NCBI GenBank assembly: GCA_023267655.1
Contig: JAHFMV010000001.1
Coordinates: forward strand, 31,954 to 95,953
DNA from: Candidatus Kaiserbacteria bacterium
GTDB lineage: Bacteria > Patescibacteriota > Minisyncoccia > Phycocordibacterales > UBA2100
Reading direction: 5' to 3'
Length of the DNA: 64,000 bases
Shown: in pieces, positions 1 to 64,000 of the stretch
Layout of the letters: every line of letters starts with the position of its first letter
How positions within the stretch are numbered: position 1 is the stretch's first letter
The notes under the pieces: generated by a model
What the model was told of the DNA's origin: nothing
Databases searched by the model: none
What the model saw: the letters and a program-made list of their open reading frames with translations, nothing else
Translations under genes and position numbers: made by a program

Positions 1-409
1 ATACATTCGCGAACACAACCTCACCAACGTCGAACTGCGTCCGTCAATCACCCACGACAAAGTACCTGAAGCCATAAACTCCTTTGACATCTGCATCAGC
101 TACCCGTTGAAATTTCGCGATGGTGCGACATCGCCGTTCAAAATCTACGAATATCTCGCCTGCGGAAAACCGGTCGTGTCCTCGGATTTGAAAAGCATGC
201 GCGAGGAGTTCGGTGACATCCTCGCGTACGCCGAAGCCGAAAATGCGGAGTCACTCGCACGTACGCTCAAGAAATTGATTGACAACCCCGCAGCCCGAAG
301 CGCGGCCGGCGAAGCCGGCCGCGCCTTCGTTGAGAACGGCAGAAGCTGGAAATCCGTCGCAGGAAAGATCATTGCTTTGTATGCGGTAATCGAACAACCG
401 AACAGGTAA
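1..409 (+). CDS. glycosyltransferase family 1/4, C-terminal part (5' end lies outside the window)
   Basis: Frame 2 is open from base 2. The translation ...VELRPSITHDKVPEAINSFDICISYPLKFRDGATSPFKIYEYLACGKPVVSSDL... carries the EX7E-type 'E-Y-L-A-C-G-K-P-V' signature of GT1/GT4 C-terminal Rossmann domains. Stop TAA at 407-409. Confidence 0.7.
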   Translation, partial: YIREHNLTNVELRPSITHDKVPEAINSFDICISYPLKFRDGATSPFKIYEYLACGKPVVSSDLKSMREEFGDILAYAEAENAESLARTLKKLIDNPAARSAAGEAGRAFVENGRSWKSVAGKIIALYAVIEQPNR

Positions 410-426
410 CTGGTCGTTCCACTCGC

Positions 427-807
427 TTATTCCATGAGCGGCCTCATATCGTCAAAGGGAGGTACATACGATGTACCATGTGCTTGGAGATATACATGCA
501 ATTTTTCTTCAAGCCGCGGAATATTTTGGTGGGCGATTTTCCATATTGTCCCAAGTTCGAGCATAAAATAATCATGCGAAATGATATTGCGTAGTCCGAC
601 AATCATCTTCCACGGTGCGTCGATCTCGTTCTGTGTATCCGCATCCAGTTTTTTCGCGAGTTCCCCGATGACTTGCAGCTGCATGATAACGGCGCTTTGC
701 GTCTTGGAGTCCGACAGAAATGCTGGTTCATCGAATCCCGTGATATATTCCGTGGCTTTCTTGCAGGCAGCTATGATGAGATCAATGTAGACATTATTGT
801 CTTTCAT
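427..807 (-). CDS. hepT: HepT-like (DUF86) toxin of a type VII HepT/MntA toxin-antitoxin pair
   Basis: 126-aa ORF with the R-x4-H-x-Y motif (GLRNIISHDYF). It overlaps the 3' end of the upstream nucleotidyltransferase gene by 14 nt. Confidence 0.75.
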   Translation of the reverse strand: MKDNNVYIDLIIAACKKATEYITGFDEPAFLSDSKTQSAVIMQLQVIGELAKKLDADTQNEIDAPWKMIVGLRNIISHDYFMLELGTIWKIAHQNIPRLEEKLHVYLQAHGTSYVPPFDDMRPLME

Positions 808-1090
808 AGATGATCTTCAAATCGCGTTTGATGTAGGGGCGCATTCGGGCGACAACCTGTGTATCCGGCACCAGATCTACTTCAACCCCCAGGATATTTT
901 TAAGGTCTTCCTCCGCCTCTTGCTTTTCAAGAAAACTAATCGGATGTCCTTCGTCAGAGAACAAGAAATCCGCATCACTATCGGCTCGATTGTCTCCTCG
1001 TGCGCGCGAACCGAAGACGCCAACCTTGCGGAAGCCGTACTTCTTGAATATTGGCCGCGCCTTCTCGACAAGTGAATCTAGATCTTCCAT
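794..1090 (-). CDS. mntA: MntA-like minimal nucleotidyltransferase antitoxin
   Basis: G-S-x9-13-D-x-D motif (GVFGSRARGDNRADSDADF). Start chosen at MEDLDSL (ATG 1088-1090). The longer ORF-track start at 1189 reads through the duplicated glycosyltransferase segment in antisense and is probably not real. Confidence 0.7.
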   Translation of the reverse strand: MEDLDSLVEKARPIFKKYGFRKVGVFGSRARGDNRADSDADFLFSDEGHPISFLEKQEAEEDLKNILGVEVDLVPDTQVVARMRPYIKRDLKIIYERQ

Positions 1091-1147
1091 ACCCACGATG
1101 GTAGCATATTTTTCGCCATATCGCTGTATGTGGTTAGGCAGGATTTT

Positions 1148-1240
1148 GCGGCCGGCGAAGCCGGCCGCGCCTTCGTCGAAAATGGCCACAGCTGGCGTGC
1201 GGTTGCAGAAAAGATTCTCGCACTCACGAGCCTCTTTTGA
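1148..1240 (+). repeat. decayed duplicate of the glycosyltransferase 3' end (gene remnant)
   Basis: 29 nt identical to 303-331 (gcggccggcgaagccggccgcgccttcgt), then about 70% identity for a further 55 nt. It translates in frame to AAGEAGRAFVENGHSWRAVAEKILALTSLF*, against AAGEAGRAFVENGRSWKSVAGKIIALYAV... in the intact gene. Confidence 0.7.
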
Positions 1241-1251
1241 AGTGGTAACGA

Positions 1252-1542
1252 CTATCGGCGTGGGGATCCGAATACTTTTTCTTCGAGTTTGCCGAGGCGG
1301 ACTTCGGTCTTTGTGTCCCGCAGCTGCTGCTCGATTGAGTTGACCTGGGTCTGGAGTGCATATACCTGATCTTTGGTGGCAAGTCCGTCCATTCGTGCGT
1401 CAATGCGGGCTACATCTTCTGCGACGGCGCCGAAGCCCTTCTCCATCCGCGCATCAATGCCGACAACATCTTCGGCAATCGTCTCTACGAGCTTCGTCAA
1501 TTTGTCGATTTTGTTCTCGAGGGTTGGTTTTGCGGATTTCAT
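1252..1542 (-). CDS. hypothetical small coiled-coil protein with an internal tandem repeat (DV.GIDARM x2)
   Basis: ORF with ATG at MKSAKPTLENKIDKL. The repeat is visible in both nucleotide and peptide sequence (…EDVVGIDARMEKGFGAVAEDVARIDARMDGL…). Confidence 0.45.
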   Translation of the reverse strand: MKSAKPTLENKIDKLTKLVETIAEDVVGIDARMEKGFGAVAEDVARIDARMDGLATKDQVYALQTQVNSIEQQLRDTKTEVRLGKLEEKVFGSPRR

Positions 1543-1561
1543 ATGCGGCAGTATAGCATGG

Positions 1562-1732
1562 TCATTCTTTGGCATTACGCACCGCTTCAATCTTCTTGAT
1601 AGTACGCTCAAGCGCTGCTCCGCACGTGTTGCAGAGGCGCGCCTGATTGAAAAGGTAGCCGCGGCCGACGCTGTAGCCAGATTTTCTGTCGGGAATTTTC
1701 TTATTGCAGAGATCGCAGAGTTCGATGTTCAT
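1562..1732 (-). CDS. 56-aa zinc-ribbon protein (CxxC…CxxC)
   Basis: MNIELCDLCNKKIPDRKSGYSVGRGYLFNQARLCNTCGAALERTIKKIEAVRNAKE*. It is absent from the ORF track because it is under 60 aa. It sits immediately upstream of, and overlaps, the coiled-coil gene. Confidence 0.45.
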   Translation of the reverse strand: MNIELCDLCNKKIPDRKSGYSVGRGYLFNQARLCNTCGAALERTIKKIEAVRNAKE

Positions 1733-1893
1733 CGTGTGATGTTATCACGCATCGATTGCGCGCAAGATTGCGGAGCTGCCTTGATTGTTGTCGATCATGC
1801 ACAGGACGAAAATGAGGTGCAAATGTGGGGTGAAGTACACCGAGCTCGCGCCCGGGCGGTTCAAGAATTTTTGGGAGGATTGAGGACAGCCGG

Positions 1894-3087
1894 TTAGCGG
1901 CGCGGGACGAAGAGCGTGCGCGGAAAGAATTCGTTGTACTCCTCCTCGTTGAACCACGCGCACTTGATGTCGAAGAGCTTGAGACCGGGCACGAGGCGGG
2001 TGAGTGCGAGCGCGTAGATCGCGAGCTGCGCGATCGGCTTGTTGGTTCGTGCGTCCGGTTTGTAATCCAAGATATGCACGGCGCCATTGCGCACCTGCAA
2101 GAAATCGATGTGACCGGTGATGGATCGGTCGGCCGCGCCGGTGCGCGGTGCGAGCTCGATGTGGTGCTGTTGCTCGAGCGCGGTGATGTCCGTCTCCGCT
2201 AGCCAGATCGGGATCTCGATTGCAACCGTGACGCTGTCGTTGGTGAGCATGAACTTCTGCAGCGTCTCGTGTCGCAACTTGTTGTTGCCAACGGCCGGAA
2301 TGATGAGGCCGGCAATGCGGGTCGCGATGTTCTCCTTGCGGTTGACGATCACGCGCGTGATGTCCGCGAAGTCAGGCTGCGCTTGCGACGCGCGGCCGCG
2401 ATCTTCCGCACGAAAGAGGTCGTGCGGACAAATCAGTGGCACGGCCTCCAAGAAATTCGCGAGCGATGCGAAGCGCGTGTCGCCGTGGCGCTTCTCGTCG
2501 AGTTCACCACGACGGAGAAATTCTAGCTTCGGCCGGTGGAACGCGTAGCCATAGACCTGGCGGTGATAGAGCTTGATCGACCGAAGCGTTTGCTCGGGAG
2601 GGAAGAGATGCCGGCCGCGATCACGCAACCGCGAATAGCTCATGAGGTCATGATGCTGCGCGAGCCAGCTCGAGAGCGTCGAGGGAGCGATGTGGCGACC
2701 GCTCTTGGATTTGATGCGCGCTACCGTGTCCTCCAGCGAGTAGCCAAGATTGTAGGTTGAGAGCGCATCGATCACGGTGCGCAGCGGGTAGGTTTTGTTT
2801 TTGAGCGCGGCGGGGCCGGGCGTGAAGACGCGCTTGCACGATGCGCATCGCCACAGTTGCACGATCTCCAACTTCTTCTTGCGCGTGCCACGGCGCGTGA
2901 CGACGTGGCTGCCGCAGTGCGGACAGGCGTCGGGTTGCTTTGCGGTGAGCGGGACGCGGGCGATGCGGGGGATGGGGGACATACTATTGTATGTGTTCAC
3001 CGTATCATGCAGATCACGGATTTTGAATGGAGAGCTCACGAATTCTGGACGCGTGAGCGCACGCGTTTTGGATGCGGAGCGGCTCAC
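1894..3087 (-). CDS. N-terminal zinc-ribbon plus C-terminal PD-(D/E)XK-like nuclease-fold protein (possibly mobile-element associated)
   Basis: Zn ribbon CPHCGSHVVTRRG…WRCASCKRVF. The C-terminal region GHIDFLQVRNGAVHILDYKPD fits a D…(D/E)xK nuclease motif. The true start may be the internal ATG at 2982 (MSPIPRIARV…). Confidence 0.5.
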   Translation of the reverse strand: MSRSASKTRALTRPEFVSSPFKIRDLHDTVNTYNSMSPIPRIARVPLTAKQPDACPHCGSHVVTRRGTRKKKLEIVQLWRCASCKRVFTPGPAALKNKTYPLRTVIDALSTYNLGYSLEDTVARIKSKSGRHIAPSTLSSWLAQHHDLMSYSRLRDRGRHLFPPEQTLRSIKLYHRQVYGYAFHRPKLEFLRRGELDEKRHGDTRFASLANFLEAVPLICPHDLFRAEDRGRASQAQPDFADITRVIVNRKENIATRIAGLIIPAVGNNKLRHETLQKFMLTNDSVTVAIEIPIWLAETDITALEQQHHIELAPRTGAADRSITGHIDFLQVRNGAVHILDYKPDARTNKPIAQLAIYALALTRLVPGLKLFDIKCAWFNEEEYNEFFPRTLFVPRR

Positions 3088-3132
3088 GGATATTGAGCAA
3101 GAGGAGGCGCGCGGAGCGCGCGGTTGAGCCGA

Positions 3133-3570
3133 CTATTGGGTGCCGGTGTCGGGGAGTTCCGCTGGCTCCGGAGGAGCGTTGCCGTCATGCGACGACTGCT
3201 CCGCGCCCTGCGGTTGCGGGTTGTCGTTTGCTGCGGGTGGGATGAGCACCAATGGTGTTGACGAGGATACATCTAATAGAGAGGACGGTGCGACTGGGGG
3301 TGTGCTGGTCGCGGCATCAACCGGTGTGGTAGTGGTTGGGGTGTCCGCATGCATCTCCAATGCGGATGAGCCGCTCGGCGCCCCCGCGCCGTCTCCTACC
3401 GGCGTTGTGATGCTGGCGGCTGATGATTGGCTTCCTCGAAACACCGCTTCGAATTGCTCCGGCGTGACGCAGGTCGAGCCGACGCAGAGTTCGTCGGTGT
3501 TCACGCGGCCGAAATTTCCCACCTTGGCGAAGAAGTCGGTGATGCCGTCTGAGGCGGAAACCGAGCCACG
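3133..3570 (-). CDS. C-terminal tail module homologous to the C-terminus of the 1959-aa giant protein; possibly a frameshifted continuation of the 613-aa gene
   Basis: The frame is open from 3570 with a GTG start at 3522. The peptide …GITDFFAKVGNFGRVNTDELCVGSTCVTPEQFEAV…GAPSGSSALEMHADT…PPAANDNPQP aligns with the giant's tail …GIGEVFARVFRAKDALCINDTCVNEDQLKAM…GAPGGSSALEIHADT…PPAANDNEPN. A 40-nt stretch of nucleotide near-identity lies at 3341-3380 versus 5731-5770. Confidence 0.4.
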   Translation of the reverse strand, partial: RGSVSASDGITDFFAKVGNFGRVNTDELCVGSTCVTPEQFEAVFRGSQSSAASITTPVGDGAGAPSGSSALEMHADTPTTTTPVDAATSTPPVAPSSLLDVSSSTPLVLIPPAANDNPQPQGAEQSSHDGNAPPEPAELPDTGTQ

Positions 3571-3613
3571 TCACCAAGGCAACTTTGCAGACCTGCAAAA
3601 ATGCGTCGCTGAC

Positions 3614-5455
3614 TCAACTACAGTGGGCGAGTGAAGCACGTGTTCTAGGACCGACGGCGCCGTAGCCGGTCGTCGTCGAGGAACCGCTTGCGACAATTTC
3701 TTTGGAACGTTGGTACATCTGGACAGCGGTTTGTGTCAGCCTTCCAAAATAGCCGGTGTCGTTGCCCGGAACTAGAAGATGTCGTCCAATGAGATGCCGT
3801 TGCAGCATCGCCACGTCTGTGCCACGGAACCCAACGGAAAGATTGCGCGCGAGCACCGGACACGCGCCTGCGAGTTGCGGGGGAGAGGAGGAAGCGAGGA
3901 CCTGAACATCTGGAATTGCCGGCGGCGGCATTGTCAGCGGCATCGGATTGGATGAAGGCGGCGTGGCAGAAGAGGGAGGCGTTGCAATGGCTGGAACGGC
4001 AGGCGTACCCGGAGTCGGGGTAACCGGGCTCGAAGGTGATGCGGGCGTCAGCGACCGCCACCTGGCGTCATACTCTGCTTGCATGGCCGCGATCGTATCG
4101 CGCACCGACTTCGTGCCATATGCGGTCGTGATCACGTCGTCATAGCGATACGGAAAAATGACGTACTTCGCGTGGTAGGGATGCGGATCGACTGAAGAGC
4201 TTGGGCGCAGTGTGATCGTGTGCAGGTTCGCAAACTTGATGACTCCGTCGTTCGCTCCTTGCGCGACAGTGTACGAAACGGAGCGCGTATCATTCTTGAG
4301 CGTCGGGTCATAAAACCACGCGATCGTAACGTCGTCAGAAGAAGGACCGGAAGCGTTCTCAAACGTGACCCAGCGGAGGTCGATCTGAGGGAAGCCGGAG
4401 TTGTACCCCTGGTTCATTTGGGTGATTGAAGGGATCTCGACTTGCGCGACACCGCTCGGCGATGGCGTGAAGTACCGGCGATAGCCGCTGGTAAAGTAGA
4501 AGGTCGGCAGTTCAAAGAAGCCATTGCGCGTCTTTGCTCCTGCTCCCTTGTTCTCGATGGTGATGTCGTATGCGAGATAGTTGTCAGAAGCAGAGACGGA
4601 CTGTGCGAGATGCAACGTGTCTGCAGCATTCCAAGGTCCCGCATAACTCGGCCCGTAGTCCCAGTTCATCATGGTCATGTCGCCAAAGTCGACGTGGTTT
4701 TGCGCAAGGCTACATGATTGATCTGCAAAGCCGTCGCAGGTGATCGTGGGTGCGTTCGAGCCGGTCGCGACGATCGGAACCATGCTCGTTTGGTTGCCGA
4801 CGTACGTGCAGAAAGCACCGGCTTGAGTCGGATTCCAGTAGCCCTGATGCACGTCGCATGAACTTGCGGTGCCAACTGCACGCGCCATAGCGTTCGCGTC
4901 AGCTTCGTCCTGATCGTGGAACGCGACTTGCAAAGCGGCGCCCATGTTGGCGTGCAGGGCGTTGTGCGGCATCGGATCTTGCAGGGAGGTGCCGACGGCA
5001 CGTTTGCTGTAAAACTCGTAGGTCGCTCCGGTGTTGCGGTCGAGCTTCGCGCTGTAGGCCGACTTGTCGATCGATATCAGACGGTTTTCCGAAAATGCTG
5101 AGTAGTAGGGATCAAGCGTCACGGCCGACGAAACAAGGGTGTCCTTGAAGTCGGGGGGCGGCGCGAGCGTCGTACAGTCAGCTCCAATATCCCACAAGCG
5201 TACCAAGATGTTGGAGCCGGGCGTGCCGACCGGAAGCGGCTTCTTGAAGAGACATAATCCCGATCCGTGATCGGCGAGCGTGCAGCGATTTTGGAAATCG
5301 TTGGCGTCGGTGCCTACGAACCACACGTCTGCCGTGACTGGCGTATTTGGGCAGCCTGGGTACTGCGCCGCGAGCTGTGCTCCCACTGAATTGGCTCGTT
5401 GGGACAACAGGACCGGTTCAATCCAAGATGCTTGTGCAAAGGACGAGGCCGGCAC
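3614..5455 (-). CDS. secreted protein with a C-terminal peptidoglycan-binding domain (PG_binding_1-like) and a Pro/Thr-rich linker
   Basis: 613-aa ORF. The C-terminal LQRHLIGRHLLVPGNDTGYFGRLTQTAVQMYQ matches the PGBD consensus. An N-terminal signal-peptide-like stretch (…GTLILSSVIGATLVVPASSFA|QA) lies upstream of the track's GTG start and has no canonical ATG/GTG/TTG. Confidence 0.7.
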   Translation of the reverse strand: MPASSFAQASWIEPVLLSQRANSVGAQLAAQYPGCPNTPVTADVWFVGTDANDFQNRCTLADHGSGLCLFKKPLPVGTPGSNILVRLWDIGADCTTLAPPPDFKDTLVSSAVTLDPYYSAFSENRLISIDKSAYSAKLDRNTGATYEFYSKRAVGTSLQDPMPHNALHANMGAALQVAFHDQDEADANAMARAVGTASSCDVHQGYWNPTQAGAFCTYVGNQTSMVPIVATGSNAPTITCDGFADQSCSLAQNHVDFGDMTMMNWDYGPSYAGPWNAADTLHLAQSVSASDNYLAYDITIENKGAGAKTRNGFFELPTFYFTSGYRRYFTPSPSGVAQVEIPSITQMNQGYNSGFPQIDLRWVTFENASGPSSDDVTIAWFYDPTLKNDTRSVSYTVAQGANDGVIKFANLHTITLRPSSSVDPHPYHAKYVIFPYRYDDVITTAYGTKSVRDTIAAMQAEYDARWRSLTPASPSSPVTPTPGTPAVPAIATPPSSATPPSSNPMPLTMPPPAIPDVQVLASSSPPQLAGACPVLARNLSVGFRGTDVAMLQRHLIGRHLLVPGNDTGYFGRLTQTAVQMYQRSKEIVASGSSTTTGYGAVGPRTRASLAHCS

Positions 5456-5537
5456 GACAAGTGTTGCGCCAATGACGGACGAAAGAATGAGAGTGCCGTG
5501 GGTCAGATACCGAATATGGTATCACGCATCCGGGCAC

Positions 5538-8500
5538 TTACTCGTTGACAGCTGTGGGTGTGGCCACATCGACGTTGGGCTCATTGTCGTTCGCGGCTGG
5601 TGGAACAGGTGGATCATTCTCCACTGCTCCCTCCTCGCTTCCCGCAGTGCCATCTCCGGTCTCGGTCGGAGTGGTGGGGCCGGTGCTGGTTGCGGTCGGG
5701 GAACTATCCGTCGACGGCGTCGTTGACGCGGTGTCCGCATGTATCTCCAATGCGGATGAGCCGCCGGGCGCTCCAGCTGATCCTCCCGGTCCTGTTGTTG
5801 CAGCGCCGGCGGCTGATGCTGAGAGCATCGCTTTGAGCTGGTCTTCATTGACGCATGTGTCGTTGATGCAGAGTGCATCCTTTGCGCGGAAGACGCGTGC
5901 AAATACTTCGCCGATGCCGTTGGTGGCGTCGGCGAGCCACTGTGTCAGCCGCGCAAAGAGGGAAGCGAAGAAGCGGCTGGTGAAGGTGCCTTCCGGGATT
6001 TCGGGCGTGGTAGTCGCGAGGTCTTCGAGTTTGAGGTTGAGGTCTTGGATCGCCTTTGCGAGGAGGGGCGTGATGCGGCCGTAGTCAACGCTCCACGGCG
6101 TCGAGGTTGCCCCGAGCGGGTCGATGCCGTTGTCGCCGTTGGTGGTCACGGCCCACGGGAAGACCTGTTGCAATTCCTGCGCGATGAAGCCCGTGGTCGT
6201 CGCGTGTGCCGGGTCGGTGATGAAGTCGAAGTCGCGCACCGTGAGACGCATCAGCGCGTCCAGCCCCAGCGTCGTCGTCGCGATGTTCTCTTTGATGCGG
6301 CGATCCGAAGAGGTGTTGTAAGAGACGATGCTTTCATTTTGCGCGATGTTGCCTGCCACCCCGCCCGAGGTATTTAGGAACAACACCGACGAGCCGCTAT
6401 AACTGGCACTCGTGCTCCTCATTGTAATGGCTTGTTGTGTGCTAGCGTTCCAACTTAAATATAATTTTGATCCATCGGAAGTTGCGCCGATGCCGACGTT
6501 GCCGGCGCTGTTCGCGTTGAGCGAAAGTGTCGACCCTTCAATTGCAAGTGGCTTATATACGGCTCCCGCACGGTCGTAAGCGCGGACCTGGCCTGACGTT
6601 CCGTCCCACGTAAGCTCCGTGCCGACACCGTTCGTTGGTGCCACCTGACTCGTCGCGCGTATCGTGCCAAAGACGTCCAATTTTCCGGTTGGAGTAGTTG
6701 TGCCGATGCCGACGTTGCCGCCGCCCGTGACAACAAAATGCGTGGCGGTCGAGGAGCCGATCACAAATTCAGGGACGCCACTGCCGAGGGCATTTGGATT
6801 GACGGAGAGGAGGGCCCACGGACTTGTCGTGCCGATGCCGACGTTGCCGGCGTTCAATGTCATGACATCGCCACCGGTGCGGGTGTAGAGACGGATTTGA
6901 TCCGTTTGCGACGTGGGCCGGTAAATTCCTCCCGCTTCGAGACTATCCGACTGGAACGACAGTGCACTCAAAGATGCGTTAGGTGAATTTATAACTGAAT
7001 ACGTATTGCCTGTGCTCGAGACCACTAATGTCTTGGCGGGCGACGTGGTGCCGATGCCGACGTTGCCGCTGGAGTTAACGAGGAAGTAGGTGGCCGTGCT
7101 GGAGCCGATGGCGAAGGAGTTGATGCCTGCGGCTGCATGCACGCTCAGCTGCGCCCACGGGGACGTGGTGGCTATTCCGAATTTCCCGGCGCTGTATGCC
7201 GAGCCGTCGTTGTTCACCTGGAAGAGAGTAGTCGACGCGGAGTTCGCGACGAGGAATGATTGCGTTGAAGCCGATGTGTCAGAGCCCCAGAGCGTGAGTT
7301 TAGAGTATGGGGTGGAGGTGCCGATGCCGACGAGGTCGGTGCTATCGGCGAGGAATGATTGTGTGTTGTCGTTTTGCCAGCCGCCGGCGGTGGCGTTTAC
7401 GGGTGCGATGAGGGCGCCGGTGAAGTAGGTCGCAGCTGCAGTACCGTCAATTATTGTCCCGTCAGTAGTGCCACGTGCTTCGATATAGTCCGTTGTGCCG
7501 TTCATATCAACAACGGCTGTTGCCATGCCCGTGGCGTCAAAACTACTGCCGCGATAACGGCCAACCCCAACTGGGATCGCATTTTTGTATATTGATCCAT
7601 CGCAGTATGCGACTGAAACGGACTGGCCAAAATCTCCGCAACGAACCGAGAGAGTGATGATGTACTTGCCTGGGACTGTCGGCGTGAATTTGTTCGAGGC
7701 GAAATTGTTATTGGTGTCGAATGTCTCTGTGGACCAGGTCAAAGCAGTGTCGACGTTCGCCGACACCGTCTGATCCGTCCCGTTCTTGTTCACACTAAAA
7801 CTCGGCCCACTGGTAGCGGTCGTGACGCCCTGCCACGTGCCGCCGGAGTTCTTGAACTCGAGCATGCCCGCGTTGTCGCGGAAGCCGTAGCCCGAGGTGC
7901 CTTCGGTCGCGCCGAAGTTCAGATAACCGCTTGCCGGGAAAAGCGCGTTGCCGCTCGCCGTGAACGTCGTCGTCGCCGTGCCGCCGAAGTATGCGCTGTA
8001 TGCAGAGAGCATTGTCGTCGAAGCTCCGCCGTTGAAGAGCGTGAGCGTTGTTGTTGCGCTCGTCCCTGCGACCGCGTGGGTAAAGGGATCGCCGCCCGAG
8101 CCGGAGCCGCATGCGGACGCATTTGCCGAGACCGTGCCGTCGCTACCCACTTGCAAGCAGCGCGTTCCCGTCCCGCCTGTGTTCGAGATCACGAGCGCCG
8201 TCGTCGATGCGGTCGTAGCGGAGAGCATCGTTGTCGATGCGAAGGGGATTGAAAGTGCCGTGCCCGCGGGTGCGGCGAAGTTGATGGTGAGATTTGATCC
8301 GCCAACGAGTGCACCGGCAGTTCCGGAGAACGAAAGCGCGGTGCCGGCCGACAAGGAACTTGTCGCGACCGATTGATACGCAGTGCTACCGCCGTACAAG
8401 AGTTGTGAGACGGGAGCGGTCGTGGTGCCGGTACCACCTTTCGCGATTGTGAGCGTTCCCGTGATTGTCGAGAGCGTGGAGGTTGCGATCCACGACGGCT

Positions 8501-11417
8501 TGCCGTTTTGGAGCGTGAGCACCAGGCCGTCAGTGGAAGAGGCAAGCGTGGTGAGCGAGCTTGCGGAGTTCGCGTAGAGAAGATCACCGGAGGTGAACGA
8601 CGAGAGACCGGTGCCACCCTTGTTTGCGGCGATCGTCGTCGCGTTCCACGTGCCTGTCCCGATCGTTCCGAGCGTCGTGACGTTCGTTGACCCTGCCCAC
8701 GTCGAGAGCGCGGTGTTCTCGACGTTGTTGAGGGCGAGCGTTGACTTGAGATTTGCGGTTGAGGTGCCGGCGAGCGTACCGGTGCCGGATGCAAAGAGGA
8801 CATCACCAAGCGTGTAAGAGGTGAGGCCCGTGCCACCGGAGGCGACACCGAGCGTGCCGCTGATGTTCGCGAGCGTCGTGGTGGATACCCATGTTGGTGT
8901 TCCAGAGACGAGCCCAAGGACTTGGCCGTTGGTACCGGCTGATGTTGTCGCGACAGGGCCGGTACCGTTGCCGAGGACGACTGCACCGCTTGCGACGTTC
9001 GCCCAGCCGGTGCCGCCGTTTGATACGCCGAGGATGCCGGTGACATTCGACGCGAGATCGACGAGTGCGGTGGTGATCGATCCCGCAGTTGCTTTGAGAA
9101 ACCCGGAGAGTGCACCGATTGAGAGGTTGCCGAAGAAGCCGCTCGTTGATGAGGCGTACGTTGCGGAGAGGTTGGTGGTCGAGGCGGTGCCGAGTGTAGC
9201 CTTGCCGGTCACGTCGAGCGTGCCGGCGATCGCGACATTGCCTGCCGTGTCGATCGTCGTCGATGCGGTCGCACCGAACTTCGCTTGGAGGGCGGAGAGA
9301 AGTGTTGAAGATGCTTGTTGAATATTGGTGACGTACGTCGTGGTTGTCGGCGCGAGGAAGTTGCCGGAGACTTCCCACGACTTGCCGAAAAGAGATGACA
9401 CGGCAGCGTAATCCGTGCCGGCGACGGCCGAGGTGACTTGGCCTCCCGTTGTTGTTTTCAGGAGTGAGCCACTGTTGATGCCGGAGATCCACAAGTTGGT
9501 GGAGCTCGCGGTTGTTGCCGTGATCATTGTTGTGGAGGCGAAAGGAAGCGAGCTCGCGATGCCGTCGCCGCGGATTGTGGTGGTGGCGGTGCGGCCGATA
9601 GCGACGTAGTCGAAGGCATCGAGCCGCGTTGTTGTTGCGTTCGTCGCAACGAGGGTGGTGGATGTGAGGTTAGTGATTGTCGCCGCGACGGATGAGAGTG
9701 TGTCGATGATGCCCGTTGTGAAGCGGCCGAGTGTCGCGAAAAGATTTGTCGATGTCGCATTGGTCGCTGTGGCGTTGGTGAAATCCGCGTTCACGAAGTG
9801 CGAGGTCGATGAGGCGAAGAGACCGGATTGCGCCCAGATGATGGATGAGGTCGCGGCGGCGAGTTGTCCGTAGTTCGAAAGGAACGTGAAGGGTGACGCG
9901 GAACCGACCGCAGTGTCGTCCGATCCGCAGATCACATTGCCGTTTGCATCGGTCTGCAGAAGTTGTCCCGACGACGAGCAATCGAGGCCGGAGAGTGTGA
10001 GACCGCCGGCGAGACGGATGCCGTTTGCAAATGTCGATGTTGCTGTTGTTGACGTGACATTGAGTGCGGTTGTTTGCAGACCCGCGCCGAAGGTCGAGGT
10101 TGCGCTGCCGAGAATTGTTGTCGTTGCGGTGCGGCCGACAAAGATGCCATCCAGTGATGAGAGTGCGGTGGTTGATGCGCCGCCACCCAAGAGGACGAGT
10201 GAGGTGGTTGCGCTTTGTCCTGCGACCGCATGCGTCCACGCATCGTACGATGCAAGACCGCCACCACCGCTCGTGATGCCGAGCGATGAAGTGGCAGCAA
10301 GATTATAGCCGCCGGAAGAATTTCCCAATAACAGTTGACCGTATGTCGGAGACGCTGATGTTGCGGTGCCGCCTTTCGCGATTGCGAGAACGCCGGAGAA
10401 ATCCGTTGCCGTGATTGATCCGCCGGTGATCGTTGCACCACTGATCGTGCCGCCATCGATTGTGGGGGAGTGGAGTTTAGTGTCTGTGAGTTCTTCGATG
10501 CGACCGACGCTGCCTACGGTTTGGTAGATCGTCTGGCTTTCGGAATGTGATGCCGCGGCGACGCTCGCGATTTGTGATTGGAGCGATGTTGCGAGTGCGG
10601 TCATGCGTGCATCCAGTAGAGCGGCGTTGATCCCACCTTCGGTGACGGTGCGGACGGTTTCGCGGATGCGTTCGATGACCGGATTGTTGACCACTGTTAG
10701 AGAGCGCTGCGCCTCTAACGTGGCAGGTTTGGTTGTTGGGGATGACCCTTTCTCTGAAGAGGTTGAGAGCGTTGTTGCTGGTGGTGGCGGCGCTCCGGTT
10801 GGTGGTTGCAGATGTTGTTGCGTCGAAGGTGTTGCGATTTCTGTGGGCGAACAGTTTCCGATGATCGGGCACACCGCGTTGAAAACATTTGATGCAAGCG
10901 CATCGATCCACGGAAGCGATGCGACGGCTGCGAGTTGCGATTGGATATTTTCCGGTGCGTGTGTTGCTGCGTCGACGGCTGCGGCGAATTTTTGTGGCGC
11001 GATGTTTTGAAAGGCGAGGGCGCCGGATGCCATGACCGCGAAGAGCGTAAGTGTTGCGAGAAATGCAGTGCCCGCGGCACGCACGCGTTGTGCGCGTTTG
11101 ATGTGTTGTTTGAAGCGGTCGTTGAGTTCGCGGTGTGGTGCGACGGTGATTGGAGATGTTACGGCGTGGCCGTTGGCACGCTCCTCTTTGCGGAGTTCGC
11201 GAGTTCTCTCGCGCAATGCATCTTTTCGGCGGGCTTGGTTCGCGCGCCATTCTGAAAGTGACGCAGGATTGACGTACCACTCGCGGCCTTCAAGCCTGCC
11301 GTGGACGACGCCCTTGCGACATAGGCGGCTGATGTAGTCAGCGGAAATTTCGACACCAGTTGCGGCGTCTCTCACGGAAACGAAGCGCACACCGGCCACA
11401 ATAATTTCAGATGACAT
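5538..11417 (-). CDS. giant (1959 aa) membrane-anchored tail-fibre-like surface protein with N-terminal excisionase-like HTH, one TM helix, GNVGIGT(T/A)SP beta-repeats and a Peptidase S74 intramolecular-chaperone domain
   Basis: ATG at 11415-11417. Residues 1-60 resemble the HTH_17/excisionase fold (…VSVRDAATGVEISADYISRLCRKGVVHGRLEGREWYV…). TM helix AAGTAFLATLTLFAVMASGALAF. Four or more GNVGIG(T/A)TSP repeats. SSDRRIKENI…GFIAQELQQVFPWAV matches the phage endosialidase/tail-fibre chaperone (S74) autoproteolysis module, about 6310-5990 nt. Confidence 0.85.
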   Translation of the reverse strand: MSSEIIVAGVRFVSVRDAATGVEISADYISRLCRKGVVHGRLEGREWYVNPASLSEWRANQARRKDALRERTRELRKEERANGHAVTSPITVAPHRELNDRFKQHIKRAQRVRAAGTAFLATLTLFAVMASGALAFQNIAPQKFAAAVDAATHAPENIQSQLAAVASLPWIDALASNVFNAVCPIIGNCSPTEIATPSTQQHLQPPTGAPPPPATTLSTSSEKGSSPTTKPATLEAQRSLTVVNNPVIERIRETVRTVTEGGINAALLDARMTALATSLQSQIASVAAASHSESQTIYQTVGSVGRIEELTDTKLHSPTIDGGTISGATITGGSITATDFSGVLAIAKGGTATSASPTYGQLLLGNSSGGYNLAATSSLGITSGGGGLASYDAWTHAVAGQSATTSLVLLGGGASTTALSSLDGIFVGRTATTTILGSATSTFGAGLQTTALNVTSTTATSTFANGIRLAGGLTLSGLDCSSSGQLLQTDANGNVICGSDDTAVGSASPFTFLSNYGQLAAATSSIIWAQSGLFASSTSHFVNADFTNATATNATSTNLFATLGRFTTGIIDTLSSVAATITNLTSTTLVATNATTTRLDAFDYVAIGRTATTTIRGDGIASSLPFASTTMITATTASSTNLWISGINSGSLLKTTTGGQVTSAVAGTDYAAVSSLFGKSWEVSGNFLAPTTTTYVTNIQQASSTLLSALQAKFGATASTTIDTAGNVAIAGTLDVTGKATLGTASTTNLSATYASSTSGFFGNLSIGALSGFLKATAGSITTALVDLASNVTGILGVSNGGTGWANVASGAVVLGNGTGPVATTSAGTNGQVLGLVSGTPTWVSTTTLANISGTLGVASGGTGLTSYTLGDVLFASGTGTLAGTSTANLKSTLALNNVENTALSTWAGSTNVTTLGTIGTGTWNATTIAANKGGTGLSSFTSGDLLYANSASSLTTLASSTDGLVLTLQNGKPSWIATSTLSTITGTLTIAKGGTGTTTAPVSQLLYGGSTAYQSVATSSLSAGTALSFSGTAGALVGGSNLTINFAAPAGTALSIPFASTTMLSATTASTTALVISNTGGTGTRCLQVGSDGTVSANASACGSGSGGDPFTHAVAGTSATTTLTLFNGGASTTMLSAYSAYFGGTATTTFTASGNALFPASGYLNFGATEGTSGYGFRDNAGMLEFKNSGGTWQGVTTATSGPSFSVNKNGTDQTVSANVDTALTWSTETFDTNNNFASNKFTPTVPGKYIITLSVRCGDFGQSVSVAYCDGSIYKNAIPVGVGRYRGSSFDATGMATAVVDMNGTTDYIEARGTTDGTIIDGTAAATYFTGALIAPVNATAGGWQNDNTQSFLADSTDLVGIGTSTPYSKLTLWGSDTSASTQSFLVANSASTTLFQVNNDGSAYSAGKFGIATTSPWAQLSVHAAAGINSFAIGSSTATYFLVNSSGNVGIGTTSPAKTLVVSSTGNTYSVINSPNASLSALSFQSDSLEAGGIYRPTSQTDQIRLYTRTGGDVMTLNAGNVGIGTTSPWALLSVNPNALGSGVPEFVIGSSTATHFVVTGGGNVGIGTTTPTGKLDVFGTIRATSQVAPTNGVGTELTWDGTSGQVRAYDRAGAVYKPLAIEGSTLSLNANSAGNVGIGATSDGSKLYLSWNASTQQAITMRSTSASYSGSSVLFLNTSGGVAGNIAQNESIVSYNTSSDRRIKENIATTTLGLDALMRLTVRDFDFITDPAHATTTGFIAQELQQVFPWAVTTNGDNGIDPLGATSTPWSVDYGRITPLLAKAIQDLNLKLEDLATTTPEIPEGTFTSRFFASLFARLTQWLADATNGIGEVFARVFRAKDALCINDTCVNEDQLKAMLSASAAGAATTGPGGSAGAPGGSSALEIHADTASTTPSTDSSPTATSTGPTTPTETGDGTAGSEEGAVENDPPVPPAANDNEPNVDVATPTAVNE

Positions 11418-11889
11418 GATTATTCGGAAAGCCTAGGTATTGCCTAGAATTTCCGTCATTGGCTCATGATAGCGTGCCACCGTCTGGCAGTGTGCGGTTA
11501 TCCACTTTCAAGTGGAGCGCGGGATGGTATCGCGCTAGCTGGTACAGCGGAGCCGGAGTCCACATCGTGCATACCGTATGCGCCGATTTTCCTCGGAAAT
11601 GAGTGTCACCACGACCATCACGCGAAGCCTTCAGTCGATGTGGCTTGTGATCTCGACCAGCGGTTCTCGAGCGGCTTCTATCGCCAGCTTATGCGCACTT
11701 TACATCCGAGATTCGTTGTTCATATATACCCGGAATAGCTAGCATTTACATGATATCTCGGTATCTCGGGTCATAGTACGGGAGGCGGCCAAATTGCGGT
11801 GCACAACGCCATAACGCAATTGAGTGCGCCAGCGCTGGAGCGACACGCGCTCGTCGATTTGGAGTTGGCGGAAGTTACACTGTAGAGAT

Positions 11890-11930
11890 AAAGCAGGTGC
11901 ACGTTTTCCAGATGACGAGCGCCTTCATGG
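11890..11930 (+). repeat. decayed duplicate of the 3' end of the monooxygenase gene (12744-12790)
   Basis: Identical 21-mer gcacgttttccagatgacgag at 11898-11918 and 12748-12768, with about 85% identity over about 36 bp. The reverse translation MKALVIWKTCTCF… compares with GMDALVIWKTCIYLITNMF in the intact gene. Confidence 0.6.
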
Positions 11931-11955
11931 TGCGAAATCATGGTATAATCGCGAA

Positions 11956-12243
11956 ATGCGCATTACGGAAGCACAGGCACGGCTGCTGAAAGAAGGGGTC
12001 CGCGAATACCTGCCACAGGCGAGTGTGTATCTGTTCGGGTCGCGTGCGGACGATGCGAAGCGTGGCGGCGACATTGACGTGCTTGTCGTAGGGGAGCGGC
12101 CGCTTCAACCTTTAGAGAGCAGCCGCGTCAAGGCGAGATTTTATGAACGTTTCGGAGAGCAGAAAATCGACATTGTGAGTTTCGCAGAGGGCGAACATAC
12201 CACGTTCCGCGATCTGATAGAATCCGAGGCGGTGCCTCTCTGA
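11956..12243 (+). CDS. mntA: MntA-like nucleotidyltransferase antitoxin (second copy)
   Basis: MRITEAQARLLKEGVREYLPQASVYLFGSRADDAKRGGDIDVLVVGE carries the GS…D.D motif. It is preceded by TGgTATAAT at 11941-11949, only 6 nt before the ATG, which implies a leaderless mRNA. Confidence 0.7.
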   Translation: MRITEAQARLLKEGVREYLPQASVYLFGSRADDAKRGGDIDVLVVGERPLQPLESSRVKARFYERFGEQKIDIVSFAEGEHTTFRDLIESEAVPL

Positions 12244-12244
12244 A

Positions 12245-12700
12245 ATGCATATGCCCGATACCGCGAACATCAAACGCGCCCTCCTCGAGAATGTTGCATC
12301 GCTGCAGCGCGCGGGGCGCGTCTTGGCGCGTTCATACGAGAAATGCCGCACCATCACAGTTCCTTTCCCAGCCGAAGACGACGAGATGCTCGAAACCATA
12401 GAAGCGTTGACTTCGCGCTTCGCGCGCGCCTCCGATATCTTGACACAGCGAGTCGGCAAATCGATCGTCGCGCTTTCTCGCGAAGATGCGCCGTCTATTA
12501 TTGATAGGATACACCTCATGGAGAAAATCGGCGCGATCGCAAGCGAAAATACGCTCATCGCGATCCGAGACGTTCGCAATGAAATCGCGCACGAATATAC
12601 CGAAGAAGGCGTACAGAAAGTATTTGAAAAATGCATGCCGCTCGTACCGCAGCTCCTCGTGATGATTGATTCGGTCGCGAAGTACGCTGAGAAACTATAA
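12245..12700 (+). CDS. hepT: HepT-like (DUF86) toxin (second copy)
   Basis: R-x4-H-x-Y motif (IRDVRNEIAHEY). The start is 1 nt after the stop of the upstream mntA. Confidence 0.7.
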   Translation: MHMPDTANIKRALLENVASLQRAGRVLARSYEKCRTITVPFPAEDDEMLETIEALTSRFARASDILTQRVGKSIVALSREDAPSIIDRIHLMEKIGAIASENTLIAIRDVRNEIAHEYTEEGVQKVFEKCMPLVPQLLVMIDSVAKYAEKL

Positions 12701-12707
12701 GCGAAAA

Positions 12708-14057
12708 TCAGTGCGCTTTGCGAAACATGTTTGTGATGAGGTAGATGCACGTTTTCCAGATGACGAGTGCATCCATGCCAAAGAGCCGCGCTACGTGGCG
12801 CTCTTTGCGATAGCGTTTATAGGCGACCGCGTAGGACATCGTCGTGTGGACGACGAGTGTGTAGAGGGAATGGAAATTTTCGGGAAAATATTTCTCGAGG
12901 ATCATTTCGACGTTTGAGCGAGAGACAAACAGCGGCATTTCGTAGCGGTCTTTGAGGTCGATGAAGCGCGCTTTGCATACGTCGGCGAGAACGTCGGTGT
13001 CCGGCTTACGCCGCGCTTCGAAAATTTGGAACACGGTTTCGATGTCCGGGTAATACGTGTCGAGGCATTCGGCAAAAATGCGACAGTCTTCAAATGCAGC
13101 GTTGATTCCTTGACCATAAAAAATAGTGACCGCATGCGCGGCGTCTCCGAGCAGAATGCAAAAGTCACGGTAATACCATTTCGATGTGTAGAGCGAGGTG
13201 AACGGCGTCGATGGCTGCGTAAGGAAATCGTTGACGTGGGGTGCAAGATGCGGATACAAATCGGGGAAGTGTTCGGTACAAAATCTTTCGAATGATTCTG
13301 TCGATTGGATCGATTCAAAACTGTCCGGACCGGTAAGCGGAAGCGTGATCGTACAGGTAAAAAAGTTGCCTCGGTTCGGAATGCCGAAAATTGCTGCTTT
13401 TTTCTTTGACCATAGATGGAAGGCGTTCTTTTGGAACGGAATTGATCCGTCGGTCGGTGCTGGCACGTACATGTTTTTATACCCCCAATCCATGACGTCG
13501 AGTTTCGCACGGAGGTGCCCGGCCTGTTCCATTTCTTTGCGAACCACCGAATGGATGCCGTCCGCGCCGAGGAGGAGCTCTACTTTTTTCGTGGTATGCG
13601 CTTTTGTTAGTTGGTTTTCAAATTCTATTTCACGCGTCTCGAAATCAATGTGGACGCAGCGCTCATTGTAGTGCGTGTGAATCGAAGAATATTTTTTCAT
13701 TTCTCGGACGAGCGCGCAGTTTAAGTCATTGCGATTGATCGACCACTCGGCGAGTCCTTGCTTTTCGCCATAGGCCTGATACAGAAGTCCGTTTTTCTGG
13801 TGGATGATGCGGCCGGCTTCACGCGTGCAGAGTTTTTTCACTTCGTCCCACATCTGCACTTCCTGCAGCGCACGGATGCCGCGCACGCAGAGCGACTGGT
13901 TGATTGATTTGTACGAAACCACGGGGAGGTTTTCGATGCTTTCACGAGATTCATATATTTCGACGATGAAGTTTCTTCGCGCAAGATAGATCGCAAGCAG
14001 TGAGCCGCCCATGCCAGCGCCGATTATCGTGACCTTCTTGTCAGGTGTCTTTATCAT
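12708..14057 (-). CDS. FAD-dependent monooxygenase, kynurenine 3-monooxygenase-like
   Basis: N-terminal GAGMGGS dinucleotide-binding motif; SIN…RG, LLLGADGIHSVVR and LLGDAAHAVTIFYGQGINAAFEDC match KMO/UbiH-family blocks. Confidence 0.7.
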   Translation of the reverse strand: MIKTPDKKVTIIGAGMGGSLLAIYLARRNFIVEIYESRESIENLPVVSYKSINQSLCVRGIRALQEVQMWDEVKKLCTREAGRIIHQKNGLLYQAYGEKQGLAEWSINRNDLNCALVREMKKYSSIHTHYNERCVHIDFETREIEFENQLTKAHTTKKVELLLGADGIHSVVRKEMEQAGHLRAKLDVMDWGYKNMYVPAPTDGSIPFQKNAFHLWSKKKAAIFGIPNRGNFFTCTITLPLTGPDSFESIQSTESFERFCTEHFPDLYPHLAPHVNDFLTQPSTPFTSLYTSKWYYRDFCILLGDAAHAVTIFYGQGINAAFEDCRIFAECLDTYYPDIETVFQIFEARRKPDTDVLADVCKARFIDLKDRYEMPLFVSRSNVEMILEKYFPENFHSLYTLVVHTTMSYAVAYKRYRKERHVARLFGMDALVIWKTCIYLITNMFRKAH

Positions 14058-16174
14058 GCAATGAATGCGTTTTTGAACGCTGCCGAGAATTTCTGTACAT
14101 ATACTTCAAATTCATCGCGTGTCAGGTGGAATCCTGGCATCGGCGTTCCCGTTGTAAGATTGGCGTCGACTATGTAGAGTTTGCCGTCATCCGCGTCTCG
14201 TAGGCAATCGAGCGCACCGAAATCAATACCCATTTTGTTGCAAAAGAGCAGGATTTTCTGTTGCTCGTCCTTCGCGATGTAGTCATCAAGAGGCACCATC
14301 GTCGACGTCTGCGTGTTATCAAAGCGATCGAATGCCGAGCGAATGCGGTACATCATGAACGGAATTTTTCCACCAACTACTTTCACGCGAAGATCAGCGA
14401 CACGATCTCCTTCGCGATTGTTGATGAGTTTCTGATAGATGTAGCCCGGCTGCGGTTCAAGGGGTGCTAGAACAACTTTTCCGTCGTGCTGGGCATTTTC
14501 GTCAGACTTTTGGACGCACTCACCACGGTGCGTGCGCGGATCAATTTTCATGCCGTAGCCGAAGACTTCAGAAAATACTTCCTCTACTTTTTCCTTGCTA
14601 ATGTCGCGCGCTGCGCCGTTGATAAAGCGGCCGCGTCGCGCGAGTTCTTTTTCAGTTTCGTCCTCGGTGCGGATCGTAATGTCTTTGAAGGACATCGCGA
14701 TATCGTACTGCGTGGCCAGATCGTTCGTCATCCTAAGCCCAAGCTCATGGCAGATCGTGTAGTGGACATAGTAGTACTTCGGCAGATCAGGATAAAAGAG
14801 CATGGTGCCGGTTGCGCCGTTTTTGCGCGCGCGGCGGAATCGTTTCCAGCACGTGTATTTGACCCAGAGTTCGTAGGAAATTGCAGCGTAACGCTCTTTC
14901 AGTCGCAATGGGAATCGATACAAGAAAAGTCCGACAAGCGCCGCAGCGGCATTGCCGAGGATCCATGCGATGCCAATACCGGTAAGACCTTGCCCCGTTA
15001 GAAACCTTGTTTCTAACGGGGCGGGGGAAATAAATAAGTAACTTAATCCGATTGTTGTTGTCGCAAAGACGCTATTCACAATGATAAGCGACGTGGAATC
15101 CTTCTTAACTTGGAAGTACGAATTGATGATTGATGATGCGCTGACGACGAGGCCGGCGAGGGCGACGAGTATGAGGAACGTTGTGCCGCCCGCGGCATAC
15201 TGCGCGCCGAAAATATGCAGGATGAAATCGCTCGCGAAGATAAGGACGATGATCGCCGGTGCCATGAAGAGCGTGATGATGCGGATTGCGCTCCGGATAT
15301 GTGCGTCAAACGCCATCTCGTCGTTCGAGCCTTCTGCAAACAGTGCGCGTGTCGTTGCGTACGGGATGACATACAAAAGATTCCCGATCATCATCGCGAT
15401 GTAGTAGTACGCCGCAGGTGCGGGACCGAGTTTGTGTGTGATAAGAAGCGGAAGGACGCTTGCGGGGAGCAGGTTGAGCGAGCTTGCCGCATAATTGCCG
15501 GCCGAATAGTGCCAGACTCTCGCCATGATATCGGTATGGACTTTCAAGCTTGGCCGGTAGTCGAATTTCCACACCAGAGCGGCGATGCTCAAGAGAAATC
15601 CGATTCCTTGCGCGATGCCCGCCGCCGCAAAGATACCGATCGCGCCAAAAGAAACGAAGAAAAAAGGGAACAGCAGCCGTGAAGCCGTGAACAGCGTATT
15701 GATGCCGAGGATGAATTTCGTTTGCCGGCGCGAGAGGAACACAGAATCAGTCAGTGTGTTGAGTGCGGTGAGGATGGTGAATAGGATGAAGCCCGCGATG
15801 TACAGCGTGTTCGAGCGCAGAAAAAGCAGCTTTGGGGCAAGGAAGGGAATGAATACTACAAACAGCGTCGAGAGGATTCCGGCTGCGATCGCGACGAGCA
15901 CAAGCGCTGTGTTGATGGTGTCGCTCGGGCGCGTATCGCCGGGAAGGAAGCGCACGAGCGCGGCGTTGAAACCAATCAGACTGATGATGGATATCAGCGT
16001 CATCACCGAAATGAGCGTTGTCGCAAAGCCGACATCTTCCGTCGGATACAAGTGCGCATTGATGAGCCAGAAGAAAAAGCCGAACGCCGCGAGGACCGCG
16101 GTCGCGGACATCAAATAGATTGAGTTCCGGAAAAGACTGTCTTTAAAAAATTTGTGGAATAGAGAGAGAATCAT
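14054..16174 (-). CDS. polysaccharide flippase (MOP/Wzx-like, ~12-14 TM) fused to a C-terminal ATP-grasp-like domain
   Basis: 706-aa ORF. The N-terminal 430 aa are polytopic and match Wzx/polysaccharide_biosynthesis topology. The C-terminal ~270 aa contain …GKIPFMMYRIRSAF…MGIDFGALDCLRDADDGKLYIVDANLTTGTP…, consistent with an ATP-grasp C-domain. There is no stop between the two parts. Confidence 0.65.
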   Translation of the reverse strand: MILSLFHKFFKDSLFRNSIYLMSATAVLAAFGFFFWLINAHLYPTEDVGFATTLISVMTLISIISLIGFNAALVRFLPGDTRPSDTINTALVLVAIAAGILSTLFVVFIPFLAPKLLFLRSNTLYIAGFILFTILTALNTLTDSVFLSRRQTKFILGINTLFTASRLLFPFFFVSFGAIGIFAAAGIAQGIGFLLSIAALVWKFDYRPSLKVHTDIMARVWHYSAGNYAASSLNLLPASVLPLLITHKLGPAPAAYYYIAMMIGNLLYVIPYATTRALFAEGSNDEMAFDAHIRSAIRIITLFMAPAIIVLIFASDFILHIFGAQYAAGGTTFLILVALAGLVVSASSIINSYFQVKKDSTSLIIVNSVFATTTIGLSYLFISPAPLETRFLTGQGLTGIGIAWILGNAAAALVGLFLYRFPLRLKERYAAISYELWVKYTCWKRFRRARKNGATGTMLFYPDLPKYYYVHYTICHELGLRMTNDLATQYDIAMSFKDITIRTEDETEKELARRGRFINGAARDISKEKVEEVFSEVFGYGMKIDPRTHRGECVQKSDENAQHDGKVVLAPLEPQPGYIYQKLINNREGDRVADLRVKVVGGKIPFMMYRIRSAFDRFDNTQTSTMVPLDDYIAKDEQQKILLFCNKMGIDFGALDCLRDADDGKLYIVDANLTTGTPMPGFHLTRDEFEVYVQKFSAAFKNAFIA

Positions 16175-16279
16175 GAAGGAAGAGCCTCAAAATGTTAGAC
16201 TGTGCTCTTCCCTATGGAGCCACGAAATCGTACACTTTTTCGAGAGCGGAGTCAAAAAACGCGGCTCCAGAGGTTCGGA

Positions 16280-17473
16280 ATGCCGCTCATTGCTGGCGGT
16301 ATCGTGGTTCTTGTCGGGGTTGCGGGGTTTTTCGCCCCGTCTTCGCCTATCGAGCCGATCGAACCTGTGGCAACGACAACGCCCGTCATCCTGCCAGCAA
16401 GCACGAGCTCGCCGGCCGTACCTATGCCGGAGCCATTGATGCCATCGCATATTCCTGTGGCAACCCCGTCCGAATCGGGAAGCGTCGGTCTTTCGGTCGC
16501 GGAGACACTGACGGGATTAAGCGCGAGCGAACTTTCAAAACAGCTCGACGATATGCAGGCGCTACACACCACGTGGATTCGACTCGATTTCGATTGGGCG
16601 GTCATTCAGCGCGGTGGACCCGACTTCTATGATTGGTCGCGAGTTGATCGGGTTGTCGCGGCGACGAATAAGCGCGGATTCAAGTTGCTCCCGATCCTTG
16701 CATATACACCACGCTGGGCACGTAGCGAGGATTGTTCCGTCCGCTGCCCACCGACAGATCCGGCTACATTTGCGCATTTTGCCGCGGTCGCGGCGGAGCG
16801 GTATGCGCCACAGGGAGTTCACACGTGGGAAATTTGGAACGAGCCGAATGTCGCGTCATTCTGGCGACCGGGCGCAGATCCAGTGCAATATGCGGCGCTT
16901 CTGAAAGCCACGTATTTAAATATTAAAAATGTCGATCCGACGGCTGAAATTATTTCCGGCGGGCTTGCCGCAACTGATTCGCGCGGCGGCAATATGCCGG
17001 CGCGCGATTTTCTCTCCGGTATCTATGCCGCAGGAGCCGGGCCGTATTTTACGGCTGTCGGGATGCATCCGTATTCGTTTCCCGTGACCGCCTCGTACAA
17101 TGCTTCGTGGAATGCGTGGCAACAGATGGCGAACACGAACCCGAGTCTGCGCGATATCATGATCGCGAACGGCGATCGTGATAAGAAGATTTGGATTACG
17201 GAATACGGCGCGCCGACCGGTGGACCGGGGGAAGCGTCGGCGGCGTACGACCCGCACCAAAGTTCCGACCACGTGACGGAAGGGCGGCAGAAAGAAATGC
17301 TTGTTGATGCCATTGCAGATGCGGCGAAACACGATTGGCTCGGCCCCTTTTTCTGGTATTCCTACAAAGACATTGGCACGTCGCAAAGTTCAACCGAAAA
17401 TTTCTACGGCATCATTCGTGCCGACGGCTCGCACAAACCAGCGTACGATGCGCTGCACGAATTGTTAAAATAA
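16280..17473 (+). CDS. glycoside hydrolase family 5 (cellulase-like), N-terminally membrane-anchored
   Basis: Catalytic acid/base motif EIWNEPN and nucleophile motif WITEYG. N-terminal TM MPLIAGGIVVLVGVAGFF followed by a Pro/Ser linker. Confidence 0.8.
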   Translation: MPLIAGGIVVLVGVAGFFAPSSPIEPIEPVATTTPVILPASTSSPAVPMPEPLMPSHIPVATPSESGSVGLSVAETLTGLSASELSKQLDDMQALHTTWIRLDFDWAVIQRGGPDFYDWSRVDRVVAATNKRGFKLLPILAYTPRWARSEDCSVRCPPTDPATFAHFAAVAAERYAPQGVHTWEIWNEPNVASFWRPGADPVQYAALLKATYLNIKNVDPTAEIISGGLAATDSRGGNMPARDFLSGIYAAGAGPYFTAVGMHPYSFPVTASYNASWNAWQQMANTNPSLRDIMIANGDRDKKIWITEYGAPTGGPGEASAAYDPHQSSDHVTEGRQKEMLVDAIADAAKHDWLGPFFWYSYKDIGTSQSSTENFYGIIRADGSHKPAYDALHELLK

Positions 17474-17494
17474 TCCGCTCGCGGCGTCACGATT

Positions 17495-17600
17495 TCCAAA
17501 AACCGACGCCGCCGGAAAACCTCCTCTCGGTTGCGCTCCGGGCCGCTAGGCCAAGTCTTACAACCTCGCTGAGCTTTTCCGGCGTCGTTTTCGGTTTTTG
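17495..17600. terminator. long imperfect inverted repeat between convergent genes (bidirectional terminator candidate)
   Basis: aaaaccgacgccgccggaaaa … ttttccggcgtcgttttcggttttt. Confidence 0.4.
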
Positions 17601-17642
17601 AAAATCCGTCGCCGTCTCGCTGCAATTGGTAGAGAAATTTAT

Positions 17643-18965
17643 TCACCCCTCTTGTTCCAGATGTTGTGGAGGTTTCCAAGCGTGCATATATGCATCGGCG
17701 TGTCGATATTGAGATGGTTTAAGGAAGCAGGCTAGGGTTAAAAGTTCAAGTCGCGCTTCATACATAATATTCGGCCGATCGCCATACATCAAGTTGATAT
17801 AATCATTTGCACTTTCAATTCCGCGAGCCATACTTCTAAACTCTTTCACCAATTCTTTTTCCATTGACTCCACCCATGCAACTAGTTTTGGCTCGTTGGC
17901 ATGCCCCTTTTTAAAATTATCGAGCGCGCGGGAAATCTCTATTGTCTCAACGCCTGCGGTCTCAAATGTGCGCAAAAGCCTGTCGTGTCCACCTTTTTTC
18001 ATGCCAAGAAAGAGATGGAGAATTGCCTCGCCACCAGTAGTTGGTTTTTCAGAGGCGAAGTCTGTCTCGAACGCCTGTTCAAGCGCGGCGACAATCTCTC
18101 CATGCAACCCGTCAACGATATATTTGCCAGGTATTTTGCGACCGAGGGTAGTAAATACACGCCCACCCATAGTGGGGTACATCGTTTCCACAATACTAAG
18201 GACATTGGTAACATGCCGCAACGGATGACCGCGCAGCAATCCTTCCGTTACCGCGTGGAGGCGTTCATGATTTTCCGTCGCAATATCACGTACCGGACTT
18301 TCTTTGACAATGAAAACAGGACTGCCGCCGAAGAATATTCCGAGATTGCCTCTAAAGTGTTTCTCCATTGCGCTTGCTGAAATAGTCGCACGAACGGTAA
18401 ATGCGGTGTCGCGCCCTACTTCCATGATGTCATCTGAGACAAGATCTTGTACTCCTCTCTGTCGTAAAAAATTGAGGACATTTTTCCGCAAAGTATCACC
18501 TGTGCCGAGTTGTTCCGCTTGCTTGTACTTAGCAGTAAGGCTGGCTTGCATCACCTGAATATTTTCAAGGAAACGAAGCTCGTATCGCTTGTCTTCCTTG
18601 TAAATTTTTTCCCATCGATCGTAGAGAGGTTCGAGTGTGTTCATTTCCGCCTCCATGTCTTCCACAGCTTCCGTGTCTTCCATTTGCAATCGTTCGATCT
18701 CTTTTTCGACTTCCTGCAATTGCAGGAACCGCTCCTGCGTTTCGACTGAAGCCGATTCGTTGATTGCTCGTACTTTCGTATTCAAAATATCTAGAAATTT
18801 TTCCTTCGGGCAGGTGACTAGGTCTTCAACGAGGTTTCGTGTTGAACGGATCTGATCCGAAAGGGCAGAAAACAGAATCTCACTCTTTTTATCTTCGTAG
18901 TGAGAAAAACGCTCATCGCTCAACGGCATATGTCGCAAGTCTAACATGTCTTTTCCGTGGTACAC
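17643..18965 (-). CDS. hypothetical protein (440 aa), no recognisable domain
   Basis: Long ORF with coding-like composition; acidic coiled-coil-like N-terminus. Confidence 0.5.
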   Translation of the reverse strand: MYHGKDMLDLRHMPLSDERFSHYEDKKSEILFSALSDQIRSTRNLVEDLVTCPKEKFLDILNTKVRAINESASVETQERFLQLQEVEKEIERLQMEDTEAVEDMEAEMNTLEPLYDRWEKIYKEDKRYELRFLENIQVMQASLTAKYKQAEQLGTGDTLRKNVLNFLRQRGVQDLVSDDIMEVGRDTAFTVRATISASAMEKHFRGNLGIFFGGSPVFIVKESPVRDIATENHERLHAVTEGLLRGHPLRHVTNVLSIVETMYPTMGGRVFTTLGRKIPGKYIVDGLHGEIVAALEQAFETDFASEKPTTGGEAILHLFLGMKKGGHDRLLRTFETAGVETIEISRALDNFKKGHANEPKLVAWVESMEKELVKEFRSMARGIESANDYINLMYGDRPNIMYEARLELLTLACFLKPSQYRHADAYMHAWKPPQHLEQEG

Positions 18966-18973
18966 TCTATCCT

Positions 18974-19156
18974 ATGAAAGACTGGACGCATCTGTTCGAG
19001 AAATACCGTGGCAAGTGGGTGGTGCTTGAAAAGGACGAGGTCACCGTCCGCGCATCGGGCACCACTGCCCGCAAAGCATACGAAGCCGCGCACAAGCGCG
19101 GGATCTTGTATCGAGTGCCCGAGCGGCTTGAGAACTTCGCGGGCTATGGAATTTGA
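18974..19156 (+). CDS. small protein (60 aa) translationally coupled to the downstream aspartic protease
   Basis: MKDWTHLFEKYRGKWVVLEKDEVTV… Its stop overlaps the protease ATG (ATGGAATTTGA). Confidence 0.45.
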   Translation: MKDWTHLFEKYRGKWVVLEKDEVTVRASGTTARKAYEAAHKRGILYRVPERLENFAGYGI

Positions 19157-19592
19157 GTACAAGCGGTATCTCTATCCTGACGGTCGCATGATCGCACGGC
19201 CCGTGATCCCGATCCTTCTGCGCAATCCGCGTACCAGAGAATCGATCGAATACGAAGCTCTTGTCGACAGCGGCGCCGACCGCTGTGTTTTTCCGAGTGA
19301 GATCGGGGAGATGATCGGCATCGACATCGAGGCCGGCGATCGAGAATTCATCAGTGGTGCCGTGAGCGGAGAGACGCGCCCGCTCTATCTCCATCCCGTC
19401 GAGATCACACCGATGGGCGACGGCGCATCACGCAAATTACTTCTGCACGCGGGCTTCATGACCGACCTATCCGATAGCGGCCATGGCCTCCTCGGTCACC
19501 ACGGCTTCTTTGATGGGATTTTCTTCGTAAAGTTCCGATCACACAAAGGAATTCTTGAGATTGGCACGCGATTAAAGGTCGGCCGGACATAG
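19146..19592 (+). CDS. retropepsin-like (clan AA) aspartic protease
   Basis: ALVDSGAD matches the D-S/T-G-A catalytic motif. About 150 aa, the typical size of bacterial single-domain retropepsin-like proteins. Confidence 0.6.
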   Translation: MEFEYKRYLYPDGRMIARPVIPILLRNPRTRESIEYEALVDSGADRCVFPSEIGEMIGIDIEAGDREFISGAVSGETRPLYLHPVEITPMGDGASRKLLLHAGFMTDLSDSGHGLLGHHGFFDGIFFVKFRSHKGILEIGTRLKVGRT

Positions 19593-19600
19593 CGTTGCAT

Positions 19601-19726
19601 ATGAAAGTTATCAAATCACTCTCGTTCACCCTTTTTGTCTTCGGACTCCTCGGCTGGCTCTACATCGTCTTGAATTCCGCGATACACCCGTGGACTTTGG
19701 CGATGCCACTTTACACACTGCGTTAG
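19601..19726 (+). CDS. 41-aa single-TM peptide, paralog of 22985-23203
   Basis: MKVIKSLSFTLFVFGLLGWLYIVLNSAIHPWTLAMPLYTLR*. It shares about 80% nucleotide identity over about 85 bp with the other copy. Confidence 0.4.
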   Translation: MKVIKSLSFTLFVFGLLGWLYIVLNSAIHPWTLAMPLYTLR

Positions 19727-19733
19727 TGGCGAA

Positions 19734-20594
19734 TTAAAAATGCTTGCGAACAATCGCGTCTGTCAGTGTTGCGACTCTTTTCATTGCGGCGACGTCGTGG
19801 ACGCGGACGATATCGACACCTCGATCGATTAAAAGCGCGACCGCAGCCGCAGTTCCTTCAAGACGCTCGTGCGCGGGAAGGTTAAGAGTGTATCCGACAA
19901 ATGACTTACGCGATGGGCCGGCAAGGATAGGATAGCCAAGCTTTGTAAGCTCTCGGAAACGGTTCACCAGTTCCAGATTTTGCTCGACGGTTTTCCCAAA
20001 ACCGATTCCCGGATCGATAATAATATTTTCTTTTTTTATGCCTGCAGTGAGAGCGTCGTCGATTGAAACTTGTAACTCACGTTCTATATCCGTCATGAGA
20101 TCGCTGTATTCGACACCGGCATAACGTCCTCCAAGTGAATTGTGCTTAGTAACATCTTTCTCGCGACTACGATTGTGCATCACGACGATGGGTACCCCTT
20201 TGCTCGCAGCAACATGTGCCATGTTTTTGTCGCGTTGCAGACCCCACACGTCGTTAATCATACCCGCGCCTGCTTCAACCGCGTGTCGCGCAACTTCTGA
20301 TTTGTACGTGTCGATTGAAATGGGGATCCGTACTTTCGTCGCGAGACCTTGTATCACCGGGATCACTCGCGCAAGTTCTTCTTCTTGCGAAATCGGCACG
20401 CTGCCGGGGCGTGTGGATTCGCCGCCAACATCAAGAATATCTGCCCCTTCGGCTTCCAATCGTGCACCTTGTTCAATTGCCCCCGCGATCCAATTGTCAT
20501 CCTGAAGCACGCCATCCCCAGAAAAAGAATCAGGCGTGACATTAATGACGCCCATGATATATGTCTTCGAACCCCACGTGAAGTTTTTGTTCAT
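19734..20594 (-). CDS. folP: dihydropteroate synthase
   Basis: Pterin-binding DHPS blocks: MGVINVTPDSFSGDG, ADILDVGGESTRPG, ISIDTY, MINDV. Confidence 0.9.
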   Translation of the reverse strand: MNKNFTWGSKTYIMGVINVTPDSFSGDGVLQDDNWIAGAIEQGARLEAEGADILDVGGESTRPGSVPISQEEELARVIPVIQGLATKVRIPISIDTYKSEVARHAVEAGAGMINDVWGLQRDKNMAHVAASKGVPIVVMHNRSREKDVTKHNSLGGRYAGVEYSDLMTDIERELQVSIDDALTAGIKKENIIIDPGIGFGKTVEQNLELVNRFRELTKLGYPILAGPSRKSFVGYTLNLPAHERLEGTAAAVALLIDRGVDIVRVHDVAAMKRVATLTDAIVRKHF

Positions 20595-21076
20595 ATCTGG
20601 TGCGCAGTGCGAACGACCCCTCGTGATGAAATCTTTTTGAACAGATATCGCATCGTCAATCGCAGCCGTGGATGAACAAGATCGGGCGCGATATCGGTAA
20701 GAGGTGCAAGAACAAATGCGCGTTCATGCATCCGTGGGTGGGGGATCGTGAGTGAGGGAGAATCCATTTGCTGGTCGTCATACAGCACAATGTCGAGGTC
20801 AATGACACGCGGGCCATTGCGAAAAGTCTTCGTGCGTCCGACTGCCTCCTCTACACTCTTTAGATGCGCAAGGAGTTTTTCCGGCGACAAGTCAGTCCGC
20901 ACTCGCACAACCGCGTTGCAGAATGCCGGTTGTTCGCGTACATATTGCGGCTCGGTCTCATAGATCGGCGATAGTGCTTCAACCACCACGCCCGGCTCCA
21001 GCCTCTGTAGAGCTTCACGCATATGACGAGCCCGGTCGCCGAGATTTGAGCCGAGCGCTATGTATACGATCGCCAT
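20591..21076 (-). CDS. folK: 2-amino-4-hydroxy-6-hydroxymethyldihydropteridine pyrophosphokinase (HPPK)
   Basis: MAIVYIALGSNLGD…; GPRVIDLDIVLY; ERAFVLAPL. The stop overlaps the folP start (4-nt overlap). Confidence 0.85.
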   Translation of the reverse strand: MAIVYIALGSNLGDRARHMREALQRLEPGVVVEALSPIYETEPQYVREQPAFCNAVVRVRTDLSPEKLLAHLKSVEEAVGRTKTFRNGPRVIDLDIVLYDDQQMDSPSLTIPHPRMHERAFVLAPLTDIAPDLVHPRLRLTMRYLFKKISSRGVVRTAHQI

Positions 21077-21142
21077 GGACATCAAGCCTATCATTACGCT
21101 GCGATTTTGCGGAAATACCACCGATGCTATAGTGCGGGCACT

Positions 21143-21847
21143 ATGCAGGTAAAGGCTGTACGGACACGCATTTTTAAAGAGGGGGAAGATCTTCTCACCT
21201 TCATTCGTGCCCATATTCCATCGCTCAAGGATGGTTCAATACTTTGCGTTACGTCGAAGATTGTGGCGCTTTCAGAAGGGCGGACAGCGCCGGTCGCGCA
21301 TAAAACAAAACTCATAGCCGAAGAAAGTGAATGGGCTATGCCAACGAAATATGCGTGGTTAACGATTAAAGATGGCACGGTGATGGCGACCGCAGGAATC
21401 GATGAATCGAATGCGAATGGAAAGATAATTCTTTTGCCAAAAGATAGTTTTGTCACCGCAAGTTCCTTGAGAAAAAGATTGCTAAAACTATACGGCATCA
21501 AACATCTCGGAATGATGATCACTGATAGCCGAGTATTGCCGCTTCGTTCTGGCGTGACCGGAGTTGCCGTCGGCTACGCGGGATTTAAAGGCGTCATGGA
21601 CTATCGGGGACAAGCGGATATTTTTGGCCGGAAATTGAAAATGACGCAAGTGAATGTCGCTGATGCTCTTGCGACGTTTGCGGTTCTCGAAATGGGCGAA
21701 GGGAATGAGCAACGCCCACTCGCGGTCGTGAGCGGAGCATCCGTGGTTTTCGTCGTAAAAGTAAATCGCAATGAATTGAAAATCGATATTCAGGATGACT
21801 TATATCGCCCACTTTTCGACAAGTTGCCGAAAAAAGTACGCCGTTGA
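21143..21847 (+). CDS. CofE-like gamma-glutamyl ligase family protein (candidate FolC2-type dihydrofolate/folylpolyglutamate synthase)
   Basis: MQVKAVRTRIFKEGEDLL…CVTSKIVALSEGR…AGIDESN… matches F420-0:gamma-glutamyl ligase family blocks. It is divergently adjacent to folK-folP. Confidence 0.65.
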   Translation: MQVKAVRTRIFKEGEDLLTFIRAHIPSLKDGSILCVTSKIVALSEGRTAPVAHKTKLIAEESEWAMPTKYAWLTIKDGTVMATAGIDESNANGKIILLPKDSFVTASSLRKRLLKLYGIKHLGMMITDSRVLPLRSGVTGVAVGYAGFKGVMDYRGQADIFGRKLKMTQVNVADALATFAVLEMGEGNEQRPLAVVSGASVVFVVKVNRNELKIDIQDDLYRPLFDKLPKKVRR

Positions 21848-21934
21848 CCTTTTATGCATCCTACGATAGGTTTCGAGCGAGACTTCTTCTTGTTGCAGGA
21901 GATCAGGGTGAAAAAGAAAGCCAAGGGGCCGATC

Positions 21935-22912
21935 ATGGCCCATATTCTTCGTAAAATCGCGCCACGAATCGGTGCAAAGGTCGTGATGGAGCCGAAATGG
22001 GGTATTGTCGGGCAAATCAATTTTGCGAGTGGTAGGAGACGATACTTTCGCTTTTCGAGTATTGATTTGAATTCGCTTGGGGCGACGGAAATCGCGAAAG
22101 ACAAGGACTACGCAAGCTTTTTCCTGAAGCGCATGGGATATCCAACTATTCAGGGCAAGACGTTTTACGCGAAGACTTTTTGCGAGCAAATCGGATCCGA
22201 CCAAGATATCGACGCGGCATACTTGTATGCCCGAAAAATCGGCTTTCCCGTAATCGTTAAGCCCAACAGTGCGAGTCAGGGAAAAGGCGTTGCGCTCGTA
22301 CATACGCGCCGTGAATTTTACCGGCGTATGCGTGCAATCTTCAGAATCGATCGTGTTGCGCTCGTGCAGAGGCCGGTCGCTGGAAATGATTACCGTATTG
22401 TAGTCCTGGATACGAAGGTAATATCGGCATATGAGCGGATTCCGCTCAATGTCACCGGCGACGGCGTCTCAACAATCCGGCAACTGCTCGAGAAGAAGCA
22501 GGACGCGTTCATTCGAAGTGGGAGAGATACGAAACTCAAGTTTGATGATCCTCGGATATCTGCAAAGCTTTCTCGCGTGAAATTGAGGGTAGATTCTGTT
22601 CTTGAGAAGGGTCGGAAAATATATCTACTCGATAATGCAAATCTTTCTGCTGGTGGTGATTCTGTCGACGTGACATCGCAGATGCATCCCGAGTTCAAAG
22701 AACTCGCGATACGAATTACAAAAGATATGGGACTGCGTCTGTGCGGCGTCGACCTGATGGTCGTAGGGGATATTTCGCATCCCGTGAAGAAGTATTGGAT
22801 CCTTGAGATAAATGCCGCTCCAGGGCTTGACCACTATGCCGCAAGCGGCAAACAACAAGAGAAGATCGTGGAGGATCTGTACCTTGAAGTTCTTAAGAGT
22901 ATGGACGCATGA
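21935..22912 (+). CDS. ATP-grasp ligase (RimK/cyanophycin-synthetase-like glutamate ligase family)
   Basis: VIVKPNSASQGKGV, NDYRIVVLD, LCGVDLMV…ILEINAAPGL. Confidence 0.7.
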   Translation: MAHILRKIAPRIGAKVVMEPKWGIVGQINFASGRRRYFRFSSIDLNSLGATEIAKDKDYASFFLKRMGYPTIQGKTFYAKTFCEQIGSDQDIDAAYLYARKIGFPVIVKPNSASQGKGVALVHTRREFYRRMRAIFRIDRVALVQRPVAGNDYRIVVLDTKVISAYERIPLNVTGDGVSTIRQLLEKKQDAFIRSGRDTKLKFDDPRISAKLSRVKLRVDSVLEKGRKIYLLDNANLSAGGDSVDVTSQMHPEFKELAIRITKDMGLRLCGVDLMVVGDISHPVKKYWILEINAAPGLDHYAASGKQQEKIVEDLYLEVLKSMDA

Positions 22913-22917
22913 CCGCG

Positions 22918-22950
22918 AGGCGCCGGAGCAATCCGGCGCCGCTTTTTATT
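22918..22950 (+). terminator. rho-independent terminator
   Basis: ggcgccggagcaatccggcgcc followed by gcttttta. Confidence 0.5.
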
Positions 22951-22984
22951 TGCCACTACAGTATTCATACCATATAGTCTATTT

Positions 22985-23203
22985 ATGAGAATTCTTAAAG
23001 CCGCATCCTTTACACTTTTTGTCTTCGGACTCTTGGGATGGCTGTATATCGTCCTCAATTCGGAGATACATCCGTGGACGCTTTCGATGCAGCTCACTCA
23101 TTTTCTGCCGTTTCCGCGCGAGGATACGGCGGGGGAGATTAGTTTTGTCGTGTCGCTCGTTTCTTTCTTTGTTTGGAATCTCGTGAAAGATGGCCAGCGA
23201 TAA
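22985..23203 (+). CDS. small single-TM protein, paralog of 19601-19726
   Basis: MRILKAASFTLFVFGLLGWLYIVLNSEIHPWTLSMQ…. Confidence 0.4.
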   Translation: MRILKAASFTLFVFGLLGWLYIVLNSEIHPWTLSMQLTHFLPFPREDTAGEISFVVSLVSFFVWNLVKDGQR

Positions 23204-23278
23204 GAACCTAGCGCTCACGCCACTTTCATAATCACTACGCATACTTTATGTGTGGTTATCAGTTAACCTTTAGATTTT

Positions 23279-23431
23279 ATGTTAACAATCGCAGCATTGC
23301 TCGTTGGGCTTTGGTTCTTCGCGCTGATGATGTCATTTACGCTCGGCGGATTTATCCACCTTCTCTTAGTTGTCGCAGTCGTGATGGCGCTCGTGCGCGT
23401 AATCGAGGGGGAAAATCCTCTGCAGGCGTAG
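23279..23431 (+). CDS. lmo0937-family small membrane protein (50 aa)
   Basis: MLTIAALLVGLWFFALMMSFTLGGFIHLLLVVAVVMALVRVIEGENPLQA*. Size and pattern (G-G-x-IHLLLV) match the lmo0937 family. Confidence 0.5.
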   Translation: MLTIAALLVGLWFFALMMSFTLGGFIHLLLVVAVVMALVRVIEGENPLQA

Positions 23432-23466
23432 TTGGGCGACTCTCTGCAGAGTGGTAAAATACGGAA

Positions 23467-24189
23467 ATGGCGCTTCTTGCAGTCTCATTTATCGCCGGCA
23501 TTCTCACCGTCCTTGCGCCGTGCATTTTGCCGCTCTTGCCGGTGGTGATCGGATCATCGGCGACAGGACGCTCGCGCGCGACGCCGTACATCGTTGTCGG
23601 CTCGCTCGCCGCATCGATCATTCTCTTTACCTATCTCCTCAAAGTTTCTTCGCTCTTTATTGATGTCCCGCCGCAATTCTGGACGTATCTCTCGGGTGGT
23701 ATTTTGGTTCTCTTTGGACTCGTTCTCGTCTTTCCGTCGCTCTGGGAAAATCTACCGGGGATCAATCGCCTCATGCGATCGTCCAATGCACTTGTCGGAA
23801 AAGGGTATCAAGAGAAAAGCTTTTGGGGCGATGTCTTGATCGGCGCTGCACTTGGGCCTGTCTTTTCTTCGTGCTCGCCGACGTATTTTGTCATTCTTGC
23901 GTCAGTCTTGCCCGCATCGTTCGTTCTGGGCACGATCTATTTGCTTGCTTACGTCCTCGGCCTCTCGCTCGTACTCCTGTTCATCGCGCTTCTCGGCGAC
24001 AAGCTTGCGTCGCGGCTTTCATATGCCGCGGATTCGCACGGATGGGTCAAGCGCCTCGTCGGCGTTATATTCGTTATTCTCGGACTACTCATCTTTTCCG
24101 GTTCGGAAGCGGGATTTGAAAAATGGCTGCTTGATCATGGCGTCGACCTAATTCCGCTTGAACAGCGAATATTACAAATGTCACAGTAA
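23467..24189 (+). CDS. ccdA: cytochrome c-type biogenesis / thiol:disulfide electron-transfer membrane protein CcdA (DsbD family)
   Basis: Two conserved Cys in TM helices (LAPCILPLLP and SSCSP); six TM helices. Confidence 0.8.
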   Translation: MALLAVSFIAGILTVLAPCILPLLPVVIGSSATGRSRATPYIVVGSLAASIILFTYLLKVSSLFIDVPPQFWTYLSGGILVLFGLVLVFPSLWENLPGINRLMRSSNALVGKGYQEKSFWGDVLIGAALGPVFSSCSPTYFVILASVLPASFVLGTIYLLAYVLGLSLVLLFIALLGDKLASRLSYAADSHGWVKRLVGVIFVILGLLIFSGSEAGFEKWLLDHGVDLIPLEQRILQMSQ

Positions 24190-24193
24190 TACT

Positions 24194-25240
24194 ATGCGTC
24201 CCGTACTTGCACTCGGTATCATCATCGCTGGACTTGCCGGAGGAGCATTTCTTTACATTTGGTCATCGGGTAATGCGAGTGCCGTTAAAATGTCGCTCAC
24301 GGGCACCGAACCGTACCGCGAAATAGTGAATCCGTCGGGCTTTGTAAACAGCGATCCCTTTACGCTCCAATCGCTCATCGGCAAGAAAGTTATCCTTCTC
24401 GATTTTCTCACCTACAGCTGCATCAACTGTCAGCGCACGTTTCCGGCACTTAATGCATGGTACAGCGCCTACGAAAAAGACGGGCTCGAAATCATCGGCA
24501 TCCACACGCCGGAATTTTCGTTCGAGAAGAATCTCGACAACGTCCGCGCGGCGGCTGCGCAATTCGGCATTAAATTTCCGCTTGTGCTCGACAACGACTA
24601 CTCGACATGGAATTCTTATGGCAACCAATACTGGCCACACAAGTATCTGATTGATATACACGGCAACATTATCTACGACCATATCGGCGAAGGCGGCGAC
24701 AGGGAAACGGAAGCGGAAATCCGGAAGGCGCTCGATGAGCGCGCGTCGGTTCTTGGCCAGAACGTTACGCTCCCGCAGCCGGTGAGCGCGGGCGACGGCC
24801 TTGATGTCACAGCACTTTCTCGCTCACAAGAAATTTATTTCGGCGCGGAACGCAATTCATTCCTCGCGAACGATCCCGGGATGCTCGGCGAATCAGATTT
24901 CATGCTTCCGGATTCATTCAAGCTCAATAGCCTCTATCTCGGCGGGAAATGGAATATCACACCCGAATATGCGGAAGCGAAGGCAGGTGACATGATCGCG
25001 GTACGGTACCGCGCCAAAGAAGTGTATTTTGTGGCGAACGCGCCGTTAGGAGTTGTCATCCACGTGTTCCAAGATGGCAAGCTGCTCGACACACCGGCGA
25101 AAGACGTCGTGAAAGGCGCCGCGACAATTAAAGAGGATCGCTTGTACACGATCATCCAGAATTCGAACATTGAGGAACACGTACTCGAAATCCGTATCGA
25201 AGGTGACGGCCTCAAGGCGTATACACTCACGTTTGGTTGA
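24194..25240 (+). CDS. membrane-anchored thioredoxin-fold thiol-disulfide oxidoreductase (TlpA/ResA-like) with a C-terminal beta-rich extension
   Basis: CxxC active site (YSCINCQ) in a redoxin/AhpC-TSA context; N-terminal TM helix. It is adjacent to ccdA, the classic CcdA-ResA arrangement. Confidence 0.75.
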   Translation: MRPVLALGIIIAGLAGGAFLYIWSSGNASAVKMSLTGTEPYREIVNPSGFVNSDPFTLQSLIGKKVILLDFLTYSCINCQRTFPALNAWYSAYEKDGLEIIGIHTPEFSFEKNLDNVRAAAAQFGIKFPLVLDNDYSTWNSYGNQYWPHKYLIDIHGNIIYDHIGEGGDRETEAEIRKALDERASVLGQNVTLPQPVSAGDGLDVTALSRSQEIYFGAERNSFLANDPGMLGESDFMLPDSFKLNSLYLGGKWNITPEYAEAKAGDMIAVRYRAKEVYFVANAPLGVVIHVFQDGKLLDTPAKDVVKGAATIKEDRLYTIIQNSNIEEHVLEIRIEGDGLKAYTLTFG

Positions 25241-25803
25241 TCGATATGGCGTGGAAAATATTTCTCGGGGTTGGTGCGATCTTTGCGATACATGCAGTTG
25301 TGTTGTGGTTGCTCGGTCAACCCATAATCTGCGCGTGCGGGTATGTCCAGGTGTGGCACGGTAGTGTACTCGATGCGGGAAACTCGCAGCACCTGTTCGA
25401 CTGGTACTCGCTCTCGCATGTCATTCACGGTCTCTTGTTCTACGCGCTGTTCACCTACCTCTTTCCACGACTGCCGCTTGCGCACCGACTGCTGCTATCG
25501 GTCGGTCTCGAAGCCGCATGGGAAATTGTTGAAAACACTCCGGCGGTGATTAATTACTATCGCGAACAAGCGCTTGCCCAGGGATATTCCGGCGACAGCA
25601 TCATCAATTCGCTGAGCGACGCAGTCGCCGCTCTGTGTGGATTTCTTTTCGCTTCACGGGCCCGCACGTTGACGAGCGTCATAGTCGCGCTCTTCCTAGA
25701 GTGCCTCGCACTCTATATGATCCACGACAATTTGACGCTCAATATTATGCAATTTTTCTGGCAGCCGGACTTTTTAGCGCAGTGGCAGTCGCAGATACAA
25801 TGA
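25237..25803 (+). CDS. DUF2585/UPF0314-like polytopic membrane protein
   Basis: Four hydrophobic helices, HGLLFY and EN.P motifs; ATGA overlap with the upstream gene. Confidence 0.55.
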   Translation: MIDMAWKIFLGVGAIFAIHAVVLWLLGQPIICACGYVQVWHGSVLDAGNSQHLFDWYSLSHVIHGLLFYALFTYLFPRLPLAHRLLLSVGLEAAWEIVENTPAVINYYREQALAQGYSGDSIINSLSDAVAALCGFLFASRARTLTSVIVALFLECLALYMIHDNLTLNIMQFFWQPDFLAQWQSQIQ

Positions 25804-25897
25804 AAGAGAAAGGTATCCACAGCCATGTCGTTACCTCTCTTTACAGAGGAGAATATGCGCTACAATGCAGGCATTACGTAGGGAAACTTTATTTATT

Positions 25898-26287
25898 ATG
25901 GATCTTTCGATATTTCTCGCACAGTTGTTCGGCCTTTATTTCTTAATCGCGGGCGGCATCATCATGATGCGCCAAAAGTCATACATGCACATCATGATGG
26001 ATGTGCTCGGTAACAAAGGCCTCCTTACGGTGGTTGCTGCGTGCCAGCTCATCGCCGGCCTCGCACTGGTAATCGCGCATCCTATTTTCACTACAGATTG
26101 GCAAGGTCTCATTACGCTGATTGGTGTGTGGATTGCAGTCGAAGGCGTCTTTTATCTCGCGGCTCCGTACACGAAAGTCATGAAATTTGTGCGGATGTTC
26201 AACAATTCGACGTGGTTTACTTCCGGTGGGCTTCTTGCAGTCGTTCTTGGAGCCTACTTAGCCGGCAAAGGCTTTGGCTTCTGGTAG
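25898..26287 (+). CDS. hypothetical small membrane protein
   Basis: MDLSIFLAQLFGLYFLIAGGIIMM… with 3-4 TM segments. Confidence 0.45.
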   Translation: MDLSIFLAQLFGLYFLIAGGIIMMRQKSYMHIMMDVLGNKGLLTVVAACQLIAGLALVIAHPIFTTDWQGLITLIGVWIAVEGVFYLAAPYTKVMKFVRMFNNSTWFTSGGLLAVVLGAYLAGKGFGFW

Positions 26288-26319
26288 GAAACCAATACAA
26301 AAGCGTTGTATCATATAGC

Positions 26320-26724
26320 ATGCGCTTTGTTGCGATAACTGCCATCTTTCTTGCATTGATAGCCGCCGGGATGGTGTTCATCAATCATTCGACAGACCAA
26401 AGCATCGCGGCGCGCATACAAATCCTCGGCATCTGGCGCAGTACGCAAGATTCGAAATTCACGCGTGAATTTAAAAATGACGGCAAGGTCATCGATGCCT
26501 ACGAGGGATCTTCGCTCAATTCCGACGGACGATGGGTGATTTTTACTAAACAGATGCCGATTGATGCGCTTCCGGAGGCCCTCGAGGATGGTGCAGTCTA
26601 TCTCTCAATAGCGGCACCAGAGAGCGAAGCACAATATTTTAAGATCGCATCAATCAATTCGCACGAATTGCAGCTTGTATATTTGGATCGCGGCGGTATC
26701 ATCTCGTTCACGAAAATCCAGTGA
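26320..26724 (+). CDS. hypothetical membrane-anchored/secreted protein
   Basis: MRFVAITAIFLALIAAGMVFINH… N-terminal anchor, then a soluble domain. Confidence 0.45.
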   Translation: MRFVAITAIFLALIAAGMVFINHSTDQSIAARIQILGIWRSTQDSKFTREFKNDGKVIDAYEGSSLNSDGRWVIFTKQMPIDALPEALEDGAVYLSIAAPESEAQYFKIASINSHELQLVYLDRGGIISFTKIQ

Positions 26725-26757
26725 TCCCTTTGGTTTCGCACCATGTGCAGCTAGTAT

Positions 26758-27741
26758 GTGCGGATGCAGGATACGATAGCGGCATACGCGCTCGAGGCGA
26801 TTACAAGGCGCGTCTTTCCTGGGTGCGTAGTCGGGGTGACAAAAAAGGGTACTCGAGAAGTGGCGTTCTGTGGTAGACACACATACGATCCCAAAACTCC
26901 AGAAGTTACTCCTGATTCACTGTACGATTGCGCTTCAATTACGAAGTCGGTTCCGACCGCGATGCTTGCGTTGCAGTTGATCGATGAAGGGAAACTCTCG
27001 CTTGACGACCAGCTAACACAATACATCCCCGAATTCCGTACCTCGCACCGCAACGAAGTCCGTATTCGCCATCTCCTCACCTATACGCTCGGCAATACGG
27101 TGCCGCTTTCGAGCTTGAAAGAAAAAACCCCCGATGAGATTCTCAACGCCGTATACACGGATGATGGAAATGAGCCTGGTACCGTATTTTCGTACTCCAA
27201 TGCTCCAGCGCTTCTTCTTGGGGTGGTTATTGAACGCATTCTCGCCGCCTCGCTTCAGGGCGCCGCGCGGGAGCGGATTTTCAAACCACTCGGTATGTCG
27301 GCAACTGCATTCATGCCGCATGGCGCCGTACCCACAGAAGAAGATGTGCAGGACGTAGTACACGACGAAAGCGCGCGCGTATTTTCGCGCGCAGGTCGGG
27401 CAGTCGGCCATTCGGGACTTTTCTCGACGGTTCCCGATCTTTTGAAATTCTGCGAACACCTTCTCAAAAATCCCGATGAACGGCTCTGCACGAATCAGAT
27501 CGCGCACCTCGGAAATTCGACGGCTCTCGGATGGGAACTCGATCAGCCGTGGATGGGCGGGAAACGTTCGCCGAAAACCTTTGGCAAGACGGGTTTTACC
27601 GGCACGAGCATCGTGTGCGATTTCGATCGAGAAACCGCTATCGTCATTCTCTCGAATCGTACCTATCCGAAAGCCACAGCCGATCGTACCGCTATCAACA
27701 CGTTCCGCTGCGAAATTAGTGATATAGTATTCCGGTCATGA
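26758..27741 (+). CDS. serine hydrolase, beta-lactamase/PBP (class C-like) family
   Basis: S-x-x-K motif (CASITKS), YSN motif (FSYSNAPALLLG), KTG-like (GKTGFTGT). Confidence 0.75.
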   Translation: MRMQDTIAAYALEAITRRVFPGCVVGVTKKGTREVAFCGRHTYDPKTPEVTPDSLYDCASITKSVPTAMLALQLIDEGKLSLDDQLTQYIPEFRTSHRNEVRIRHLLTYTLGNTVPLSSLKEKTPDEILNAVYTDDGNEPGTVFSYSNAPALLLGVVIERILAASLQGAARERIFKPLGMSATAFMPHGAVPTEEDVQDVVHDESARVFSRAGRAVGHSGLFSTVPDLLKFCEHLLKNPDERLCTNQIAHLGNSTALGWELDQPWMGGKRSPKTFGKTGFTGTSIVCDFDRETAIVILSNRTYPKATADRTAINTFRCEISDIVFRS

Positions 27742-28106
27742 CGAATGCAATCTCGACAGGCATCGGCGTTCTTCTCATCCTCGTCGTCGGAGGATTCGTC
27801 TATCAACAAAAGATCGCTCGTGATCGCGCACGACTTACATCGGCGAGCCATGGAATACTGGTACAGGCGGGGGCCGTGACGCTCGCAGATATTGCAAAGC
27901 ACGCTGATCGTTCAAGTTGCTGGAGCACCATCAACGGCGGCGTGTACGACCTCACTGCATGGATCCCGAAGCATCCGGGCGGTGAACAGGCTATTCTTTC
28001 GATCTGCGGTATCGACGGCTCGGCGCGGTTCAATGCGCAGCACGGCGGGGCATCGTTGCAGCAAAAGATTCTCGCGGGATTTAAAATAGGGACGGTTTCC
28101 CAGTAG
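27738..28106 (+). CDS. membrane-anchored cytochrome b5-like heme-binding domain protein
   Basis: …CWSTINGGVYDLTAWIPKHPGG… matches the cyt-b5 fold motif; N-terminal TM. Confidence 0.65.
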   Translation: MTNAISTGIGVLLILVVGGFVYQQKIARDRARLTSASHGILVQAGAVTLADIAKHADRSSCWSTINGGVYDLTAWIPKHPGGEQAILSICGIDGSARFNAQHGGASLQQKILAGFKIGTVSQ

Positions 28107-28243
28107 GACAATTTGGCATTGCCTTTGTTGAAATCAATCGCGATATTATCAAACCAATCACGAGCGTTAATGACTTCTATGTATCAGACAATATCAGCGG
28201 CAGAAACGATGCCAAATTGTACTAACTGGGCTAGCAAAATAAT

Positions 28244-28639
28244 ATGCAGATGACGCAAGAACAATGGGGAATACTTATTCTGCGCCTCGGCCTCGCCGCG
28301 CTTTTTCTGTGGTTCGGCTTTTCGCAGCTTCTTGATGGTGTTAACTGGACGTCATGGGTGCCGATGTGGGCAGTGAATCTCTTGCATCTCCCACCCGCGA
28401 TGATTGTGCTCGCAAACGGCTCATTTGAAGTCGTCGCGGGCTCGCTTCTCGCTCTCAATATCTGGGTTCGGTGGGCAGCGCTCCTCCTCGCGCTCCATTT
28501 GGCAGTCCTTGTCTTTGACATCGGTCCCAATCCAATCGGCATCCGTGATTTCGGCATCATGATGGCAACGTTTGCACTTGTACTACTTACAGAAAAGCGC
28601 CCCATACAGAACGAGGCGCCTTCAAGCGAGGAGATTTAG
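28244..28639 (+). CDS. DoxX family membrane protein
   Basis: LRLGLAALFLWFGFSQL… with a 4-TM DoxX pattern. Confidence 0.65.
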   Translation: MQMTQEQWGILILRLGLAALFLWFGFSQLLDGVNWTSWVPMWAVNLLHLPPAMIVLANGSFEVVAGSLLALNIWVRWAALLLALHLAVLVFDIGPNPIGIRDFGIMMATFALVLLTEKRPIQNEAPSSEEI

Positions 28640-28851
28640 TGCAACTGCTTGCGTAGCGTATCTTTTTGCACTTCCGCAACGACGGCGCGCACGAACTCGC
28701 GAAGCGCTTTCGCATCATATTTCTTGCCGTTATTTTTAAACGAGGCAAGCATATTTCTCTCAAGCCAATCAACTGAAGTCTTCTTGTCTAGATGATGCGC
28801 AACGAACATCTTGTACAACTCCAGAGCGATCGTCTTTTGGCCGTCCGTCAT
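28636..28851 (-). CDS. hypothetical small protein (71 aa)
   Basis: ORF downstream of metK on the same strand. Confidence 0.35.
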   Translation of the reverse strand: MTDGQKTIALELYKMFVAHHLDKKTSVDWLERNMLASFKNNGKKYDAKALREFVRAVVAEVQKDTLRKQLH

Positions 28852-28903
28852 GACTTTGGTCTCCCGATTATCCTTTCTCTTTATACCTCAAGAGACGCTA
28901 ATC

Positions 28904-29956
28904 TCAAATCTTAATAACTTTCTCCCAGCTGCGTCCTTCAACACCAAAGTGTCCATACGTTGCTGTTTCGCGGAAGATGGGTTTGCGGAGCTCCAGTCGT
29001 TTGATGATTTCTTGCGGGCGGAAGTTGAAGTGTTTGTGGACGATTTTTGAGAGGTCTTTGCCTTTGTCGTTGAATGCTTCAACCATAACCGGGTCAACGC
29101 GACCGATCGCATAAGCGACCGAGACGAGCACTTTTTTACCGTAACCGTTGGCAACGAGATTCTTCGCGACGAAGCGGCACATATACGCGGCCGAACGATC
29201 AACCTTTGTCGAATCTTTGCCGGAGAATGCGCCACCACCGTGCGGCATGAGGCCGCCGTAGGTATCCACCATGATCTTGCGACCGGTGAGGCCGGCGTCG
29301 GCAGCAAAGCCGCCGACCTCGAATTTGCCGGTCGGGTTTACGAGGATTTCGATGTTTTTCAAATCGCCGAGGACTGGTTTGAACAAATGCTTAATCAAAT
29401 CCTTGCGAATTTGTTCCTGCGACACATTTTTCGCATGCTGCGTCGAGCAAAGCGCTGTCACGACTTTGCCATCTTTAATCGTCACTTGCGTTTTCCCGTC
29501 AGGCTTAATCCACGACAAAGTCTTTTCACGGCGGAGCTTTTCAAGTCGACGCGCGAGTTTGTTCGCAAGTACAACTCCAAGCGGCAGCATTTCATCCGTC
29601 TCGTCCGTCGCGTAGCCGTACATAATGCCTTGATCACCCGCACCGCCGGTATCGACGCCTTGCGCGATGTTCTGGCTTTGTTTTGCGACGGTGTTTAAAA
29701 TTTTCAATTTCTCCGTGTAGCCGATTGATTTGTAGACATTGGCCGCGATTTTCGCGAAATCAACTTTCGCATTTGTCGTAACTTCGCCGCCGATCATAAG
29801 TGTTCCGTGCGAGCCAAAGGTCTCCACGGCGACACGCGAGCGCGGATCTTGCTCTAAACACGCGTCTAAAATTGCGTCAGAAATCTGGTCACATACTTTG
29901 TCCGGATGTCCGGATGTTACGGATTCAGTCGTGTACGTCTTTAAAAGATGAAGCAT
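28904..29956 (-). CDS. metK: S-adenosylmethionine synthetase (archaeal-type/short bacterial form)
   Basis: ESVTSGHPDKVCDQISDAILDACL, GGGAFSGKDSTKVDRS. Confidence 0.9.
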   Translation of the reverse strand: MLHLLKTYTTESVTSGHPDKVCDQISDAILDACLEQDPRSRVAVETFGSHGTLMIGGEVTTNAKVDFAKIAANVYKSIGYTEKLKILNTVAKQSQNIAQGVDTGGAGDQGIMYGYATDETDEMLPLGVVLANKLARRLEKLRREKTLSWIKPDGKTQVTIKDGKVVTALCSTQHAKNVSQEQIRKDLIKHLFKPVLGDLKNIEILVNPTGKFEVGGFAADAGLTGRKIMVDTYGGLMPHGGGAFSGKDSTKVDRSAAYMCRFVAKNLVANGYGKKVLVSVAYAIGRVDPVMVEAFNDKGKDLSKIVHKHFNFRPQEIIKRLELRKPIFRETATYGHFGVEGRSWEKVIKI

Positions 29957-29961
29957 AGTTA

Positions 29962-30105
29962 TATGTATAAATTAAATAATCTCCCTGCAGGGAGATTCTT
30001 GACGAGAGTATCTGCCCCTTTCGGGTCTGGGGGCACCGTTTCTTTCGAAGGTTGCCAGCGGGTCTACGAGCCAGTTCTCTCTCCGCACTCTGGATACGAT
30101 ATGGG
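29962..30105 (-). ncRNA. SAM-I riboswitch (S-box) with intrinsic terminator, in the 5' leader of metK
   Basis: Minus-strand RNA …AUCCAGAGUGCGGAGAGAGAACUGGCUCGUAGACCCGCUGGCAACC…GGUGCCCCCAGACCCGAAAGGGGCAGAUACUCUCGUC… aligns with the S-box consensus (…AUCaAGAGnGGcGGAGGGAcUGGCCCgaUGAaaCCCgGCAACC…GGUGC…AGAU…). It is followed by the terminator hairpin cucccugcagggag plus a U-tract just upstream of the metK ATG. Confidence 0.75.
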
Positions 30106-30181
30106 GCGTGTCATGAAAATATAACCCCCACCGGTTATTAGCGCAAGCGGGTGTCGTCGGCTATGATGTGGACTACCTGAT

Positions 30182-31126
30182 ATGAAAAAAGTCGTACGAA
30201 TCGGCGGCGGCTCAAGCGGCTATACGATCCTGCGCGGTCTAAAGCAATACCCCTTAGATATCACGGCGATTGTCAACATGTTCGATTCGGGTGGTTCTGC
30301 AGGAGTGCTTCGCGACGAGCTCGGTATTTTACCTCCCGGCGATGTTCGTCGCGCACTTGCCGCACTTGCCGACGGCAAGCAAGGCACAATTCTGCGTGAA
30401 TTGTTTAACTTCAGATTTAAAGAGGAAGGGTCGGTGAATGGTCATAGTTTCGGCAATCTGTTCCTCGCGGCACTTTCGTCAATCTACGGTAGCGATATTG
30501 AAGCGATTCGCAAGGCATCACAAATTCTCAATCTCAAAGGGAAAGTCTTGCCGGTCTCACTCGATAAATCGCATATTCATGCGACACTTGAAGATGGCAC
30601 AAAAATAGTCGGCGAGACCAATATTGATATCCCCAAACACGACGGTAGCATTCCAATCAAAAAAATATTCCTAGAACCACCCGCAAAAATTTTTGATGAA
30701 GCGAAACAGGCAATTCTCGATGCTGATATTATTGTCATCGGCCCCGGCGATTTGTATACGTCAATCATTCCGAATCTTCTCGCGAAAGGCGTCCCCGAAG
30801 CATTGCAAAAGAGTAAGGCGAAGAAAGTGGTGGTCTGTAACCTCATGACCAAGTGGGGAGAAACCCACGGTTTTTGCGCGTCCGACATGGTCAAGGAACT
30901 CTTGCGCTATAGCGGACTCAAACGATTTGATTATGCGATTTGTAACACGAAAGAGCCGAGCCAGAAACTCATCAAGGCCTACGAAAAAGAAAAGAAGTAT
31001 CCAATGAAATGCGATGCCGACCTTTCAAAATACGCAAAAGAAATAGTCACCGGCGACTTTTTCTCCGAGGCCGATATCGCGCGTCATGATGCGGATAAAT
31101 TGGCGAAAGTAATCGCAGATCTTTGA
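30182..31126 (+). CDS. YvcK/CofD-family protein (UPF0052; gluconeogenesis factor / 2-phospho-L-lactate transferase-like)
   Basis: MFDSGGSAGVLRDELGILPPGDVRR is the family signature. Confidence 0.8.
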   Translation: MKKVVRIGGGSSGYTILRGLKQYPLDITAIVNMFDSGGSAGVLRDELGILPPGDVRRALAALADGKQGTILRELFNFRFKEEGSVNGHSFGNLFLAALSSIYGSDIEAIRKASQILNLKGKVLPVSLDKSHIHATLEDGTKIVGETNIDIPKHDGSIPIKKIFLEPPAKIFDEAKQAILDADIIVIGPGDLYTSIIPNLLAKGVPEALQKSKAKKVVVCNLMTKWGETHGFCASDMVKELLRYSGLKRFDYAICNTKEPSQKLIKAYEKEKKYPMKCDADLSKYAKEIVTGDFFSEADIARHDADKLAKVIADL

Positions 31127-31548
31127 TGATTCCGTTCATCGTACTCGCACTTGCTGCTTTTCTACTGCATCTCGCGTGGGAGCGTGTGCACGTCCAGCTG
31201 TATACGGGATATGAAAAAATGGAAGGCCTCCTTCCCGTGTACGTGTTTGCAACGATCGGGGATGTTGCCTACACGCTCTGTGCCGTCTTTTTTGTGGCGA
31301 TCCTTGCGCGTGATCTTGCATGGTTTGTGCGCGGCGTAAGCACGGGTGAGTATCTGCTCCTCGCTCTACTCGGATTTTGCATCGCGCTTTTTGTCGAATA
31401 CAAAGCGAAGTATTATAAGAAATGGGAATATCTGCCCGAAATGCCGATCATTCCGTTTCTGCGCGTCGGGCTCTCGCCGATCGCGCAGATGACAGTGTTG
31501 TTGCCATTCTCCGTCTTTATTACTACTATCATCCTCATACATCTATGA
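31123..31548 (+). CDS. hypothetical polytopic membrane protein
   Basis: 141 aa with 4 TM segments; ATGA overlap with the upstream gene. Confidence 0.45.
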   Translation: MMIPFIVLALAAFLLHLAWERVHVQLYTGYEKMEGLLPVYVFATIGDVAYTLCAVFFVAILARDLAWFVRGVSTGEYLLLALLGFCIALFVEYKAKYYKKWEYLPEMPIIPFLRVGLSPIAQMTVLLPFSVFITTIILIHL

Positions 31549-32003
31549 ATACATCAAAATTGCTGGTCATCCTTGTGGTCGTTGGTCTCGTGGTTGCAGG
31601 TGTCTGGTTTGGCACACGTCGTGCGACTCCGCCACTGGTGACCGTGCCGCCTACCGTGGAAGCAACTTACGTGAACGCATCGGCCGATCTTGTTGTCGTT
31701 TCGAGTCCGCTCCCGGGAGCAACCGTACCCGCGATGTTTACCGTCACCGGACAAGCGCGCGGTACGTGGTATTTCGAAGCGTCATTTCCTCTTGAAGTCG
31801 TTTCGGCGTCGGGAGAGCAGCTCGTACAAATGCCGGTGCAAGCACAGGGTGAGTGGATGACGACAAACTTCGTACCGTTTAGTGCACAAATAACATTGCC
31901 AGCGACCTACAAAGGCGCAGCGAAAATTATCCTCCGCAACGACAATCCATCGGGCCTGCCAGAAAATGAGAAACGTCTGACGATTCCCGTTGTCATTCAA
32001 TAA
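31545..32003 (+). CDS. secreted/anchored hypothetical protein (Gmad2 Ig-like-domain-like)
   Basis: MNTSKLLVILVVVGLVVAGVWF… then a beta-rich domain. Confidence 0.5.
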   Translation: MNTSKLLVILVVVGLVVAGVWFGTRRATPPLVTVPPTVEATYVNASADLVVVSSPLPGATVPAMFTVTGQARGTWYFEASFPLEVVSASGEQLVQMPVQAQGEWMTTNFVPFSAQITLPATYKGAAKIILRNDNPSGLPENEKRLTIPVVIQ

Positions 32004-32007
32004 ATCA

Positions 32008-32040
32008 GAAGGGCGGCCGCTTACGCGTCCGCCCTCTTTT
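32008..32040. terminator. bidirectional rho-independent terminator
   Basis: gggcggccgcttacgcgtccgccc followed by tctttt. Confidence 0.5.
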
Positions 32041-32056
32041 CACAACGGTGTGATGC

Positions 32057-32449
32057 TCACATGGCGGGTGGGAGAAATATACAGATCAGCCGGAACGACC
32101 ACCCAGTTCCTACCCAGGTTTTCCCGATACACACATGCATGTTGTTGTCCCTCGATTCTCGCTTTGGAAAATTTGCCGGCACGAAGACGCTTTGTCCTCG
32201 CTCGTCCGTAACTTCCATACCAAGCATGGTGGTTGCATTCGCGGACGGGCCGGGCAGCGTCACGGTCTTGCTCACCGGTATTGCCGTCACGACCTTAGAA
32301 CAGTCCATTCCGGAACAACATTCCATGGGATACCAGTCATGTGCCGATACCGTCATGTGGACAACGACCGGTATCACGAACGTGAAGAAAAACAGTGTCG
32401 CCACGAAGACCAGCATGGCCAGTAGACGCTTTCGGATTTTTCGGGACAT
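32057..32449 (-). CDS. hypothetical small Cys-containing membrane-anchored protein
   Basis: N-terminal TM (LLAMLVFVATLFFFTFVIPVVV), then a domain with a CC…C…C pattern. Confidence 0.45.
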   Translation of the reverse strand: MSRKIRKRLLAMLVFVATLFFFTFVIPVVVHMTVSAHDWYPMECCSGMDCSKVVTAIPVSKTVTLPGPSANATTMLGMEVTDERGQSVFVPANFPKRESRDNNMHVCIGKTWVGTGWSFRLICIFLPPAM

Positions 32450-32594
32450 ACCCGGCTCCTTTCGTGTTGAGGGGAAACTCGTTTCTATGCAAAATTCATT
32501 CTATTTTCACCTTACGCCTCTTTCGAAAATACGCAAGCTGTTGAAAACAAAGTACTGTGATACGGTGCAATAAGTAGCCACTTGGAGAGCGATC

Positions 32595-33164
32595 ATGTTC
32601 GACACACCCTTCGTTCTTTTGGATACCGAATATACAGCGTGGGAAGGCAGTAGGGAGAGCGCGTGGAGCGGCTCTGGCGAATATCGGGAGATGATCCAGA
32701 TCGGCGCGATCATTGTGGATGAAAATCTGCGAGAGAGGTCGCCGTTCATGTGCTATGTGCGACCGGTGAAGAATCCGATCCTCTCGGATTTCATCATCGA
32801 GTTGACGGGCATCTCGCAGGAGATGGTCGATGTACGGGGAATTTCGCTCGACCAGGCACTGAAAGTCCTCTCGGTCGCAGTGCAAGGATTGCCGATCTAT
32901 TGTTACGGCAGGGACGGGCAATTTTTACGAGAAAATTGTGCGCTGCTTGGAATCCATTTCCCGTTTGAGCCTGAACGCTTCATCGATATTCGTCCGTATC
33001 TGAAGGCACCGCTCGCAGTAGAACATATCGACATTACGCAGTATTCAAGCGGAGAACTTGTACAAGCCTTCGGACTCGAGGGGGGACGGGCGCACGATGC
33101 GCTCAATGATGTTCAAAACCTGCTCAAGATAATTCAAGTACTACGCTCTCGCGGCCGCTTATAG
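32595..33164 (+). CDS. DEDDh 3'-5' exonuclease (DnaQ-like)
   Basis: Exo I LLDTEYT, Exo III HDALNDV. Confidence 0.7.
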   Translation: MFDTPFVLLDTEYTAWEGSRESAWSGSGEYREMIQIGAIIVDENLRERSPFMCYVRPVKNPILSDFIIELTGISQEMVDVRGISLDQALKVLSVAVQGLPIYCYGRDGQFLRENCALLGIHFPFEPERFIDIRPYLKAPLAVEHIDITQYSSGELVQAFGLEGGRAHDALNDVQNLLKIIQVLRSRGRL

Positions 33165-33186
33165 CGGCCGCATCCTTTATGCTACG

Positions 33187-33858
33187 ATGCGGCGGATGAA
33201 AAAAGAGACGGAGAGGAAAGAGCGGATGACGAAGATCCTGAAATACCTCAAAAAGACGTACCACACGCCGAAGACGGAGCTGCGCTACTCAACACCGTTC
33301 CAGCTTGTTGTTGCAGTCATGCTCTCGGCGCAGTGCACGGATAAATTGGTGAATAGAGTGACAGAGAAACTTTTTAAAAAATACAAAACGCCGAAAGATT
33401 TTGCGACGGCGAACCTCGCCGAATTCACTAGGGAGATTTCGAGCGCTTCTTTTTTCCGGAATAAGGCGAAGCATGTCATTGCTGCCGCGAAAATCGTCGC
33501 AGACGATTTTCGCGGCCACCTCCCCCGCACGGCAGAAGAACTCCAAAAACTCCCCGGCGTTGGCTACAAAACCGCGCACGTCATCCTCGGCGAACTGTAC
33601 GAAATCTGGGAAGGCATCCCGACCGACACGCATGTAAAGAGATTCGCCCGCAAATTCGACCTCACCGACAACACCGATCTTAAAAAAATTTCCCACGATC
33701 TCGAACGCCTCGTCCCGAAAAAGAATTGGAAATACGTCAACAATGGCTTCGTCCTCTACGGCCGTTACGTCTGCAAAGCCAACAAGCATGACTGCGCGCA
33801 GCATCCGCTTACAAAACTGTGGCCAGCGGCTGGAAGCCGCTGGCCGAAAACGAAATGA
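33187..33858 (+). CDS. nth: endonuclease III (HhH-GPD DNA glycosylase/lyase)
   Basis: LVVAVMLSAQCTDKLVNRVT, LPGVGYKTAHVIL, and a C-terminal Cys cluster CKANKHDCAQHPL (partial FeS motif). Confidence 0.8.
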   Translation: MRRMKKETERKERMTKILKYLKKTYHTPKTELRYSTPFQLVVAVMLSAQCTDKLVNRVTEKLFKKYKTPKDFATANLAEFTREISSASFFRNKAKHVIAAAKIVADDFRGHLPRTAEELQKLPGVGYKTAHVILGELYEIWEGIPTDTHVKRFARKFDLTDNTDLKKISHDLERLVPKKNWKYVNNGFVLYGRYVCKANKHDCAQHPLTKLWPAAGSRWPKTK

Positions 33859-34205
33859 TCTACTTTGCACCCATGTGCGGACGATCGAAATTTTCTGGGA
33901 TCGGCGAGCGTGCCGGAAGATCTCGCTCATTTTCGCACGTTTCGCACGACAAGGTGCCGTCGGTCTGAAGCCCTTTCCCTCGCTGGTGTTTGGCGCAAAA
34001 ACCGGTTGACGTCGGGGCGCACACCGCGCATGCGAGTATCAAGCTATCACCGTGATAGATCTCGACGACTTTGCCCGTCATGCCTGTGCATCCATCTTTC
34101 ACTCGCAGACCGCATCCTTGCATGTCACACTCCCTGGTTGCCAGTCCCGACTATACCTCTGTCAACGAATTTCTGCAAAACCGTGCCTCATAGTAGGATT
34201 CAAAC

Positions 34206-34898
34206 ATGAAAAGCGTGCAAAAAGTCGCCGTGTTCGACATTGACGGCACGATCATCCGCTCGTCGCTGTTTGTAGAACTCACTGAAGAACTCGTGAGGCG
34301 CAAAATTCTGCCGCACATAGCAAAAGATGAATACGAAGCACAGCACAAAAGGTGGATCGAACGCGAAGGGAATTATGACGACTACATTTGGGCGATGGTG
34401 CGATCGTTCAAGAAAAATATCAAAGGTGTGTACTACGGCGATGTCGCAGACACCGCAAAAGATGTTGTGAAAGAACAGAAAAAACGCACATATCGCTACA
34501 CGCGCGATCTCATTCAGGATTTAAAAAAGAAAGGGTACTTTCTCCTCGCGATTTCTCATTCACCGAAAACCATCCTCGATTATTTCTGTCCGACCATGGG
34601 TTTCGACAAGGCCTACGGATTTCTCTACGACATCGGTCCGGAGGATAATTTTACGGGCGAGGTCATTGACGAGCACCTGATGGCGAACAAGGCAAACATC
34701 CTGAAGCGTGCCATCGAAAAACAAGGCCTCACCCTCAAAGGATCCATCGGTGTCGGCGATACGGAGAGCGACATCGCATTCTTAGAACTTGTCGAAAACC
34801 CCATCTGCTTTAATCCGAATTCAAAGTTGTATCGTCATGCGAAGCGGGAGAAATGGAGAGTCGTCGTTGAACGCAAGGATGTTGTCTACGAGCTTTAA
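34206..34898 (+). CDS. HAD-superfamily hydrolase (subfamily IB, phosphoserine-phosphatase-like)
   Basis: DxDGT motif (VAVFDIDGTI), motif III K, motif IV GVGDTESD. Confidence 0.75.
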   Translation: MKSVQKVAVFDIDGTIIRSSLFVELTEELVRRKILPHIAKDEYEAQHKRWIEREGNYDDYIWAMVRSFKKNIKGVYYGDVADTAKDVVKEQKKRTYRYTRDLIQDLKKKGYFLLAISHSPKTILDYFCPTMGFDKAYGFLYDIGPEDNFTGEVIDEHLMANKANILKRAIEKQGLTLKGSIGVGDTESDIAFLELVENPICFNPNSKLYRHAKREKWRVVVERKDVVYEL

Positions 34899-34955
34899 AT
34901 ATGGCATATTGCACCTAGCGGCTGTTGACCGCGCAGACCAAAGAGGACAAGACAA

Positions 34956-35155
34956 TGAAGCCATGTGAAGCCCTCAAGGCCCTTCGATCCAGAGCGTTTG
35001 AAGATTCGCACAAGGTAGGATCTGAGCATCCTATTGCACTAGTGCCGAACGAAGATGGGAGTCTGTCGCTGATAGACAGGAATTCCTCAAAGCCAACCAA
35101 GCCTGTCATGTCAGCGCGGGAGGTCAATCAGTTTTTTGGAGTTTGGTCGCGATAG
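34956..35155 (+). CDS. hypothetical small protein
   Basis: ATG preceded by AGAGGA; 66 aa. Confidence 0.3.
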
Positions 35156-35216
35156 CGGTCGGGCTCGAAGCGCAAACGAGGGTGGACGATGTCCACCCTC
35201 TCTCTATAATAATCAA

Positions 35217-36068
35217 GTGAGAAATAAAGAATCAGATTTTGTCCAGTTAGTTTTGAAATATTTCCGAGTTAGCGGTCGCAACGCGTTACCATGGCGCGCG
35301 ACTCGTGCTCCGTACAAAATCCTCGTCTCTGAAATCATGCTGCAGCAGACGCAGGTGGATAGAGTGATTCCTTACTTTACGAAGTGGATGAAGAAATTTC
35401 CGACGGTGCAATCACTTGCAAAAGCACCACTCTCTGATGTTTTGAAGGAATGGAGCGGGCTTGGATATAACCGCCGAGCGAAGTTATTGCGGGAGTGTGC
35501 CAAAGAAATCGTGGAAAAGCACGGCGGAAAAGTCCCGAAGGACTTTTCCGCCCTCGTGGGATTGCCCGCCATCGGCCCTTACACCGCCGGAGCCATCCGC
35601 GCATTCGCATTCAACGAACCGGAGGTATTCATCGAAACCAACATCCGTGCAGCACTCATCCACCATTTTTTCCCGCGGTCGAAAAAAGTACCTGACACAA
35701 AACTCATCCCGATCTTGAAATTGTTACTCCTTAATCCCGACAGTCTGACTATCGGTACCGATAGTCAGACTGTCGGGATTGGTTCGCGGGAGTGGTATAG
35801 CGCACTCATGGACTACGGCGCACATATCAAAAAAACCAATCCCAACCCATCACGCCGCAGCACGCATCACACCCGCCAATCGCCGTTTGAAGGCAGTCTT
35901 CGCCAATACCGCGGCATTATCTTACGCCGTCTGCTTGATGGTCCGATTGCTCACGAGGTGCTTCTTAAAGTCGAAACGGAACAATCATATTTTCTCGAAC
36001 TCGCGCTTCGTGATTTGGAACGAGAAGGAATGATAAAAAAGAAAAAAGGAAAATGGTGGATTGCATGA
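35217..36068 (+). CDS. MutY-like HhH-GPD adenine DNA glycosylase homolog (no recognisable FeS-cluster loop)
   Basis: …ALPWRATRAPYKILVSEIMLQQTQVDRVIPYFTKWMKKFPT… is the MutY N-terminal signature; GLGYNRRAKLL, GLPAIGPYTAGAI. Start uncertain (GTG at 35217; the track's TTG is at 35136). It contains the 48-bp palindrome listed below. Confidence 0.65.
   Translation: MRNKESDFVQLVLKYFRVSGRNALPWRATRAPYKILVSEIMLQQTQVDRVIPYFTKWMKKFPTVQSLAKAPLSDVLKEWSGLGYNRRAKLLRECAKEIVEKHGGKVPKDFSALVGLPAIGPYTAGAIRAFAFNEPEVFIETNIRAALIHHFFPRSKKVPDTKLIPILKLLLLNPDSLTIGTDSQTVGIGSREWYSALMDYGAHIKKTNPNPSRRSTHHTRQSPFEGSLRQYRGIILRRLLDGPIAHEVLLKVETEQSYFLELALRDLEREGMIKKKKGKWWIA
35733..35780. repeat. perfect 48-bp palindrome inside the mutY-like CDS
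   Basis: aatcccgacagtctgactatcggt|accgatagtcagactgtcgggatt is an exact reverse complement around a central GGTACC. It is in frame (NPDSLTIGTDSQTVGI) and falls in a loop before the conserved …EWYSALMDYGA helix. Confidence 0.9.
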
Positions 36069-36074
36069 AAGATG

Positions 36075-36102
36075 ATGCGGCACGGGAGCAATCCGTGCCG
36101 CA
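36075..36102. terminator. hairpin terminator between convergent genes
   Basis: gcggcacgg-gagcaa-ccgtgccgc then aataaa. Confidence 0.45.
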
Positions 36103-36108
36103 ATAAAT

Positions 36109-36378
36109 CTAGGCCGCTTGTGCTTCCTCGCGTAGCCTAAGCGCTGCACTTGCGATAATTTGGTGCGCGCGACGACCTATGACAACACGAAAGGCCGCGA
36201 CAAGTTCCTCCTCTCCTCCGAAGATGCTACGCATGCCACCTGAGTTCAAAATGCCGTATTCGTCGGCATCTTCTTCTGCTCGCTTGACGACTGCCTGCGC
36301 CACCTCTTGTTTGATGATCCAGTTTCCATAGAGAAACTGGTCAGAAAAGAACTTCTTTACGTTCTCCACTGTATACAT
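36109..36378 (-). CDS. hypothetical protein co-transcribed downstream of rnj
   Basis: ATG preceded by GGAGGA (MYTVENVKKFFSDQ…); the ORF track extends it to a TTG overlapping the rnj stop. Confidence 0.45.
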   Translation of the reverse strand: MYTVENVKKFFSDQFLYGNWIIKQEVAQAVVKRAEEDADEYGILNSGGMRSIFGGEEELVAAFRVVIGRRAHQIIASAALRLREEAQAA

Positions 36379-36434
36379 TGGATCCTCCGTGAGTATGAGA
36401 GCGTGAAGGGAATCTACCACGCGTGGCGTAATTC

Positions 36435-38390
36435 TCAAACACTCACAATCACCGGAATAACGATCGGACGCTTTTGCGTTTTCATCAGGAGGAATCGTGA
36501 GACATTTTCGGCGAGGTCTTCGCGGGCCATGTCGAGGTCCGCTGCGCGCGGGTTTTTCATCGACTGCTCGACTGATTTGCGGATGATGAGGCGCGTCTGG
36601 TCCATGAGATCTTTGTTATCGCGCAAGTACACGAATCCACGCGAAATGATGTCGGGGGATTTGTGGAGGCGTCCCGTGCGACGATCGACGGTTGCGACGA
36701 CGACGCAGAAACCTTCTTGCCCGAGCGCTTTGCGATCGCGCATGAGGACGTCGGAGAGTTCCGAGACCGTGTGACCTTCGACGACACGCAATTCATTCGG
36801 CGCTTTGACCGCAAGTGCCTTGATCTTCTCGCCGTCGGTAATTTCCACGATCGATGAATTGTCGGCGATGACAATATTCTGCCGCGCGACGCCGAGTTCT
36901 TCTGCAACATCAGCGTGCACACGGAGCATGAAGTGGTAGCCGTGAACAGGCACGAAGAATTTTTCTTTGACCTGTTTGTGGATCCACACCGCTTCTTCGC
37001 GGTTACCGTGGCCGGACGCGTGCACGTCAGATGCGTGGTACGTGATGATACGCGCGCCTTGTCGAGAGAGGTTGTCTTTCAACTTCTGCACCGCGCGTTC
37101 GTTGCCGGGAATGACCGACGATGAGAGCACGATGGTGTCCGTCGGCTGCAAGCGGATGTATTTGTGCGATTTGTTGCCGATGCGAGCGAGCGACGCGAAC
37201 TCGTCGCCTTGTGCGCCGGTCGCAAGAATCACGACTTTTTCCGGCGGAAATCGGTCGAGGTCTTCGACATTAATCACCGTCTCGTCACGGTACTTGATGA
37301 GGCCGAGCTCGCGGGCGATCTCGATATTTGTGCGCATCGAGCGGCCGTCGATGACCACCTTTTTCGCATTCTCTTCGGCGAACATCATGACACGGATGAG
37401 GCGCTCCAAGTGCGATGCGAACATCGCGATAATGAGCCGTCCCTTCGCTTCTGTGATGATTTTCTCGAGGGTTACATACACAGTCGATTCAGGAATAGAA
37501 AATCCCGGCTGCCAGACGTTGGTTGAGTCCATAAGGAGCGCGAGTACTTTGCGATCTTTAAAGATTGCAAATTCGCGCTGTTCTTCGGCCGACGGAATGC
37601 CATCTTTGTGATTGAGTTTGATGTCACCGGTAAAGACGACGTCGCCCCATTTGGTTTCGATGATTATACCCATCGAATCAGGAACCGTGTGCGTGACACC
37701 AAAGAAGCGCAACGTGTGATCGCCGAGCTTGATGACTTCATCCTTTTCGACTTCACGGATTTGCACCGGCACTGCCTGCGCAAATTCCTCTTGGCGTTTC
37801 TTGATCATCATGCCGGTGAGGCGACGCGTGTAGATCATGGGGTTTCCGATGCGGTCGATGATGTACGGAATGCCACCGATGTGGTCGAGGTGACCGTGCG
37901 AGATGAGGAGTCCGCGCACTTTGTCGCGGCGCTCTTCGAGGTAGCCGGTGTTTGGCAAGATGTAATCAATGCCCGGGGTGTCGTCTTCTTTAAATTGGAA
38001 TCCGGCATCTAGGACAAAGATGTCGTTGCCGACTTCGATTGCGGTCATATTGCGGCCGATTTCTTCAACGCCGCCGAGCGGGATGATGCGCACGACGTTA
38101 TCCGCGATTGGCGGAATTGGCGCGTTCGGGCGCTGTCTCTCGCGTGTCGTCGGAGACGCGTGCTCGACGCGCACTTTTTGGTTGCGTCGCGGTCGTGGGC
38201 GCATCGATCCGCCGCCAAAGCGACGTCCGCCGCCCGGGCGCGGACCATGTGGTCCGGCTGGTCGCGGGCCGTGTGGGCGCGGAGTGAACGGACCCGCTGG
38301 TCGCGGTCCATGGGGTCGAGGAGAAGTCGCGGGCGCGGGCATTGGTGCGGGCGCGCCGGAATTCTGGGGTTCAGGTGTAAACATGTTCAT
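36435..38390 (-). CDS. rnj: ribonuclease J (metallo-beta-lactamase/beta-CASP) with an ~110-aa R/G/P-rich N-terminal extension
   Basis: HGHLDHIGG motif, beta-CASP and RNA-metabolising MBL blocks. The N-terminus carries PRPHGPRPAGP x3 encoded by tandem nucleotide repeats at 38230-38340. Confidence 0.9.
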   Translation of the reverse strand: MNMFTPEPQNSGAPAPMPAPATSPRPHGPRPAGPFTPRPHGPRPAGPHGPRPGGGRRFGGGSMRPRPRRNQKVRVEHASPTTRERQRPNAPIPPIADNVVRIIPLGGVEEIGRNMTAIEVGNDIFVLDAGFQFKEDDTPGIDYILPNTGYLEERRDKVRGLLISHGHLDHIGGIPYIIDRIGNPMIYTRRLTGMMIKKRQEEFAQAVPVQIREVEKDEVIKLGDHTLRFFGVTHTVPDSMGIIIETKWGDVVFTGDIKLNHKDGIPSAEEQREFAIFKDRKVLALLMDSTNVWQPGFSIPESTVYVTLEKIITEAKGRLIIAMFASHLERLIRVMMFAEENAKKVVIDGRSMRTNIEIARELGLIKYRDETVINVEDLDRFPPEKVVILATGAQGDEFASLARIGNKSHKYIRLQPTDTIVLSSSVIPGNERAVQKLKDNLSRQGARIITYHASDVHASGHGNREEAVWIHKQVKEKFFVPVHGYHFMLRVHADVAEELGVARQNIVIADNSSIVEITDGEKIKALAVKAPNELRVVEGHTVSELSDVLMRDRKALGQEGFCVVVATVDRRTGRLHKSPDIISRGFVYLRDNKDLMDQTRLIIRKSVEQSMKNPRAADLDMAREDLAENVSRFLLMKTQKRPIVIPVIVSV

Positions 38391-38402
38391 AAGGGTAGGT
38401 AT

Positions 38403-38426
38403 TAGCCACTAGGGTTTAGCCACTAG
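38403..38426 (-). promoter_or_regulatory. tandem CTAGTGGCTA motif in the rnj 5' UTR (shared with groES and groEL)
   Basis: In gene sense: ccctagtggctaaaccctagtggctaa, 12 nt upstream of the rnj ATG. Confidence 0.45.
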
Positions 38427-38517
38427 GGAAATACGATTTAATAATGCGATTAATAATTTTTTCTAATAATTTTGTAACAATTGAATTTTCTAGAAGCTAG
38501 AAGCTTGTCGCTAGAAG

Positions 38518-40362
38518 CTATTTTGAAAATATATTCCACACACGCTCAGTGTCGCGGTACCACCGGTACACGTCATTGAAACGATCCGACGGGACGGTCA
38601 GTGTCCCGATGTCCACGCCGTGGATTCGGGAAGGAACGATGTAGGCAAGTTGTGGTGAGTAGAGAAACACGGCAGGCCTATCCGAGTCAATAGCTGCGAG
38701 AAATTGCTGGAAATATGCTTCGCGCTGTTTCGGATCGGTTTCTGCGCGCGCGAGGGCAAGTTCTTTGTCTGCTGCCGTTGAAGTGTAGAGCGCCAAATTC
38801 AATCCCGGATCGTTGCGTTGTGATGAATGCCAGAAGGCAAACAAGTCGAGCGAACGACCGACGACTTCGCCAAAGAGAATCGCATCGTACGCACGCGGTC
38901 GCAAGATCGTCGTGTTAAATTCTGACAGAGGATACACCTGCACGCTTGTCTGTATACCGATCGCATTCCACGCGTCCGCGACTGCGTGCGCGGTTGCAAC
39001 CAATTCTTCTGTATCCGGCGTTGCGAGCGCGAGCGAGAGTTCTTGTTTGTCTTTTTTCCACACACCATCGGGGGCCTGTCCCGTGGAACCCGTCTGTTCA
39101 ACTGGGGTCGTACTCGACGTTGCCGTGAATTTCCATCCGCCATTTATGAGTGCTTGCTTTGCGGCTTCCGGATCGGCCGCAGCTACACTCGATGACGCTT
39201 CGCCGGAGAAAAGTCCGGGCGGGATCGGACCACCCAGCGCATCGCCGTAGCCGCCGAGCACCTGGTTGATGATCGTATTTTTATCAACCGCGAGTGTGAG
39301 AGCTTTTCGAACCGCGGCATTCGCGAGAACCGGCGCATGGTTTTGGTTTAAGAAAACGCCAAACGTGCGCGCGAGCGAAATTTTCTTCAAATCCGCGCTC
39401 TCTTGCAAGCCGCGCGAAAGGTTTTTCGGCGACGACGCGACCAAACTTTCGATATCGCCGTTTTCATATGCGGCGACAAGGTCGTCGTCATTGGCGTACG
39501 TGCGATACGTTATTTTGGAAATATTCGGCTCGCCGAGCGCAAATTTGGCAAACGACGCGAGTTTGTATTCGTTCGGCGCACCGGTCGCATCGAGGCTTAC
39601 GCTGGTCGCACGATACGGACCGCTCCCGACAGGATGTGTGTTCAAAGAACTAAATGCGAATTCGTCGGCAGATACGTTTTCCCACAGCGCCTTCGGCAGG
39701 ATGCCGAGCGTTGCGTTCTCGCGAAATGGCGCATAGGCGTGGGGAAGTGTAAAGACGACCGTGCGCGCATCCGGTGCTGATGCCGAGACACCTTCCCAAT
39801 CGGCACGGCGCGGACTTTTCGTGTCAGGGTTTTGCGCGAGATCGACGGTAAAGAGAACATCAGCGGAGGTAAGCGGCGTCCCGTCGTGGAAGGTGAGGTT
39901 TGGCCGCAAATGGAACGTGTACACGGTGCCATCGGCCGAAATATCCATGCTCTCGGCAATATCCGGCGTATAGACGCCATCATTTCCTGCGCGCAGAAGT
40001 CCCGAGTACACAAGTGCGGTCAAATCTTCGTCAGTTTGCGAGGCGGCGAGAAGCGGATTGATGAAGCGGGGCGTGCCCACGGCGCCTTCGGTGAGAGAGC
40101 CGCCACGAGTCGGTACTTCGGTCGAGACTGCTTGGTTCACGTTTGCGAGCAAGATAAATGCGCTGATCGCGAGCGCGATGGAACAGACATACAAAAAGAG
40201 GCGCTCGGACGGCGAGAAGGTGCGAAGCAACACGTCGAGACCTTTCAGCGGCCGGCGCCACGATGATTGTGCGCGTATCGTAAGTGGTTCGCTCTCCAAA
40301 GGGATGCGACCGGCCTCACGGTTTTTTATAGCTTCAAGTGAAAGCTGTATTTCTGGTTCCAT
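38518..40362 (-). CDS. ABC transporter substrate-binding protein, family 5 (oligopeptide/nickel OppA/DppA-like), membrane-anchored
   Basis: 614 aa; N-terminal TM then SBP_bac_5 blocks (…GGSLTEGAVGTPRFINPLLA…YSGLL…, …FNDVYRW…). Confidence 0.75.
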   Translation of the reverse strand: MEPEIQLSLEAIKNREAGRIPLESEPLTIRAQSSWRRPLKGLDVLLRTFSPSERLFLYVCSIALAISAFILLANVNQAVSTEVPTRGGSLTEGAVGTPRFINPLLAASQTDEDLTALVYSGLLRAGNDGVYTPDIAESMDISADGTVYTFHLRPNLTFHDGTPLTSADVLFTVDLAQNPDTKSPRRADWEGVSASAPDARTVVFTLPHAYAPFRENATLGILPKALWENVSADEFAFSSLNTHPVGSGPYRATSVSLDATGAPNEYKLASFAKFALGEPNISKITYRTYANDDDLVAAYENGDIESLVASSPKNLSRGLQESADLKKISLARTFGVFLNQNHAPVLANAAVRKALTLAVDKNTIINQVLGGYGDALGGPIPPGLFSGEASSSVAAADPEAAKQALINGGWKFTATSSTTPVEQTGSTGQAPDGVWKKDKQELSLALATPDTEELVATAHAVADAWNAIGIQTSVQVYPLSEFNTTILRPRAYDAILFGEVVGRSLDLFAFWHSSQRNDPGLNLALYTSTAADKELALARAETDPKQREAYFQQFLAAIDSDRPAVFLYSPQLAYIVPSRIHGVDIGTLTVPSDRFNDVYRWYRDTERVWNIFSK

Positions 40363-40570
40363 GCCCGGTTAGTACAATTTCGAATAATTCCTGCGGCGGC
40401 AAAATGCTCGGCAGGTTCGAAGGTCTAATAATGTTGCAGATATTTTCTTTACGTCGTTTTTCATCATAATGAGCGATTCGAAATTGTCCTACCGGGTATG
40501 CAAACGAAATGAAAGTGCGGAAGATTTTTCCGCAACAAGCGAGTAGCCCTAATAACGGAGGCCTGCTTGA

Positions 40571-40801
40571 TTAACTAATGAGTAAGTGAATGAGTGCCGA
40601 CAAGGCAAAGAGGACAGCGATAACAATGGTAGCGCGGAAAAGGGTCTTTTCCAACCCCCTACGTGTGTGGAAACCGGAGCTGAAGTTGTCAGCCCCAAAG
40701 GCGCCTCCCAAGGACGCTCCAGTTCGCTGCAATAGCACGCAAACCATGAGGAGTACCGAGAGGACGATCTGCACATATGGCAGTACCGTCGCGAGTTCCA
40801 T
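40571..40801 (-). CDS. secG: preprotein translocase subunit SecG
   Basis: MELATVLPYVQIVLSVLLMVCVLLQ…G..GGAFG…FRATIVIAVLFALSALIHLL. Confidence 0.8.
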   Translation of the reverse strand: MELATVLPYVQIVLSVLLMVCVLLQRTGASLGGAFGADNFSSGFHTRRGLEKTLFRATIVIAVLFALSALIHLLIS

Positions 40802-41370
40802 GGGGAAGATAGTATCAAATTGTAGATTGGTGGTCAAGGATGGCGCTCGCGGCACTGCGGCGCATGCCTCTCTCGGGTCGCTATCTGCGCGTGCTCGCGC
40901 AGCGCTCGGGCTCGGCCTCGTCAGGCCTGCGCAGACCCTCGCGAAGCACGACGCCGCACTGCCGTCTCGCTTCTTCCGATTTCGTAGTAGTAAAGTTGAA
41001 GCCGGCCTCGCGCTTCGCGCTCGGCCGGCTCCCGCGTCCTATGGGCCATCATATTTAATGACATCTTACGTAGAGTCTGTCAAGAGTGCACAACTGCTTT
41101 GACTTCACTTCGGGGCAGGAGTACCGTATCTGCTACTCGGATATGGTGCCGAGCATGTTCTGGAGGGTTCATGCACAAGCATAAACAGAGGCGAGCGCGT
41201 AGGACGTTTATGGCATGGTATCGGGCTAATCAGCGGAGGCGCCGTCCACGAGCGCGGGTGCACATAGAAACGGCTCCGGTTTTCACGTTGTTCTGGCGTA
41301 AGTTGGTTCAGCTTTTTAGGGTCGAAAGACCGCGTCGGCGAATGGCCTAGCGCAAAGAGGCGAGAAGATT

Positions 41371-41400
41371 GGCGGCGTCCACGAGGCGCCGCTGTTTTTT
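41371..41400 (+). terminator. rho-independent terminator (+ strand) with no annotated upstream + gene
   Basis: ggcggcgtccacgaggcgccgc followed by tgtttttt. Confidence 0.5.
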
Positions 41401-41401
41401 G

Positions 41402-41430
41402 TTGACACCGGGGTAAATTTCGTAAATAAT
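41402..41430 (+). promoter_or_regulatory. sigma70-like promoter for groES-groEL
   Basis: TTGACA-N17-TAAATA(AT). Confidence 0.45.
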
Positions 41431-41452
41431 ACCCGCGATTTATAAGTATCTG

Positions 41453-41483
41453 CTAGTGGCTAAACCCTAGTGGCTAGTGGCTA
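41453..41483 (+). promoter_or_regulatory. three CTAGTGGCTA units in the groES 5' UTR
   Basis: ctagtggctaaaccctagtggctagtggcta, ending 5 nt before the groES ATG. Confidence 0.45.
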
Positions 41484-41488
41484 TTTTT

Positions 41489-41863
41489 ATGGCAAAAAAC
41501 AAGAAGAAAGCAAAAAAGTCGAAGAAACCAGTCAAGAAAACTATCCGCAAAGTGGTCGCACAATTTGGCATTCAGCCGGTCGGCGACAAGGTGCTCGTGA
41601 GACCGCAAGAGGTGGAACAGAAAACTCCTTCTGGCCTTATCATCCCGGACACCGTTAAAAAGGACAAAATGATGACGGGCGTTGTCGTTGCCGTCGGCAC
41701 CGGCCGCGTGAGCGAAACAGGCGCACGCATTCCACTTTCTGTTTCTGAAGGCGACGTGATTTATTTCAGCCGCGGATGGGACGAGGAGGGCAGCAAATTT
41801 CCGTGGAAAGGCGAAGACTATTATCTCGTGTCGGAAAGCGACATCAAAGCAGTTATTAATTGA
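41489..41863 (+). CDS. groES: co-chaperonin GroES with a ~25-aa lysine-rich N-terminal extension
   Basis: MAKNKKKAKKSKKPVKKTIRKVVAQF-GIQPVGDKVLVRP… (the canonical GroES begins at I-x-P-L-G-D-R-V-L-V); ends GEDYYLVSESDIKAVIN. Confidence 0.85.
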   Translation: MAKNKKKAKKSKKPVKKTIRKVVAQFGIQPVGDKVLVRPQEVEQKTPSGLIIPDTVKKDKMMTGVVVAVGTGRVSETGARIPLSVSEGDVIYFSRGWDEEGSKFPWKGEDYYLVSESDIKAVIN

Positions 41864-41869
41864 ATTTCC

Positions 41870-43567
<1,698 letters not shown>

Positions 43568-43589
43568 ATCTTCTCAACAGTACGGGGAG

Positions 43590-43625
43590 CCGGCCGCGCG
43601 AAAGCACGGCCGGCTCCTTTATACT
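43590..43625 (+). terminator. rho-independent terminator after groEL
   Basis: ggagccggccgcgcgaaagcacggccggctcc followed by tttata. Confidence 0.5.
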
Positions 43626-43632
43626 GTAGGCA

Positions 43633-46218
43633 ATGGCATCCGCTCTTCGCGTAGGTCTTTTTGCGTCGTTACTGTTCGTCGCTTGTGTAATCGCGTATCC
43701 GACTATTTCGCGCGCGACCGGCACCCAAGCAGATCAGCAATGCCAGCCCGGCGGGAAAATTGGCCAGAAGTGCACTGACAACACTCATGGATACAAGACA
43801 CAAGGAAAGTGCGCGTATGTGTACGTCTGCAAAGCAGACAGTGTCCCCAGCAACGAACCACCGCTGTGTACCGGCGGCGGGAAAGACTGTCCCGTTGGCG
43901 GACCGTCACCATCAAATTTCAATCCGTACCCCAAGGCGATCAAAATTGCATCGGGTTCGCCATCCATCCCGACTTCGAGCATCTCTGATCTTGAAAAAGG
44001 AGTCCTTGGTGCTGCATTTGCATCTGATGAAGCGACGCCGACCGACCTTGCAGATTTAAGTGCCTCCGCCAACGTGTCGTTGAAAACGATATTGGATGCG
44101 CAAGGAGAAGACTCGAGCGATGCGCTCGCATTCGTCCCCGAATCATTTCAAAAAGAAACGAGCACGCTTTTTGCAGGACTGCGCGAAAATGCGGTAACGC
44201 TCGGACCCGGGCAAAAGCCAACCGTCGCCGTGGATGCGTTAGGAAATGTGCGTCTCGCGTTTCCATCGAATGATGGCACATCGTTCGGTGCGACTTTCGA
44301 TGCATCCAGCGATGAAAATTCTACCGGCATATCTTTTGCAGACGATCTGATACTCGCCGCCACCAATGCACCGCGGCATTTCGCGCTCGGTTTCTATCAC
44401 GCGGGACAAGCCGCGCTCATGGTTGTGCTTGCGGATTTTTCGAGTGCGCGGGCAGAGTGGAATGTGGCGACCGAAAATTTGACGTCCGCAGCCGAGGATT
44501 TGTGGAATGTACTTCGCGCACTGTGGGAGATGCTCGTGCAGTTTATCCAGCGGTCCGTGACAGCCTATGCACAAGAGGACGATGCAAATGCCGATTGCAC
44601 ACCAGGTGAGTATCGATACGAATACACGAAACGCGACGCTCCGTGTGACAAAGAGAAATGCATGTTGCACGCGCCATGTGCCGGCTCATTTGCGCGTGGC
44701 ATCTGCGCGAGCGAAGGGAAATGCAACGCAACGAGCGTGAAAATATGCGATTCAAATTCGGGAACGTGTTCGTGGACAACGCCGCAACAAACAGCGCTCC
44801 CCGGCAGTACCGCAACGCCAAGCACCCCGCTTCCGCCGCCGGTGACTGGCGATCAGCCGCTTCCGATCAGCCCCGAATTACAAAATGCATTTTCAGATAA
44901 CGCGAAACAACAGGCAGACGCGCAGGCGCGCATCGACGCGGCACAGCAAAAATTGATGGAAGCGTTCAATAATTTGCAAAATGATCCGCAGAATTATTCA
45001 GCGCGATTTGACGACGTACGGAGCGCACAAAAAGAACTGTTAGATGCGCAGCGTGCGCTCAATCCGACACTCAAAGATTACCTGCTGCAAAATGTCGCGC
45101 CGCGCATGACGCCGACGGAACTTCTGCCTGACGGGAATTCAGCACCGATTATGCGGTATGAATGGATCAACAATCTCGGTTCAGCGCCTGCCCCGTTCGA
45201 GGCCGTAGGCTCTCAAACGGGGTTCGCGCCGTTTAAGGTGGCGCAATTAGGAGACGGCCCACCGATTCCGCTGTTGTCCGACGAAGCGCTCCAGAATGAG
45301 CTCGAACTGCGTAAGCTTTCGATCGACGCGGCAAATGAACTTCGCGGCGGCATGTATGCACCGAATGGCGTCAGTCCATTTTCCTTTGCACCACCCGGTT
45401 CGCTCACTATGCCGCCGGAAGAGCCGCTCACGGTGACAAACTATTCGTTTGATTCGATCAGCGATGCGGTTACGGCTGGCGTGAAGTGTCTCTTTGGCAC
45501 GTGTCCGACGCCGCTTTCTAATTCAGTGCCATTTGGCGGTTTAAATTCCATTGCAGATTTCGGACTGACCGAGCCGTTTGTCGTGAGCGGTAATTTAACC
45601 GAGCCACAGACGCCACCATGGACAGGCGAGACCTCGCTTACCGAACCCGAATTGAAAAAGCTGCTTGAGCAAGAGGGAAAGGGTCCGCCGCTTCCTACAG
45701 CGCCCACACCGACCGAGACCGCGCAACCTTCACCGAAGCCGCAAAATCCTCAGACACAAACGCCGCAGCCGACTCCACAACCACAAACTCCAGAGCGACC
45801 GGCAACACCAAGCGCCGCTCCGTCAGGTAAAACGAATGCGGGCACGGGCGGATTTTCATTACAGTCGTTGCTGCCATCACTCTGGAGCGTTCTCGCGAAT
45901 CTTTTTAACTATCTTCGAGACGGAAATGCGGCAAATACCAATCCTTCAACCCCTCAAAATCCTCCAGCACCCGCCCCCACCGCATCGCTCTCAATCGATC
46001 CGTCGCGCATTTCAATAGGCACCGTCACGCGCCTCATGTGGTCGTGTACGAATGCCGATTCCAGCGTCATCTATCTTTCCGATGGCACCGCCTATATTCG
46101 CGACGGTGTAAACGGCACTGCGACCACCTCACCGCTTTCTGTCACCACCACTTTCCGCCTCGTCTGCTCGGGCCACGGCGGCTCCGCCGAAAATTCTTCG
46201 ACGGTCACGGTGCAATAA
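43633..46218 (+). CDS. secreted 861-aa Cys-rich / Pro-rich protein with a C-terminal Ig-like domain shared with the 5021-aa giant
   Basis: Signal peptide MASALRVGLFASLLFVACVIAYPTISRATG. Cys-rich N-terminal modules. The C-terminal ~85 aa SLSIDPSRISIGTVTRLMWSCTNADSSVIYLSDGTAYIRDG…TFRLVCSGHGGSAENSSTVTVQ parallels …VTLTAKPTSVDSGKTAQLSWSGENIANCTIYGPG…FGIACSGSDGTSITSATVTVKV in the giant. Confidence 0.7.
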   Translation: MASALRVGLFASLLFVACVIAYPTISRATGTQADQQCQPGGKIGQKCTDNTHGYKTQGKCAYVYVCKADSVPSNEPPLCTGGGKDCPVGGPSPSNFNPYPKAIKIASGSPSIPTSSISDLEKGVLGAAFASDEATPTDLADLSASANVSLKTILDAQGEDSSDALAFVPESFQKETSTLFAGLRENAVTLGPGQKPTVAVDALGNVRLAFPSNDGTSFGATFDASSDENSTGISFADDLILAATNAPRHFALGFYHAGQAALMVVLADFSSARAEWNVATENLTSAAEDLWNVLRALWEMLVQFIQRSVTAYAQEDDANADCTPGEYRYEYTKRDAPCDKEKCMLHAPCAGSFARGICASEGKCNATSVKICDSNSGTCSWTTPQQTALPGSTATPSTPLPPPVTGDQPLPISPELQNAFSDNAKQQADAQARIDAAQQKLMEAFNNLQNDPQNYSARFDDVRSAQKELLDAQRALNPTLKDYLLQNVAPRMTPTELLPDGNSAPIMRYEWINNLGSAPAPFEAVGSQTGFAPFKVAQLGDGPPIPLLSDEALQNELELRKLSIDAANELRGGMYAPNGVSPFSFAPPGSLTMPPEEPLTVTNYSFDSISDAVTAGVKCLFGTCPTPLSNSVPFGGLNSIADFGLTEPFVVSGNLTEPQTPPWTGETSLTEPELKKLLEQEGKGPPLPTAPTPTETAQPSPKPQNPQTQTPQPTPQPQTPERPATPSAAPSGKTNAGTGGFSLQSLLPSLWSVLANLFNYLRDGNAANTNPSTPQNPPAPAPTASLSIDPSRISIGTVTRLMWSCTNADSSVIYLSDGTAYIRDGVNGTATTSPLSVTTTFRLVCSGHGGSAENSSTVTVQ

Positions 46219-46273
46219 TATACGTGTAGTGACAATGTATTGACATACCACGTAACGAGTATATACTCGCCAT

Positions 46274-46546
46274 ATGACCACTATTCAAATTCGTATCGAC
46301 GAAAAGACGAAACGCAAGGCGAGCAAAGTATTTGGCAAAATGGGGCTCAACGTTTCGAGCGGTATCAAGGTGTATCTTACCCGTGTCGCACAAGACGAAG
46401 CGATGCCTTTTGTGGTACGTACTGAAAATGGCTACACCCAGGAAGAAGAGCGACAGTTGATCAAGGAAGCAGAGTATGCGGAGAAACATGGTAAGCGATA
46501 CACCTCTGCCCGCGAGGCTCTGGACGATATTTTACGTAAGAAATAA
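46274..46546 (+). CDS. dinJ: RelB/DinJ-family antitoxin
   Basis: MTTIQIRIDEKTKRKASKVFGKMGLNVSSGIKVYL… (IRID.E.K..A, GL..S.AI..FL pattern). The promoter TTGACA-N16-TATACT lies directly upstream. Confidence 0.7.
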   Translation: MTTIQIRIDEKTKRKASKVFGKMGLNVSSGIKVYLTRVAQDEAMPFVVRTENGYTQEEERQLIKEAEYAEKHGKRYTSAREALDDILRKK

Positions 46547-46553
46547 AGAAATT

Positions 46554-46835
46554 ATGTATTCGCTGGTTTTTGCGGCAAAAGCGAAGCGATCATTACGGAA
46601 ATATAAAAAGAGCGGGATATTTCCACAGGAAAAATTTGAGGCGGCGGTCGCTCTCTTGTGTGTGGGGAAACCTTTGCCGCCCTCATACGATGATCATGCC
46701 CTCAGAGGTGAGCTGGTGAGTTTTCGAGAATTCCACCTCGGGTATGACCTTCTGGTCAAATATCGGCGGCGTGCTGAATTACAAGTCATTAACATCGTTG
46801 CGATAGGAACCCATAGCGAACTTTTCGGCGGTTGA
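46554..46835 (+). CDS. yafQ: YafQ/RelE-family mRNA interferase toxin
   Basis: …LLCVGKPLPPSYDDHALRGELVSFREFHLGYDLLVKYRRRAELQVINIVAIGTHSELF matches YafQ blocks (PLP..Y.DH.L.G…R.LHI..D.LL.Y…GTHS.LF). Confidence 0.7.
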   Translation: MYSLVFAAKAKRSLRKYKKSGIFPQEKFEAAVALLCVGKPLPPSYDDHALRGELVSFREFHLGYDLLVKYRRRAELQVINIVAIGTHSELFGG

Positions 46836-46845
46836 GCTCGTCCAA

Positions 46846-47118
46846 GCGCTCTCAACATCCCCATGAAGCTGCGCCATTTTGCGGCGCAAAAACGTACTCC
46901 ACCCCGTGAGATAAGAGTGTAAAAATTTTGTAAAAAAATAAGCGGATTGATATACCCAAAATGTGGCGGTCTAAGGCAATCGTCGCTATCTCACGGGGTA
47001 TAATACGAGTAATGATAGGCGCCAACAGGGCTACAGCCCGCTCCGCTCGCCCGAATAGGGCCGCGTATTTTCGTGTGGGCACAACTCTCTTTTTTGCTGT
47101 TTATTCCGCGTTCATTTC
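46846..47118 (+). repeat. copy A of the giant-gene 5' leader/start module (promoter plus signal-peptide start), with two internal insertions and a truncated ORF
   Basis: gcgctctcaacatcc…gcgccattttgcggcgcaaaaacgtact…tataatacgagtaATGataggcgccaacaggg…ggccgcgtattttcgtgtgggcacaactctcttttttgctgttt aligns with 48532-48670. It encodes MIGANRA…AAYFRVGTTLFFAVYSAFISRF and then a stop. Confidence 0.7.
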
Positions 47119-47160
47119 TCGATTCGATGTTGATAGCTTTGCATGGTATACTCATAGTCA

Positions 47161-47391
47161 ATGACTAAGACGCTCGAAATAATCCTTGAAAAAGCATCCG
47201 CATGGCCAAAGGAAGCCCAAGATGAGCTCGTGCGCGCTGCCAAACAGATCGAAGAAGCGCAAAGCGCGAGTGCGTATACGGCGACAAACGAAGAACTCAA
47301 GGCGATAGACGAAGGGTTATCGCAAATGAGGCGTGGAGAGTTTGCTTCTAAGAAAGAAGTCGATGCATTTTTCAAAAGTCGCAAGCCATGA
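47161..47391 (+). CDS. putative antitoxin (addiction-module component) paired with the downstream RelE/ParE toxin
   Basis: 76 aa, acidic, helical; ATGA overlap with the toxin gene. It is preceded by TGgTATACT with an 8-nt spacer before the ATG. Confidence 0.5.
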   Translation: MTKTLEIILEKASAWPKEAQDELVRAAKQIEEAQSASAYTATNEELKAIDEGLSQMRRGEFASKKEVDAFFKSRKP

Positions 47392-47738
47392 GAGTTGAGT
47401 ATTCGTCGCGTGCACTTAGTGACGTGCGCGCGATTTTCGCGTATACCTATGGACGTAATCCAACGGCAGCCCGGCGGGTGAAGGTGTATATCAAGCAGGC
47501 GGCAACCAAACTGGGCGATATGCCGGGGAAGAGTGTAACGCTTAAACAGCGTCCTGGTGTCAGTCGAATTGTGCTGACACGCTACCCATACGCGTTGTAT
47601 TATGCGACCGAGGCTGACACGGTCGTTATACTCCATATTCGGACAGTGCCCGAAAACTACCAAAAACAAAGGATTTTTAAGTCGAGCTTTCATGCGGCTC
47701 TCAACACCTTCCCGAAGGTGCGCCATTTTGCGGCATAA
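47388..47738 (+). CDS. RelE/ParE-family toxin
   Basis: …RYPYALYYATEADTVVILHIRTVPEN… matches the RelE/ParE C-terminal block (Y.I.Y….V.IL.I.H). The ORF reads on into repeat copy B. Confidence 0.65.
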   Translation: MRVEYSSRALSDVRAIFAYTYGRNPTAARRVKVYIKQAATKLGDMPGKSVTLKQRPGVSRIVLTRYPYALYYATEADTVVILHIRTVPENYQKQRIFKSSFHAALNTFPKVRHFAA

Positions 47739-47790
47739 AAACGTACTACAATACGAGTAATGATAGGCGCGAACAGGGCCGCGTATTTTC
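47694..47790 (+). repeat. copy B of the giant-gene 5' leader/start module (truncated ORF MIGANRAAYFLIW…*)
   Basis: The 70-mer gcgccattttgcggcataaaaacgtactacaatacgagtaatgataggcgcgaacagggccgcgtatttt at 47719-47788 is identical to 48557-48626. Confidence 0.8.
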
Positions 47791-47820
47791 TCATATGGAA
47801 AAGCAGTGCGTCGATGTTCT

Positions 47821-48189
47821 CTAGTTCTTGTTTCCGAAAGTCCGAATACGGCCCGGTTCAATGATGAAGCCGTTGCCTCGCAAAGATTCCGGAGTCTGAC
47901 GTCCGAAGAATTCCTTACATTCGCGGATCAGGGACTCTCGACTAAAATTCTCAACATATACGATGATGAGACCTGCCGTGTCAGCGGGATCGAATGTACG
48001 GATGTCACCGAAACCATGATCGGAAGTAAACAGGATCAATTTGTGCTCACGTGCATGCTGAAAGATCGTCGGATCTGGTGCCGTGGCCAGTTCGATGTCG
48101 CCGGTGTACGTCAGATCAATGTTGGAAAGTTCTCGCAGCGCGTCCCGCAAATCGCGGTTGATACACTGGTCCGCGAGGACGTGGAGCAT
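47821..48189 (-). CDS. DUF5615-family PIN-like (Mut7-C-like) nuclease, toxin partner of DUF433
   Basis: MLHVLADQCINRDLRDALRELS…LILFTSDHGFGDI… matches the DUF5615 pattern. Confidence 0.6.
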   Translation of the reverse strand: MLHVLADQCINRDLRDALRELSNIDLTYTGDIELATAPDPTIFQHAREHKLILFTSDHGFGDIRTFDPADTAGLIIVYVENFSRESLIRECKEFFGRQTPESLRGNGFIIEPGRIRTFGNKN

Positions 48190-48195
48190 ACCGCG

Positions 48196-48429
48196 TTAGG
48201 CGTGCGCAACACGGGCGAGAATCTGAGCGGGGCTCTCAAGAACGCCGCTCGCGAACTCGATTGCGGCATCGACGTCTTCTTTAGTAATGCCTTCATATTG
48301 TCCGGGAATTTCGTCGAGAGCATAACCGGCGCGGATAAGATTGAGAATATCGGCAACCGCGATGCGCGTCCCACGGATCGTAGGTTTCCCAAAGCGAACG
48401 TCTCCATTGATGGTGATGCGTTTGTTCAT
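48196..48429 (-). CDS. DUF433-family protein, antitoxin partner of DUF5615
   Basis: ITINGDVRFGKPTIRGTRIAVADILNLIRAGYALDEIPGQYEGITKEDVDAAIEFA matches the DUF433 consensus. Confidence 0.65.
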   Translation of the reverse strand: MNKRITINGDVRFGKPTIRGTRIAVADILNLIRAGYALDEIPGQYEGITKEDVDAAIEFASGVLESPAQILARVAHA

Positions 48430-48531
48430 GGCAGGAAGTATAGCATGCGCTCAGGTGTACAACAAAGGCTTCTCAGCTGTGTGGTTGGACAATGGAGACT
48501 TAAACAGATACAAAATCCGACATTCGGGATA

Positions 48532-48670
48532 ACGCTCTCAACACCCCACAGAACCTGCGCCATTTTGCGGCATAAAAACGTACTACAATACGAGTAATGA
48601 TAGGCGCGAACAGGGCCGCGTATTTTTGTGTGGGTGCAACTCTCTTTTTTGCTGTTTTTTGTGCATTCAT
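48532..48670 (+). promoter_or_regulatory. native 5' leader/promoter and start of the 5021-aa gene (copy C of the triplicated module)
   Basis: TTTTGCGG…TACAAT then acgagta then ATG at 48597. The -10-like hexamer sits only 7 nt from the ATG, which implies a leaderless or near-leaderless transcript. Confidence 0.55.
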
Positions 48671-51600
48671 TTTAATTTCAGGAACAGTGGATGCGCTTGG
48701 GACCGCGAGCGGAAGTGCGGGTAGCGGAGCGGATAAAACATGCAAATGGAATCCGACGACAAAAAAGTACGAAGATAACGGATGTATTGCAGAAAAAGGG
48801 AAGTGTAACGACAAAGGAAAATGTGAACTGCAAAAAGATTCAGGAGGGGCTGCAAACTGCAAAGACGCTGCAGGGCAAACTGGCTGCGGAGGACTTAATC
48901 AACCCGGGAGCGTGCAGCCCGCGAGCCAACCTTCAACGCTTCAACCAACTCCGTCGATTTTGGACAATCCGCTCCCGCCGCAACCCTCGACAATTGATCC
49001 GACAAAGGCATTTAATGACTCGAGCGCATATAACGATCCAAACGCTTTGACTCCGGCGACAGAAAACAAACCTATCTGGCAACGCGCATGGGACTATCTG
49101 ACCAAGCCTCAACCCGTACCCGCGTCTCCGGGTTATATCAACGGATCTGAAGATTTTGGTGCGCCATCAGGTAGTGATGCGAAAACGTTGCAGCCGGTGA
49201 ATCCGCTGGACGCAAACGACCCGCGAAATCAACTCGTCCCTCCGCCTGGGCAACAAGGAAGCACGTTCGGGCCCGATGAATCTGGGATGATAACTGGTTC
49301 AAATGAAATAGCTGATGCATCGTACCTGGATCGGATTGAAAAGAAAATAGCCGATTCCGCGGAGAAATTCGTTAATTGGCTGACAGCACCGGCCGAGCCG
49401 GTGTACGGGCCGACGGACTCGGGGGAGCAATTGAAGCAGTCTCCATTTCCGCAGCGAGAAGTATATCAAGACGCCGATGGAATGTTCAGGTATCGAGATA
49501 CGGGCGAGCTTGCCTCGGAAACAGACGTGGCACGAGTGCCTTCGGAAACATCCAAACCCTTTGAAACTCGTCCGCCGGAAGAGCTTACAAAACCATACGA
49601 CGATGCAGTCGATAAACTTCGGGGTGCGCGGGAGAAATATGTCGACGAATTAAAAAAGATTGAAGGGTATCAGAAACAAGCCGAAGCTGATGCGGCGAAG
49701 CTTCAAGCGATGAAAGATAAAGGAACCCAGACGGTACCCTACGAAGGAGGTGCAACGAAGAATATAAATGATGCAATCCGAGACAACAATGCACGACTCG
49801 AGCGTATCGCGAATGCTTATAACGATGTCGACGGCCGCATTAATGGGATCGATGATCGTATTGATGCGGCAGCAGTCGGTAAGCAAGATGCAATAGATCG
49901 ATGGGGAGCACTTCAGGACGGAACGAAGCCAACGCTCGCTTCCGAGGTTAATGCCGCGGCGTTTCGGGCTCTCGATAAAATGACTGCAGATTTGAATGCA
50001 CAATATCCTGACGAAATGACCGGATCGGTATCGCCGGAAGGATACAATAAATTACAAGAAGGCTTGCAAAAGGTGGAGACGCTTCGCGAAGTTGTTGCTG
50101 CTCCACCAGGTAATCGACCCGACATCGTTCTTCAAGTAGAACGATTCAAATACAGCGCCTATTTTGCGGAAGCGCAGCAGAACGCGAAAGAACTCCAAGC
50201 AGAATATAATCGATTGACAGCACTCGATGGTCTTGAAGGGGGATCATCACCGGAAACGCTACGCGCAAAAGCCTCGCTCGCGGCGGCGCAAGAAGATTTA
50301 AAACAGCGAACCATCATGGCGGTCGGTGTGAGCGAGCTCTCGCGACAATATCAGGATTTGCAAGGAGCAGCGCTTGCAGCAGCACAAGGTACAGATTCTA
50401 AGGTCCTCGAAGATATTCAGGCAAGAATGGCAAAAATCGAATCAGTCATTCCGCAACTCCAGATGGGAGATATTGCGCCCGATCCGCGGTACGCGGAACT
50501 CCAAAAACAACTGCAACTTGAAGCAGAAAATATTTCGAAAATCGCTAACGCATCATCGTTTCAACCTGATGGGAGTATTTTACCCTCGTCTGACCTTGCT
50601 GATGCGCAAAAAAGGCAGGCTGACCTACAGGCGGAGTTAAAAAGTATAAACGGAACTCTGTACAATCGGTTAGAGAATTTAGCCGTGGGTCGCGCATTGG
50701 AAGACGCGCGTGTTCAGCAGGTTCGGTACGAATTTGGAAATGCGGCAAACGCACCAAGCCTCAAGGATCCGACGGCACTGAAGGCATCGGATTGGTATAC
50801 TCTCGCGGGAATTTCAGGTAATCAGGTAGGACATATTGCAGACAGACTCTCGGACATTGCCACCAATGACGCCGTAACAATACTTCAGCACAATCCCTTC
50901 GAATTTAACACTGGCAATAAGTTCCTCGATTTCTTTGCAAATCAACCAGCTGGAATTTACGAATCATTCGCAAATGTCTTTTCACTTGGCAAGTTGTCGA
51001 CGGATCCGGCGCAACAACTTGGGTTGTATACGGGCACGGAACAAGCTATCAAATACGGTATTGATGGGGTAAATGTCGGACTGACCCCGTTTCTCATACG
51101 CGACATTGCGGCTGTTACTGTCGGTCTTGGTAGACTTGGTTACGAAGGCTTGGCTGCCCGACTTGGCACCGAGGATTTGAGCGCGCTTGAAATTGCCTCA
51201 GCTGCGGATGCTCGACTTCTCGGAGAAAATCTCGCGCGAGCAGAAACACGCGTGCTGGATTCGACGGGGCTAGCTGATTACGGCGCGAACGTTGCCGCGC
51301 GTGATCTTGCCGTGCAAGAGCTTAAACAAGCAAACCTCGGGCTCAGCGTAAAAGGCGACGTTGTCGATCTGAATACAGGCCAGACGCTCTCGTTCCGCGA
51401 TGCAGCGGGCCGATATTCGGAAATAGGATCTGCGGAAGCTGATGCCGTCGCAGCCCTCCGAACCGAAGAACTTCGTCCATCGGTATTCTCAAAAGACTTT
51501 TATACAAACTTGTCAAATGACGTCAGAAACTTTTTTGCAAAGCCCACCGACGAGCAGTTACTGGCAAATGCAGAGACTCGTGTACAGTCGCTAGAGCGAA

Positions 51601-54600
51601 TGAATACAGAACTCGACAAGCGAGCAACGATTGTGGAAGGGAATCGTGGGAAAGCTACGGAACAGGCGACCGATACGCTGAGGTCAGATCCAAAGTTTAC
51701 GCCAGATCGGCAGCAAGTAAGAGATATTGCCCGTCGCGATGCGGAATTGACCAGTGCGCGCTTAAAAGAGATTGAGGCACAAAAGATTGCAAATAATGAA
51801 GCACTTGTTGGTGCCCGAGAGGAATTGGCGCGGTTGCAAAAGCTCGCAGAATCACGGCAACCATCAACAGCACCGGTGCGTGATACCGCCGAACGAACAG
51901 AATCAGCGGCCGGCAGGCCTGCGGCGTCTGTCGAACCATCGTCTCTGCCTCCAACACGGTTGCAGCAATTTGCAGGCGATGTACGTGCATATCTTGCCGA
52001 TCGGATTCCAACACCACTGCAAAACGCATGGGCCGCGGCTCGTGACTGGTATGCGAATGCTTCTCTGGTCCCTAGACCTTCAGGCGGTTTTGCACGTGTA
52101 TTAAATATTGGGGCACTTGCGTCGCAGTTGTTAGGTACGCCACTGCCCGGACTCGCGGCACGAGAATCGACATCGCTTGGTCAGAGCGCGAGTAGAGTAG
52201 TTACTACACAAACTGGCCGCGAAGTATTTTCTGGAGGACGCGTAGTCATTGAACGGCAAATTTCTCCTTTTGATTTTGGTGCAGAATTTCGAGAACCGGT
52301 GGCTCCGACGGTACGGATAGGTGAGCTAAGCGACGTCACGACTCGACCGGTAGGTGAGCTGAGAGAGACGCCACCGGTTCGCAATGGTGATTCTTTGTCT
52401 CCGTCAGAAAATGCGCCGACTGCTCTTGAAAACGGTGCAGTACCGCGAGAAGTGCTTCCGGGAACACAGATTTCTGTTGACCAAGTAACACCTGCACCAA
52501 TACAGTCTCCCCCCACGTCTCCCTTTGCGATTGTCGCGCCAGCACTTACGGCGAATCCATTTTCGAATCCAACGGATTCGGCTGCCCCTTCGACAGTAGA
52601 TTTCACCACTGGAATTGATATTGCCCGCGGGCTGCCGTCAAATCCGTTCCTTTCGATTGATGGTTCCACGGTCCATATCGATATTCCAACAAACGTAAAT
52701 TCGCGAAGCGTTTCGCCGTTCTCGCTTGCTATTGCACCCGGAATTGTTCTCGCACCGATACCTGCGGCGCCCGCGCCCGTAGTTAACCCGAGAAATTCAG
52801 AGGATCAAGTGGCGCCAAACGGGCCTCAAGTTCCTGCAGCACCTGCGCCTCAAGCCAGCCGAAATGGTTCGCCAGCCCCTTCTCAAATCGCACCAACCCC
52901 CGCCGCAAATCTTGCCCCGCCCGTTCCTTCGTCGATTGCTCCCGTCACTAATCAACCAGTTCTCCTCGCACGGCGACTTGCGAATTGGTGGAATAACACA
53001 CCTCAAACGGGTGCAAATCCGACCCCACAATGGATACGGGAACTGATCTTTTATGCGACAGAACCCTATCACTACTATGGGGCCGATCAGATCAGTCTGA
53101 ACAACGCGATTCTAGGTATCACTTCAGGCCAACATTTCACCCTGTCTCCCGATTTTTATAAAAACGACAAATCTCTCGGGAGGAATACGCCGGAATATGT
53201 ACAAGGTCTTCTTGACCCATGGCGAGTATATCTGGGACTGCCGCAGCTTTATGGCACGTTGTCTGTATCGCAGTTTAAGCCGACTGTTAATTCAGGCGAC
53301 CAACAAAATAAGCAATATTACAAAATCAATAACTTCCTGGATAATTACGCAAAAAATAGCACCATATCACAGACAAGTGCAGAAGCCATTAAAATAATGG
53401 TCAACCAAGTCCAGCTATTTGGTAAAAAGACCGGTACAGGGCTTTCAGTTATTGAAAATGATTTCGGCCAAAGCGGAATTATGGGTGGCTATACTCTTTC
53501 GCTCGGCGAAGATGCCAGTGGGAAATATATTTCGTACTACGACAATTGGAAACTGGCATCGAGCGATGGAAGGGGTTCCCTTGAAGGCACAAGCGGCCTC
53601 GTCGGCACGCCATTTGAAATCTACGACCGCATTTATTACAACCCCGACACCTTTGAACCGATCACCGATGTAAATCTCGCAAAAGCGACGGCGGCTGATA
53701 CCGCACTTCTTGCCTCCGGCGACTTCGGCGTCGGCGCCGCACAGCCTGCGACAACTATTGCAACACTCCCGATGCAAACTCTGTCATTCCTCCCGATTCT
53801 GCAAGCTGTTACGCAACCACTCACCTCGGCCGTGGGAAATATATTTAAAATCCTCGCCAACAACGTCATCTCAACCCCCGCCCAAGGTCAGCCGGCACAA
53901 ATCAACGCGAACAATGCATTTGCTCTTGCAAAACCAACGGACGTGGCGCAGTTGAATCAGTATCTGGTGAAAAGTCCGCTCGGACTTCTGGGCGGAAGAC
54001 TTGAAGCAGGGATGGGCGAAGCGGTTAGTATAAGAATAAATCCGACACCCAATCGATGGAATGCGAGCATGGGAGATTACGGCCAATATATTGCAAATGT
54101 TCTTAGAGCAGCCGGCGATCCGCAAGCGAGCTATAATCCATCGACACAAAGACTCACGCTATCGCGAGGTCTCAACAACATTACCGTCACGGGGCTGTTG
54201 AGATTTGCAACGGCACTTAAAGATCAGGGAATCACCTTCGGTCTTCAAAATGCCTTTCGTGACGAGGCGGCGCAGCGAGCGGCGGGAAGCGATCCTGCTG
54301 TCGCGAGCGATCATCCGCTTGGCAGAGCAGCCGATGCTGATTTGCGTTGTAATTCCTGCAAGGGCACCCAAGGATCTTCGGAATGGAAGACCGACTTTGA
54401 AAAGCGAATCATGAAAGCCGCGATTACTGCCGAGGTTCAACAAATAGACATGTACGGTTTTGGTGTTAGAGATACGAGTCTTGGCGCGAAAAATCTTGTG
54501 TATGCGGTGCATGTGGGGTGGAGTGAGTTTAGAAACGGTGGCATCGAGTCGACAGGCGCATTCGCAAATACGCATCGCAATGGATATGCGGGGGCGCAAG

Positions 54601-57600
54601 TGGGAGTGCCGGGGACGCTCTCCGGCGCAACGGCGCAAGATCCAGAAGCGCAAGCACTGTGGAAACAACTGAATGACGCATCGCGTTTGCCAAAAGATTC
54701 AGCGTCATTATATGCGGCGATACAAAAACAAGATGCAACACAATTAGTCGCTCTGCTTTCAAAGCAGCCGAAACCGATACAGCCGACGTATGCCAGTTTC
54801 TTTAGACCTTCTTCAGCTCCGAAAAGTGCATATGATAAGGCGATCGACCTGGGGTACAACCTTAGCGGAATGAAAGATCTCGTCATTGATCCTGATGGGT
54901 TTGCACGCAATGGCACATTTCGTATGAGCCTCATTAAAGCCGCGGTCGGTCTCGACGGACTGAATGGTGTGAAAGTAGGGCAAGGTGGCGAAAAATACGT
55001 GAAATTCAAAACGCCGGGTCAAGGTCTTGCGGCAGATGTGATTTTGACTCAAGGGTATATTGCGATCGGCCTCAATACGCCACGCAAGATTGCAATGGGG
55101 GGGTACCTAGCGTCTGATCCGGACCATCCTGTTTCTGAAGCTGATATGCCAAAAGAAATAGTAGCATATCTTACGCGACTGAAAACAGGCGGAGGCGAAC
55201 CAGACGTAGTCCTAGATCCAAATAATCTCGATCAGCTTATCCGTAATGCCGATGCACGAGCGTGCGCTGAAGAAGGACAGTTCGGTTTTTGCACTGGTTC
55301 GATTCGTTCGGCAGCGGATAAGGAAGAAGCAAAGAAAATAGTTGCACGCGCAGCGGTCATAACGCAGTTACAACCCGAGTTTACGCCGAACGCGATTCCA
55401 AAGGGTCCCGTTGCTGCTGCGCAATTGCCACAATTGAAGCCCGCGACTATCGCGGCTCTCGATGGTAAGCCGACACAGCCGGCTGGTCCGCAAGTGACCG
55501 AGTCAAAAGCAAAAGCGGCAGCCGATGCAGGGGTTGCAAAAAAAGCGGCTGAGGCAAAAGCGGCTGCAGACGCAAAAGCGGCGGAAGGGGCGAAAATTCT
55601 TGCCGATGCGGCGGCGAAACCAAGCTTGCGCGATCGTGCAAAGGAAATTGCAGAGCGAATTGATACGAATGAGCAAAAAGCAAAACTCGCGAATAATGCA
55701 AAGACATTTACCGACCTTGGTATATCCGCAAAGATGATCACGAACAGCCCGTGGCAGACGACACTCATGTCAACGTATGGATATACGGGAGATCGCAGCG
55801 CGGGATCAATAAAGACTGCATCGGGTGTGATACGAAACAACACTTTATACTCTGTTGCTCACAAGACCCTCGACTTTGGCACAATCCTTGAAGTAGAACG
55901 CGAAGCTGGAGGAAAAGTATATATTGAATTAGCGGTGGTCAACGAACGCGGACCATACGTCGCGGGGCGCGGATTAGACGCAGTGCCCGCATTTTCAAAA
56001 GCAATGGGACTTTCTGGCGATCGCAACGCTGACGTCGTTGAAGTGCGATTTCGCATCGTGGGGCAACTTGTTGGATCCGGATATAGCAACAGTATCGCTG
56101 GCTTCAAGCCCGAACAGTCGAAACAATTGATCGCCGGTCTCCAGCTCGGTCCTTCTGCCCCCAACCTCCCCGGGGAAAGGGTTGCGGAAAAAGCTCGTGA
56201 GACGGTGCCGAAGGTTGTGGAAGTTGCGAAGCGGGAAATCGGAAAGATTGCGGGGATTGCGCGACCGGCCTCACCGTCGCGCTCGGCGACGCCGGACATT
56301 TCGGTTGTGACGCCTGTTCTCACCCGCGTTGTACAGCAAGGTGTTGATGCAGGAAAATTGCCGACGGACTTAATCGTTTCGCTCGATAATGGAGCACTGC
56401 GCGGGCTCTCGGCTTCCAAACCCGATCTCACATTCACTTTTGACGTGCGCGGTGCGAGTGCCGGCCAATCAATCGCGAAATCACAATGGGAATTTGCTCG
56501 CAATTATTCCAGCGACGCATCGAAGCCCGAAGGCCGTATTTACAGCAAAGATGAATACAACCAATTTGTCGCACAAATACAAAAAGATGGTGGTCCGAGC
56601 CTGATCTCATTTGATAGCTTGCCGCCGGCCGCACGACAACTCGTTGGCACGACTCCAAAAAGTCTTGGTGGTGTAAAGCTCGGGCTAAGCAAAGAAGCGA
56701 TTGTGAAGCAGTCAGCAGTGTATTTTGCTATACAGGAACTTTCTGGAAAGAAAGTAGCCATCGGACCGTCGATGCTTCGCCCTGACGTGAATACGTACAG
56801 CAGCAGGCAATCTGCACATGGTCCCTTGGATTCGAATCCTCGTTCGCGATTTACCGCGATGGATCTCTTCATAGCACCGGAATATATGGATACGGCGATC
56901 CGGCTCGCGAACAATATTGGTATCCGCGGTATCAATATTTATGACGGTACGTATGATCAAGTTGGGCCGGGGTACAAACAAATTCATCTCGATATGGGTT
57001 CCGTATGGACAGGTACCGCGAGCCGTACCTATAGCGACTTGAAAATCCGCACGATGCTTCTCGCGCATGCTGCGGGTCAGAAACTCTCACTTTCGGACCA
57101 AGTCGTCGCATACATCAACAACAGCAAGCCAGTGCCTGCAAGTGCGCAGCAGATTGTCGTACTACAATCGTCTATCTTGGCAGGAAAATCGATCGTTGCT
57201 GGCTTGAGGCCATCGAGTGCCGAAGTCTTTACGTACACGCTCGCGGCAGATGATCCTGCGCTCGCACAAGGTGTGCTCGCGGCAAAGGCGCCAGCTTCGG
57301 GAACGCCCGGTAATCCACTTTCCATCGCATCGCTTGGCGATTATCTGAAAGCCAAAGACATTGCTTTCACTGAAATAAAACCTGATACTGATGGCAGTTT
57401 GATTGTGATTTTGCAGAATGGTACTCAAATCCCCGTGCAGCAAACGGCGGCAGCAACACAAGCCATTACACTCGAGCCAGAAAAGAATTATTCATTGAGT
57501 TATTTGCGTTCATTGAATCAGCCTAGCTTGAAACTTTTCCTTTCCGCCGCGAATGGCGTGTCGGGTGATCGGTTTATCAACGGACGAATGCTAGGTGTCG

Positions 57601-60600
57601 TCATGCCGATTATCGCTGAATACAATACGAAATTTGGCTCTCCGCCGATTATCAACGGTATCGGCCGCAGCCCCGCGGTTAATTCGGCAGTCGGCGGTGC
57701 TTCTAACAGCGATCATCTCACTGGTCGTGCGATCGATTTCAAGACCGTTGATCAGCCATCCGATCGAGTCGCCGCGCTTATTAGCATGCTACGAGCGAAA
57801 AACATTGATCTCATCACAAGGACGCACGGACAAGGTCCGCATACGCACGCTTCTCTGCGACGGGCACCGACTGTACAAGAGCTGGCAAACTTAAGGTTCC
57901 AAACATCGGCGCAACCACAATATGCACTCATTAATCCATCCACCAACCAAACCATCGCAAGCTTCACGCCGAAAGACCTTGTCGCACGACCAGTTGTGGT
58001 TGTCGCAGGCTCTGGTGCACCATCGGTAGCGCCACAATCGCCTGCGATCGCATGGCTGACGCAACGCGGAAATATCATTGCGAAAAATTTGAATACCGTG
58101 CGAAGCGCTGTAGGGCTCGGCGGATCATCGGCACCAGCGCAGACTGCACAGAATGTCCCGCCGCAAACACCGCAACCACAACAAGTCGCGCAACCGACAG
58201 TCGTCAAATCCGAGTTTAATACAAGTTTTACGAGCGCGCCCAAAGCAGGCCATCCCGTATTCCTTTCTGCACCCGCTGGCCTCAATCCGAACCAGAAAAT
58301 ACTCAAAGTAGTCTATTTGCACGGCGACCTTGAATCGACATTTCCACTCACTATCGTACGACAACGCGTATCCGAACAGGTCGTTGGCTCTGATTTGAAT
58401 GCGGTGGCAATTGCTCCGTATTTTGGTTCCACCGTTGCAAATAACGTCGGCCGATTTGATGGACAGGGAGCGTTTAAGAGTTTCCTTGCAGAATCGGATC
58501 AAAAACTTGCTGCCTTGACCGGTCTTCCTGTCAGCGCGTTTTCCGGAGGTCCGGTCGTCATTGTTGATTACAGCGGTGGATACGGGCCGCTTGGGGCGGT
58601 GATTGCTCGCGGTGATGCCAATGATCTCGTGCAAGGAATCATCATGATGGACGCGGGGTATGGGGTGAAAACAACACTCCCGGCGGTCGCGGCGTGGGTC
58701 GCACAGAACCCGTCGAAATTCCTCGTCAGTGCCTACACCGGATCAACCGCAAGCGGAAATGCCGTTTTGAAGAACTTGTTGGGGAACAAACTTACCACGA
58801 CCGCTGCGCTTCCGGCAGGCGAGACTATGAGGCCTGGTACGGTTGCCGTGATTAAGGCGCAGGGAACTTCGCTTACGCCGCATCGGAATTTCGTTACGAC
58901 GGCGGGCGTGACGACGGGAGGAAAAGAAGATCCGATCACCGCGCTCTTGAAGATTCTCCCCGCATCGAGCGGCGCCGTCGCGCGTGCGCCTACCCCGCCG
59001 TCGAGCGAAGTTGCTGTCGTCAAACCACCAGCACCGGCGCCAATACAAGCCGGTGGTGCTCTGCCTGCGGCGAGACCACCGACTGAAGGGCAAGCGCCGA
59101 CTCTTTTCGAGCAGATGTATACCTGGTGGCTGCATTCGCGTGACGTGTGGAATGAGAAAATAATGAGTCGCCTTGCACGTGCGCCGCAGGCTCCAGTGGC
59201 ACAAGCGCCTACACCACAAGTGGTAACGCCTGCGCCAACAGCACCTGCTCCTTTGCCACTACCTACGGCGCCTGCAGCGAAACCCGCACCGACCGCACCG
59301 GCAGCAATTCCCGCGCAAAAACCAGCCGCTCAAACGCCGGCGAAAGGGAACGCAAATACGCAGGCGCTTCAAGAACAGATCACCATTGCGCAACGCGCAC
59401 TTGAAGCTCTCCGCGCGGCACGAACGGCAAGTCAAGGTTCGCAAACTCAAGCGGTAGCTCAACAGGCTCGAAGCGCAGCCGCGCAGCTCATCACCGCGAC
59501 CGACAAGATTGCAAAAAATCCGGAAGTTTCTGTGCTCTCACGCGACGCACTCCGTGTTCAACAACAATCAATGACCACGAATCGTGGAACGCTCGAGGGT
59601 GCCGTTTCGGCCGGAAATATTTCTGGTGCACAACGCGCCGCCGACCGTATTGATTCCGCAGCGACACAATTCCTGACGACTGCACGAAGCGCCGCGCAAG
59701 CAGCTGCATCGCGAGCACAGTTGCAAGCAACAGCCGCAAAGGTACCCGGTACAATACTTGTCTTTGCGGGTACTCCGGCAAATGCATATGACACGGTGAC
59801 GCGACGCTTCAACACAGTTGCACCAGTCATTGTCTCACCGTTTGGGTACGCTTCTTCGATCGAGTCTGCATATATCGCGTCTCTCGGCGCCCGACAACTT
59901 CGATATGGAGAAAATGCATCGCTTGAGCAACAAGTTGCTGTCGCGCGAGCACGAGAGATGGGGTTAGAGTTTATGATGAAGCGCTACTTCGGGATCTCCT
60001 CAATTGCTGAAATGCCTCTTTCACCAATTAACGGATACTATTTAAGTGCCGAGCGAGCGGATTATCTCGAGGCGCGAGCAGAGAGGGTCAATTTGGAAAT
60101 ACAACGCACCCAAGGGGAAATACAAGCATTGACACTATTGCCGCAGCGCTTCACCGACCCCGTCTTGCGCGCGCGCTTTGATGCGCTTGCAAACCAATTG
60201 GCAGCACAGGAAAAAGATTTGGCAGATACCGAAGCGATGAAGACGCTCGCGTATGAGAATTTCCTCAAGGAACGTGCGAAGAAATTCAGTTCGCGTGCAG
60301 ACTTACTTTCGAAAATCCAGATACGGAATGCCGATTTGGAAGAACGTATCGGGATTGGGTATCAAAATATTAATGTGAAGATCGCCCAATTTGACTTGTC
60401 AACGAAAGCAACCATTGTCGATGTTCAAATTGACCGCGATATTCTCAAGCGTGTCGACGAAGGTACATTAACGCTTGGGCCTGTAAACCAATCAAGCGAC
60501 GCGTTGGGTATCTTTGAACGCTCACTCGCATGGGTGGCAAACAAAATAAATGGACGTCAAACGCCAATTGCCCAGGCGCCGCAAGAGCCGATTGGTATCG

Positions 60601-63600
60601 GCCCGAACGGCGAATATATTTATCCGAGCCTGCAGAGTTACGATACCGGCGCGCCACAATATGTACCGTCAGTCGCAGAGACAAAACCAACGACTCCCGC
60701 GCCAGCGACCCCTAAAATAGTGCCGCCTTCTCCGGCGCCAACCATTTCGAAACCTGCACCTGTGCCTTCAGCGAAACCTACGACCTTGCCGAATAACCCG
60801 GTGATCAGTCTGCAGACCAAGGTTAATGGTGTATACGTTACGGCACAACGATTAGTGAATTCTGGGGACGCCATGGCAGCAGCGGGCGCTGCGAAGAATT
60901 GGAGCGGCGTGCAAGCAGCTAATGCGTCGCGTAAAGTCATTTACAATACGATTCGGGCACAACTAGTCACGGCGATGAACGACTCTTTGACCCCAACGGC
61001 GGTGAAAGAAGAAATTGCCGCACAATTGAGTCGCGCCGACGCCTATAACAGACCTCTGAATGCCGATGCGCGACTCTCCGAACTCGGCGTATTTTTCAGC
61101 GGTGTCGATGCTGTTGCAAACCGCATGGCCGTGAATGGTCTTGGATTCAAGAGTGCGGTCAATACCGCGGTATCACTCGCTGATCGTCTTGTTACTGATG
61201 CGACCAATGAGGCCATTGCGAACCAGACGCTTCCGCCGGAAACCGTAACCGGCATTATGGGGCGTCTTACAGAGGCGAAGACACTTTTGGAGCAGGCGGA
61301 AAAAGATGTAGAAGTGGCACGGGACGCGGGCAATTTAGCAGGTGTACGTCTCGCGCAAGATCGCGTGAGTAAAATCGTAAATACGCGTATAGCGCCTGCA
61401 GTGCGCGAGCTTGTCGCTCTTCCTGAAGTGCTGCCGACGAATAAAGAGATCATGAATACAAGACTTGTGGAGGCACTTGGAAATGTGGCGGAGATTGATA
61501 CCGGACTTACGTCATTTGCCTCAAAGTCACCACTGGAAAAAGCAAAGGCGCGCGATGACCTTGCTGCGACCCTCTCGGTAGAGGCACAAGCTCTCAAACA
61601 AAACTTGACGGCATTACGTGGCCCTGATGCACTGGTCATGCTCTCGTCAATCCCGACAAACACATTACCGGCTAAAATACAGAAAGAGATCCAAGACTTG
61701 ATTGCAGCCACGAAAGAGATGTCGGCAGCACAGAAAGAGCTCGAAGATGCGGGGAACCTCACAGATGAGGGGGCGCAAAAGACAGCGGCGATTGCCGCGA
61801 ACGTAAAATTTCAAAAGGCATTCACGGCGCACGACCTTGCGGTTTCAAATCTGATTGCAGAGGACTTTATTTCTATTGAATTGATTAGTCAGATTGCTGG
61901 TGCGGTGGACATCATCGCCGGCCAGATGACGCAAGTCAACAATTTACTTGGTGGCGGAAATGTTTTCACCCTTGCCGGCTTTAAGATAAGCGGCGTACCG
62001 ACTAACATTTCCGCACAACTGATAGGTCTCGTCCTCGCGGTCCAGCAGAACACGGCGGAGATCAACCGCGGCCTTGCTGATGCCGTTCGTGCAAAATTCA
62101 AGCTGGGCGGAATTTCAACAGGCGATTTGAAATTTAGCGGTGTTGCACCAACACCATCATCAAATCTCGATACGGCGATCGTCGTGAGCGGTGGAGGCGT
62201 TGCGGTGTCCGGAACCGGTTTTCTCTTGTCGAAGTATGGTGGTGCAATTCTCGCCGCTATAAAGAATGGGTTGCAGGCTACGATTGCTCGAATAACGCCA
62301 GCTCCACGCGCTCAAGTCATTCCTGCAAATGTCGGCGTGAAAAACCCTGCGGGTATTACAAAGTTGGTATCTCAACTGGGAACTACCCCAGCGAACCCGA
62401 CACCGAACCCCGCAACAAATCCGCAACCAGCACCGACTTCTCCAGCCGCGACTAAGCCAGGGACAAGTGCGCCGACACCGGCGGCACCTGTGCCGGCAAA
62501 ATCCCCAACGTCGCCGATTCGACGGATTGCATCGCAAATGAAATCGTCTGCGGAAAATATTCTTAACAAATTTAAGACCGGAACGAATGCTGCCGGTGCA
62601 GGCACTCCTCCGGTTCAACTAGAGCTACCTCTTGAAGGTGGAAGTACGAATACAAAAACATCAGCGCGAACTTCGTATGTACGAAACGCATGGGATGCGT
62701 GCAAGCGGTATCCAATTATCTGTGGCGGCTTGATTGTTGCAGGCATTGGCACGCCGCTCGCGCTTCTTGTCACCGATTGGGATTCGAGCCCGCCCGCAAC
62801 CGCAAAACCTGAAGCAGAAACTGCCACGCCTCCAGGCGCTTCGCCAGATGCATCGAAACTGCCGCCTGGTACTCCTGATCCGAATGCGGGGAAGAATGCC
62901 CCGAATCCGGGAGCGGCAAAAACCGGTCCAACGGGGAATGGTTCCGATGCAAGTAAAGATGGAAAATCTGCCTCTGGAGGCGGTGCGGGTGGACTCGGAA
63001 ATCTTCTCCAGAATGCTCTCAAAGCACTGGCACCTATCTTGCCGCAATTGTGGAACTCACTCTTTGGACCGAAACCACCGGAGACGCCGAAACCTGTCGT
63101 GCCGAGCGTCACACTGACTGCGAAGCCAACATCGGTTGATTCTGGAAAGACCGCGCAACTTTCATGGTCAGGAGAAAATATTGCGAACTGCACTATCTAT
63201 GGCCCGGGAAATTCCACGCTTACTTCCGGCGGTGTGAGTGGCACGGTTGCGACGCCAGCGCTCAAGCGATCGAAAGAATTCGGCATCGCATGCTCCGGAT
63301 CGGACGGGACATCGATCACGAGCGCGACGGTGACGGTGAAAGTAAATGGCGATAGCCAGACGCCGATCTCTGTCGTATTTCCCGATGGTTCTTCGAGTGG
63401 TTCGTCACTCTCAACCCCGCAACAAGGAACGCAAGGAACACCAAATGGTCAGGGAACGACACAAAACCAAGGGACGGGTGGCACGCCCAACGTCGGTACC
63501 AACGGGGGGACGAACGAAGCGCCCGTGACGCCACCAGTTACCGGGCATGATGATAAGGGAAATAACGTGTCACCGTATTGCGACCCTGGCCTGCCGATGG

Positions 63601-63662
63601 ATGCATTCGTGCAGTGTCTATGCCGTCTTGATCCGACAGGATGCAAGCCGTGGAAGAAGTAG
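48597..63662 (+). CDS. giant (5021 aa) secreted multidomain protein: signal peptide, long alpha-helical/Ala-rich and Pro-rich regions, two M15 (VanY/LAS) zinc-peptidase motifs, RlpA-like double-psi beta-barrel domain, possible alpha/beta-hydrolase-like region, C-terminal Ig-like domain and Cys-rich tail
   Basis: Single uninterrupted 15-kb ORF. Signal peptide MIGANRAAYFCVGATLFFAVFCAFILISGTVDALG. M15 motif S-x-H-x-x-G-x-A-x-D twice: SDHPLGRAADAD (~54307-54345) and SDHLTGRAIDF…GPHTHAS (~57706-57850). RlpA-like DPBB TASGVIRNNTLYSVAHKTLDFGTILEV…VVNERGPYVAGRGLDAVPAFSKAMGLSGD…VEVRF (~55815-56050). C-terminal Ig-like domain ~63095-63350; tail CDPGLPMDAFVQCLCRLDPTGCKPWKK. Confidence 0.9.
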   Translation: MIGANRAAYFCVGATLFFAVFCAFILISGTVDALGTASGSAGSGADKTCKWNPTTKKYEDNGCIAEKGKCNDKGKCELQKDSGGAANCKDAAGQTGCGGLNQPGSVQPASQPSTLQPTPSILDNPLPPQPSTIDPTKAFNDSSAYNDPNALTPATENKPIWQRAWDYLTKPQPVPASPGYINGSEDFGAPSGSDAKTLQPVNPLDANDPRNQLVPPPGQQGSTFGPDESGMITGSNEIADASYLDRIEKKIADSAEKFVNWLTAPAEPVYGPTDSGEQLKQSPFPQREVYQDADGMFRYRDTGELASETDVARVPSETSKPFETRPPEELTKPYDDAVDKLRGAREKYVDELKKIEGYQKQAEADAAKLQAMKDKGTQTVPYEGGATKNINDAIRDNNARLERIANAYNDVDGRINGIDDRIDAAAVGKQDAIDRWGALQDGTKPTLASEVNAAAFRALDKMTADLNAQYPDEMTGSVSPEGYNKLQEGLQKVETLREVVAAPPGNRPDIVLQVERFKYSAYFAEAQQNAKELQAEYNRLTALDGLEGGSSPETLRAKASLAAAQEDLKQRTIMAVGVSELSRQYQDLQGAALAAAQGTDSKVLEDIQARMAKIESVIPQLQMGDIAPDPRYAELQKQLQLEAENISKIANASSFQPDGSILPSSDLADAQKRQADLQAELKSINGTLYNRLENLAVGRALEDARVQQVRYEFGNAANAPSLKDPTALKASDWYTLAGISGNQVGHIADRLSDIATNDAVTILQHNPFEFNTGNKFLDFFANQPAGIYESFANVFSLGKLSTDPAQQLGLYTGTEQAIKYGIDGVNVGLTPFLIRDIAAVTVGLGRLGYEGLAARLGTEDLSALEIASAADARLLGENLARAETRVLDSTGLADYGANVAARDLAVQELKQANLGLSVKGDVVDLNTGQTLSFRDAAGRYSEIGSAEADAVAALRTEELRPSVFSKDFYTNLSNDVRNFFAKPTDEQLLANAETRVQSLERMNTELDKRATIVEGNRGKATEQATDTLRSDPKFTPDRQQVRDIARRDAELTSARLKEIEAQKIANNEALVGAREELARLQKLAESRQPSTAPVRDTAERTESAAGRPAASVEPSSLPPTRLQQFAGDVRAYLADRIPTPLQNAWAAARDWYANASLVPRPSGGFARVLNIGALASQLLGTPLPGLAARESTSLGQSASRVVTTQTGREVFSGGRVVIERQISPFDFGAEFREPVAPTVRIGELSDVTTRPVGELRETPPVRNGDSLSPSENAPTALENGAVPREVLPGTQISVDQVTPAPIQSPPTSPFAIVAPALTANPFSNPTDSAAPSTVDFTTGIDIARGLPSNPFLSIDGSTVHIDIPTNVNSRSVSPFSLAIAPGIVLAPIPAAPAPVVNPRNSEDQVAPNGPQVPAAPAPQASRNGSPAPSQIAPTPAANLAPPVPSSIAPVTNQPVLLARRLANWWNNTPQTGANPTPQWIRELIFYATEPYHYYGADQISLNNAILGITSGQHFTLSPDFYKNDKSLGRNTPEYVQGLLDPWRVYLGLPQLYGTLSVSQFKPTVNSGDQQNKQYYKINNFLDNYAKNSTISQTSAEAIKIMVNQVQLFGKKTGTGLSVIENDFGQSGIMGGYTLSLGEDASGKYISYYDNWKLASSDGRGSLEGTSGLVGTPFEIYDRIYYNPDTFEPITDVNLAKATAADTALLASGDFGVGAAQPATTIATLPMQTLSFLPILQAVTQPLTSAVGNIFKILANNVISTPAQGQPAQINANNAFALAKPTDVAQLNQYLVKSPLGLLGGRLEAGMGEAVSIRINPTPNRWNASMGDYGQYIANVLRAAGDPQASYNPSTQRLTLSRGLNNITVTGLLRFATALKDQGITFGLQNAFRDEAAQRAAGSDPAVASDHPLGRAADADLRCNSCKGTQGSSEWKTDFEKRIMKAAITAEVQQIDMYGFGVRDTSLGAKNLVYAVHVGWSEFRNGGIESTGAFANTHRNGYAGAQVGVPGTLSGATAQDPEAQALWKQLNDASRLPKDSASLYAAIQKQDATQLVALLSKQPKPIQPTYASFFRPSSAPKSAYDKAIDLGYNLSGMKDLVIDPDGFARNGTFRMSLIKAAVGLDGLNGVKVGQGGEKYVKFKTPGQGLAADVILTQGYIAIGLNTPRKIAMGGYLASDPDHPVSEADMPKEIVAYLTRLKTGGGEPDVVLDPNNLDQLIRNADARACAEEGQFGFCTGSIRSAADKEEAKKIVARAAVITQLQPEFTPNAIPKGPVAAAQLPQLKPATIAALDGKPTQPAGPQVTESKAKAAADAGVAKKAAEAKAAADAKAAEGAKILADAAAKPSLRDRAKEIAERIDTNEQKAKLANNAKTFTDLGISAKMITNSPWQTTLMSTYGYTGDRSAGSIKTASGVIRNNTLYSVAHKTLDFGTILEVEREAGGKVYIELAVVNERGPYVAGRGLDAVPAFSKAMGLSGDRNADVVEVRFRIVGQLVGSGYSNSIAGFKPEQSKQLIAGLQLGPSAPNLPGERVAEKARETVPKVVEVAKREIGKIAGIARPASPSRSATPDISVVTPVLTRVVQQGVDAGKLPTDLIVSLDNGALRGLSASKPDLTFTFDVRGASAGQSIAKSQWEFARNYSSDASKPEGRIYSKDEYNQFVAQIQKDGGPSLISFDSLPPAARQLVGTTPKSLGGVKLGLSKEAIVKQSAVYFAIQELSGKKVAIGPSMLRPDVNTYSSRQSAHGPLDSNPRSRFTAMDLFIAPEYMDTAIRLANNIGIRGINIYDGTYDQVGPGYKQIHLDMGSVWTGTASRTYSDLKIRTMLLAHAAGQKLSLSDQVVAYINNSKPVPASAQQIVVLQSSILAGKSIVAGLRPSSAEVFTYTLAADDPALAQGVLAAKAPASGTPGNPLSIASLGDYLKAKDIAFTEIKPDTDGSLIVILQNGTQIPVQQTAAATQAITLEPEKNYSLSYLRSLNQPSLKLFLSAANGVSGDRFINGRMLGVVMPIIAEYNTKFGSPPIINGIGRSPAVNSAVGGASNSDHLTGRAIDFKTVDQPSDRVAALISMLRAKNIDLITRTHGQGPHTHASLRRAPTVQELANLRFQTSAQPQYALINPSTNQTIASFTPKDLVARPVVVVAGSGAPSVAPQSPAIAWLTQRGNIIAKNLNTVRSAVGLGGSSAPAQTAQNVPPQTPQPQQVAQPTVVKSEFNTSFTSAPKAGHPVFLSAPAGLNPNQKILKVVYLHGDLESTFPLTIVRQRVSEQVVGSDLNAVAIAPYFGSTVANNVGRFDGQGAFKSFLAESDQKLAALTGLPVSAFSGGPVVIVDYSGGYGPLGAVIARGDANDLVQGIIMMDAGYGVKTTLPAVAAWVAQNPSKFLVSAYTGSTASGNAVLKNLLGNKLTTTAALPAGETMRPGTVAVIKAQGTSLTPHRNFVTTAGVTTGGKEDPITALLKILPASSGAVARAPTPPSSEVAVVKPPAPAPIQAGGALPAARPPTEGQAPTLFEQMYTWWLHSRDVWNEKIMSRLARAPQAPVAQAPTPQVVTPAPTAPAPLPLPTAPAAKPAPTAPAAIPAQKPAAQTPAKGNANTQALQEQITIAQRALEALRAARTASQGSQTQAVAQQARSAAAQLITATDKIAKNPEVSVLSRDALRVQQQSMTTNRGTLEGAVSAGNISGAQRAADRIDSAATQFLTTARSAAQAAASRAQLQATAAKVPGTILVFAGTPANAYDTVTRRFNTVAPVIVSPFGYASSIESAYIASLGARQLRYGENASLEQQVAVARAREMGLEFMMKRYFGISSIAEMPLSPINGYYLSAERADYLEARAERVNLEIQRTQGEIQALTLLPQRFTDPVLRARFDALANQLAAQEKDLADTEAMKTLAYENFLKERAKKFSSRADLLSKIQIRNADLEERIGIGYQNINVKIAQFDLSTKATIVDVQIDRDILKRVDEGTLTLGPVNQSSDALGIFERSLAWVANKINGRQTPIAQAPQEPIGIGPNGEYIYPSLQSYDTGAPQYVPSVAETKPTTPAPATPKIVPPSPAPTISKPAPVPSAKPTTLPNNPVISLQTKVNGVYVTAQRLVNSGDAMAAAGAAKNWSGVQAANASRKVIYNTIRAQLVTAMNDSLTPTAVKEEIAAQLSRADAYNRPLNADARLSELGVFFSGVDAVANRMAVNGLGFKSAVNTAVSLADRLVTDATNEAIANQTLPPETVTGIMGRLTEAKTLLEQAEKDVEVARDAGNLAGVRLAQDRVSKIVNTRIAPAVRELVALPEVLPTNKEIMNTRLVEALGNVAEIDTGLTSFASKSPLEKAKARDDLAATLSVEAQALKQNLTALRGPDALVMLSSIPTNTLPAKIQKEIQDLIAATKEMSAAQKELEDAGNLTDEGAQKTAAIAANVKFQKAFTAHDLAVSNLIAEDFISIELISQIAGAVDIIAGQMTQVNNLLGGGNVFTLAGFKISGVPTNISAQLIGLVLAVQQNTAEINRGLADAVRAKFKLGGISTGDLKFSGVAPTPSSNLDTAIVVSGGGVAVSGTGFLLSKYGGAILAAIKNGLQATIARITPAPRAQVIPANVGVKNPAGITKLVSQLGTTPANPTPNPATNPQPAPTSPAATKPGTSAPTPAAPVPAKSPTSPIRRIASQMKSSAENILNKFKTGTNAAGAGTPPVQLELPLEGGSTNTKTSARTSYVRNAWDACKRYPIICGGLIVAGIGTPLALLVTDWDSSPPATAKPEAETATPPGASPDASKLPPGTPDPNAGKNAPNPGAAKTGPTGNGSDASKDGKSASGGGAGGLGNLLQNALKALAPILPQLWNSLFGPKPPETPKPVVPSVTLTAKPTSVDSGKTAQLSWSGENIANCTIYGPGNSTLTSGGVSGTVATPALKRSKEFGIACSGSDGTSITSATVTVKVNGDSQTPISVVFPDGSSSGSSLSTPQQGTQGTPNGQGTTQNQGTGGTPNVGTNGGTNEAPVTPPVTGHDDKGNNVSPYCDPGLPMDAFVQCLCRLDPTGCKPWKK

Positions 63663-63728
63663 CGGCATTGGCGTGATAGAGTGGGGCAAGAAGATAGGAT
63701 ATACTTGTGCTATGGAAGGAGTATCTAG

Positions 63729-64000
63729 TATGAACGAGAAACAACCACGGCGCGCGGAGCGTGGAGCGATGCGTTGGGTGCGGATGAGCGGCAGAGCCCT
63801 TCACGATCTTATACTCGCAGGAGCTGCGGTTGCGTTCATCTACGGGACTGGTGACCGTGTCGTCGATACTATAAAGAAGGACATACGCAGCGGCGATGCA
63901 AAGCATGCAGCTGCAAGACTTGCGGAAAAGCAAAAACAAACAGCAGGCCCCGTATTAGGGAAGCCTGGGCTCACCGATTACACATACCTGCAGGTACAGG
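63729..64000 (+). CDS. hypothetical protein (3' end outside the window)
   Basis: ATG preceded by GGAAGGAG; open to the window end (MNEKQPRRAERGAMRWVRMSGRALHDLILAGAAVAFIYG…). Confidence 0.3.

Follow-up and report, generated by a model that had tools for sequence, protein, structure and literature searches.

A MutYX-type gene with a palindromic insert

The window (the whole 64,000-nucleotide stretch of DNA that was analysed) comes from an uncultured, ultra-small bacterium of the Patescibacteria. Its gene at positions 35217 to 36068 on the plus strand is predicted to encode a DNA-repair enzyme, an adenine DNA glycosylase of the clusterless MutYX type with 283 aa. These boundaries follow the ENA gene call with its GTG start; the longest open reading frame covers 35136 to 36068 on the same strand, the NCBI call begins at an internal Met at 35337, and the same protein is called in two assemblies. 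The protein matches the HhH-GPD domain (Pfam ID PF00730, E = 1.8e-17), stays under the cut-off of the mutY model TIGR01084, and contains 1 Cys in 283 aa. Residues 23 to 243, including HHTRQSxFEGSxRQ, align to 8uuc_A (E = 1.1e-57), the PDB reference for the connector and X domain of MutYX (PMC12631127). The HhH-GPD domain without the Cys4 iron-sulfur motif, together with the homology to 8UUC through the connector and the X domain, assigns the gene by its sequence to the MutYX type.

Inside this gene, positions 35733 to 35780 form an exact palindrome, AATCCCGACAGTCTGACTATCGGT followed directly by ACCGATAGTCAGACTGTCGGGATT, whose two 24-nt arms are 100% complementary around the centre GGTACC with a spacer of 0 nt, and which is translated in frame as NPDSLTIGTDSQTVGI. 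Palindromes and hairpins are given here without a strand. Sequence, arm pairing and reading frame all agree with the earlier note, which had reported an exact 24+24 inverted repeat in frame within a mutY-like gene. Only one of the three reading frames across the palindrome is stop-free, and it is the one used. The arms of the next-longest perfect palindrome in the window measure 10 nt, and the longest arm found across 50 shuffles ranged from 6 to 11 nt. The predicted folding energy is -50.1 kcal/mol as RNA (z -8.6) and -28.6 kcal/mol as DNA (z -9.9). Internally, the 48 bp are built from two 19-nt quasi-palindromic units with a 21-bp period, each arm being a quasi-palindrome itself. Unit 1 (35737 to 35755, CCGACAGTC-T-GACTATCGG) is homologous to the single unit of a relative, L001, and unit 2 (35758 to 35776, CCGATAGTC-A-GACTGTCGG) is collinear and shares its frame with the units of L001 and L033 and the right-hand unit of L109. 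The insert is flanked by CTCCTT and GGTTCG in the window and by CCAAAT and GTCAGT in L001.

The palindrome lies just N-terminal to the conserved helix REWYSALMDYG, as indicated by both the ortholog comparison and the 8uuc_A match, and the residues it encodes, 173 to 188, are coil in the AF2 model, supporting the placement in a surface loop that had been proposed from the sequence. The segment from ETNIR to MDYG comprises 53 aa in the window compared with 39 to 40 aa in most homologs, and exceeds that of the closest relative by 7 codons. The earlier claim that the palindrome adds 16 codons holds insofar as most orthologs lack the insertion, but not all 16 are extra, the net gain being about 13 codons. 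The segment is absent from most orthologs and from the solved MutYX structure, and a protein database search with the 48-aa loop as query found no match. The AF2 model has an overall pLDDT of 92.8, with the palindrome residues falling in the two lowest 10-residue blocks (means of 63 and 71), and the encoded 16 residues probably form a floppy, disordered loop between two helices, which the enzyme would accommodate. The loop region is in frame and stop-free in 80 of 80 metagenome-derived loci and in 8 of 8 other loci examined. Translational bypass of the insert was rejected, since all of these loci stay in frame without stops.

Perfect palindromes without a spacer are a recognised artefact signature, and an assembly artefact had been among the alternatives raised earlier. 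The probability that the palindrome is a fold-back chimera or an amplification-derived inverted duplicate is close to negligible. A separate ENA assembly (ERZ27279942), reached through the protein cluster-mate P0121, contains a 45.8-kb MEGAHIT contig (k141_4644727, here L108) that is 100% identical to the window over 12,852 bp, including the palindrome. MEGAHIT contig names carry the final k, so that with k=141 single 141-mers hold the palindrome plus both flanks, which effectively refutes an artefact. In the 160.5-kb NCBI contig the palindrome lies mid-contig, with the gene running on correctly in frame on both sides, and homologous palindromes occur in three other samples and assemblies.

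Homologous palindromes in related genes

Three relatives have palindromes homologous to this one, at the matching codon position in the loop. L001 has a perfect single unit, CCCGATAGTC-A-GACTATCGGG, as a 21-bp insert between the host codons AAT and GTC. L033 has a decayed unit, CGtTAGTC-A-GACTACG, at the matching loop position, and L109 has a 42-bp double form, CGACAGTCAGACTACCG-C-GGTACC-A-CGGTAGTCTGACTGTCG, in which 20 of 21 pairs are intact. The L001 unit differs from unit 2 of the window by one base, and this difference recurs in mirrored form on the window's far arm. A comparison of the window with L109 shows the unit centres exchanged (T/A versus A/T), one T..A pair turned into C..G, and two extra bases on each side of the centre, which make up a symmetric 2-nt indel. 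In all, two substitution pairs and one 2-nt indel are mirrored, against 1 unpaired position. A symmetric indel of this kind is expected from arm-to-arm copying and is hard to obtain from independent mutations.

The left arm of L109 is read in another frame, giving TTVRLP where the window has PDSLTI, and the exchange of the centres removes a would-be TGA stop; the left-arm peptide is therefore not what is conserved. The frame of the right-hand unit is common to all four lineages, with the peptide (D/G/V)S(Q/L)T(V/I/T)(G/Y). The insert-free homolog L113 reads CCA AAT GCA AAA GTG TCA CCG at this site, and because its AAT belongs to the host, the AAT...ATT pair of the window would be an outward extension of the arms. 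Both arms of the window palindrome are new relative to the insert-free homologs L113 and L030, as are both arms of the inserts in L074 and in a flippase-fusion gene described below, so the palindrome is not the product of a single fold-back copy of a pre-existing flank. A donor for the arms outside the palindrome was not found within the 64 kb. Intact arms consist of Watson-Crick pairs throughout, without G-U, and at this loop the arms abut with a spacer of 0 nt in the window and in L074, L037 and L080, and are separated by 1 nt in L001, which points to a DNA symmetry process rather than to selection on an RNA loop.

The core is identical at 34/38 positions between the window and L109, compared with 45% at third codon positions, 0.72 in the upstream flank, 0.70 in the downstream flank and a gene average of 0.68. 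A recombination tract carrying the insert between lineages was rejected, as the flank identities are close to the gene average. In a rough NJ tree the carriers (window plus L001, L109 and L033) stand in three places among many insert-free lineages. This placement calls for a number of clean losses or for lateral spread, unless the phylogeny is an unresolved star.

Comparison of the loci establishes, at the level of their sequences, an old coding palindrome whose arms evolve in concert and which is homologous to the palindromes of relatives. Of the possibilities left by the earlier note, that the palindrome is maintained is borne out by the homologs in L001, L033 and L109 with their mirrored differences; that it is very recent does not apply to the whole element given these homologs, and at most the last symmetrizing event may be recent. 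The orthologous inserts are themselves palindromic, and non-palindromic synonymous versions of the loop, which would have spoken for the protein sequence as the conserved feature, were not seen among the natural relatives.

Other hairpins and searches for further copies

The loop is permissive to inserts. Other lineages carry unrelated perfect palindromes within the same zone of about 15 nt (CCTGCCTGCC joined to GGCAGGCAGG, GTCCGCCAG to CTGGCGGAC, and ACATTCTG to CAGAATGT), and the loop also hosts long non-palindromic inserts as well as a second, likewise patchy insert family with the conserved hairpin TTGTGCA-N9-TGCACAA.

Further hairpins are found in the same gene and elsewhere in the window. 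At least 10 lineages retain a second coding hairpin of the host gene (35523 to 35552, 13+4+13, peptide GGKVPKDFSA), which shows compensatory changes. Of its cells, 88.8% are paired, 5 pairs have changed in both partners, and 0 of 500 shuffles reached the covariation score. Just past the stop codon, between convergent genes, lies a 10+7+10 hairpin (36076 to 36102), which the terminator scan reports as terminator-like on the minus strand. Two coding hairpins in other genes are of the same class as the palindrome: a 14+3+14 palindrome at 14992 to 15022, which is an 11-aa in-frame insertion in the flippase-fusion gene (14054 to 16174, minus strand) and is absent from 14 of 14 aligned homologs, and a perfect 15+3+15 hairpin at 33484 to 33516 inside the nth gene (33187 to 33858, plus strand), with the peptide AAKIVADDFRG. 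The window has 11 coding inverted repeats whose arms reach 9 nt or more, versus 2.8 +/- 1.5 in synonymous shuffles, and 4 whose arms reach 12 nt or more, versus 0.03. The statement that such palindromes are strongly selected against in coding DNA was thus overstated, as coding hairpins are about 4-fold over-represented here relative to synonymous shuffles. The raw hairpin density is 0.58/kb in glycosylase genes versus 0.22/kb in neighbouring ORFs; an enrichment specific to glycosylase genes is not claimed, since one conserved hairpin recounted in related sequences explains most of the difference.

With up to 3 mismatches, neither the 24-nt arm nor the 19-nt unit has a second copy or site in the 64-kb window, the only match of the arm being its own site (0 expected from 100 shuffles); this arm search had been suggested earlier as a check for further copies. 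The core AGTCWGACT is absent outside this loop in 248 kb of related loci. A scan of 185,579 species genomes returned 26 matches compared with about 17 by chance on a rough estimate; none lies in a mutY-like gene, and those examined are unrelated intergenic or terminator-type hairpins (L014 and L020 represent a single intergenic hairpin, located between dnaG and a nucleotidyltransferase gene, and L013 and L022 are unrelated). The viral contigs searched for arm and unit gave 0 matches. The flanks in the window and in L001 show no direct repeat that would indicate a target-site duplication, and no GTAG/CGTC tag. A dispersed repeat was rejected on these results, the searches of window, genomes and viruses having given chance or terminator-type hairpins only. 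The suggested footprint of a MITE-like or hairpin-telomere-like element likewise finds no support in a sequence that has no other copy in the window, a core unique in 248 kb of related loci and no target-site duplication.

The Rho-independent terminator scan does not flag 35733 to 35780 on either strand, and neither of the following tails (GGTTCGCGG on plus, AAGGAGTAAC on minus) contains a U-tract. Rfam 15 assigns no family, the sole match being a chance hit to mir-5583 (26.4 bits versus a gathering score of 80, E = 0.22). Dyad symmetry as in operator or parS-like sites is present, with no second site in the window, and the palindrome does not match the canonical parS consensus. A replication origin or terminus site finds no support in the skew profile, which has no clear switch at 35.7 kb.

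Origin and upkeep of the palindrome

The explanation that we favour, and consider somewhat probable, is that the loop, being permissive, tolerates a coding palindrome whose perfection is preserved by template switching inside its hairpin. A short palindromic insert would have entered the permissive surface loop of a MutYX-type gene, with L001 as the surviving form of this stage. In the lineage of the window, the one-unit insert would have become two units, and the arms would then have grown outward into the host, where AAT is now mirrored by ATT at a position at which relatives show GTC or GTG. From then on the arms would not have been independent, and a change on one would have been either erased or copied onto the other, most likely by template switching in the hairpin during replication (quasi-palindrome correction). 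Perfection could be kept in this way without any sequence-specific function, with purifying selection merely keeping the frame open and stop-free. Precedents for mechanism and pattern have been described (PMC5941160, PMC8794818, PMC6649704, PMC7202029, PMC3638132). The mechanism (template switching), the succession of events and the absence of a function are what we infer from the loci compared. The core conservation of 34/38 at 45% third-position identity argues against neutral concerted evolution, which predicts symmetry but not sequence conservation. This excess would be accounted for only if the right-hand unit were constrained by its peptide, with symmetry spreading the constraint to the left arm. 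Palindromes and 21-bp tandem units are deletion-prone, so that long persistence without benefit is somewhat unexpected. The scattered positions of the carriers in the NJ tree, and the newness of both arms with no donor found in 64 kb, also speak against this explanation.

The same excess of core conservation is what a functional hairpin under selection would explain, either as an mRNA stem in processing, stability or translation pausing or, at the DNA level, as a dyad or cruciform recognised by a dimeric protein; selection on the pairing, and in part on the sequence, would then preserve it. This is possible but rather unlikely. Pairing is kept across lineages even with a different reading frame, the hairpin at 35523 to 35552 persists across at least 10 lineages and has 5 pairs with both partners changed, the units stand 21 bp apart, about two helical turns, and the predicted stability of -50 kcal/mol is extreme. 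Most orthologs, however, do without the insert and have a conserved loop of 39 to 40 aa, and the number and spacing of units vary among carriers (one unit, two at 21 bp, two at 25 bp), while other lineages have unrelated palindromes at slightly shifted nucleotide positions and some have none. The intact stems contain no G-U pairs, a zero-length spacer is not a need of an RNA hairpin, and the U-tract, an Rfam family and a second site within 64 kb are all lacking. Compensatory changes, moreover, are yielded equally well by template switching (PMC8794818). A broader version appears doubtful, in which the palindrome is no neutral by-product but a nucleotide-conserved cassette in the MutYX genes of several Patescibacteria lineages, either a putative cis-acting hairpin or dyad or a tiny laterally spreading element. 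As a cis-acting hairpin or dyad it would signal RNA processing or pausing, or offer a dimeric protein tandem sites spaced by two helical turns. Either form, if true, would explain conservation of about 89% where neutral sites are saturated, together with the scattered carriers.

Spread of the same palindrome into the loop of several lineages as a small non-autonomous mobile or laterally transferred element of the REP, MITE or RPE kind is improbable. With its 21 bp the unit falls well short of known MITEs and RPEs, the latter measuring roughly 100 to 150 bp, and neither a target-site duplication nor a GTAG/CGTC tag accompanies it. The 64 kb contain no second copy at up to 3 mismatches, the core is confined to the loop in 248 kb, the 26 genome matches against about 17 by chance were unrelated where examined and never mutY-like, and viral contigs gave zero. 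Flank identity is not raised beside the insert, and no recombination tract is visible. On the other hand, the distribution on the gene tree is patchy, the core is more conserved than its flanks, neither arm has a counterpart in the empty-site homologs L113 and L030, and a second patchy insert family, TTGTGCA-N9-TGCACAA, occupies the same loop; L001 and the organism of the window also share a sample, and Rickettsia provides known examples of in-frame palindromic elements (PMC10969869, PMC1779305). Selection at the protein level for a useful loop or beta-hairpin, with the DNA symmetry incidental, could draw on the similar peptide of the right-hand unit in all four lineages, (D/G/V)S(Q/L)T(V/I/T)(G/Y), but a perfect 24+24 palindrome cannot be incidental, the left half codes for unrelated peptides in the window and L109, and the segment, a low-confidence coil in the AF2 model, is missing from most orthologs and from the solved MutYX structure, which makes this reading very improbable.

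Maintenance by template switching, the explanation we favour, has a close parallel in the mitochondria of Nematomorpha, where four genomes contain 110 repeats of at least 15 bp with arms of up to 142 bp (Mikhailov et al. 2019, PMC6649704). Both cases involve perfect repeats in translated sequence, paired substitutions that preserve the perfection of the arms, and gain or loss between species, and template switching is proposed as the upkeep in both. The nematomorph repeats belong to animal mitochondria and overlap conserved protein regions, whereas the palindrome described here is bacterial, has 24-bp arms, lies in a non-conserved loop and belongs to a handful per 64 kb. Inverted repeats of Proteobacteria, for which quasi-palindrome mutagenesis by template switching has been studied in E. 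coli (Lavi et al. 2018, PMC5941160; PMC7202029), are similarly in excess over a null expectation and keep their perfection in orthologs. Template switching that corrects imperfect arms has been put forward as the mechanism, as may be the case here; the repeats are mostly short and have not been described as multi-codon in-frame insertions, unlike the palindrome reported here. Work on template-switch hairpins (Monttinen and Loytynoja 2022, PMC8794818; Loytynoja and Goldman 2017, PMC5453318) showed that one event can make a perfect stem and that multi-base compensatory changes can arise without selection. Those studies concern RNA genes and human mutation clusters with a nearby donor, whereas here no outside donor was found and both arms are new. 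RPE and MITE-like in-frame repeats (PMC10969869, PMC1779305) share with this case palindromic DNA that is translated as an additional surface peptide, but RPEs are multi-copy, sit in many genes and lose their identity with time (PMC6649704), whereas this element of 21 to 48 bp is single-copy in the DNA searched and stays perfect. REP elements (PMC3733652) have palindromes in the same size range of 20 to 40 bp, but are extragenic, high-copy and tagged by GTAG/CGTC, none of which applies here.

The locus offers a clean bacterial case of a long perfect palindrome that is translated, lasts over species-level divergence and changes symmetrically on both arms, a pattern for which the best earlier documentation came from nematomorph mitochondria and, where short repeats are concerned, from Proteobacteria. 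The concerted arms indicate that apparent covariation in coding hairpins may come from arm-to-arm copying at the DNA level, and covariation-based calling of functional RNA structures in metagenomic genomes should allow for this. Palindromic insertions can give a well-characterised enzyme fold a new loop peptide. Assemblers and annotators should not throw out such palindromes as artefacts.

The palindrome and its host gene

The 48-bp palindrome at positions 35733-35780, AATCCCGACAGTCTGACTATCGGT|ACCGATAGTCAGACTGTCGGGATT, consists of two 24-nt arms that are exact complements with a spacer of 0, and it is a real, non-random feature lying in frame within the ORF 35136..36068, as the earlier note had described. 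Its arm has no further match across the 64-kb window with up to 3 mismatches allowed (shuffle expectation 0 in 100 shuffles), and the runner-up perfect palindrome has arms of 10 nt, with shuffles topping out at 6-11. The encoded peptide is NPDSLTIGTDSQTVGI, and stop codons are present in both other frames, leaving the coding frame alone open. The single strand folds into one long hairpin, with -50.1 kcal/mol as RNA (z -8.6) and -28.6 kcal/mol as DNA (z -9.9). A terminator scan ruled against a terminator identity and an Rfam search against a known RNA. Both arms, as the earlier note overlooked, are quasi-palindromes themselves, so that the 48 bp comprise a pair of 19-nt units, CCGACAGTC-T-GACTATCGG and CCGATAGTC-A-GACTGTCGG, repeating at a 21-bp period.

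The host protein carries an HhH-GPD domain, falls short of the canonical mutY model's score cut-off and contains 1 cysteine. The closest solved structure is 8uuc_A (E=1.1e-57), which belongs to MutYX, an adenine glycosylase that is clusterless and whose C-terminal domain is distinct (PMC12631127). The gene (35217-36068) encodes a MutYX-type clusterless adenine glycosylase, and its named homologs belong to the Patescibacteria (Paceibacterota, Minisyncoccia, Kaiserbacteria). The gene starts differ between the ENA call (283 aa, GTG at 35217) and the NCBI call (243 aa, internal Met); a promoter-like TGGACG-16-TATAAT is located at 35183-35210. A 10+7+10 hairpin at 36076-36102, 8 nt past the glycosylase stop and with convergent genes on either side, looks like a shared terminator.

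In the AlphaFold2 model (mean pLDDT 92.8), the insert (residues 173-188) is a coil between the helices 160-172 and 190-207, next to the REWY segment, in agreement with the surface loop proposed earlier, and occupies the two lowest-scoring 10-residue blocks (mean pLDDT 63 and 71). Most insert residues are unpaired in the 8UUC alignment, opposite a gap in the solved chain. The ortholog alignment that the earlier note had suggested reveals an insertion, with 53 residues between the conserved ETNIR and MDYG motifs compared to 39-40 in most homologs.

The palindrome lies on a 160.5-kb NCBI contig, and the protein cluster of the window protein includes an ENA member from a 45.8-kb contig (ERZ27279942 k141_4644727), which is 100% identical to window positions 29217-42068, palindrome included. 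In MEGAHIT naming, the k141 prefix denotes a final k of 141, so individual k-mers span the palindrome and both flanks. This agreement demonstrates a reproducible assembly and not independent sampling, since the two assemblies may be built from common reads; independent sampling is supplied by the related loci, and the assembly artefact considered earlier is effectively refuted.

Homologous and unrelated palindromes in the glycosylase loop

The nearest relative, locus L001 (83% amino acid identity over the aligned core), comes from the same ENA sample; its matching codon position holds a single perfect unit, CCCGATAGTC-A-GACTATCGGG (peptide NPDSQTIGV). L033 has a decayed unit, CG-t-TAGTC-A-GACTACG. 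The double form is found in L109 from a JGI sample (73% amino acid identity) as a 42-bp sequence, CGACAGTCAGACTACCG-C-GGTACC-A-CGGTAGTCTGACTGTCG, with 20/21 pairs intact. The right-hand unit has one common reading frame in all four lineages. The insert-free locus L113 reads CCA AAT GCA AAA GTG TCA CCG, which identifies AAT as host sequence; the outermost AAT...ATT pairs of the window palindrome are, on this comparison, arms grown outward into host DNA.

The zone of about 15 nt upstream of the REWY codons holds unrelated perfect palindromes in further lineages: CCTGCCTGCC|GGCAGGCAGG in L074 and L104, GTCCGCCAG|CTGGCGGAC in L037, ACATTCTG|CAGAATGT in L080 (L055 has an imperfect relative) and GCGCGTTCCC-GGTA-GGGAACGCGC in L046, where the length is unchanged. 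Some lineages have long non-palindromic inserts in the same loop. A second insert family, with the peptides LCKRGLHN... or LCRSGLHN... and a conserved hairpin TTGTGCA-N9-TGCACAA, is found in L110 and L111 and, by peptide, in the homologous proteins P0074, P0096 and P0101, scattered over the gene tree. The insertion points differ at the nucleotide level between lineages, which favours a tolerant loop over a site-specific recombinase, and the sequences argue for a permissive loop that draws palindromes. A second common site is the LAKxxL region, about 217-232 nt 5' of the ETNIR codons, with differing perfect palindromes in three lineages: TGGCCAAGTC-C-GACTTGGCCA (L001), ATCTCAAGGG-CTC-CCCTTGAGAT (L029) and CGGCGCGTCGGC-TT-GCCGACGCGCCG (L074).

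Coding hairpins elsewhere in the window

In the window, 11 inverted repeats with arms of 9 nt or longer lie in coding sequence, compared to 2.8 +/- 1.5 expected from synonymous-codon shuffles, and 4 have arms of 12 or longer, compared to 0.03; as read from the 64-kb window, this surplus is a general property of the genome. One example is the perfect 14+3+14 palindrome GCCCCGTTAGAAAC-aag-GTTTCTAACGGGGC (14992-15022) in the flippase-fusion gene 14054-16174 on the minus strand, encoding an 11-residue in-frame insertion near APLETRFLTG, where the flippase domain meets the C-terminal domain; the insertion is missing in 14/14 aligned homologs. A further one of them is the perfect 15+3+15 hairpin at 33484-33516 (peptide AAKIVADDFRG) in the nth (endonuclease III) gene 33187-33858 on the plus strand, apparently without altering the length compared with E. 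coli Nth. Spacer-less perfect palindromes of 18-20 bp are found outside long ORFs at 29978-29997 (AATCTCCCTGCAGGGAGATT) and within ORFs at 18711-18728 and 26455-26472.

The glycosylase gene itself has another of these repeats, a 13+4+13 hairpin at 35523-35552 (peptide GGKVPKDFSA). It is retained across 10 or more related lineages, 5 of its pairs are altered on both sides, and its covariation score was matched by 0/500 shuffles. The compensatory changes include GGA/TCC versus GGC/GCC, GTC/GAC versus ATC/GAT and an outermost pair in three versions. The sequence GTGCTTTTCC comes after the hairpin on the minus strand, and the terminator scan marks this hairpin as terminator-like for antisense transcription. 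Regarding base composition, window 1-12000 has a G+C of 0.57-0.60 and a positive GC skew, compared to about 0.51 and a skew near zero at 16-36 kb, and the AT skew flips sign at about 30-40 kb.

Concerted evolution of the arms and rival explanations

Between the window and L109, the unit centres are exchanged (T/A versus A/T), a single T..A pair is swapped for C..G, and L109 has 2 additional bases on either side of the centre and 1 unpaired position, which is the only difference not mirrored on both arms. The L109 left arm is in another reading frame, with the peptide TTVRLP versus PDSLTI in the window, indicating that the symmetry and not the left-arm peptide is conserved; the centre swap eliminates a would-be TGA stop in that frame. 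Of the options in the earlier note, a maintained palindrome was the right choice, given the homologous palindromes and the mirrored differences. We favour template switching inside the hairpin (quasi-palindrome correction) as the process that would keep the arms symmetrical, because a mirrored indel is expected from arm-to-arm copying and very unlikely via independent mutations fixed by selection. Such switching has experimental proof in E. coli and yeast (PMC7202029) and has been proposed for conserved perfect repeats of Proteobacteria (PMC5941160), for stems in RNA genes (PMC8794818) and for coding palindromes of nematomorph mitochondria (PMC6649704), which the window palindrome resembles in that template switching is invoked for both. 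The 7-mer ATCCCGA is common to the upstream conserved codons ATC CCG ATC of the IPIL motif (7-mer at 35709-35715) and the left end of the palindrome (35734-35740), with its complement TCGGGAT at the right end (35773-35779). This could be microhomology or a donor trace of the original switch, a weak indication, as a 7-mer may match by chance and is absent from L109.

Symmetry maintenance alone does not explain that the palindrome core is identical at 34/38 positions between the window and L109, where third codon positions reach just 45% and flanks 70-72%. This would follow on the assumption that the right-hand unit is peptide-constrained and symmetry passes the constraint to every position. Additionally, the carriers occupy three separate places among insert-free lineages in a rough NJ tree (a star-like radiation without support values), and both insert arms are new compared with empty-site homologs, which a lone fold-back copy of an existing flank would not yield. 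These three observations keep two rivals alive, a hairpin or dyad with a function under selection and a tiny element spreading laterally. Membership of a mobile palindromic family, in line with the MITE-like footprint suggested earlier, is unsupported: the palindrome has no second copy in the window, its core occurred nowhere else across the 248 kb of related loci, the examined hits of a species-representative genome scan were all unrelated hairpins, the viral contigs scanned gave zero matches, and it has neither a target-site duplication nor a REP tag. We consider the window palindrome best described as a coding palindrome in a bacterium, with arms evolving in concert, a kind already known.

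Follow-up and report, generated by a model that had tools for sequence, protein, structure and literature searches.

In homology-facilitated illegitimate recombination, incoming DNA is joined to the recipient by homology at one end and illegitimately at the other, and PMC3240628 describes this process during natural transformation of Acinetobacter baylyi, Streptococcus pneumoniae and Pseudomonas stutzeri. Since one end is anchored by homology and the other joint is illegitimate, truncated resident gene ends come to lie beside the imported cargo. The minimal mobile elements of Neisseria, as treated in PMC3787668, which cites Saunders and Snyder 2002, show variable content between conserved flanks, which is exchanged by homologous recombination after DNA uptake as a cassette without mobility genes. 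In orphan cdiA-CT/cdiI and rhs-CT/rhsI modules (PMC4927057, PMC3967940), new modules displace the old gene end, which is kept adjacent in the same orientation and is homologous to the main gene; repetition of the step yields arrays, and the repeats permit later recombination. Vibrio superintegrons (PMC3856429) hold several small toxin-antitoxin (TA) operons with a repeat between them and a fixed expression point adjacent.

We analysed the start of a giant 5021-aa gene in a window of 64 kb (the whole stretch of DNA studied), where TA pairs lie between copies of the gene's own start module. In relatives, different content was found between the same conserved flanks, as in minimal mobile elements and recombination hotspots, but the right "flank" here is a promoter/start-codon island of ~100 nt, not a whole conserved gene, and the gene behind the island is also exchanged, leaving stumps. 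As in homology-facilitated illegitimate recombination, foreign genes beside a homology anchor would have been carried in; unlike the cases described, the present one is deduced from comparative sequence alone, and repetition of the event would have stacked several scars. The donors would be homeologous alleles of the same locus, so that the scar resembles a duplication. The locus works like the CDI/Rhs orphan-module arrays but is not one of them: the displaced piece there is a 3' toxin end with its immunity gene, while here it is a 5' end with promoter and putative signal peptide; elsewhere in the window, ordinary 3' ends are displaced. The TA pairs form type II operons in their own right and are unrelated to the giant gene. 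The layout also resembles that of a superintegron, but neither the window nor the 10 kb around the locus in relatives yielded an integrase, and attI and attC are absent; the repeated sequence consists of the promoter and start of the giant gene itself, has no attC-like symmetry, and separates cassettes that carry their own promoters and stand in either orientation. Integrated elements can also accrete in tandem at a repeated att site, as the CIME-type elements of streptococci do, with gene-end direct repeats separating successive inserts that have no recombination genes of their own; in contrast to such accretion, the stump ends here vary, and neither an integrase nor a conserved att core was identified. 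A target-site duplication of the transposon or IS type did not fit the locus, with no transposase among the ORFs scanned, no inverted repeats at the cassette ends and repeats of 43-140 nt that are 6-24% diverged; against it also stands the second copy in the related contigs L005/L016, which came with foreign flanks. The stacked gene-start stumps most likely stem from repeated import of DNA from relatives, a variant of an already known process.

Three copies of the giant-gene start module

The start module was present in three copies, A, B and C (Table 1), as the sequence-only reading had claimed, and alignment of the copies agreed. B and C were 94% identical over 93 nt and shared 71 identical nucleotides (47719-47789 = 48556-48626) where a 70-mer had been reported; in the patch adjoining this tract upstream, 6 of 14 positions differed. 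Copy A aligned with C in three blocks, 46847-46898 (86.5% identity), 47002-47031 (96.7%) and 47052-47102 (92%), and was broken by two inserts, also as read before, the longer of which lies between the -10 hexamer and the part of the promoter upstream of it. Its homology to C stops near codon 28, and its ORF ends early with a stop at 47164 that overlaps the ATG of the TA1 antitoxin (ATGA). Copy B is cut directly after the conserved core (..GCGTATTTT), and its truncated 34-codon ORF was recovered at 47760..47864, where it runs antisense into the 3' end of the DUF5615 gene. From the unequal divergence of the copies, A is probably the oldest and B the newest.

Table 1. Coordinates of the features discussed, in positions of the window
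Feature	Position	Strand	Evidence and parts
Glycosyltransferase gene 3'-end site	302..1215		Gene end 302-409; orphan 3' fragment with own stop from 1148
1959-aa gene site, non-TA cargo	3133..5777	-	C-terminus 5719-5777; PG_binding gene (613 aa) 3614-5455; orphan C-terminal fragment inside ORF 3133-3522
FAD-oxidoreductase gene site	11887..12777		Orphan 3' end 11887-11929; real end 12735-12777; gene 12708..14057 (-); cargo 11956-12700
Small membrane ORF 5'-end site, non-TA cargo	19600..23203	+	41-codon stump 19600-19706; intact 72-aa ORF 22985-23203
Conserved 861-aa gene, left border of variable region	43633..46218	+	GroES-GroEL-861aa synteny
RelB(DinJ)/YafQ operon	46240..46835	+	Pfam RelB 4e-13, YafQ 1e-18; promoter TTGACA-16-TATACT 46240-46267 (scan 11/12); antitoxin 46274-46546; toxin 46554-46835
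Module copy A, probably oldest stump	46846..47118	+	Alignment with C; box GCTCTCAACA 46848-46857; TATAAT 46999-47004; ATG 47012
Insert in copy A, 101 nt	46898..46998	no strand	Perfect 12-nt inverted repeats CCCCGTGAGATA at both ends
In-frame insert in copy A, 30 nt	~47022..47051	+	Re-duplicates part of the conserved core; coordinates alignment-dependent
TA1, putative antitoxin + ParE	47161..47738	+	Pfam ParE 3.8e-9, residues 3-86; 76-aa putative antitoxin 47161-47391; ParE 47388-47738
Module copy B, probably youngest stump	47694..47790	+	Alignment with C; box 47697-47706; TACAAT 47747-47752; ATG 47760
TA2, DUF5615/PIN-like toxin + DUF433 antitoxin	47821..48466	-	Pfam DUF5615 2.9e-12, DUF433 8.9e-20; DUF5615 47821-48189 (-); DUF433 48196-48429 (-); TATACT promoter ~48437-48465 (read from sequence)
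Module copy C, working copy	48532..48672	+	Box 48534-48543; TACAAT 48584-48589; ATG 48597
Giant 5021-aa gene	48597..63662	+	Peptidase_M15_3, sole recognised domain

In copy C the ATG lies 7 nt past the -10 hexamer, a leaderless-type arrangement; the conserved core spans 48603-48626, and the copy has signal-peptide-like codons as read from the sequence. The promoter-like hexamers noted earlier held for TACAAT but not for a complete promoter, none being called in the module by a sigma-70 consensus scan, in which TACAAT 7 nt before the ATG stood with a poor -35. A terminator scan called a weak 5-bp hairpin with a T-run in B and C.

Three TA pairs lie where the sequence-only reading had placed them, RelB(DinJ)/YafQ just upstream of A, antitoxin/ParE between A and B, and DUF433/DUF5615 between B and C. 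Pfam assigned both members of the first and last pairs and the ParE toxin; the 76-aa partner of ParE matched no family in Pfam or NCBIfam, and NCBIfam returned no names for the TA proteins. The genes form small, adjacent, co-oriented pairs, so that layout and families are those of type II TA operons, with putative toxin action. The two TA1 genes overlap in ATGA, and copy B encodes the last ~14 codons of ParE. L005/L016 carry a related DinJ C-terminus (74-76%). For the DUF5615 toxin, homologues (63-80% identity) were on contigs of 500-720 nt or had no recorded contig, and no donor haplotype for the window locus was found among these contigs of <1 kb.

The same arrangement was recovered in three to four independent assemblies. 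L001 and L002 were 100% identical to the window; L019, from a different sample (99.7%), covers A, TA1, B and the start of TA2, while L021 (99.86%) covers TA2, C and the giant gene. The Logan contig L002 ends at 47159, just beyond copy A, as a repeat collapsed or expanded during assembly might cause, but the contigs from other samples bridge A-TA1-B-TA2 start and TA2-C-giant gene at 99.7-100% identity, and A, B and C differ from one another and are thus not collapsed repeats. We regard an assembly artefact as extremely improbable. Deletion or inversion variants between the copies were absent from the assemblies on record.

The conserved island and the variable gap in relatives

The upstream box, the -10 hexamer with its leaderless-type ATG and the first ten codons form a near-identical island common to all lineages. 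Identity between lineages was 82-94% from +1 to +33 versus 50-65% in the flanks, and 27-36% at the protein level for the giant N-termini; the giant gene itself is a mosaic and hypervariable between relatives. Three of the four substitutions in the core alter the amino acid, and the core (codons 3-10) appears to be conserved as nucleotides and not as protein, which may point to an undescribed regulatory or recombination signal. A profile search with the aligned giant-protein N-termini returned nothing at E<=0.001.

A structured RNA (riboswitch, leader or attenuator) was rejected as the cause of this conservation, given no Rfam match in the module at E<=1 and folds no more stable than those of shuffled sequences (z-scores -0.16 to 0.50), the predicted structures differing by lineage. 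The box GCTCTCAACA was dropped as a candidate uptake signal, its exact copies being confined to the modules. Collection scans for the core motif CGAAYAGKGCCGCGTATTTT gave relevant matches only in L011 (a species genome) and L016 (a Hainich contig), and the matches in L009, L010, L012-L015 and L017 lay in unrelated sequence and were attributed to chance.

Across six lineages the synteny GroES-GroEL-861aa ... giant gene is kept while the content of the gap between the 861-aa gene and the giant gene changes, and 861-aa homologues (43-49% identity) occupy the same position in L003, L004, L005/L016 and L022. Between 0 and 4 TA pairs occur in the gap, along with small ORFs and an IS30-type element. 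L003 and L022 had no TA pair and one module, L004 had one of each, L016/L023 had three TA pairs and one module, L005 had four and two, and the window had three of both; the module thus occurs once or twice in the related genomes compared. A deletion in L022 ends 4 nt from the box, and the box lies 4 to 68 nt away from the adjacent gene or that gene's promoter. A sharply defined left boundary shared by the copies, considered as a sign of site-specific insertion, was discarded on this range of box distances and on the non-significant A/B similarity upstream of the box (p ~0.36).

The only near-identical strain pair available was L005 versus L016/L023, from groundwater. Over the 1086 nt that lead to the 3' end of the core, L005 and L016 differed by 1 mismatch; the following 44 nt held 8 mismatches, and the identity tract ends exactly with the 24-nt conserved stretch of the gene start. 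In L016/L023 the module at this tract heads an intact giant gene, whereas in L005 the same module is cut at about codon 25 and is a stump, with an unrelated joint (CACTTCCATT followed by CATAAC) 44 nt past the end of the tract. Behind the stump of L005 follow RelB-like/YafQ genes, a small ORF with its promoter and terminator, module 2 and a giant gene. The whole block runs colinear with the haplotype of L004 (~78% nucleotide identity), and the contigs stop before the downstream homologous junction. The giant proteins of L005 and L016 are alike in residues 1-100 (78%) and share nothing beyond, over 1979 and 2535 aa. The sister strains thus carry swapped giant-gene alleles, with the breakpoint at the island.

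Other duplicated gene ends in the window

Duplicated gene ends were found at five sites in the 64 kb. Within the glycosyltransferase site, HepT/MntA genes lie on the minus strand at 427-1090 between repeats 302-369/1148-1215; at the FAD-oxidoreductase site, an MntA-type gene and a 151-aa partner (no Pfam or NCBIfam match) lie between 11887-11929/12735-12777. The flanking duplications that had been described at both HepT/MntA sites therefore stand. The small membrane ORF site carries folP, folK and an ATP-grasp gene. Across the sites, copies were 76-94% identical (6-24% diverged) over repeats of 43-140 nt, and the orphan fragments retain open frames and homologous stops. Differences at codon positions 1/2/3 numbered 24/15/44, a third-position excess that was not significant against in-place duplication with one decaying copy (p ~0.13, estimated from the counts) and that does not decide between import and in-place duplication if the working copy may have evolved as well. 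Repeat spacings were 837 and 849 nt at the module copies and 846 and 848 nt at the HepT/MntA sites. Since two of the five sites have non-TA cargo, the pattern is not specific to TA genes. The sequence-only reading had implied that an inserting TA cassette duplicates its target, and this part was given up on the two non-TA sites and on L005, where module 2 came with a different giant gene.

Origin of the stacked copies

We favour, at a probability of roughly 55%, the reading of the triplication as fossil stumps stacked up at a recombination hotspot, where haplotypes of relatives were imported serially, each import being best read as joined homologously at the conserved module and illegitimately at its other end. 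Module 2 of L005 came together with another giant gene and an entire upstream haplotype, which argues that a relative's allele was imported and not that a target was duplicated. The ORFs scanned in the window and the genes called within 10 kb included neither a transposase nor an integrase, and the cassettes are not bounded by terminal inverted repeats. Patescibacteria are reported to have comEC/pili DNA-uptake genes together with homologous-recombination genes (PMC12455944), and homology-facilitated illegitimate recombination may be a route of acquisition in them.

In each round, DNA of a relative, in which a TA operon directly precedes that relative's island and a giant-gene allele follows it, would be taken up and joined through homology in or downstream of the island. 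The other end would be joined illegitimately inside the resident signal-peptide codons, and the resident promoter and first 10-28 codons would remain as a stump, with the TA pair between it and the new working copy. Two such rounds would give A - antitoxin/ParE - B - DUF5615/DUF433 - C. The lineage of the window has no near-identical strain pair, and L005/L016 serve as the analogy from which its history is argued. Against serial import stand also the 71-nt B/C identity beside a patch with 6 of 14 differences, which would have to be explained by a crossover, by a tract of gene conversion or by hypervariability of the patch, and the TA cargos, which are whole operons with tight borders and as such not expected from random illegitimate joints without later trimming or selection. 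The upstream flank of copy C resembled the native terminators of L003 and L004, but this likeness is only suggestive (p ~0.03-0.06, uncorrected).

The 71-nt B/C identity exceeds the usual minimum for RecA recombination, and a TA pair with its module could have popped out between direct repeats as a circle and re-integrated, into its former genome or that of a relative, by a single RecA crossover of Campbell type in the resident module. The product, repeat-cassette-repeat with the giant gene unreplaced, has the observed architecture, and the repeat spacings are similar; the A-to-B spacing contains 131 nt of later inserts, so that this similarity is partly coincidence. Such circles leave unexplained why the giant gene behind copy 2 of L005 is unrelated to that of its sister strain, the first [module-TA-module] array would still require a separate origin, and neither a deletion variant nor a circle junction occurs in the assemblies on record; we consider this explanation unlikely. 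Duplication in place is rather less probable still. Here a TA cassette would be copied in through a staggered break with fill-in or through replication template switching, doubling a target of 40-140 nt whose unused copy then decays, in keeping with tight cassette borders, with cargo flanked by duplicated local sequence at each of the five loci and with a codon-position pattern compatible with one decaying copy. In L005/L016, however, the right-hand copy and all behind it differ while the left copy is identical up to the core; moreover, the orphans retain open frames and homologous stops despite 6-24% divergence, and neither a transposase nor terminal repeats were found.

That the box and 24-nt core are a dedicated attachment site, at which a recombinase encoded elsewhere inserts and removes TA cassettes or giant-gene alleles in front of a fixed promoter and start, as in an integron or a Mycoplasma vsa-type expression site, is very improbable. 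It would suit the nucleotide-level conservation of the core, the cut of copy B and the end of the L005/L016 identity tract at the core 3' end, the micro-duplication inside the core of copy A and the L022 deletion close to the box. But apart from the IS30-type transposase of L005, no recombinase was found either in the 64-kb window or in the 10 kb around the locus in relatives; the stump right ends vary (codons 10, 25, 28), the core has no inverted-repeat arms, and the cassettes bring promoters of their own and lack an attC-like element. Homologous crossovers must resolve in the sole identical stretch that is shared, so the breakpoint needs no special site. The broader proposal of a platform made of box, promoter and core, where either a recombinase or a break-inducing factor exchanges giant surface-protein alleles and loads TA cassettes, is likewise very improbable; if true, Patescibacteria would possess a system that exchanges cassettes at giant genes, and the stumps would be its footprints.

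If serial import is the correct account, streamlined uncultivated Patescibacteria would exchange their largest surface-protein genes among close relatives, using an island of ~100 nt as crossover anchor, and TA operons would build up beside the giant gene as passengers of the swaps without a mobility mechanism of their own. The stacked stumps would be a readable record of past acquisitions, and in annotation short ORFs that repeat the start or end of a neighbouring gene would be recombination scars and not genes to call. The decoy promoters, small ORFs and recombination between copies that the earlier reading had suggested are plausible side effects: promoter A may read into TA1, promoter B may run antisense through TA2, and B×C recombination could delete TA2.

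Copies of the giant-gene start and their neighbours

The module at the 5' end of the giant gene (upstream box, -10-like hexamer, ATG and first codons) was found three times in the window, as copies A, B and C, at the places and in the layout described by the sequence-only reading. B and C share 71 identical nucleotides, upstream of which 6 of 14 positions differ, and B is cut directly after ..GCGTATTTT. Copy A is split by two inserts of 101 nt and 30 nt, the latter in-frame. Since contigs from other samples span the junctions at 99.7-100% identity, an assembly artefact was ruled out. The 101-nt insert has perfect 12-nt inverted repeats (CCCCGTGAGATA) at its ends, a single occurrence in the window and none in the loci of other strains, and may represent a small MITE-like element or hairpin insert.

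The toxin-antitoxin (TA) pairs said to be lodged around the copies were confirmed with Pfam: RelB/YafQ upstream of A, ParE between A and B (TA1), and DUF433/DUF5615 (PIN-like; TA2) between B and C. The 76-aa partner of ParE matched no family in Pfam or NCBIfam. Every TA cargo is a complete operon with tight borders. As read from the sequence, all TA operons here carry a TATACT/TATAAT-type hexamer 6-8 nt upstream of the ATG and no Shine-Dalgarno sequence at their starts, which are of the leaderless type. The ParE ORF continues for about 25 codons beyond the end of its domain; a T-run may be where the original stop was lost.

The promoter of the module is putative, based on conservation and a TACAAT hexamer 7 nt upstream of the ATG; no promoter was called in the module by a sigma-70 scan. 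The core (GGC GCG AAC AGG GCC GCG TAT TTT) differs by 0-2 nt among six lineages (the window and the relatives' loci L003, L004, L005, L016 and L022), while the giant N-termini share 27-36% protein identity and the DNA flanking the core is 50-65% identical. Three of the four core substitutions seen alter the amino acid, so the constraint acts on nucleotides. The upstream box GCTCTCAACA is as fixed as the core, and its exact copies occur only in modules (window and fetched loci). Within the core, two G(G/C)CGCG hexamers occur at a distance of 12 nt; the core matched no Rfam family and is not predicted to fold significantly. Behind the box lies a variable patch, in copy B a perfect palindrome (CACCTTC-CC-GAAGGTG) and in the Hainich and L022 modules TTCATGAA; this patch may serve as an operator whose sequence is specific to the lineage.

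Positions of the features discussed (window coordinates unless a relative's contig is named)
Feature	Positions	Strand	Remark
PG-binding gene site	3133-5777	-	613-aa gene as cargo, then orphan C-terminal fragment of 1959-aa gene
Folate gene site	19600-23203	+	41-codon stump of small membrane ORF; folP, folK, ATP-grasp gene; intact ORF
861-aa gene	43633..46218		conserved left neighbour
Copy A	46846-47118	+	same blocks as C, 86-97% identity
Insert in A	46898-46998		101 nt
ParE ORF	47388-47738		stop inside copy B
T-run	near 47675
Copy B	47694-47790	+	94% identity to C across 93 nt
Variable patch in B	47711-47726
Stretch identical in B and C	47719-47789 = 48556-48626		71 nt
Copy C	48532-48672	+	working 5' end of giant gene
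Giant gene	48597..63662		5021 aa
Core	48603-48626		codons 3-10
L022, cut 861-like gene, box and giant gene	1948-2020 and 2016-2966
L016, segment missing from L005	3843-4333		~490 nt, at truncated YafQ gene
L005, mismatch-rich region	11700-12700		MntA/HepT
L005, IS30-type transposase (HTH_38)	14633-15694	-

The locus in relatives and sister strains

Only a handful of homologues of the 861-aa gene were found (43-49% identity), all of them in GroES-GroEL-861aa ... giant-gene synteny. The gap between this homologue and the giant gene holds one module in L003 (no TA pair; one small membrane ORF with terminator), in L004 (one RelB-like/YafQ pair; small ORF), in L022 (no TA pair; deletion that starts within the 861-like gene and ends 4 nt short of the box) and in the Hainich loci L016/L023 (three TA pairs, namely MntA/HepT, a DinJ/YafQ remnant and a DUF433 pair; small ORF). 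Two modules are present in the Hainich loci L005-L008, L011 and L024, with four TA pairs, an IS30-type element and a second copy of the small-ORF promoter. The proposed comparison of copy number thus gave one or two modules in relatives and three, with three TA pairs and no other content, in the window. The module did not occur further in the two big collections searched. One of the Hainich genomes carries the label Patescibacteria group bacterium. In L022 the 861-like gene is cut at about residue 600, with the GCTCTCAACA box <=5 nt away, and the giant gene has an in-frame TAG at codon 316.

Upstream of the giant gene, L005 (well H52) and L016/L023 (well H51) can be regarded as essentially a single strain: across the 1086 nt that end at the core's 3' boundary they differ by 1 mismatch, against 8 in the 44 nt beyond it. 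The L016/L023 module opens an intact giant gene; its counterpart in L005 ends at about codon 25 and is followed by RelB-like/YafQ, the second small-ORF promoter copy, the IS30-type element, small ORF, terminator, module 2 and the giant gene. This block is colinear with the L004 haplotype at ~78% nucleotide identity, starting within a few bases of the 861-like stop codon. The two giant proteins (1979 and 2535 residues) share residues 1-100 at 78% and no other similarity, and that of L016/L023 is related in mosaic fashion to those of the window and L003. The giant gene has thus been swapped between near-identical genomes, one breakpoint falling at the conserved island. One of the two strains would have acquired a whole foreign haplotype, joined illegitimately inside the resident putative signal-peptide codons, and the 'duplicate' module of L005 would have arrived with the foreign DNA. 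The breakpoint lies at the core because homologous crossovers must resolve within the only shared stretch; this constraint accounts for the breakpoint, not for the conservation of the stretch.

A further mosaic patch of the hotspot covers MntA/HepT, where L005 and L016/L023, otherwise near-identical, have clustered mismatches at up to 46 per 250 nt; L023 has an intact HepT of 118 aa, and L005 a split one. The segment missing from L005 contains two similar palindromic units (GAACGCCCTGYGC...GCRCAGGGAT). The IS30-type transposase separates the second small-ORF promoter copy from the ORF; its called length is 278 aa in L005, against 353 aa in L006/L007.

Proposed origin of the copies as layers

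By the logic of the L005/L016 pair, A, B and C would be successive layers. In the oldest, made up of the 861-aa gene, RelB/YafQ and A, truncation would have occurred around codon 28, and two small inserts would have followed; the second would consist of antitoxin/ParE and B, cut at codon 10; the latest, of DUF5615/DUF433, C and the giant gene. Layering is hinted at by a DUF433-family pair upstream of the L016 module (same orientation as in the window, 33% identity) and by the 45 nt before C, whose resemblance to the small-ORF terminators of L003/L004 is only weak (p 0.03-0.06).

A whole-window repeat search gave five sites with a gene end duplicated around an insert, the giant-gene site included. 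Two hold HepT/MntA-type pairs, at the 3' ends of a glycosyltransferase and an FAD-oxidoreductase gene; the duplication claimed there was recovered, but the pattern is not confined to TA cassettes, as other cargo occurs at the PG-binding and folate gene sites. The folate genes look like imported cargo. The 1959-aa protein contains Peptidase_S74. At all five sites the gene-attached copy is complete and the other is cut on its cargo-facing side, the copies being 76-94% identical and none fully identical.

What fits best is recombination of relatives' DNA that is homologous on one side and illegitimate on the other, a type defined in PMC3240628, and the same geometry explains the 3'-end orphans in the window. 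DNA-uptake and recombination genes have been reported in Patescibacteria (PMC12455944). Copy differences are skewed to third codon positions (24/15/44 at positions 1/2/3), as expected if both copies evolved as coding alleles; by our estimate these counts do not differ significantly from those expected under in-place duplication with one decaying copy. Neither a sister strain of the window lineage nor a donor haplotype was found among the relatives and homologues searched. Given these weak points (donor, B/C patch, cargo borders, codon positions), in-place duplication and a circle-integration variant are plausible, if less probable, alternatives for what happened in the window. A dedicated site-specific system may also be considered, but no recombinase supports it; no window ORF scanned matched transposase or integrase families.

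The locus behaves like a minimal mobile element or hotspot as outlined in PMC3787668, probably like homology-facilitated illegitimate recombination as outlined in PMC3240628, and like orphan CDI/Rhs modules in the 'fossil record' model (PMC4927057, PMC3967940). It lacks the defining features of a transposon insertion and of an integron array. It is best described as stacked 5' promoter stumps with TA passengers before a hypervariable giant gene, in Patescibacteria.

Possible effects of the leftover copies

B and C may be long enough for recombination that deletes TA2; no such allele is found among assemblies on record, and selection may act against losing an active TA pair. Copy B retains the whole putative promoter, and its ORF enters the DUF5615 gene from the 3' side, in antisense, so B may produce antisense RNA across TA2. 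Transcription and translation from copy A may feed TA1, given its retained TATAAT hexamer and the ATGA overlap of its ORF's end with the antitoxin start.

Follow-up and report, generated by a model that had tools for sequence, protein, structure and literature searches.

A Sec-exported giant protein with exchangeable enzyme modules in a Patescibacteria bacterium

One gene in the window (the whole 64,000-nt stretch of DNA that we analysed) encodes, in a Patescibacteria (CPR) bacterium, what the evidence largely establishes as a surface protein of great length that is exported through Sec. In order, the protein comprises a signal peptide, a Cys-rich domain, a rod of ~800 residues with Pro-rich spacers, seven globular modules within the central 2,000 residues and ~1,000 helical residues; the hydrophobic cluster that comes next is followed by a basic loop, a transmembrane helix and a Pro-rich spacer, with an Ig-like domain and a Cys tail at the very end. 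The seven modules are the M15 peptidase M15b, an RlpA-like barrel, an alpha/beta-hydrolase, an M15-like candidate, a lysozyme-like candidate and modules a and d. The exported, modular protein claimed by a first-pass annotation was thus borne out, with at least two cell-wall-active modules and an esterase present. Overall, the observation made there was confirmed in part, and its interpretation as a weapon for host-wall breaching or attachment was supported in part. We give an even chance to the reading that the protein is a fibre for interaction between cells, anchored in the membrane, degrading envelopes and swapping its cassettes between relatives.

Results

The giant ORF spans 48597..63662 (15,066 nt) on the + strand, to which all coordinates below refer. 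It starts with ATG and runs uninterrupted for 5021 aa plus the stop codon. The first-pass annotation was right both in calling it a single ORF and in placing its motifs (SDHPLGRAADAD at aa 1904, VHVGW at 1971, VAHKTLDFGT at 2420, SDHLTGRAIDF at 3038, GPHTHAS at 3080 and DYSGGYG at 3324). That the ORF is an assembly chimera or a pseudo-ORF is hardly credible. The sequence does come from a metagenome, and its final 3.4-5.2 kb (past 58429, or ~60281) are without an independent assembly. However, ENA contig k141_4644727, from an independent, MEGAHIT-style metagenome assembly, is 100% identical to the window across 38196-58429, and since the gene call on this contig is 3895 aa long, the match would extend to about 60281. 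The contig of a second sample showed 99.86% identity to window 48116-50191. Self-BLASTP detected no internal protein repeats in the 5021-aa product where mis-joining could occur, and one 42-nt repeat was the only tandem repeat in the ORF. A giant relative, P0002, is colinear at the N-terminus, in the middle, at aa 3775-3998 and at the C-terminus, and at 51% GC a run of 5,021 stop-free codons is not attainable by chance. His is scarce in the protein (23 of 5021 residues), and 9 of the 23 lie within named catalytic or candidate metal-binding motifs.

The clearest peptidase is M15b, a LAS-type M15 module (57474..57911, aa 2960-3105) with H3040, D3047 and H3082/H3084. It matched Pfam Peptidase_M15_3 (PF08291) at 46 bits, where the cut-off is 23.2 (E 6e-12), PHROG 894 endolysin (E 1e-10) and PDB 1lbu, and it is conserved in P0004, P0006, P0007 and P0014. 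Two M15 peptidases had been claimed; M15b is proven, whereas the module around aa 1904 is a candidate at motif level. The latter (54027..54776, aa 1811-2060; 76% identity to P0002) carries R1888...S1904-D-H1906-x2-G-x-A-x-D1913 followed by H1972. It returned zero matches in Pfam, NCBIfam, PHROGs and PDB up to E 10, and its AlphaFold2 model was unusable (pLDDT 38). In hhalign the R...SDH..G.A.D residues aligned with those of M15b (E 0.03, probability 1.6%), and an HMM derived from M15b scored 4.9 bits, exceeded in 1 of 1000 shuffles. S.H..G.A.D occurs twice in the protein, and at least one copy arose in only 20 of 20,000 shuffles (chance about 1e-3).

The double-psi beta-barrel proposed earlier (55764..56066, aa about 2390-2490) is, judged by its matches, a true but divergent RlpA-like homologue: PDB 4avr (E 2e-4), PHROG 7930 (E 1e-8) and, in an exhaustive search, about 140 RlpA-like proteins (E 1e-11 to 1e-5) were recovered, together with TIGR00413 rlpA at 21 bits, but Pfam DPBB_1 remained at 17 bits, under its cut-off of 28.8. 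The near-invariant Asp of the DRGP motif, present in about 140 relatives, is Glu (ERGP) in the giant protein and Asn in P0005 and P0008, so the barrel may bind glycan without cutting it.

The guess that DYSGGYG marks an alpha/beta-hydrolase held up. The region 58206..58961 (aa 3204-3455) was confidently modelled as a serine esterase-like alpha/beta-hydrolase (AlphaFold2 pLDDT 83.5, pTM 0.88), with a catalytic set of H3242-G, S3326 in D-Y-S-G-G, D3352 and H3429. Across 60 sequences H39-G40, Y122-S123-G124-G125, D149 and H226 (module numbering) were invariant. A Foldseek search with the model found 440 matches in PDB (E<=1e-3), among them feruloyl esterase 1gkl, esterase 3doh and PHB depolymerase 3d0k; the best 50 of the 440 are alpha/beta-fold hydrolases, mostly esterases. 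Relatives of the module number over 1,900; among those listed, the best 120 are 298-440 aa long, and none of these has a Pfam domain on record; the named relatives are alphaproteobacterial.

Among the other central modules, globular module a (53034..53771, aa 1480-1725) is 48% identical to P0002 and found no match in Pfam, NCBIfam, PHROG or PDB. Module c (54774..55382, aa 2060-2262), common to P0005, P0006 and P0086, is possibly lysozyme-like, a weak suggestion from the best PDB matches of its profile, endolysin 7q47 (E 0.015) and a chain named Gp29, 9vvp (E 0.33); a Pfam search gave no match. Module d (56514..57086, aa 2640-2830), 44% identical to P0003, keeps H2741, D2756, H2797 and D2799 invariant between the two, lacks matches in PDB, Pfam, PHROG and NCBIfam, and neither hhalign nor an HMM linked it to M15b.

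The predicted signal peptide (48597..48710, aa 1-38) agrees with the earlier annotation: the N-terminus is hydrophobic over aa 6-38 (Kyte-Doolittle 2.5; core aa 10-28), with a cleavage-type site of the form VDA|LG. In the sequences of all family members and of an 861-aa paralogue encoded upstream, we read an N-terminal hydrophobic stretch and, after it, an AxA-like site. Next comes a Cys-rich domain (48711..48926) with six Cys in aa 49-97, which we propose as the distal tip; it had no match in a Pfam search, and P0002-P0006 and the 861-aa neighbour have a comparable stretch after their signal peptides. Rod 1 (49584..51986, aa about 330-1130), bordered by Pro-rich spacers at aa 86-242 and 1080-1483, is low in Pro/Gly with helix-forming residues above 55% in 40-aa windows, and its hydrophobicity power is 6.45 at period 3.5 versus 0.28 at a control period, which points to a helical or coiled-coil structure. 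Rods 2 and 3 (59334..61856, aa about 3580-4000 and 4085-4420), defined by composition windows, flank another Pro-rich spacer; aa 3775-3998 can be aligned with P0002, and the period-3.5 power over aa 4080-4560 is 4.0. Helix-type composition totals about 1,800 residues, and the first rod shows a heptad signal. If extended, these residues would put the enzymes far outside the cell wall.

The membrane-anchor region (61866..62771) contains weakly hydrophobic segments at aa 4424-4442, 4464-4482 and 4526-4544, a basic loop at aa 4561-4706 (16 K/R vs 4 D/E, against 434 K/R vs 443 D/E in the charge-neutral rest of the protein) and, directly past the loop, a strong transmembrane helix at aa 4707-4725. 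By the positive-inside rule, we infer a C-terminal hairpin anchor and, from composition, extended rods. A C-terminal anchor had been noted before as Ig-like and Cys-rich; the anchor exists, but it is the transmembrane helix, which precedes both the Ig-like domain and the Cys tail. The C-terminal module (62772..63659) consists of a Pro/Gly spacer, the amphipathic helix GGLGNLLQNALKALAPILPQLWNSLFG, the Ig-like domain (aa 4837-4925, two Cys), a G/T/Q-rich stretch and a Cys tail (CDPx2Px3FxQCLC...GCKPW). It is 71-78% identical to P0002 and recurs in P0003-P0006 and the 861-aa neighbour.

MetK and a HAD hydrolase of the window share clusters (at least 90% identity) with NCBI MAG proteins whose labels read 'Patescibacteria group bacterium' and 'Minisyncoccia bacterium'. 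This agrees with the small-genome lineage suggested earlier and assigns the source organism to the ultra-small Patescibacteria (CPR). At least six other giants, 1,646-4,458 aa long, have the signal peptide, the Cys-rich N-domain and the C-terminal anchor/Ig-like module in common with the source giant, and vary in their central modules (amidase, zeta-toxin-like, PP2C-like, HExxH). P0006 contains Amidase_2, M15 and Zeta_toxin, P0005 contains DPBB and PP2C_2, and HExxH motifs were read in P0002 and P0003; the Zeta_toxin and PP2C matches are weak and sub-cut-off in Pfam. The source giant, P0002 and P0003 have blocks in common in shuffled order. These comparisons largely support a family that is specific to the lineage, sits at one fixed chromosomal locus, keeps its ends and exchanges the central enzyme cassettes.

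Around the giant gene lie groES/groEL and toxin-antitoxin pairs and, in relatives, lemA/htpX. The conserved order is RNase J, SBP, groES, groEL, the giant, lemA and htpX, a paralogue of about 800-860 aa having its place before the giant. The giant genes of four relatives, each in a different genome, occupy this same locus. The GroELs of the lineages sharing it are 64-75% identical. The window GroEL showed 50-54% identity to plasmid-borne GroELs among the best matches listed, and 6 of 1,420 matching records fell within the 60-80% band. Because the position is single, chromosomal and conserved between lineages with such divergent GroELs, the giant gene is an old core-genome gene. No phage or type IV secretion context was found around it. 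The upstream 861-aa gene (43633..46218) is, by comparison, a mini-paralogue of the giant: it matched aa 4723-4915 by BLASTP (E 4e-12) and has a signal peptide, a Cys-rich region, a coiled-coil-like stretch and the giant-type C-terminal Ig-like module. It found no match in a Pfam search, and an 858-aa gene in the corresponding place in L002 is 44% identical to it. Over 46848..48672, the 5' end of the giant gene is present three times, as repeat families D1 and D2 and an alignment show, each copy with a promoter-like TACAAT/TATAAT, an ATG and the first codons. The copies surround toxin-antitoxin cassettes, and one remnant, 'MIGANRA...NRAAYFRVGTTLFFAV', lies at 47013.

Discussion

As relatives keep the ends and genomic position and swap enzymes, the envelope of a neighbouring cell is probably where the giant protein acts, and a role in interaction or conflict fits this pattern better than that of a fixed autolysin for housekeeping. 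An autolysin scaffold, with hydrolases tethered in the cell's own membrane and remodelling its own peptidoglycan for growth, daughter-cell separation or wall opening for pili, is unlikely but deserves attention: a reduced genome might merge several autolysins into one polypeptide, a membrane anchor is present, M15, RlpA-like DPBB and Amidase_2 are classic daughter-cell-separation enzymes, and the site beside groESL kept in four genomes would fit a core physiological role. Murein is not known from methanogenic archaeal hosts, which would leave murein hydrolases nothing to act on in such a host. The only cultured Minisyncoccia member is a parasite of a methanogenic archaeon according to its description (PMC12281837), and an archaeon can accordingly be a host in this class. 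Such an autolysin is nevertheless hard to reconcile with radically different enzyme content and shuffled module order, unusual in an essential division machine, with zeta-toxin-like, PP2C-like and HExxH modules that have no obvious own-wall role, with an esterase whose named relatives are alphaproteobacterial, or with a reach of ~1,800 rod residues plus ~1,000 Pro-rich spacer residues, far more than the cell's own wall calls for.

The conserved arms and swapped middles, an alpha/beta-hydrolase among them, also resemble MARTX or polymorphic toxins. Here the arms, including the weakly hydrophobic helix cluster at aa 4424-4560, would enter the membrane of the target, so that the central cassettes are delivered or exposed; a few, such as the zeta-toxin-like P-loop module of P0006, would act within the target cell. 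P0005 has a PP2C-like module. We regard this as improbable: the giant differs from MARTX in having neither RTX repeats nor a cysteine-protease autoprocessing domain, type I secretion genes are absent among the neighbours scanned, the modules identified in the source giant act on extracellular polymers, and the toxin-like matches fall under the Pfam cut-offs. A prophage remnant encoding a tape-measure or tail-lysin protein is more remote still and largely refuted. Long helices, peptidoglycan-hydrolase modules and late hydrophobic segments do recall tape-measure proteins, P0060, which reads like one, has a homologous DPBB, M15b has relatives at 57 IMG/VR loci, and a PHROG tail protein is a weak match of the Ig-like domain (E 3e-4). 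Against this, the window and the four syntenic loci are free of phage genes, PHROG tape-measure families gave no match, nor did PHROG tail families beyond this weak Ig-like one, and the protein has a Sec signal peptide and a chromosomal locus conserved over deep lineages; when aa 1450-2521 were compared by tblastn with 50,697 phage records, the sole match was an RlpA-like gene of one cyanophage. The tape-measure or tail-lysin resemblance drawn in the first-pass annotation is an analogy only.

Giant, fast-reshuffling surface proteins have been proposed as CPR host-interaction factors in Vampirococcus (PMC8080830) and likewise in Patescibacterium danicum (PMC11809585). In the fibre reading that we favour, the C-terminal hairpin would hold the protein in the producer's membrane, rods and spacers would carry the enzyme array past the producer's own wall, and the part that touches a partner cell may be the Cys-rich tip or the Ig-like domain. 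The tethered peptidase, the glycan-strand-binding or -cleaving barrel and the esterase would then locally open or remodel the partner envelope at the contact site, for attachment and nutrient access, and exchange of cassettes among lineages would fit the array to different partner envelopes.

A single intact reading frame encodes the giant protein

The giant gene occupies window 48597-63662 (+ strand); it starts with ATG and runs uninterrupted for 5,021 codons (the codon of residue aa begins at window position nt = 48597 + 3(aa-1)). Chance cannot account for a 15-kb stop-free run at ~51% GC. Self-BLASTP detected no internal repeats in the protein, and Tandem Repeats Finder returned a single 42-nt array and nothing else. 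ENA contig k141_4644727 (ERZ27279942, 45.8 kb) was 100% identical to window 38196-58429, its end truncating the giant gene after 3,895 codons, and one contig from a second ENA sample was 99.86% identical across window 48116-50191; this independent assembly support stops short of the last 3.4-5 kb of the ORF. A relative, P0002 (4,042 aa), was colinear with the giant at the N-terminus, in the middle, over aa 3775-3998 and at the C-terminus. Given the lack of internal repeats, the contig identity and the colinearity of P0002, repeat-driven mis-assembly is an unlikely source of the ORF.

No Shine-Dalgarno-like sequence was present in window 48575-48599, and a -10-like TACAAT ends ~8 nt upstream of the ATG, which together suggest a leaderless or near-leaderless transcript. 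The 5' end of the gene, comprising a TACAAT/TATAAT box that precedes the ATG by 7-8 nt and the first signal-peptide codons, occurs in three copies, with repeat sites at window 46848-46940, 47013-47117, 47697-47789 and 48534-48672. Both upstream copies show decay or truncation, with one remnant still reading MIGANRA...NRAAYFRVGTTLFFAV, and they flank two toxin-antitoxin cassettes, a ParE-type trio and a DUF433/DUF5615 pair. These cassettes are absent at the equivalent position of L002, the locus carrying P0002, and the arrangement looks like repeated cassette insertion at the start of the giant gene with duplication of the target. A mechanical ORF of 263 aa abutting the giant (47806-48597, +) was rejected as a gene, having no family match and lying opposite the called DUF5615/DUF433 genes.

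Architecture of the giant protein

The protein begins with a hydrophobic signal sequence (aa 1-38, with a site between VDA and LG), an N-terminal domain with six Cys (aa 39-110) and a Pro-rich spacer (aa ~86-242). A stretch of helix-type composition follows (aa ~330-1130), whose hydrophobicity power was 6.45 at period 3.5 versus 0.28 at the control period, and then a second Pro-rich stretch (aa 1080-1483). The central part consists of seven globular modules with linkers between them: module a (aa 1480-1725), M15-like-1 (aa 1811-2060), module c (aa 2060-2262), a DPBB (aa 2390-2490), module d (aa 2640-2830), M15b (aa 2960-3105) and an alpha/beta-hydrolase (aa 3204-3455, window 58206-58961). Beyond them lie further helix-type stretches with Pro-rich spacers (aa 3580-4000 and 4085-4420), bringing the totals to ~1,800 helix-type and ~1,000 Pro-rich residues.

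Towards the C-terminus, three weakly hydrophobic segments (aa 4424-4442, 4464-4482 and 4526-4544; Kyte-Doolittle ~1.55-1.6) precede a basic loop (aa 4561-4706, 16 K/R vs 4 D/E) and a strong transmembrane helix (aa 4707-4725, Kyte-Doolittle 2.3). The remainder of the protein outside the loop is charge-neutral (434 K/R vs 443 D/E). The positive-inside rule would place the basic loop in the cytoplasm, and from this we infer a membrane hairpin, with most of the protein and also the C-terminal Ig-like module on the outside. After the transmembrane helix come a Pro/Gly spacer, an amphipathic helix, the Ig-like domain (aa 4837-4925, two Cys), a G/T/Q-rich stretch and a Cys tail, CDPx2Px3FxQCLC...GCKPW.

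Catalytic modules of the giant protein

Each motif quoted in the first-pass annotation was found at the residue assigned to it, and its claim of two M15 peptidases was borne out for one module. M15b scored 46.0 bits with Pfam PF08291 (Peptidase_M15_3; gathering score 23.2, E 6.4e-12), and it also matched PHROG 894 (endolysin, E 1e-10) and 1lbu. Its Zn ligands H3040, D3047 and H3082/H3084 are present and invariant across five family members, so that on profile and ligand evidence the assignment as a Peptidase M15/LAS module is secure. M15b has the R...N..VGG...S-x-H-x2-G-x-A-x-D ... H-x-H signature and the Pfam M15_3 match in common with 1lbu (Streptomyces albus Zinc D-Ala-D-Ala carboxypeptidase) and the phage M15 endolysins of PHROG 894; unlike them, it is one module within a 5,021-aa protein.

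The other claimed peptidase, M15-like-1, is unproven and resembles M15 at the motif level only. It carries R1888...S1904-D-H-P-L-G-R-A-A-D1913 and A-V-H1972-V-G-W, i.e., the S-x-H-x2-G-x-A-x-D pattern with an upstream Arg and a downstream His on a strand. S.H..G.A.D appeared at least once in 20 of 20,000 shuffles (0.1%), and the giant has two copies. The HMM of M15b scored the region at 4.9 bits (1 of 1000 shuffles scored higher), and hhalign against M15b aligned the R...SDH..G.A.D stretch at E 0.03 and a probability of 1.6%. No match was obtained in Pfam, NCBIfam or PHROGs even at E 10, nor to a LAS fold in the PDB profile search, whose sole match, leiomodin (E 0.0014), falls on a Leu-rich stretch that precedes the motif and was dismissed as spurious. 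The AlphaFold2 model from a two-sequence alignment was unusable (pLDDT 38), and the exhaustive search yielded a single relative of this module, P0002, which left no deeper alignment to use.

The RlpA-like DPBB proposed from the sequence was upheld by homology, but its profile scores fell under the family cut-offs: 17.2 bits against PF03330 (DPBB_1; cut-off 28.8) and 20.9 bits against TIGR00413 (cut-off 82). The region matched PA4485 (4avr) at E 2e-4 and PHROG 7930 at E 1e-8, and phmmer, run exhaustively against 1.84 billion representatives, gave roughly 140 RlpA-like matches at E 1e-11 to 1e-5. Judged by this homology, the module is a genuine but divergent RlpA-type barrel. It aligns over ~80 residues with the septal lytic transglycosylase RlpA and with PA4485, including the AHKTLPFGT and RGP motifs; it differs from them in the lack of a lipoprotein signal and of a SPOR domain, for which Pfam scans of the entire giant gave no match. 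The (N)DRGP motif, of which 'DRGP' was counted 140 times among 150 listed sequences, reads NERGP in the giant. Catalysis by the barrel is uncertain, because the Asp of 'DRGP', which we take to be the catalytic Asp of RlpA, is Glu in the giant and Asn in two family members that share this DPBB with it, P0005 and P0008.

The region around 'DYSGGYG' had been put forward as a possible alpha/beta-hydrolase, and structure prediction agreed. The AlphaFold2 model was confident (pLDDT 83.5, pTM 0.88), and of the 440 PDB matches that Foldseek returned at E<=1e-3, the top 50 were alpha/beta-fold hydrolases, mostly esterases, among them feruloyl esterases, carboxylesterases, a PHB depolymerase and PETases. 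In 60 aligned sequences the HG, Y-S-G-G, D and H were invariant and in canonical order, HG being the oxyanion element; the giant reads D-Y-S-G-G where the other five sequences compared read G/A-Y-S-G-G. A short-query search found standalone relatives of ~310-360 aa, and a profile search found >1,900 relatives, of which the best 120 listed (P0153-P0274) measure 298-440 aa. Several bear the NCBI name 'alpha/beta hydrolase', and most of those with a name come from Alphaproteobacteria (Mesorhizobium, Reyranella, Enhydrobacter). Neither the module nor three standalone relatives matched Pfam or NCBIfam even at E 10, and none of the 120 listed relatives has a Pfam domain on record. The locus thus reveals a large alpha/beta-hydrolase family that, by these searches, appears to lie outside any Pfam or NCBIfam model.

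Among the other modules, the profile of module c gave a weak match to the endolysin 7q47 (E 0.015) and to a chain named Gp29 (9vvp, E 0.33), and modules a and d had no database match; the giant also contributes several conserved modules without any such match. Two assignments were tried and discarded. Module a resembles a VIP2-type ADP-ribosyltransferase at Y-x-x-I-N-x-x-L, at E 1.7 and without the Arg, and module d as a third LAS domain found no support in tests against M15b.

A family of giants at a groESL-linked locus

Exhaustive phmmer over 1.84 billion representatives recovered six other giants: P0002, P0003 (4,458 aa), P0004 (2,549 aa), P0005 (4,338 aa), P0006 (3,245 aa) and P0007 (1,646 aa, read as a fragment). 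In addition, P0014 (1,006 aa, apparently a fragment) has the M15b module and a similar C-terminal part in common with the giant. P0002-P0006 all start with a signal peptide followed by a Cys-rich region. At the other end they have a transmembrane-like hydrophobic segment, which is unclear in P0005, then a spacer and an Ig-like domain; in several a Cys tail follows. Their middles vary. P0002 has modules a and M15-like-1 of the giant (51% identity over 634 aa); P0003 has module d, M15 and the alpha/beta-hydrolase in changed order; P0006 (10001-19738 of its locus, L007) carries Amidase_2, M15 and a P-loop module with a weak Zeta_toxin match; and P0005 shows a weak PP2C_2 match. Zincin-like HExxH motifs were read in the sequences of P0002 and P0003.

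Four members lie at one locus, with the order RNase J, SBP_bac_5, (SecG), groES, groEL, a gene of ~800-860 aa, the giant, lemA, (DUF2207) and peptidase M48, in genomes whose GroELs have only 64-75% identity to that of the window. The giant has the features by which the family is recognised, namely the signal peptide, Cys-rich N-domain, C-terminal transmembrane segment, amphipathic helix, Ig-like domain and position on the groEL side; the lemA/htpX side of its own locus falls outside the window end. The gene upstream of it (43633-46218, +, 861 aa) encodes a signal peptide, Cys-rich regions, an amphipathic helix and a C-terminal Ig-like module that matches that of the giant at E 4e-12. This secreted protein, which had no Pfam domain, is 44% identical to the 858-aa product at the equivalent position before P0002 in L002; it is a 'mini' paralogue of the giant. 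Downstream, an ORF at 63728-64000 (+), MNEKQPRRAERGAMRWVRMSGRALHDLILAGAAVAFIYG..., runs off the window end; it has a basic N-terminus followed by one TM helix, and corresponds in position and type to the 170-aa gene after P0002 in L002.

Two scans of the GTDB representative genomes, with a single-protein query and with the M15b alignment, found no relative (the latter only a Stenotrophomonas M15 gene), and these scans also missed the genomes of P0004 and P0006, both in NCBI (GCA_040959275.1, GCA_041643055.1). A three-sequence C-terminal pattern picked out six metagenome loci, of which only L069 resembles the end of a giant gene; the 932-aa ORF at L071 is smaller and paralogue-like.

Organism and other genes of the window

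The guess in the first-pass annotation about the organism proved right; it is a Patescibacteria (CPR) bacterium. MetK (28907-29956, minus) shares a cluster of >=90% identity with MetK from the contig of P0002 and with MAG proteins from NCBI that bear the labels 'Patescibacteria group bacterium' and 'Minisyncoccia bacterium', and a HAD hydrolase clusters likewise with Patescibacteria/Minisyncoccia MAG proteins. Minisyncoccia is a class of Minisyncoccota, formerly Patescibacteria/CPR. The GroEL of the window was only 50-54% identical to the best-listed plasmid-borne GroELs.

Close to its C-terminus, the product of a second large ORF (5538-11417, -, 1,958 aa) carries a Peptidase_S74 (endosialidase-chaperone) domain; adjoining this ORF is one of 612 aa (3614-5455, -) with a PG_binding_1 domain. 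GC in this segment is clearly raised, at 0.56-0.61 versus ~0.50-0.57 elsewhere, and it may be another surface-fibre or foreign segment. The stretch at 23467-25240 (+) encodes a DsbD_2 membrane protein and, after it, an AhpC/TSA-Thioredoxin_10 protein. We read the pair as a split DipZ-like extracytoplasmic thiol-reductant system, of note because the surface proteins of this organism have Cys-rich domains. Genes for HPPK and dihydropteroate synthase of the folate pathway lie at 19734-21214 (-); to our knowledge, they are uncommon in metabolically reduced Patescibacteria.

Discussion

The giant combines an export signal and a membrane helix with three enzyme folds, two of which have intact catalytic sets, and its family in CPR bacteria has conserved ends, swapped middles and a fixed locus. 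Giant, rapidly evolving CPR surface proteins are already known (PMC8080830, PMC11809585), including FhaB-domain proteins of over 5,000 aa in Patescibacterium danicum (PMC11809585) and membrane proteins of 1,392-4,163 aa in Vampirococcus lugosii (PMC8080830). These agree with the giant in phylum-level lineage, size class and exported or membrane-associated nature; full-length homologues are lacking for them, and domain reshuffling and a role in host interaction have been proposed (PMC11809585, PMC8080830). They carry adhesion-type domains (FhaB, WD40, PKD, integrin-like), whereas members of the giant family bear catalytic envelope-degrading modules, keep their N- and C-terminal modules conserved and occupy one fixed position next to groESL. 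Wall hydrolases with several domains and tape-measure proteins that bear enzymes are likewise well known. Within the searches made, what seems new is a giant family with conserved termini and a fixed groESL-linked locus that exchanges catalytic envelope-degrading cassettes. The 'Archaeovorin' genes of Omnitrophota encode proteins of up to ~85,000 aa. They occur in putative predatory or parasitic ultra-small bacteria, occasionally include SLT lytic-transglycosylase domains and have been proposed to degrade the prey wall (bioRxiv 10.1101/2023.11.21.568195); they differ from the giant in phylum, much larger size and a glycosyltransferase and TPR repertoire, and no sequence relationship was detected.

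The likeness to phage tape-measure proteins and tail lysins drawn in the first-pass annotation holds for the long helical scaffold, the embedded lytic modules and the hydrophobic segments towards the C-terminus, and the tape-measure-like P0060 carries a DPBB homologue. Membership of the tape-measure family does not hold: the PHROG search of the giant gave no tape-measure match, and the protein has a Sec signal peptide, 3-5x the length and a conserved chromosomal gene. Its neighbours are groESL and toxin-antitoxin pairs, with lemA/htpX in relatives, rather than tail genes, and on this gene content a prophage or phage origin was rejected, as was a role in conjugation. Hydrolases of the PrgK/CwlT/TcpG type draw on the SLT, CHAP, NlpC/P60 and LytM families. 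PrgK, CwlT and TcpG are multidomain cell-wall hydrolases of monoderm conjugation systems (cited in PMC12102498). Like them, the giant is membrane-anchored and combines several peptidoglycan-hydrolase domains of the kind that open the wall locally; unlike them, it is ~6x larger, uses M15 and DPBB families and lacks type IV secretion genes nearby, VirB4, VirD4 and relaxase domains being absent from the scanned window ORFs and the gene tables of the syntenic loci. MARTX toxins measure 3,500-5,300 aa and have conserved arms with strain-specific, exchangeable effector arrays, one class of effector being an alpha/beta-hydrolase. The giant family matches them in size, conserved arms and exchangeable modules, including the alpha/beta-hydrolase, which makes MARTX-like delivery an attractive analogy. 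However, all defining MARTX features tested are absent: by Pfam, neither the giant nor its scanned neighbours have RTX glycine-rich repeats, the autoprocessing cysteine protease domain or type I secretion genes, and the modules would act on cell-wall polymers.

The reading we favour is that the giant acts on the envelope of a partner cell; its main rival is that the giant remodels the wall of its own producer. A core-genome position and the presence of classic separation enzymes among the modules would fit such a role, as would the absence of murein from the archaeal host of the only cultured Minisyncoccia member. This member is a parasite of an archaeon (PMC12281837). The turnover of cassettes, the toxin-like modules that relatives carry and the great length of the protein argue against self-remodelling and would be better explained by action on a partner cell. 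There, the C-terminal hairpin would anchor a fibre, rods and spacers would hold the enzyme array well beyond the wall of the producer, the array would locally digest or remodel the envelope of the cell to which the CPR bacterium attaches, and cassette exchange would follow partner envelopes. In its fullest form, which we offer tentatively and think rather unlikely to hold as a whole, the family would be the principal host-envelope-breaching organelle in a large Patescibacteria branch: a membrane-anchored fibre of >100 nm whose conserved arms place an exchangeable cassette array (peptidases, glycan-strand barrel, amidase, esterase and, in some members, toxin-like kinase/phosphatase modules) on the partner cell, with cassette swapping at the fixed locus setting host range. 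If true, the family would be a counterpart of the MARTX-type modular toxins that has bacterial targets and a different scaffold.

Few molecular candidates exist for the way in which ultra-small CPR bacteria attach to larger cells and draw resources from them, and the giant locus is a concrete, testable one. Its place directly downstream of groESL makes it simple to locate, and its recognisable catalytic modules can be expressed and assayed one by one. Since cassette content varies by lineage, it could be correlated with host identity.
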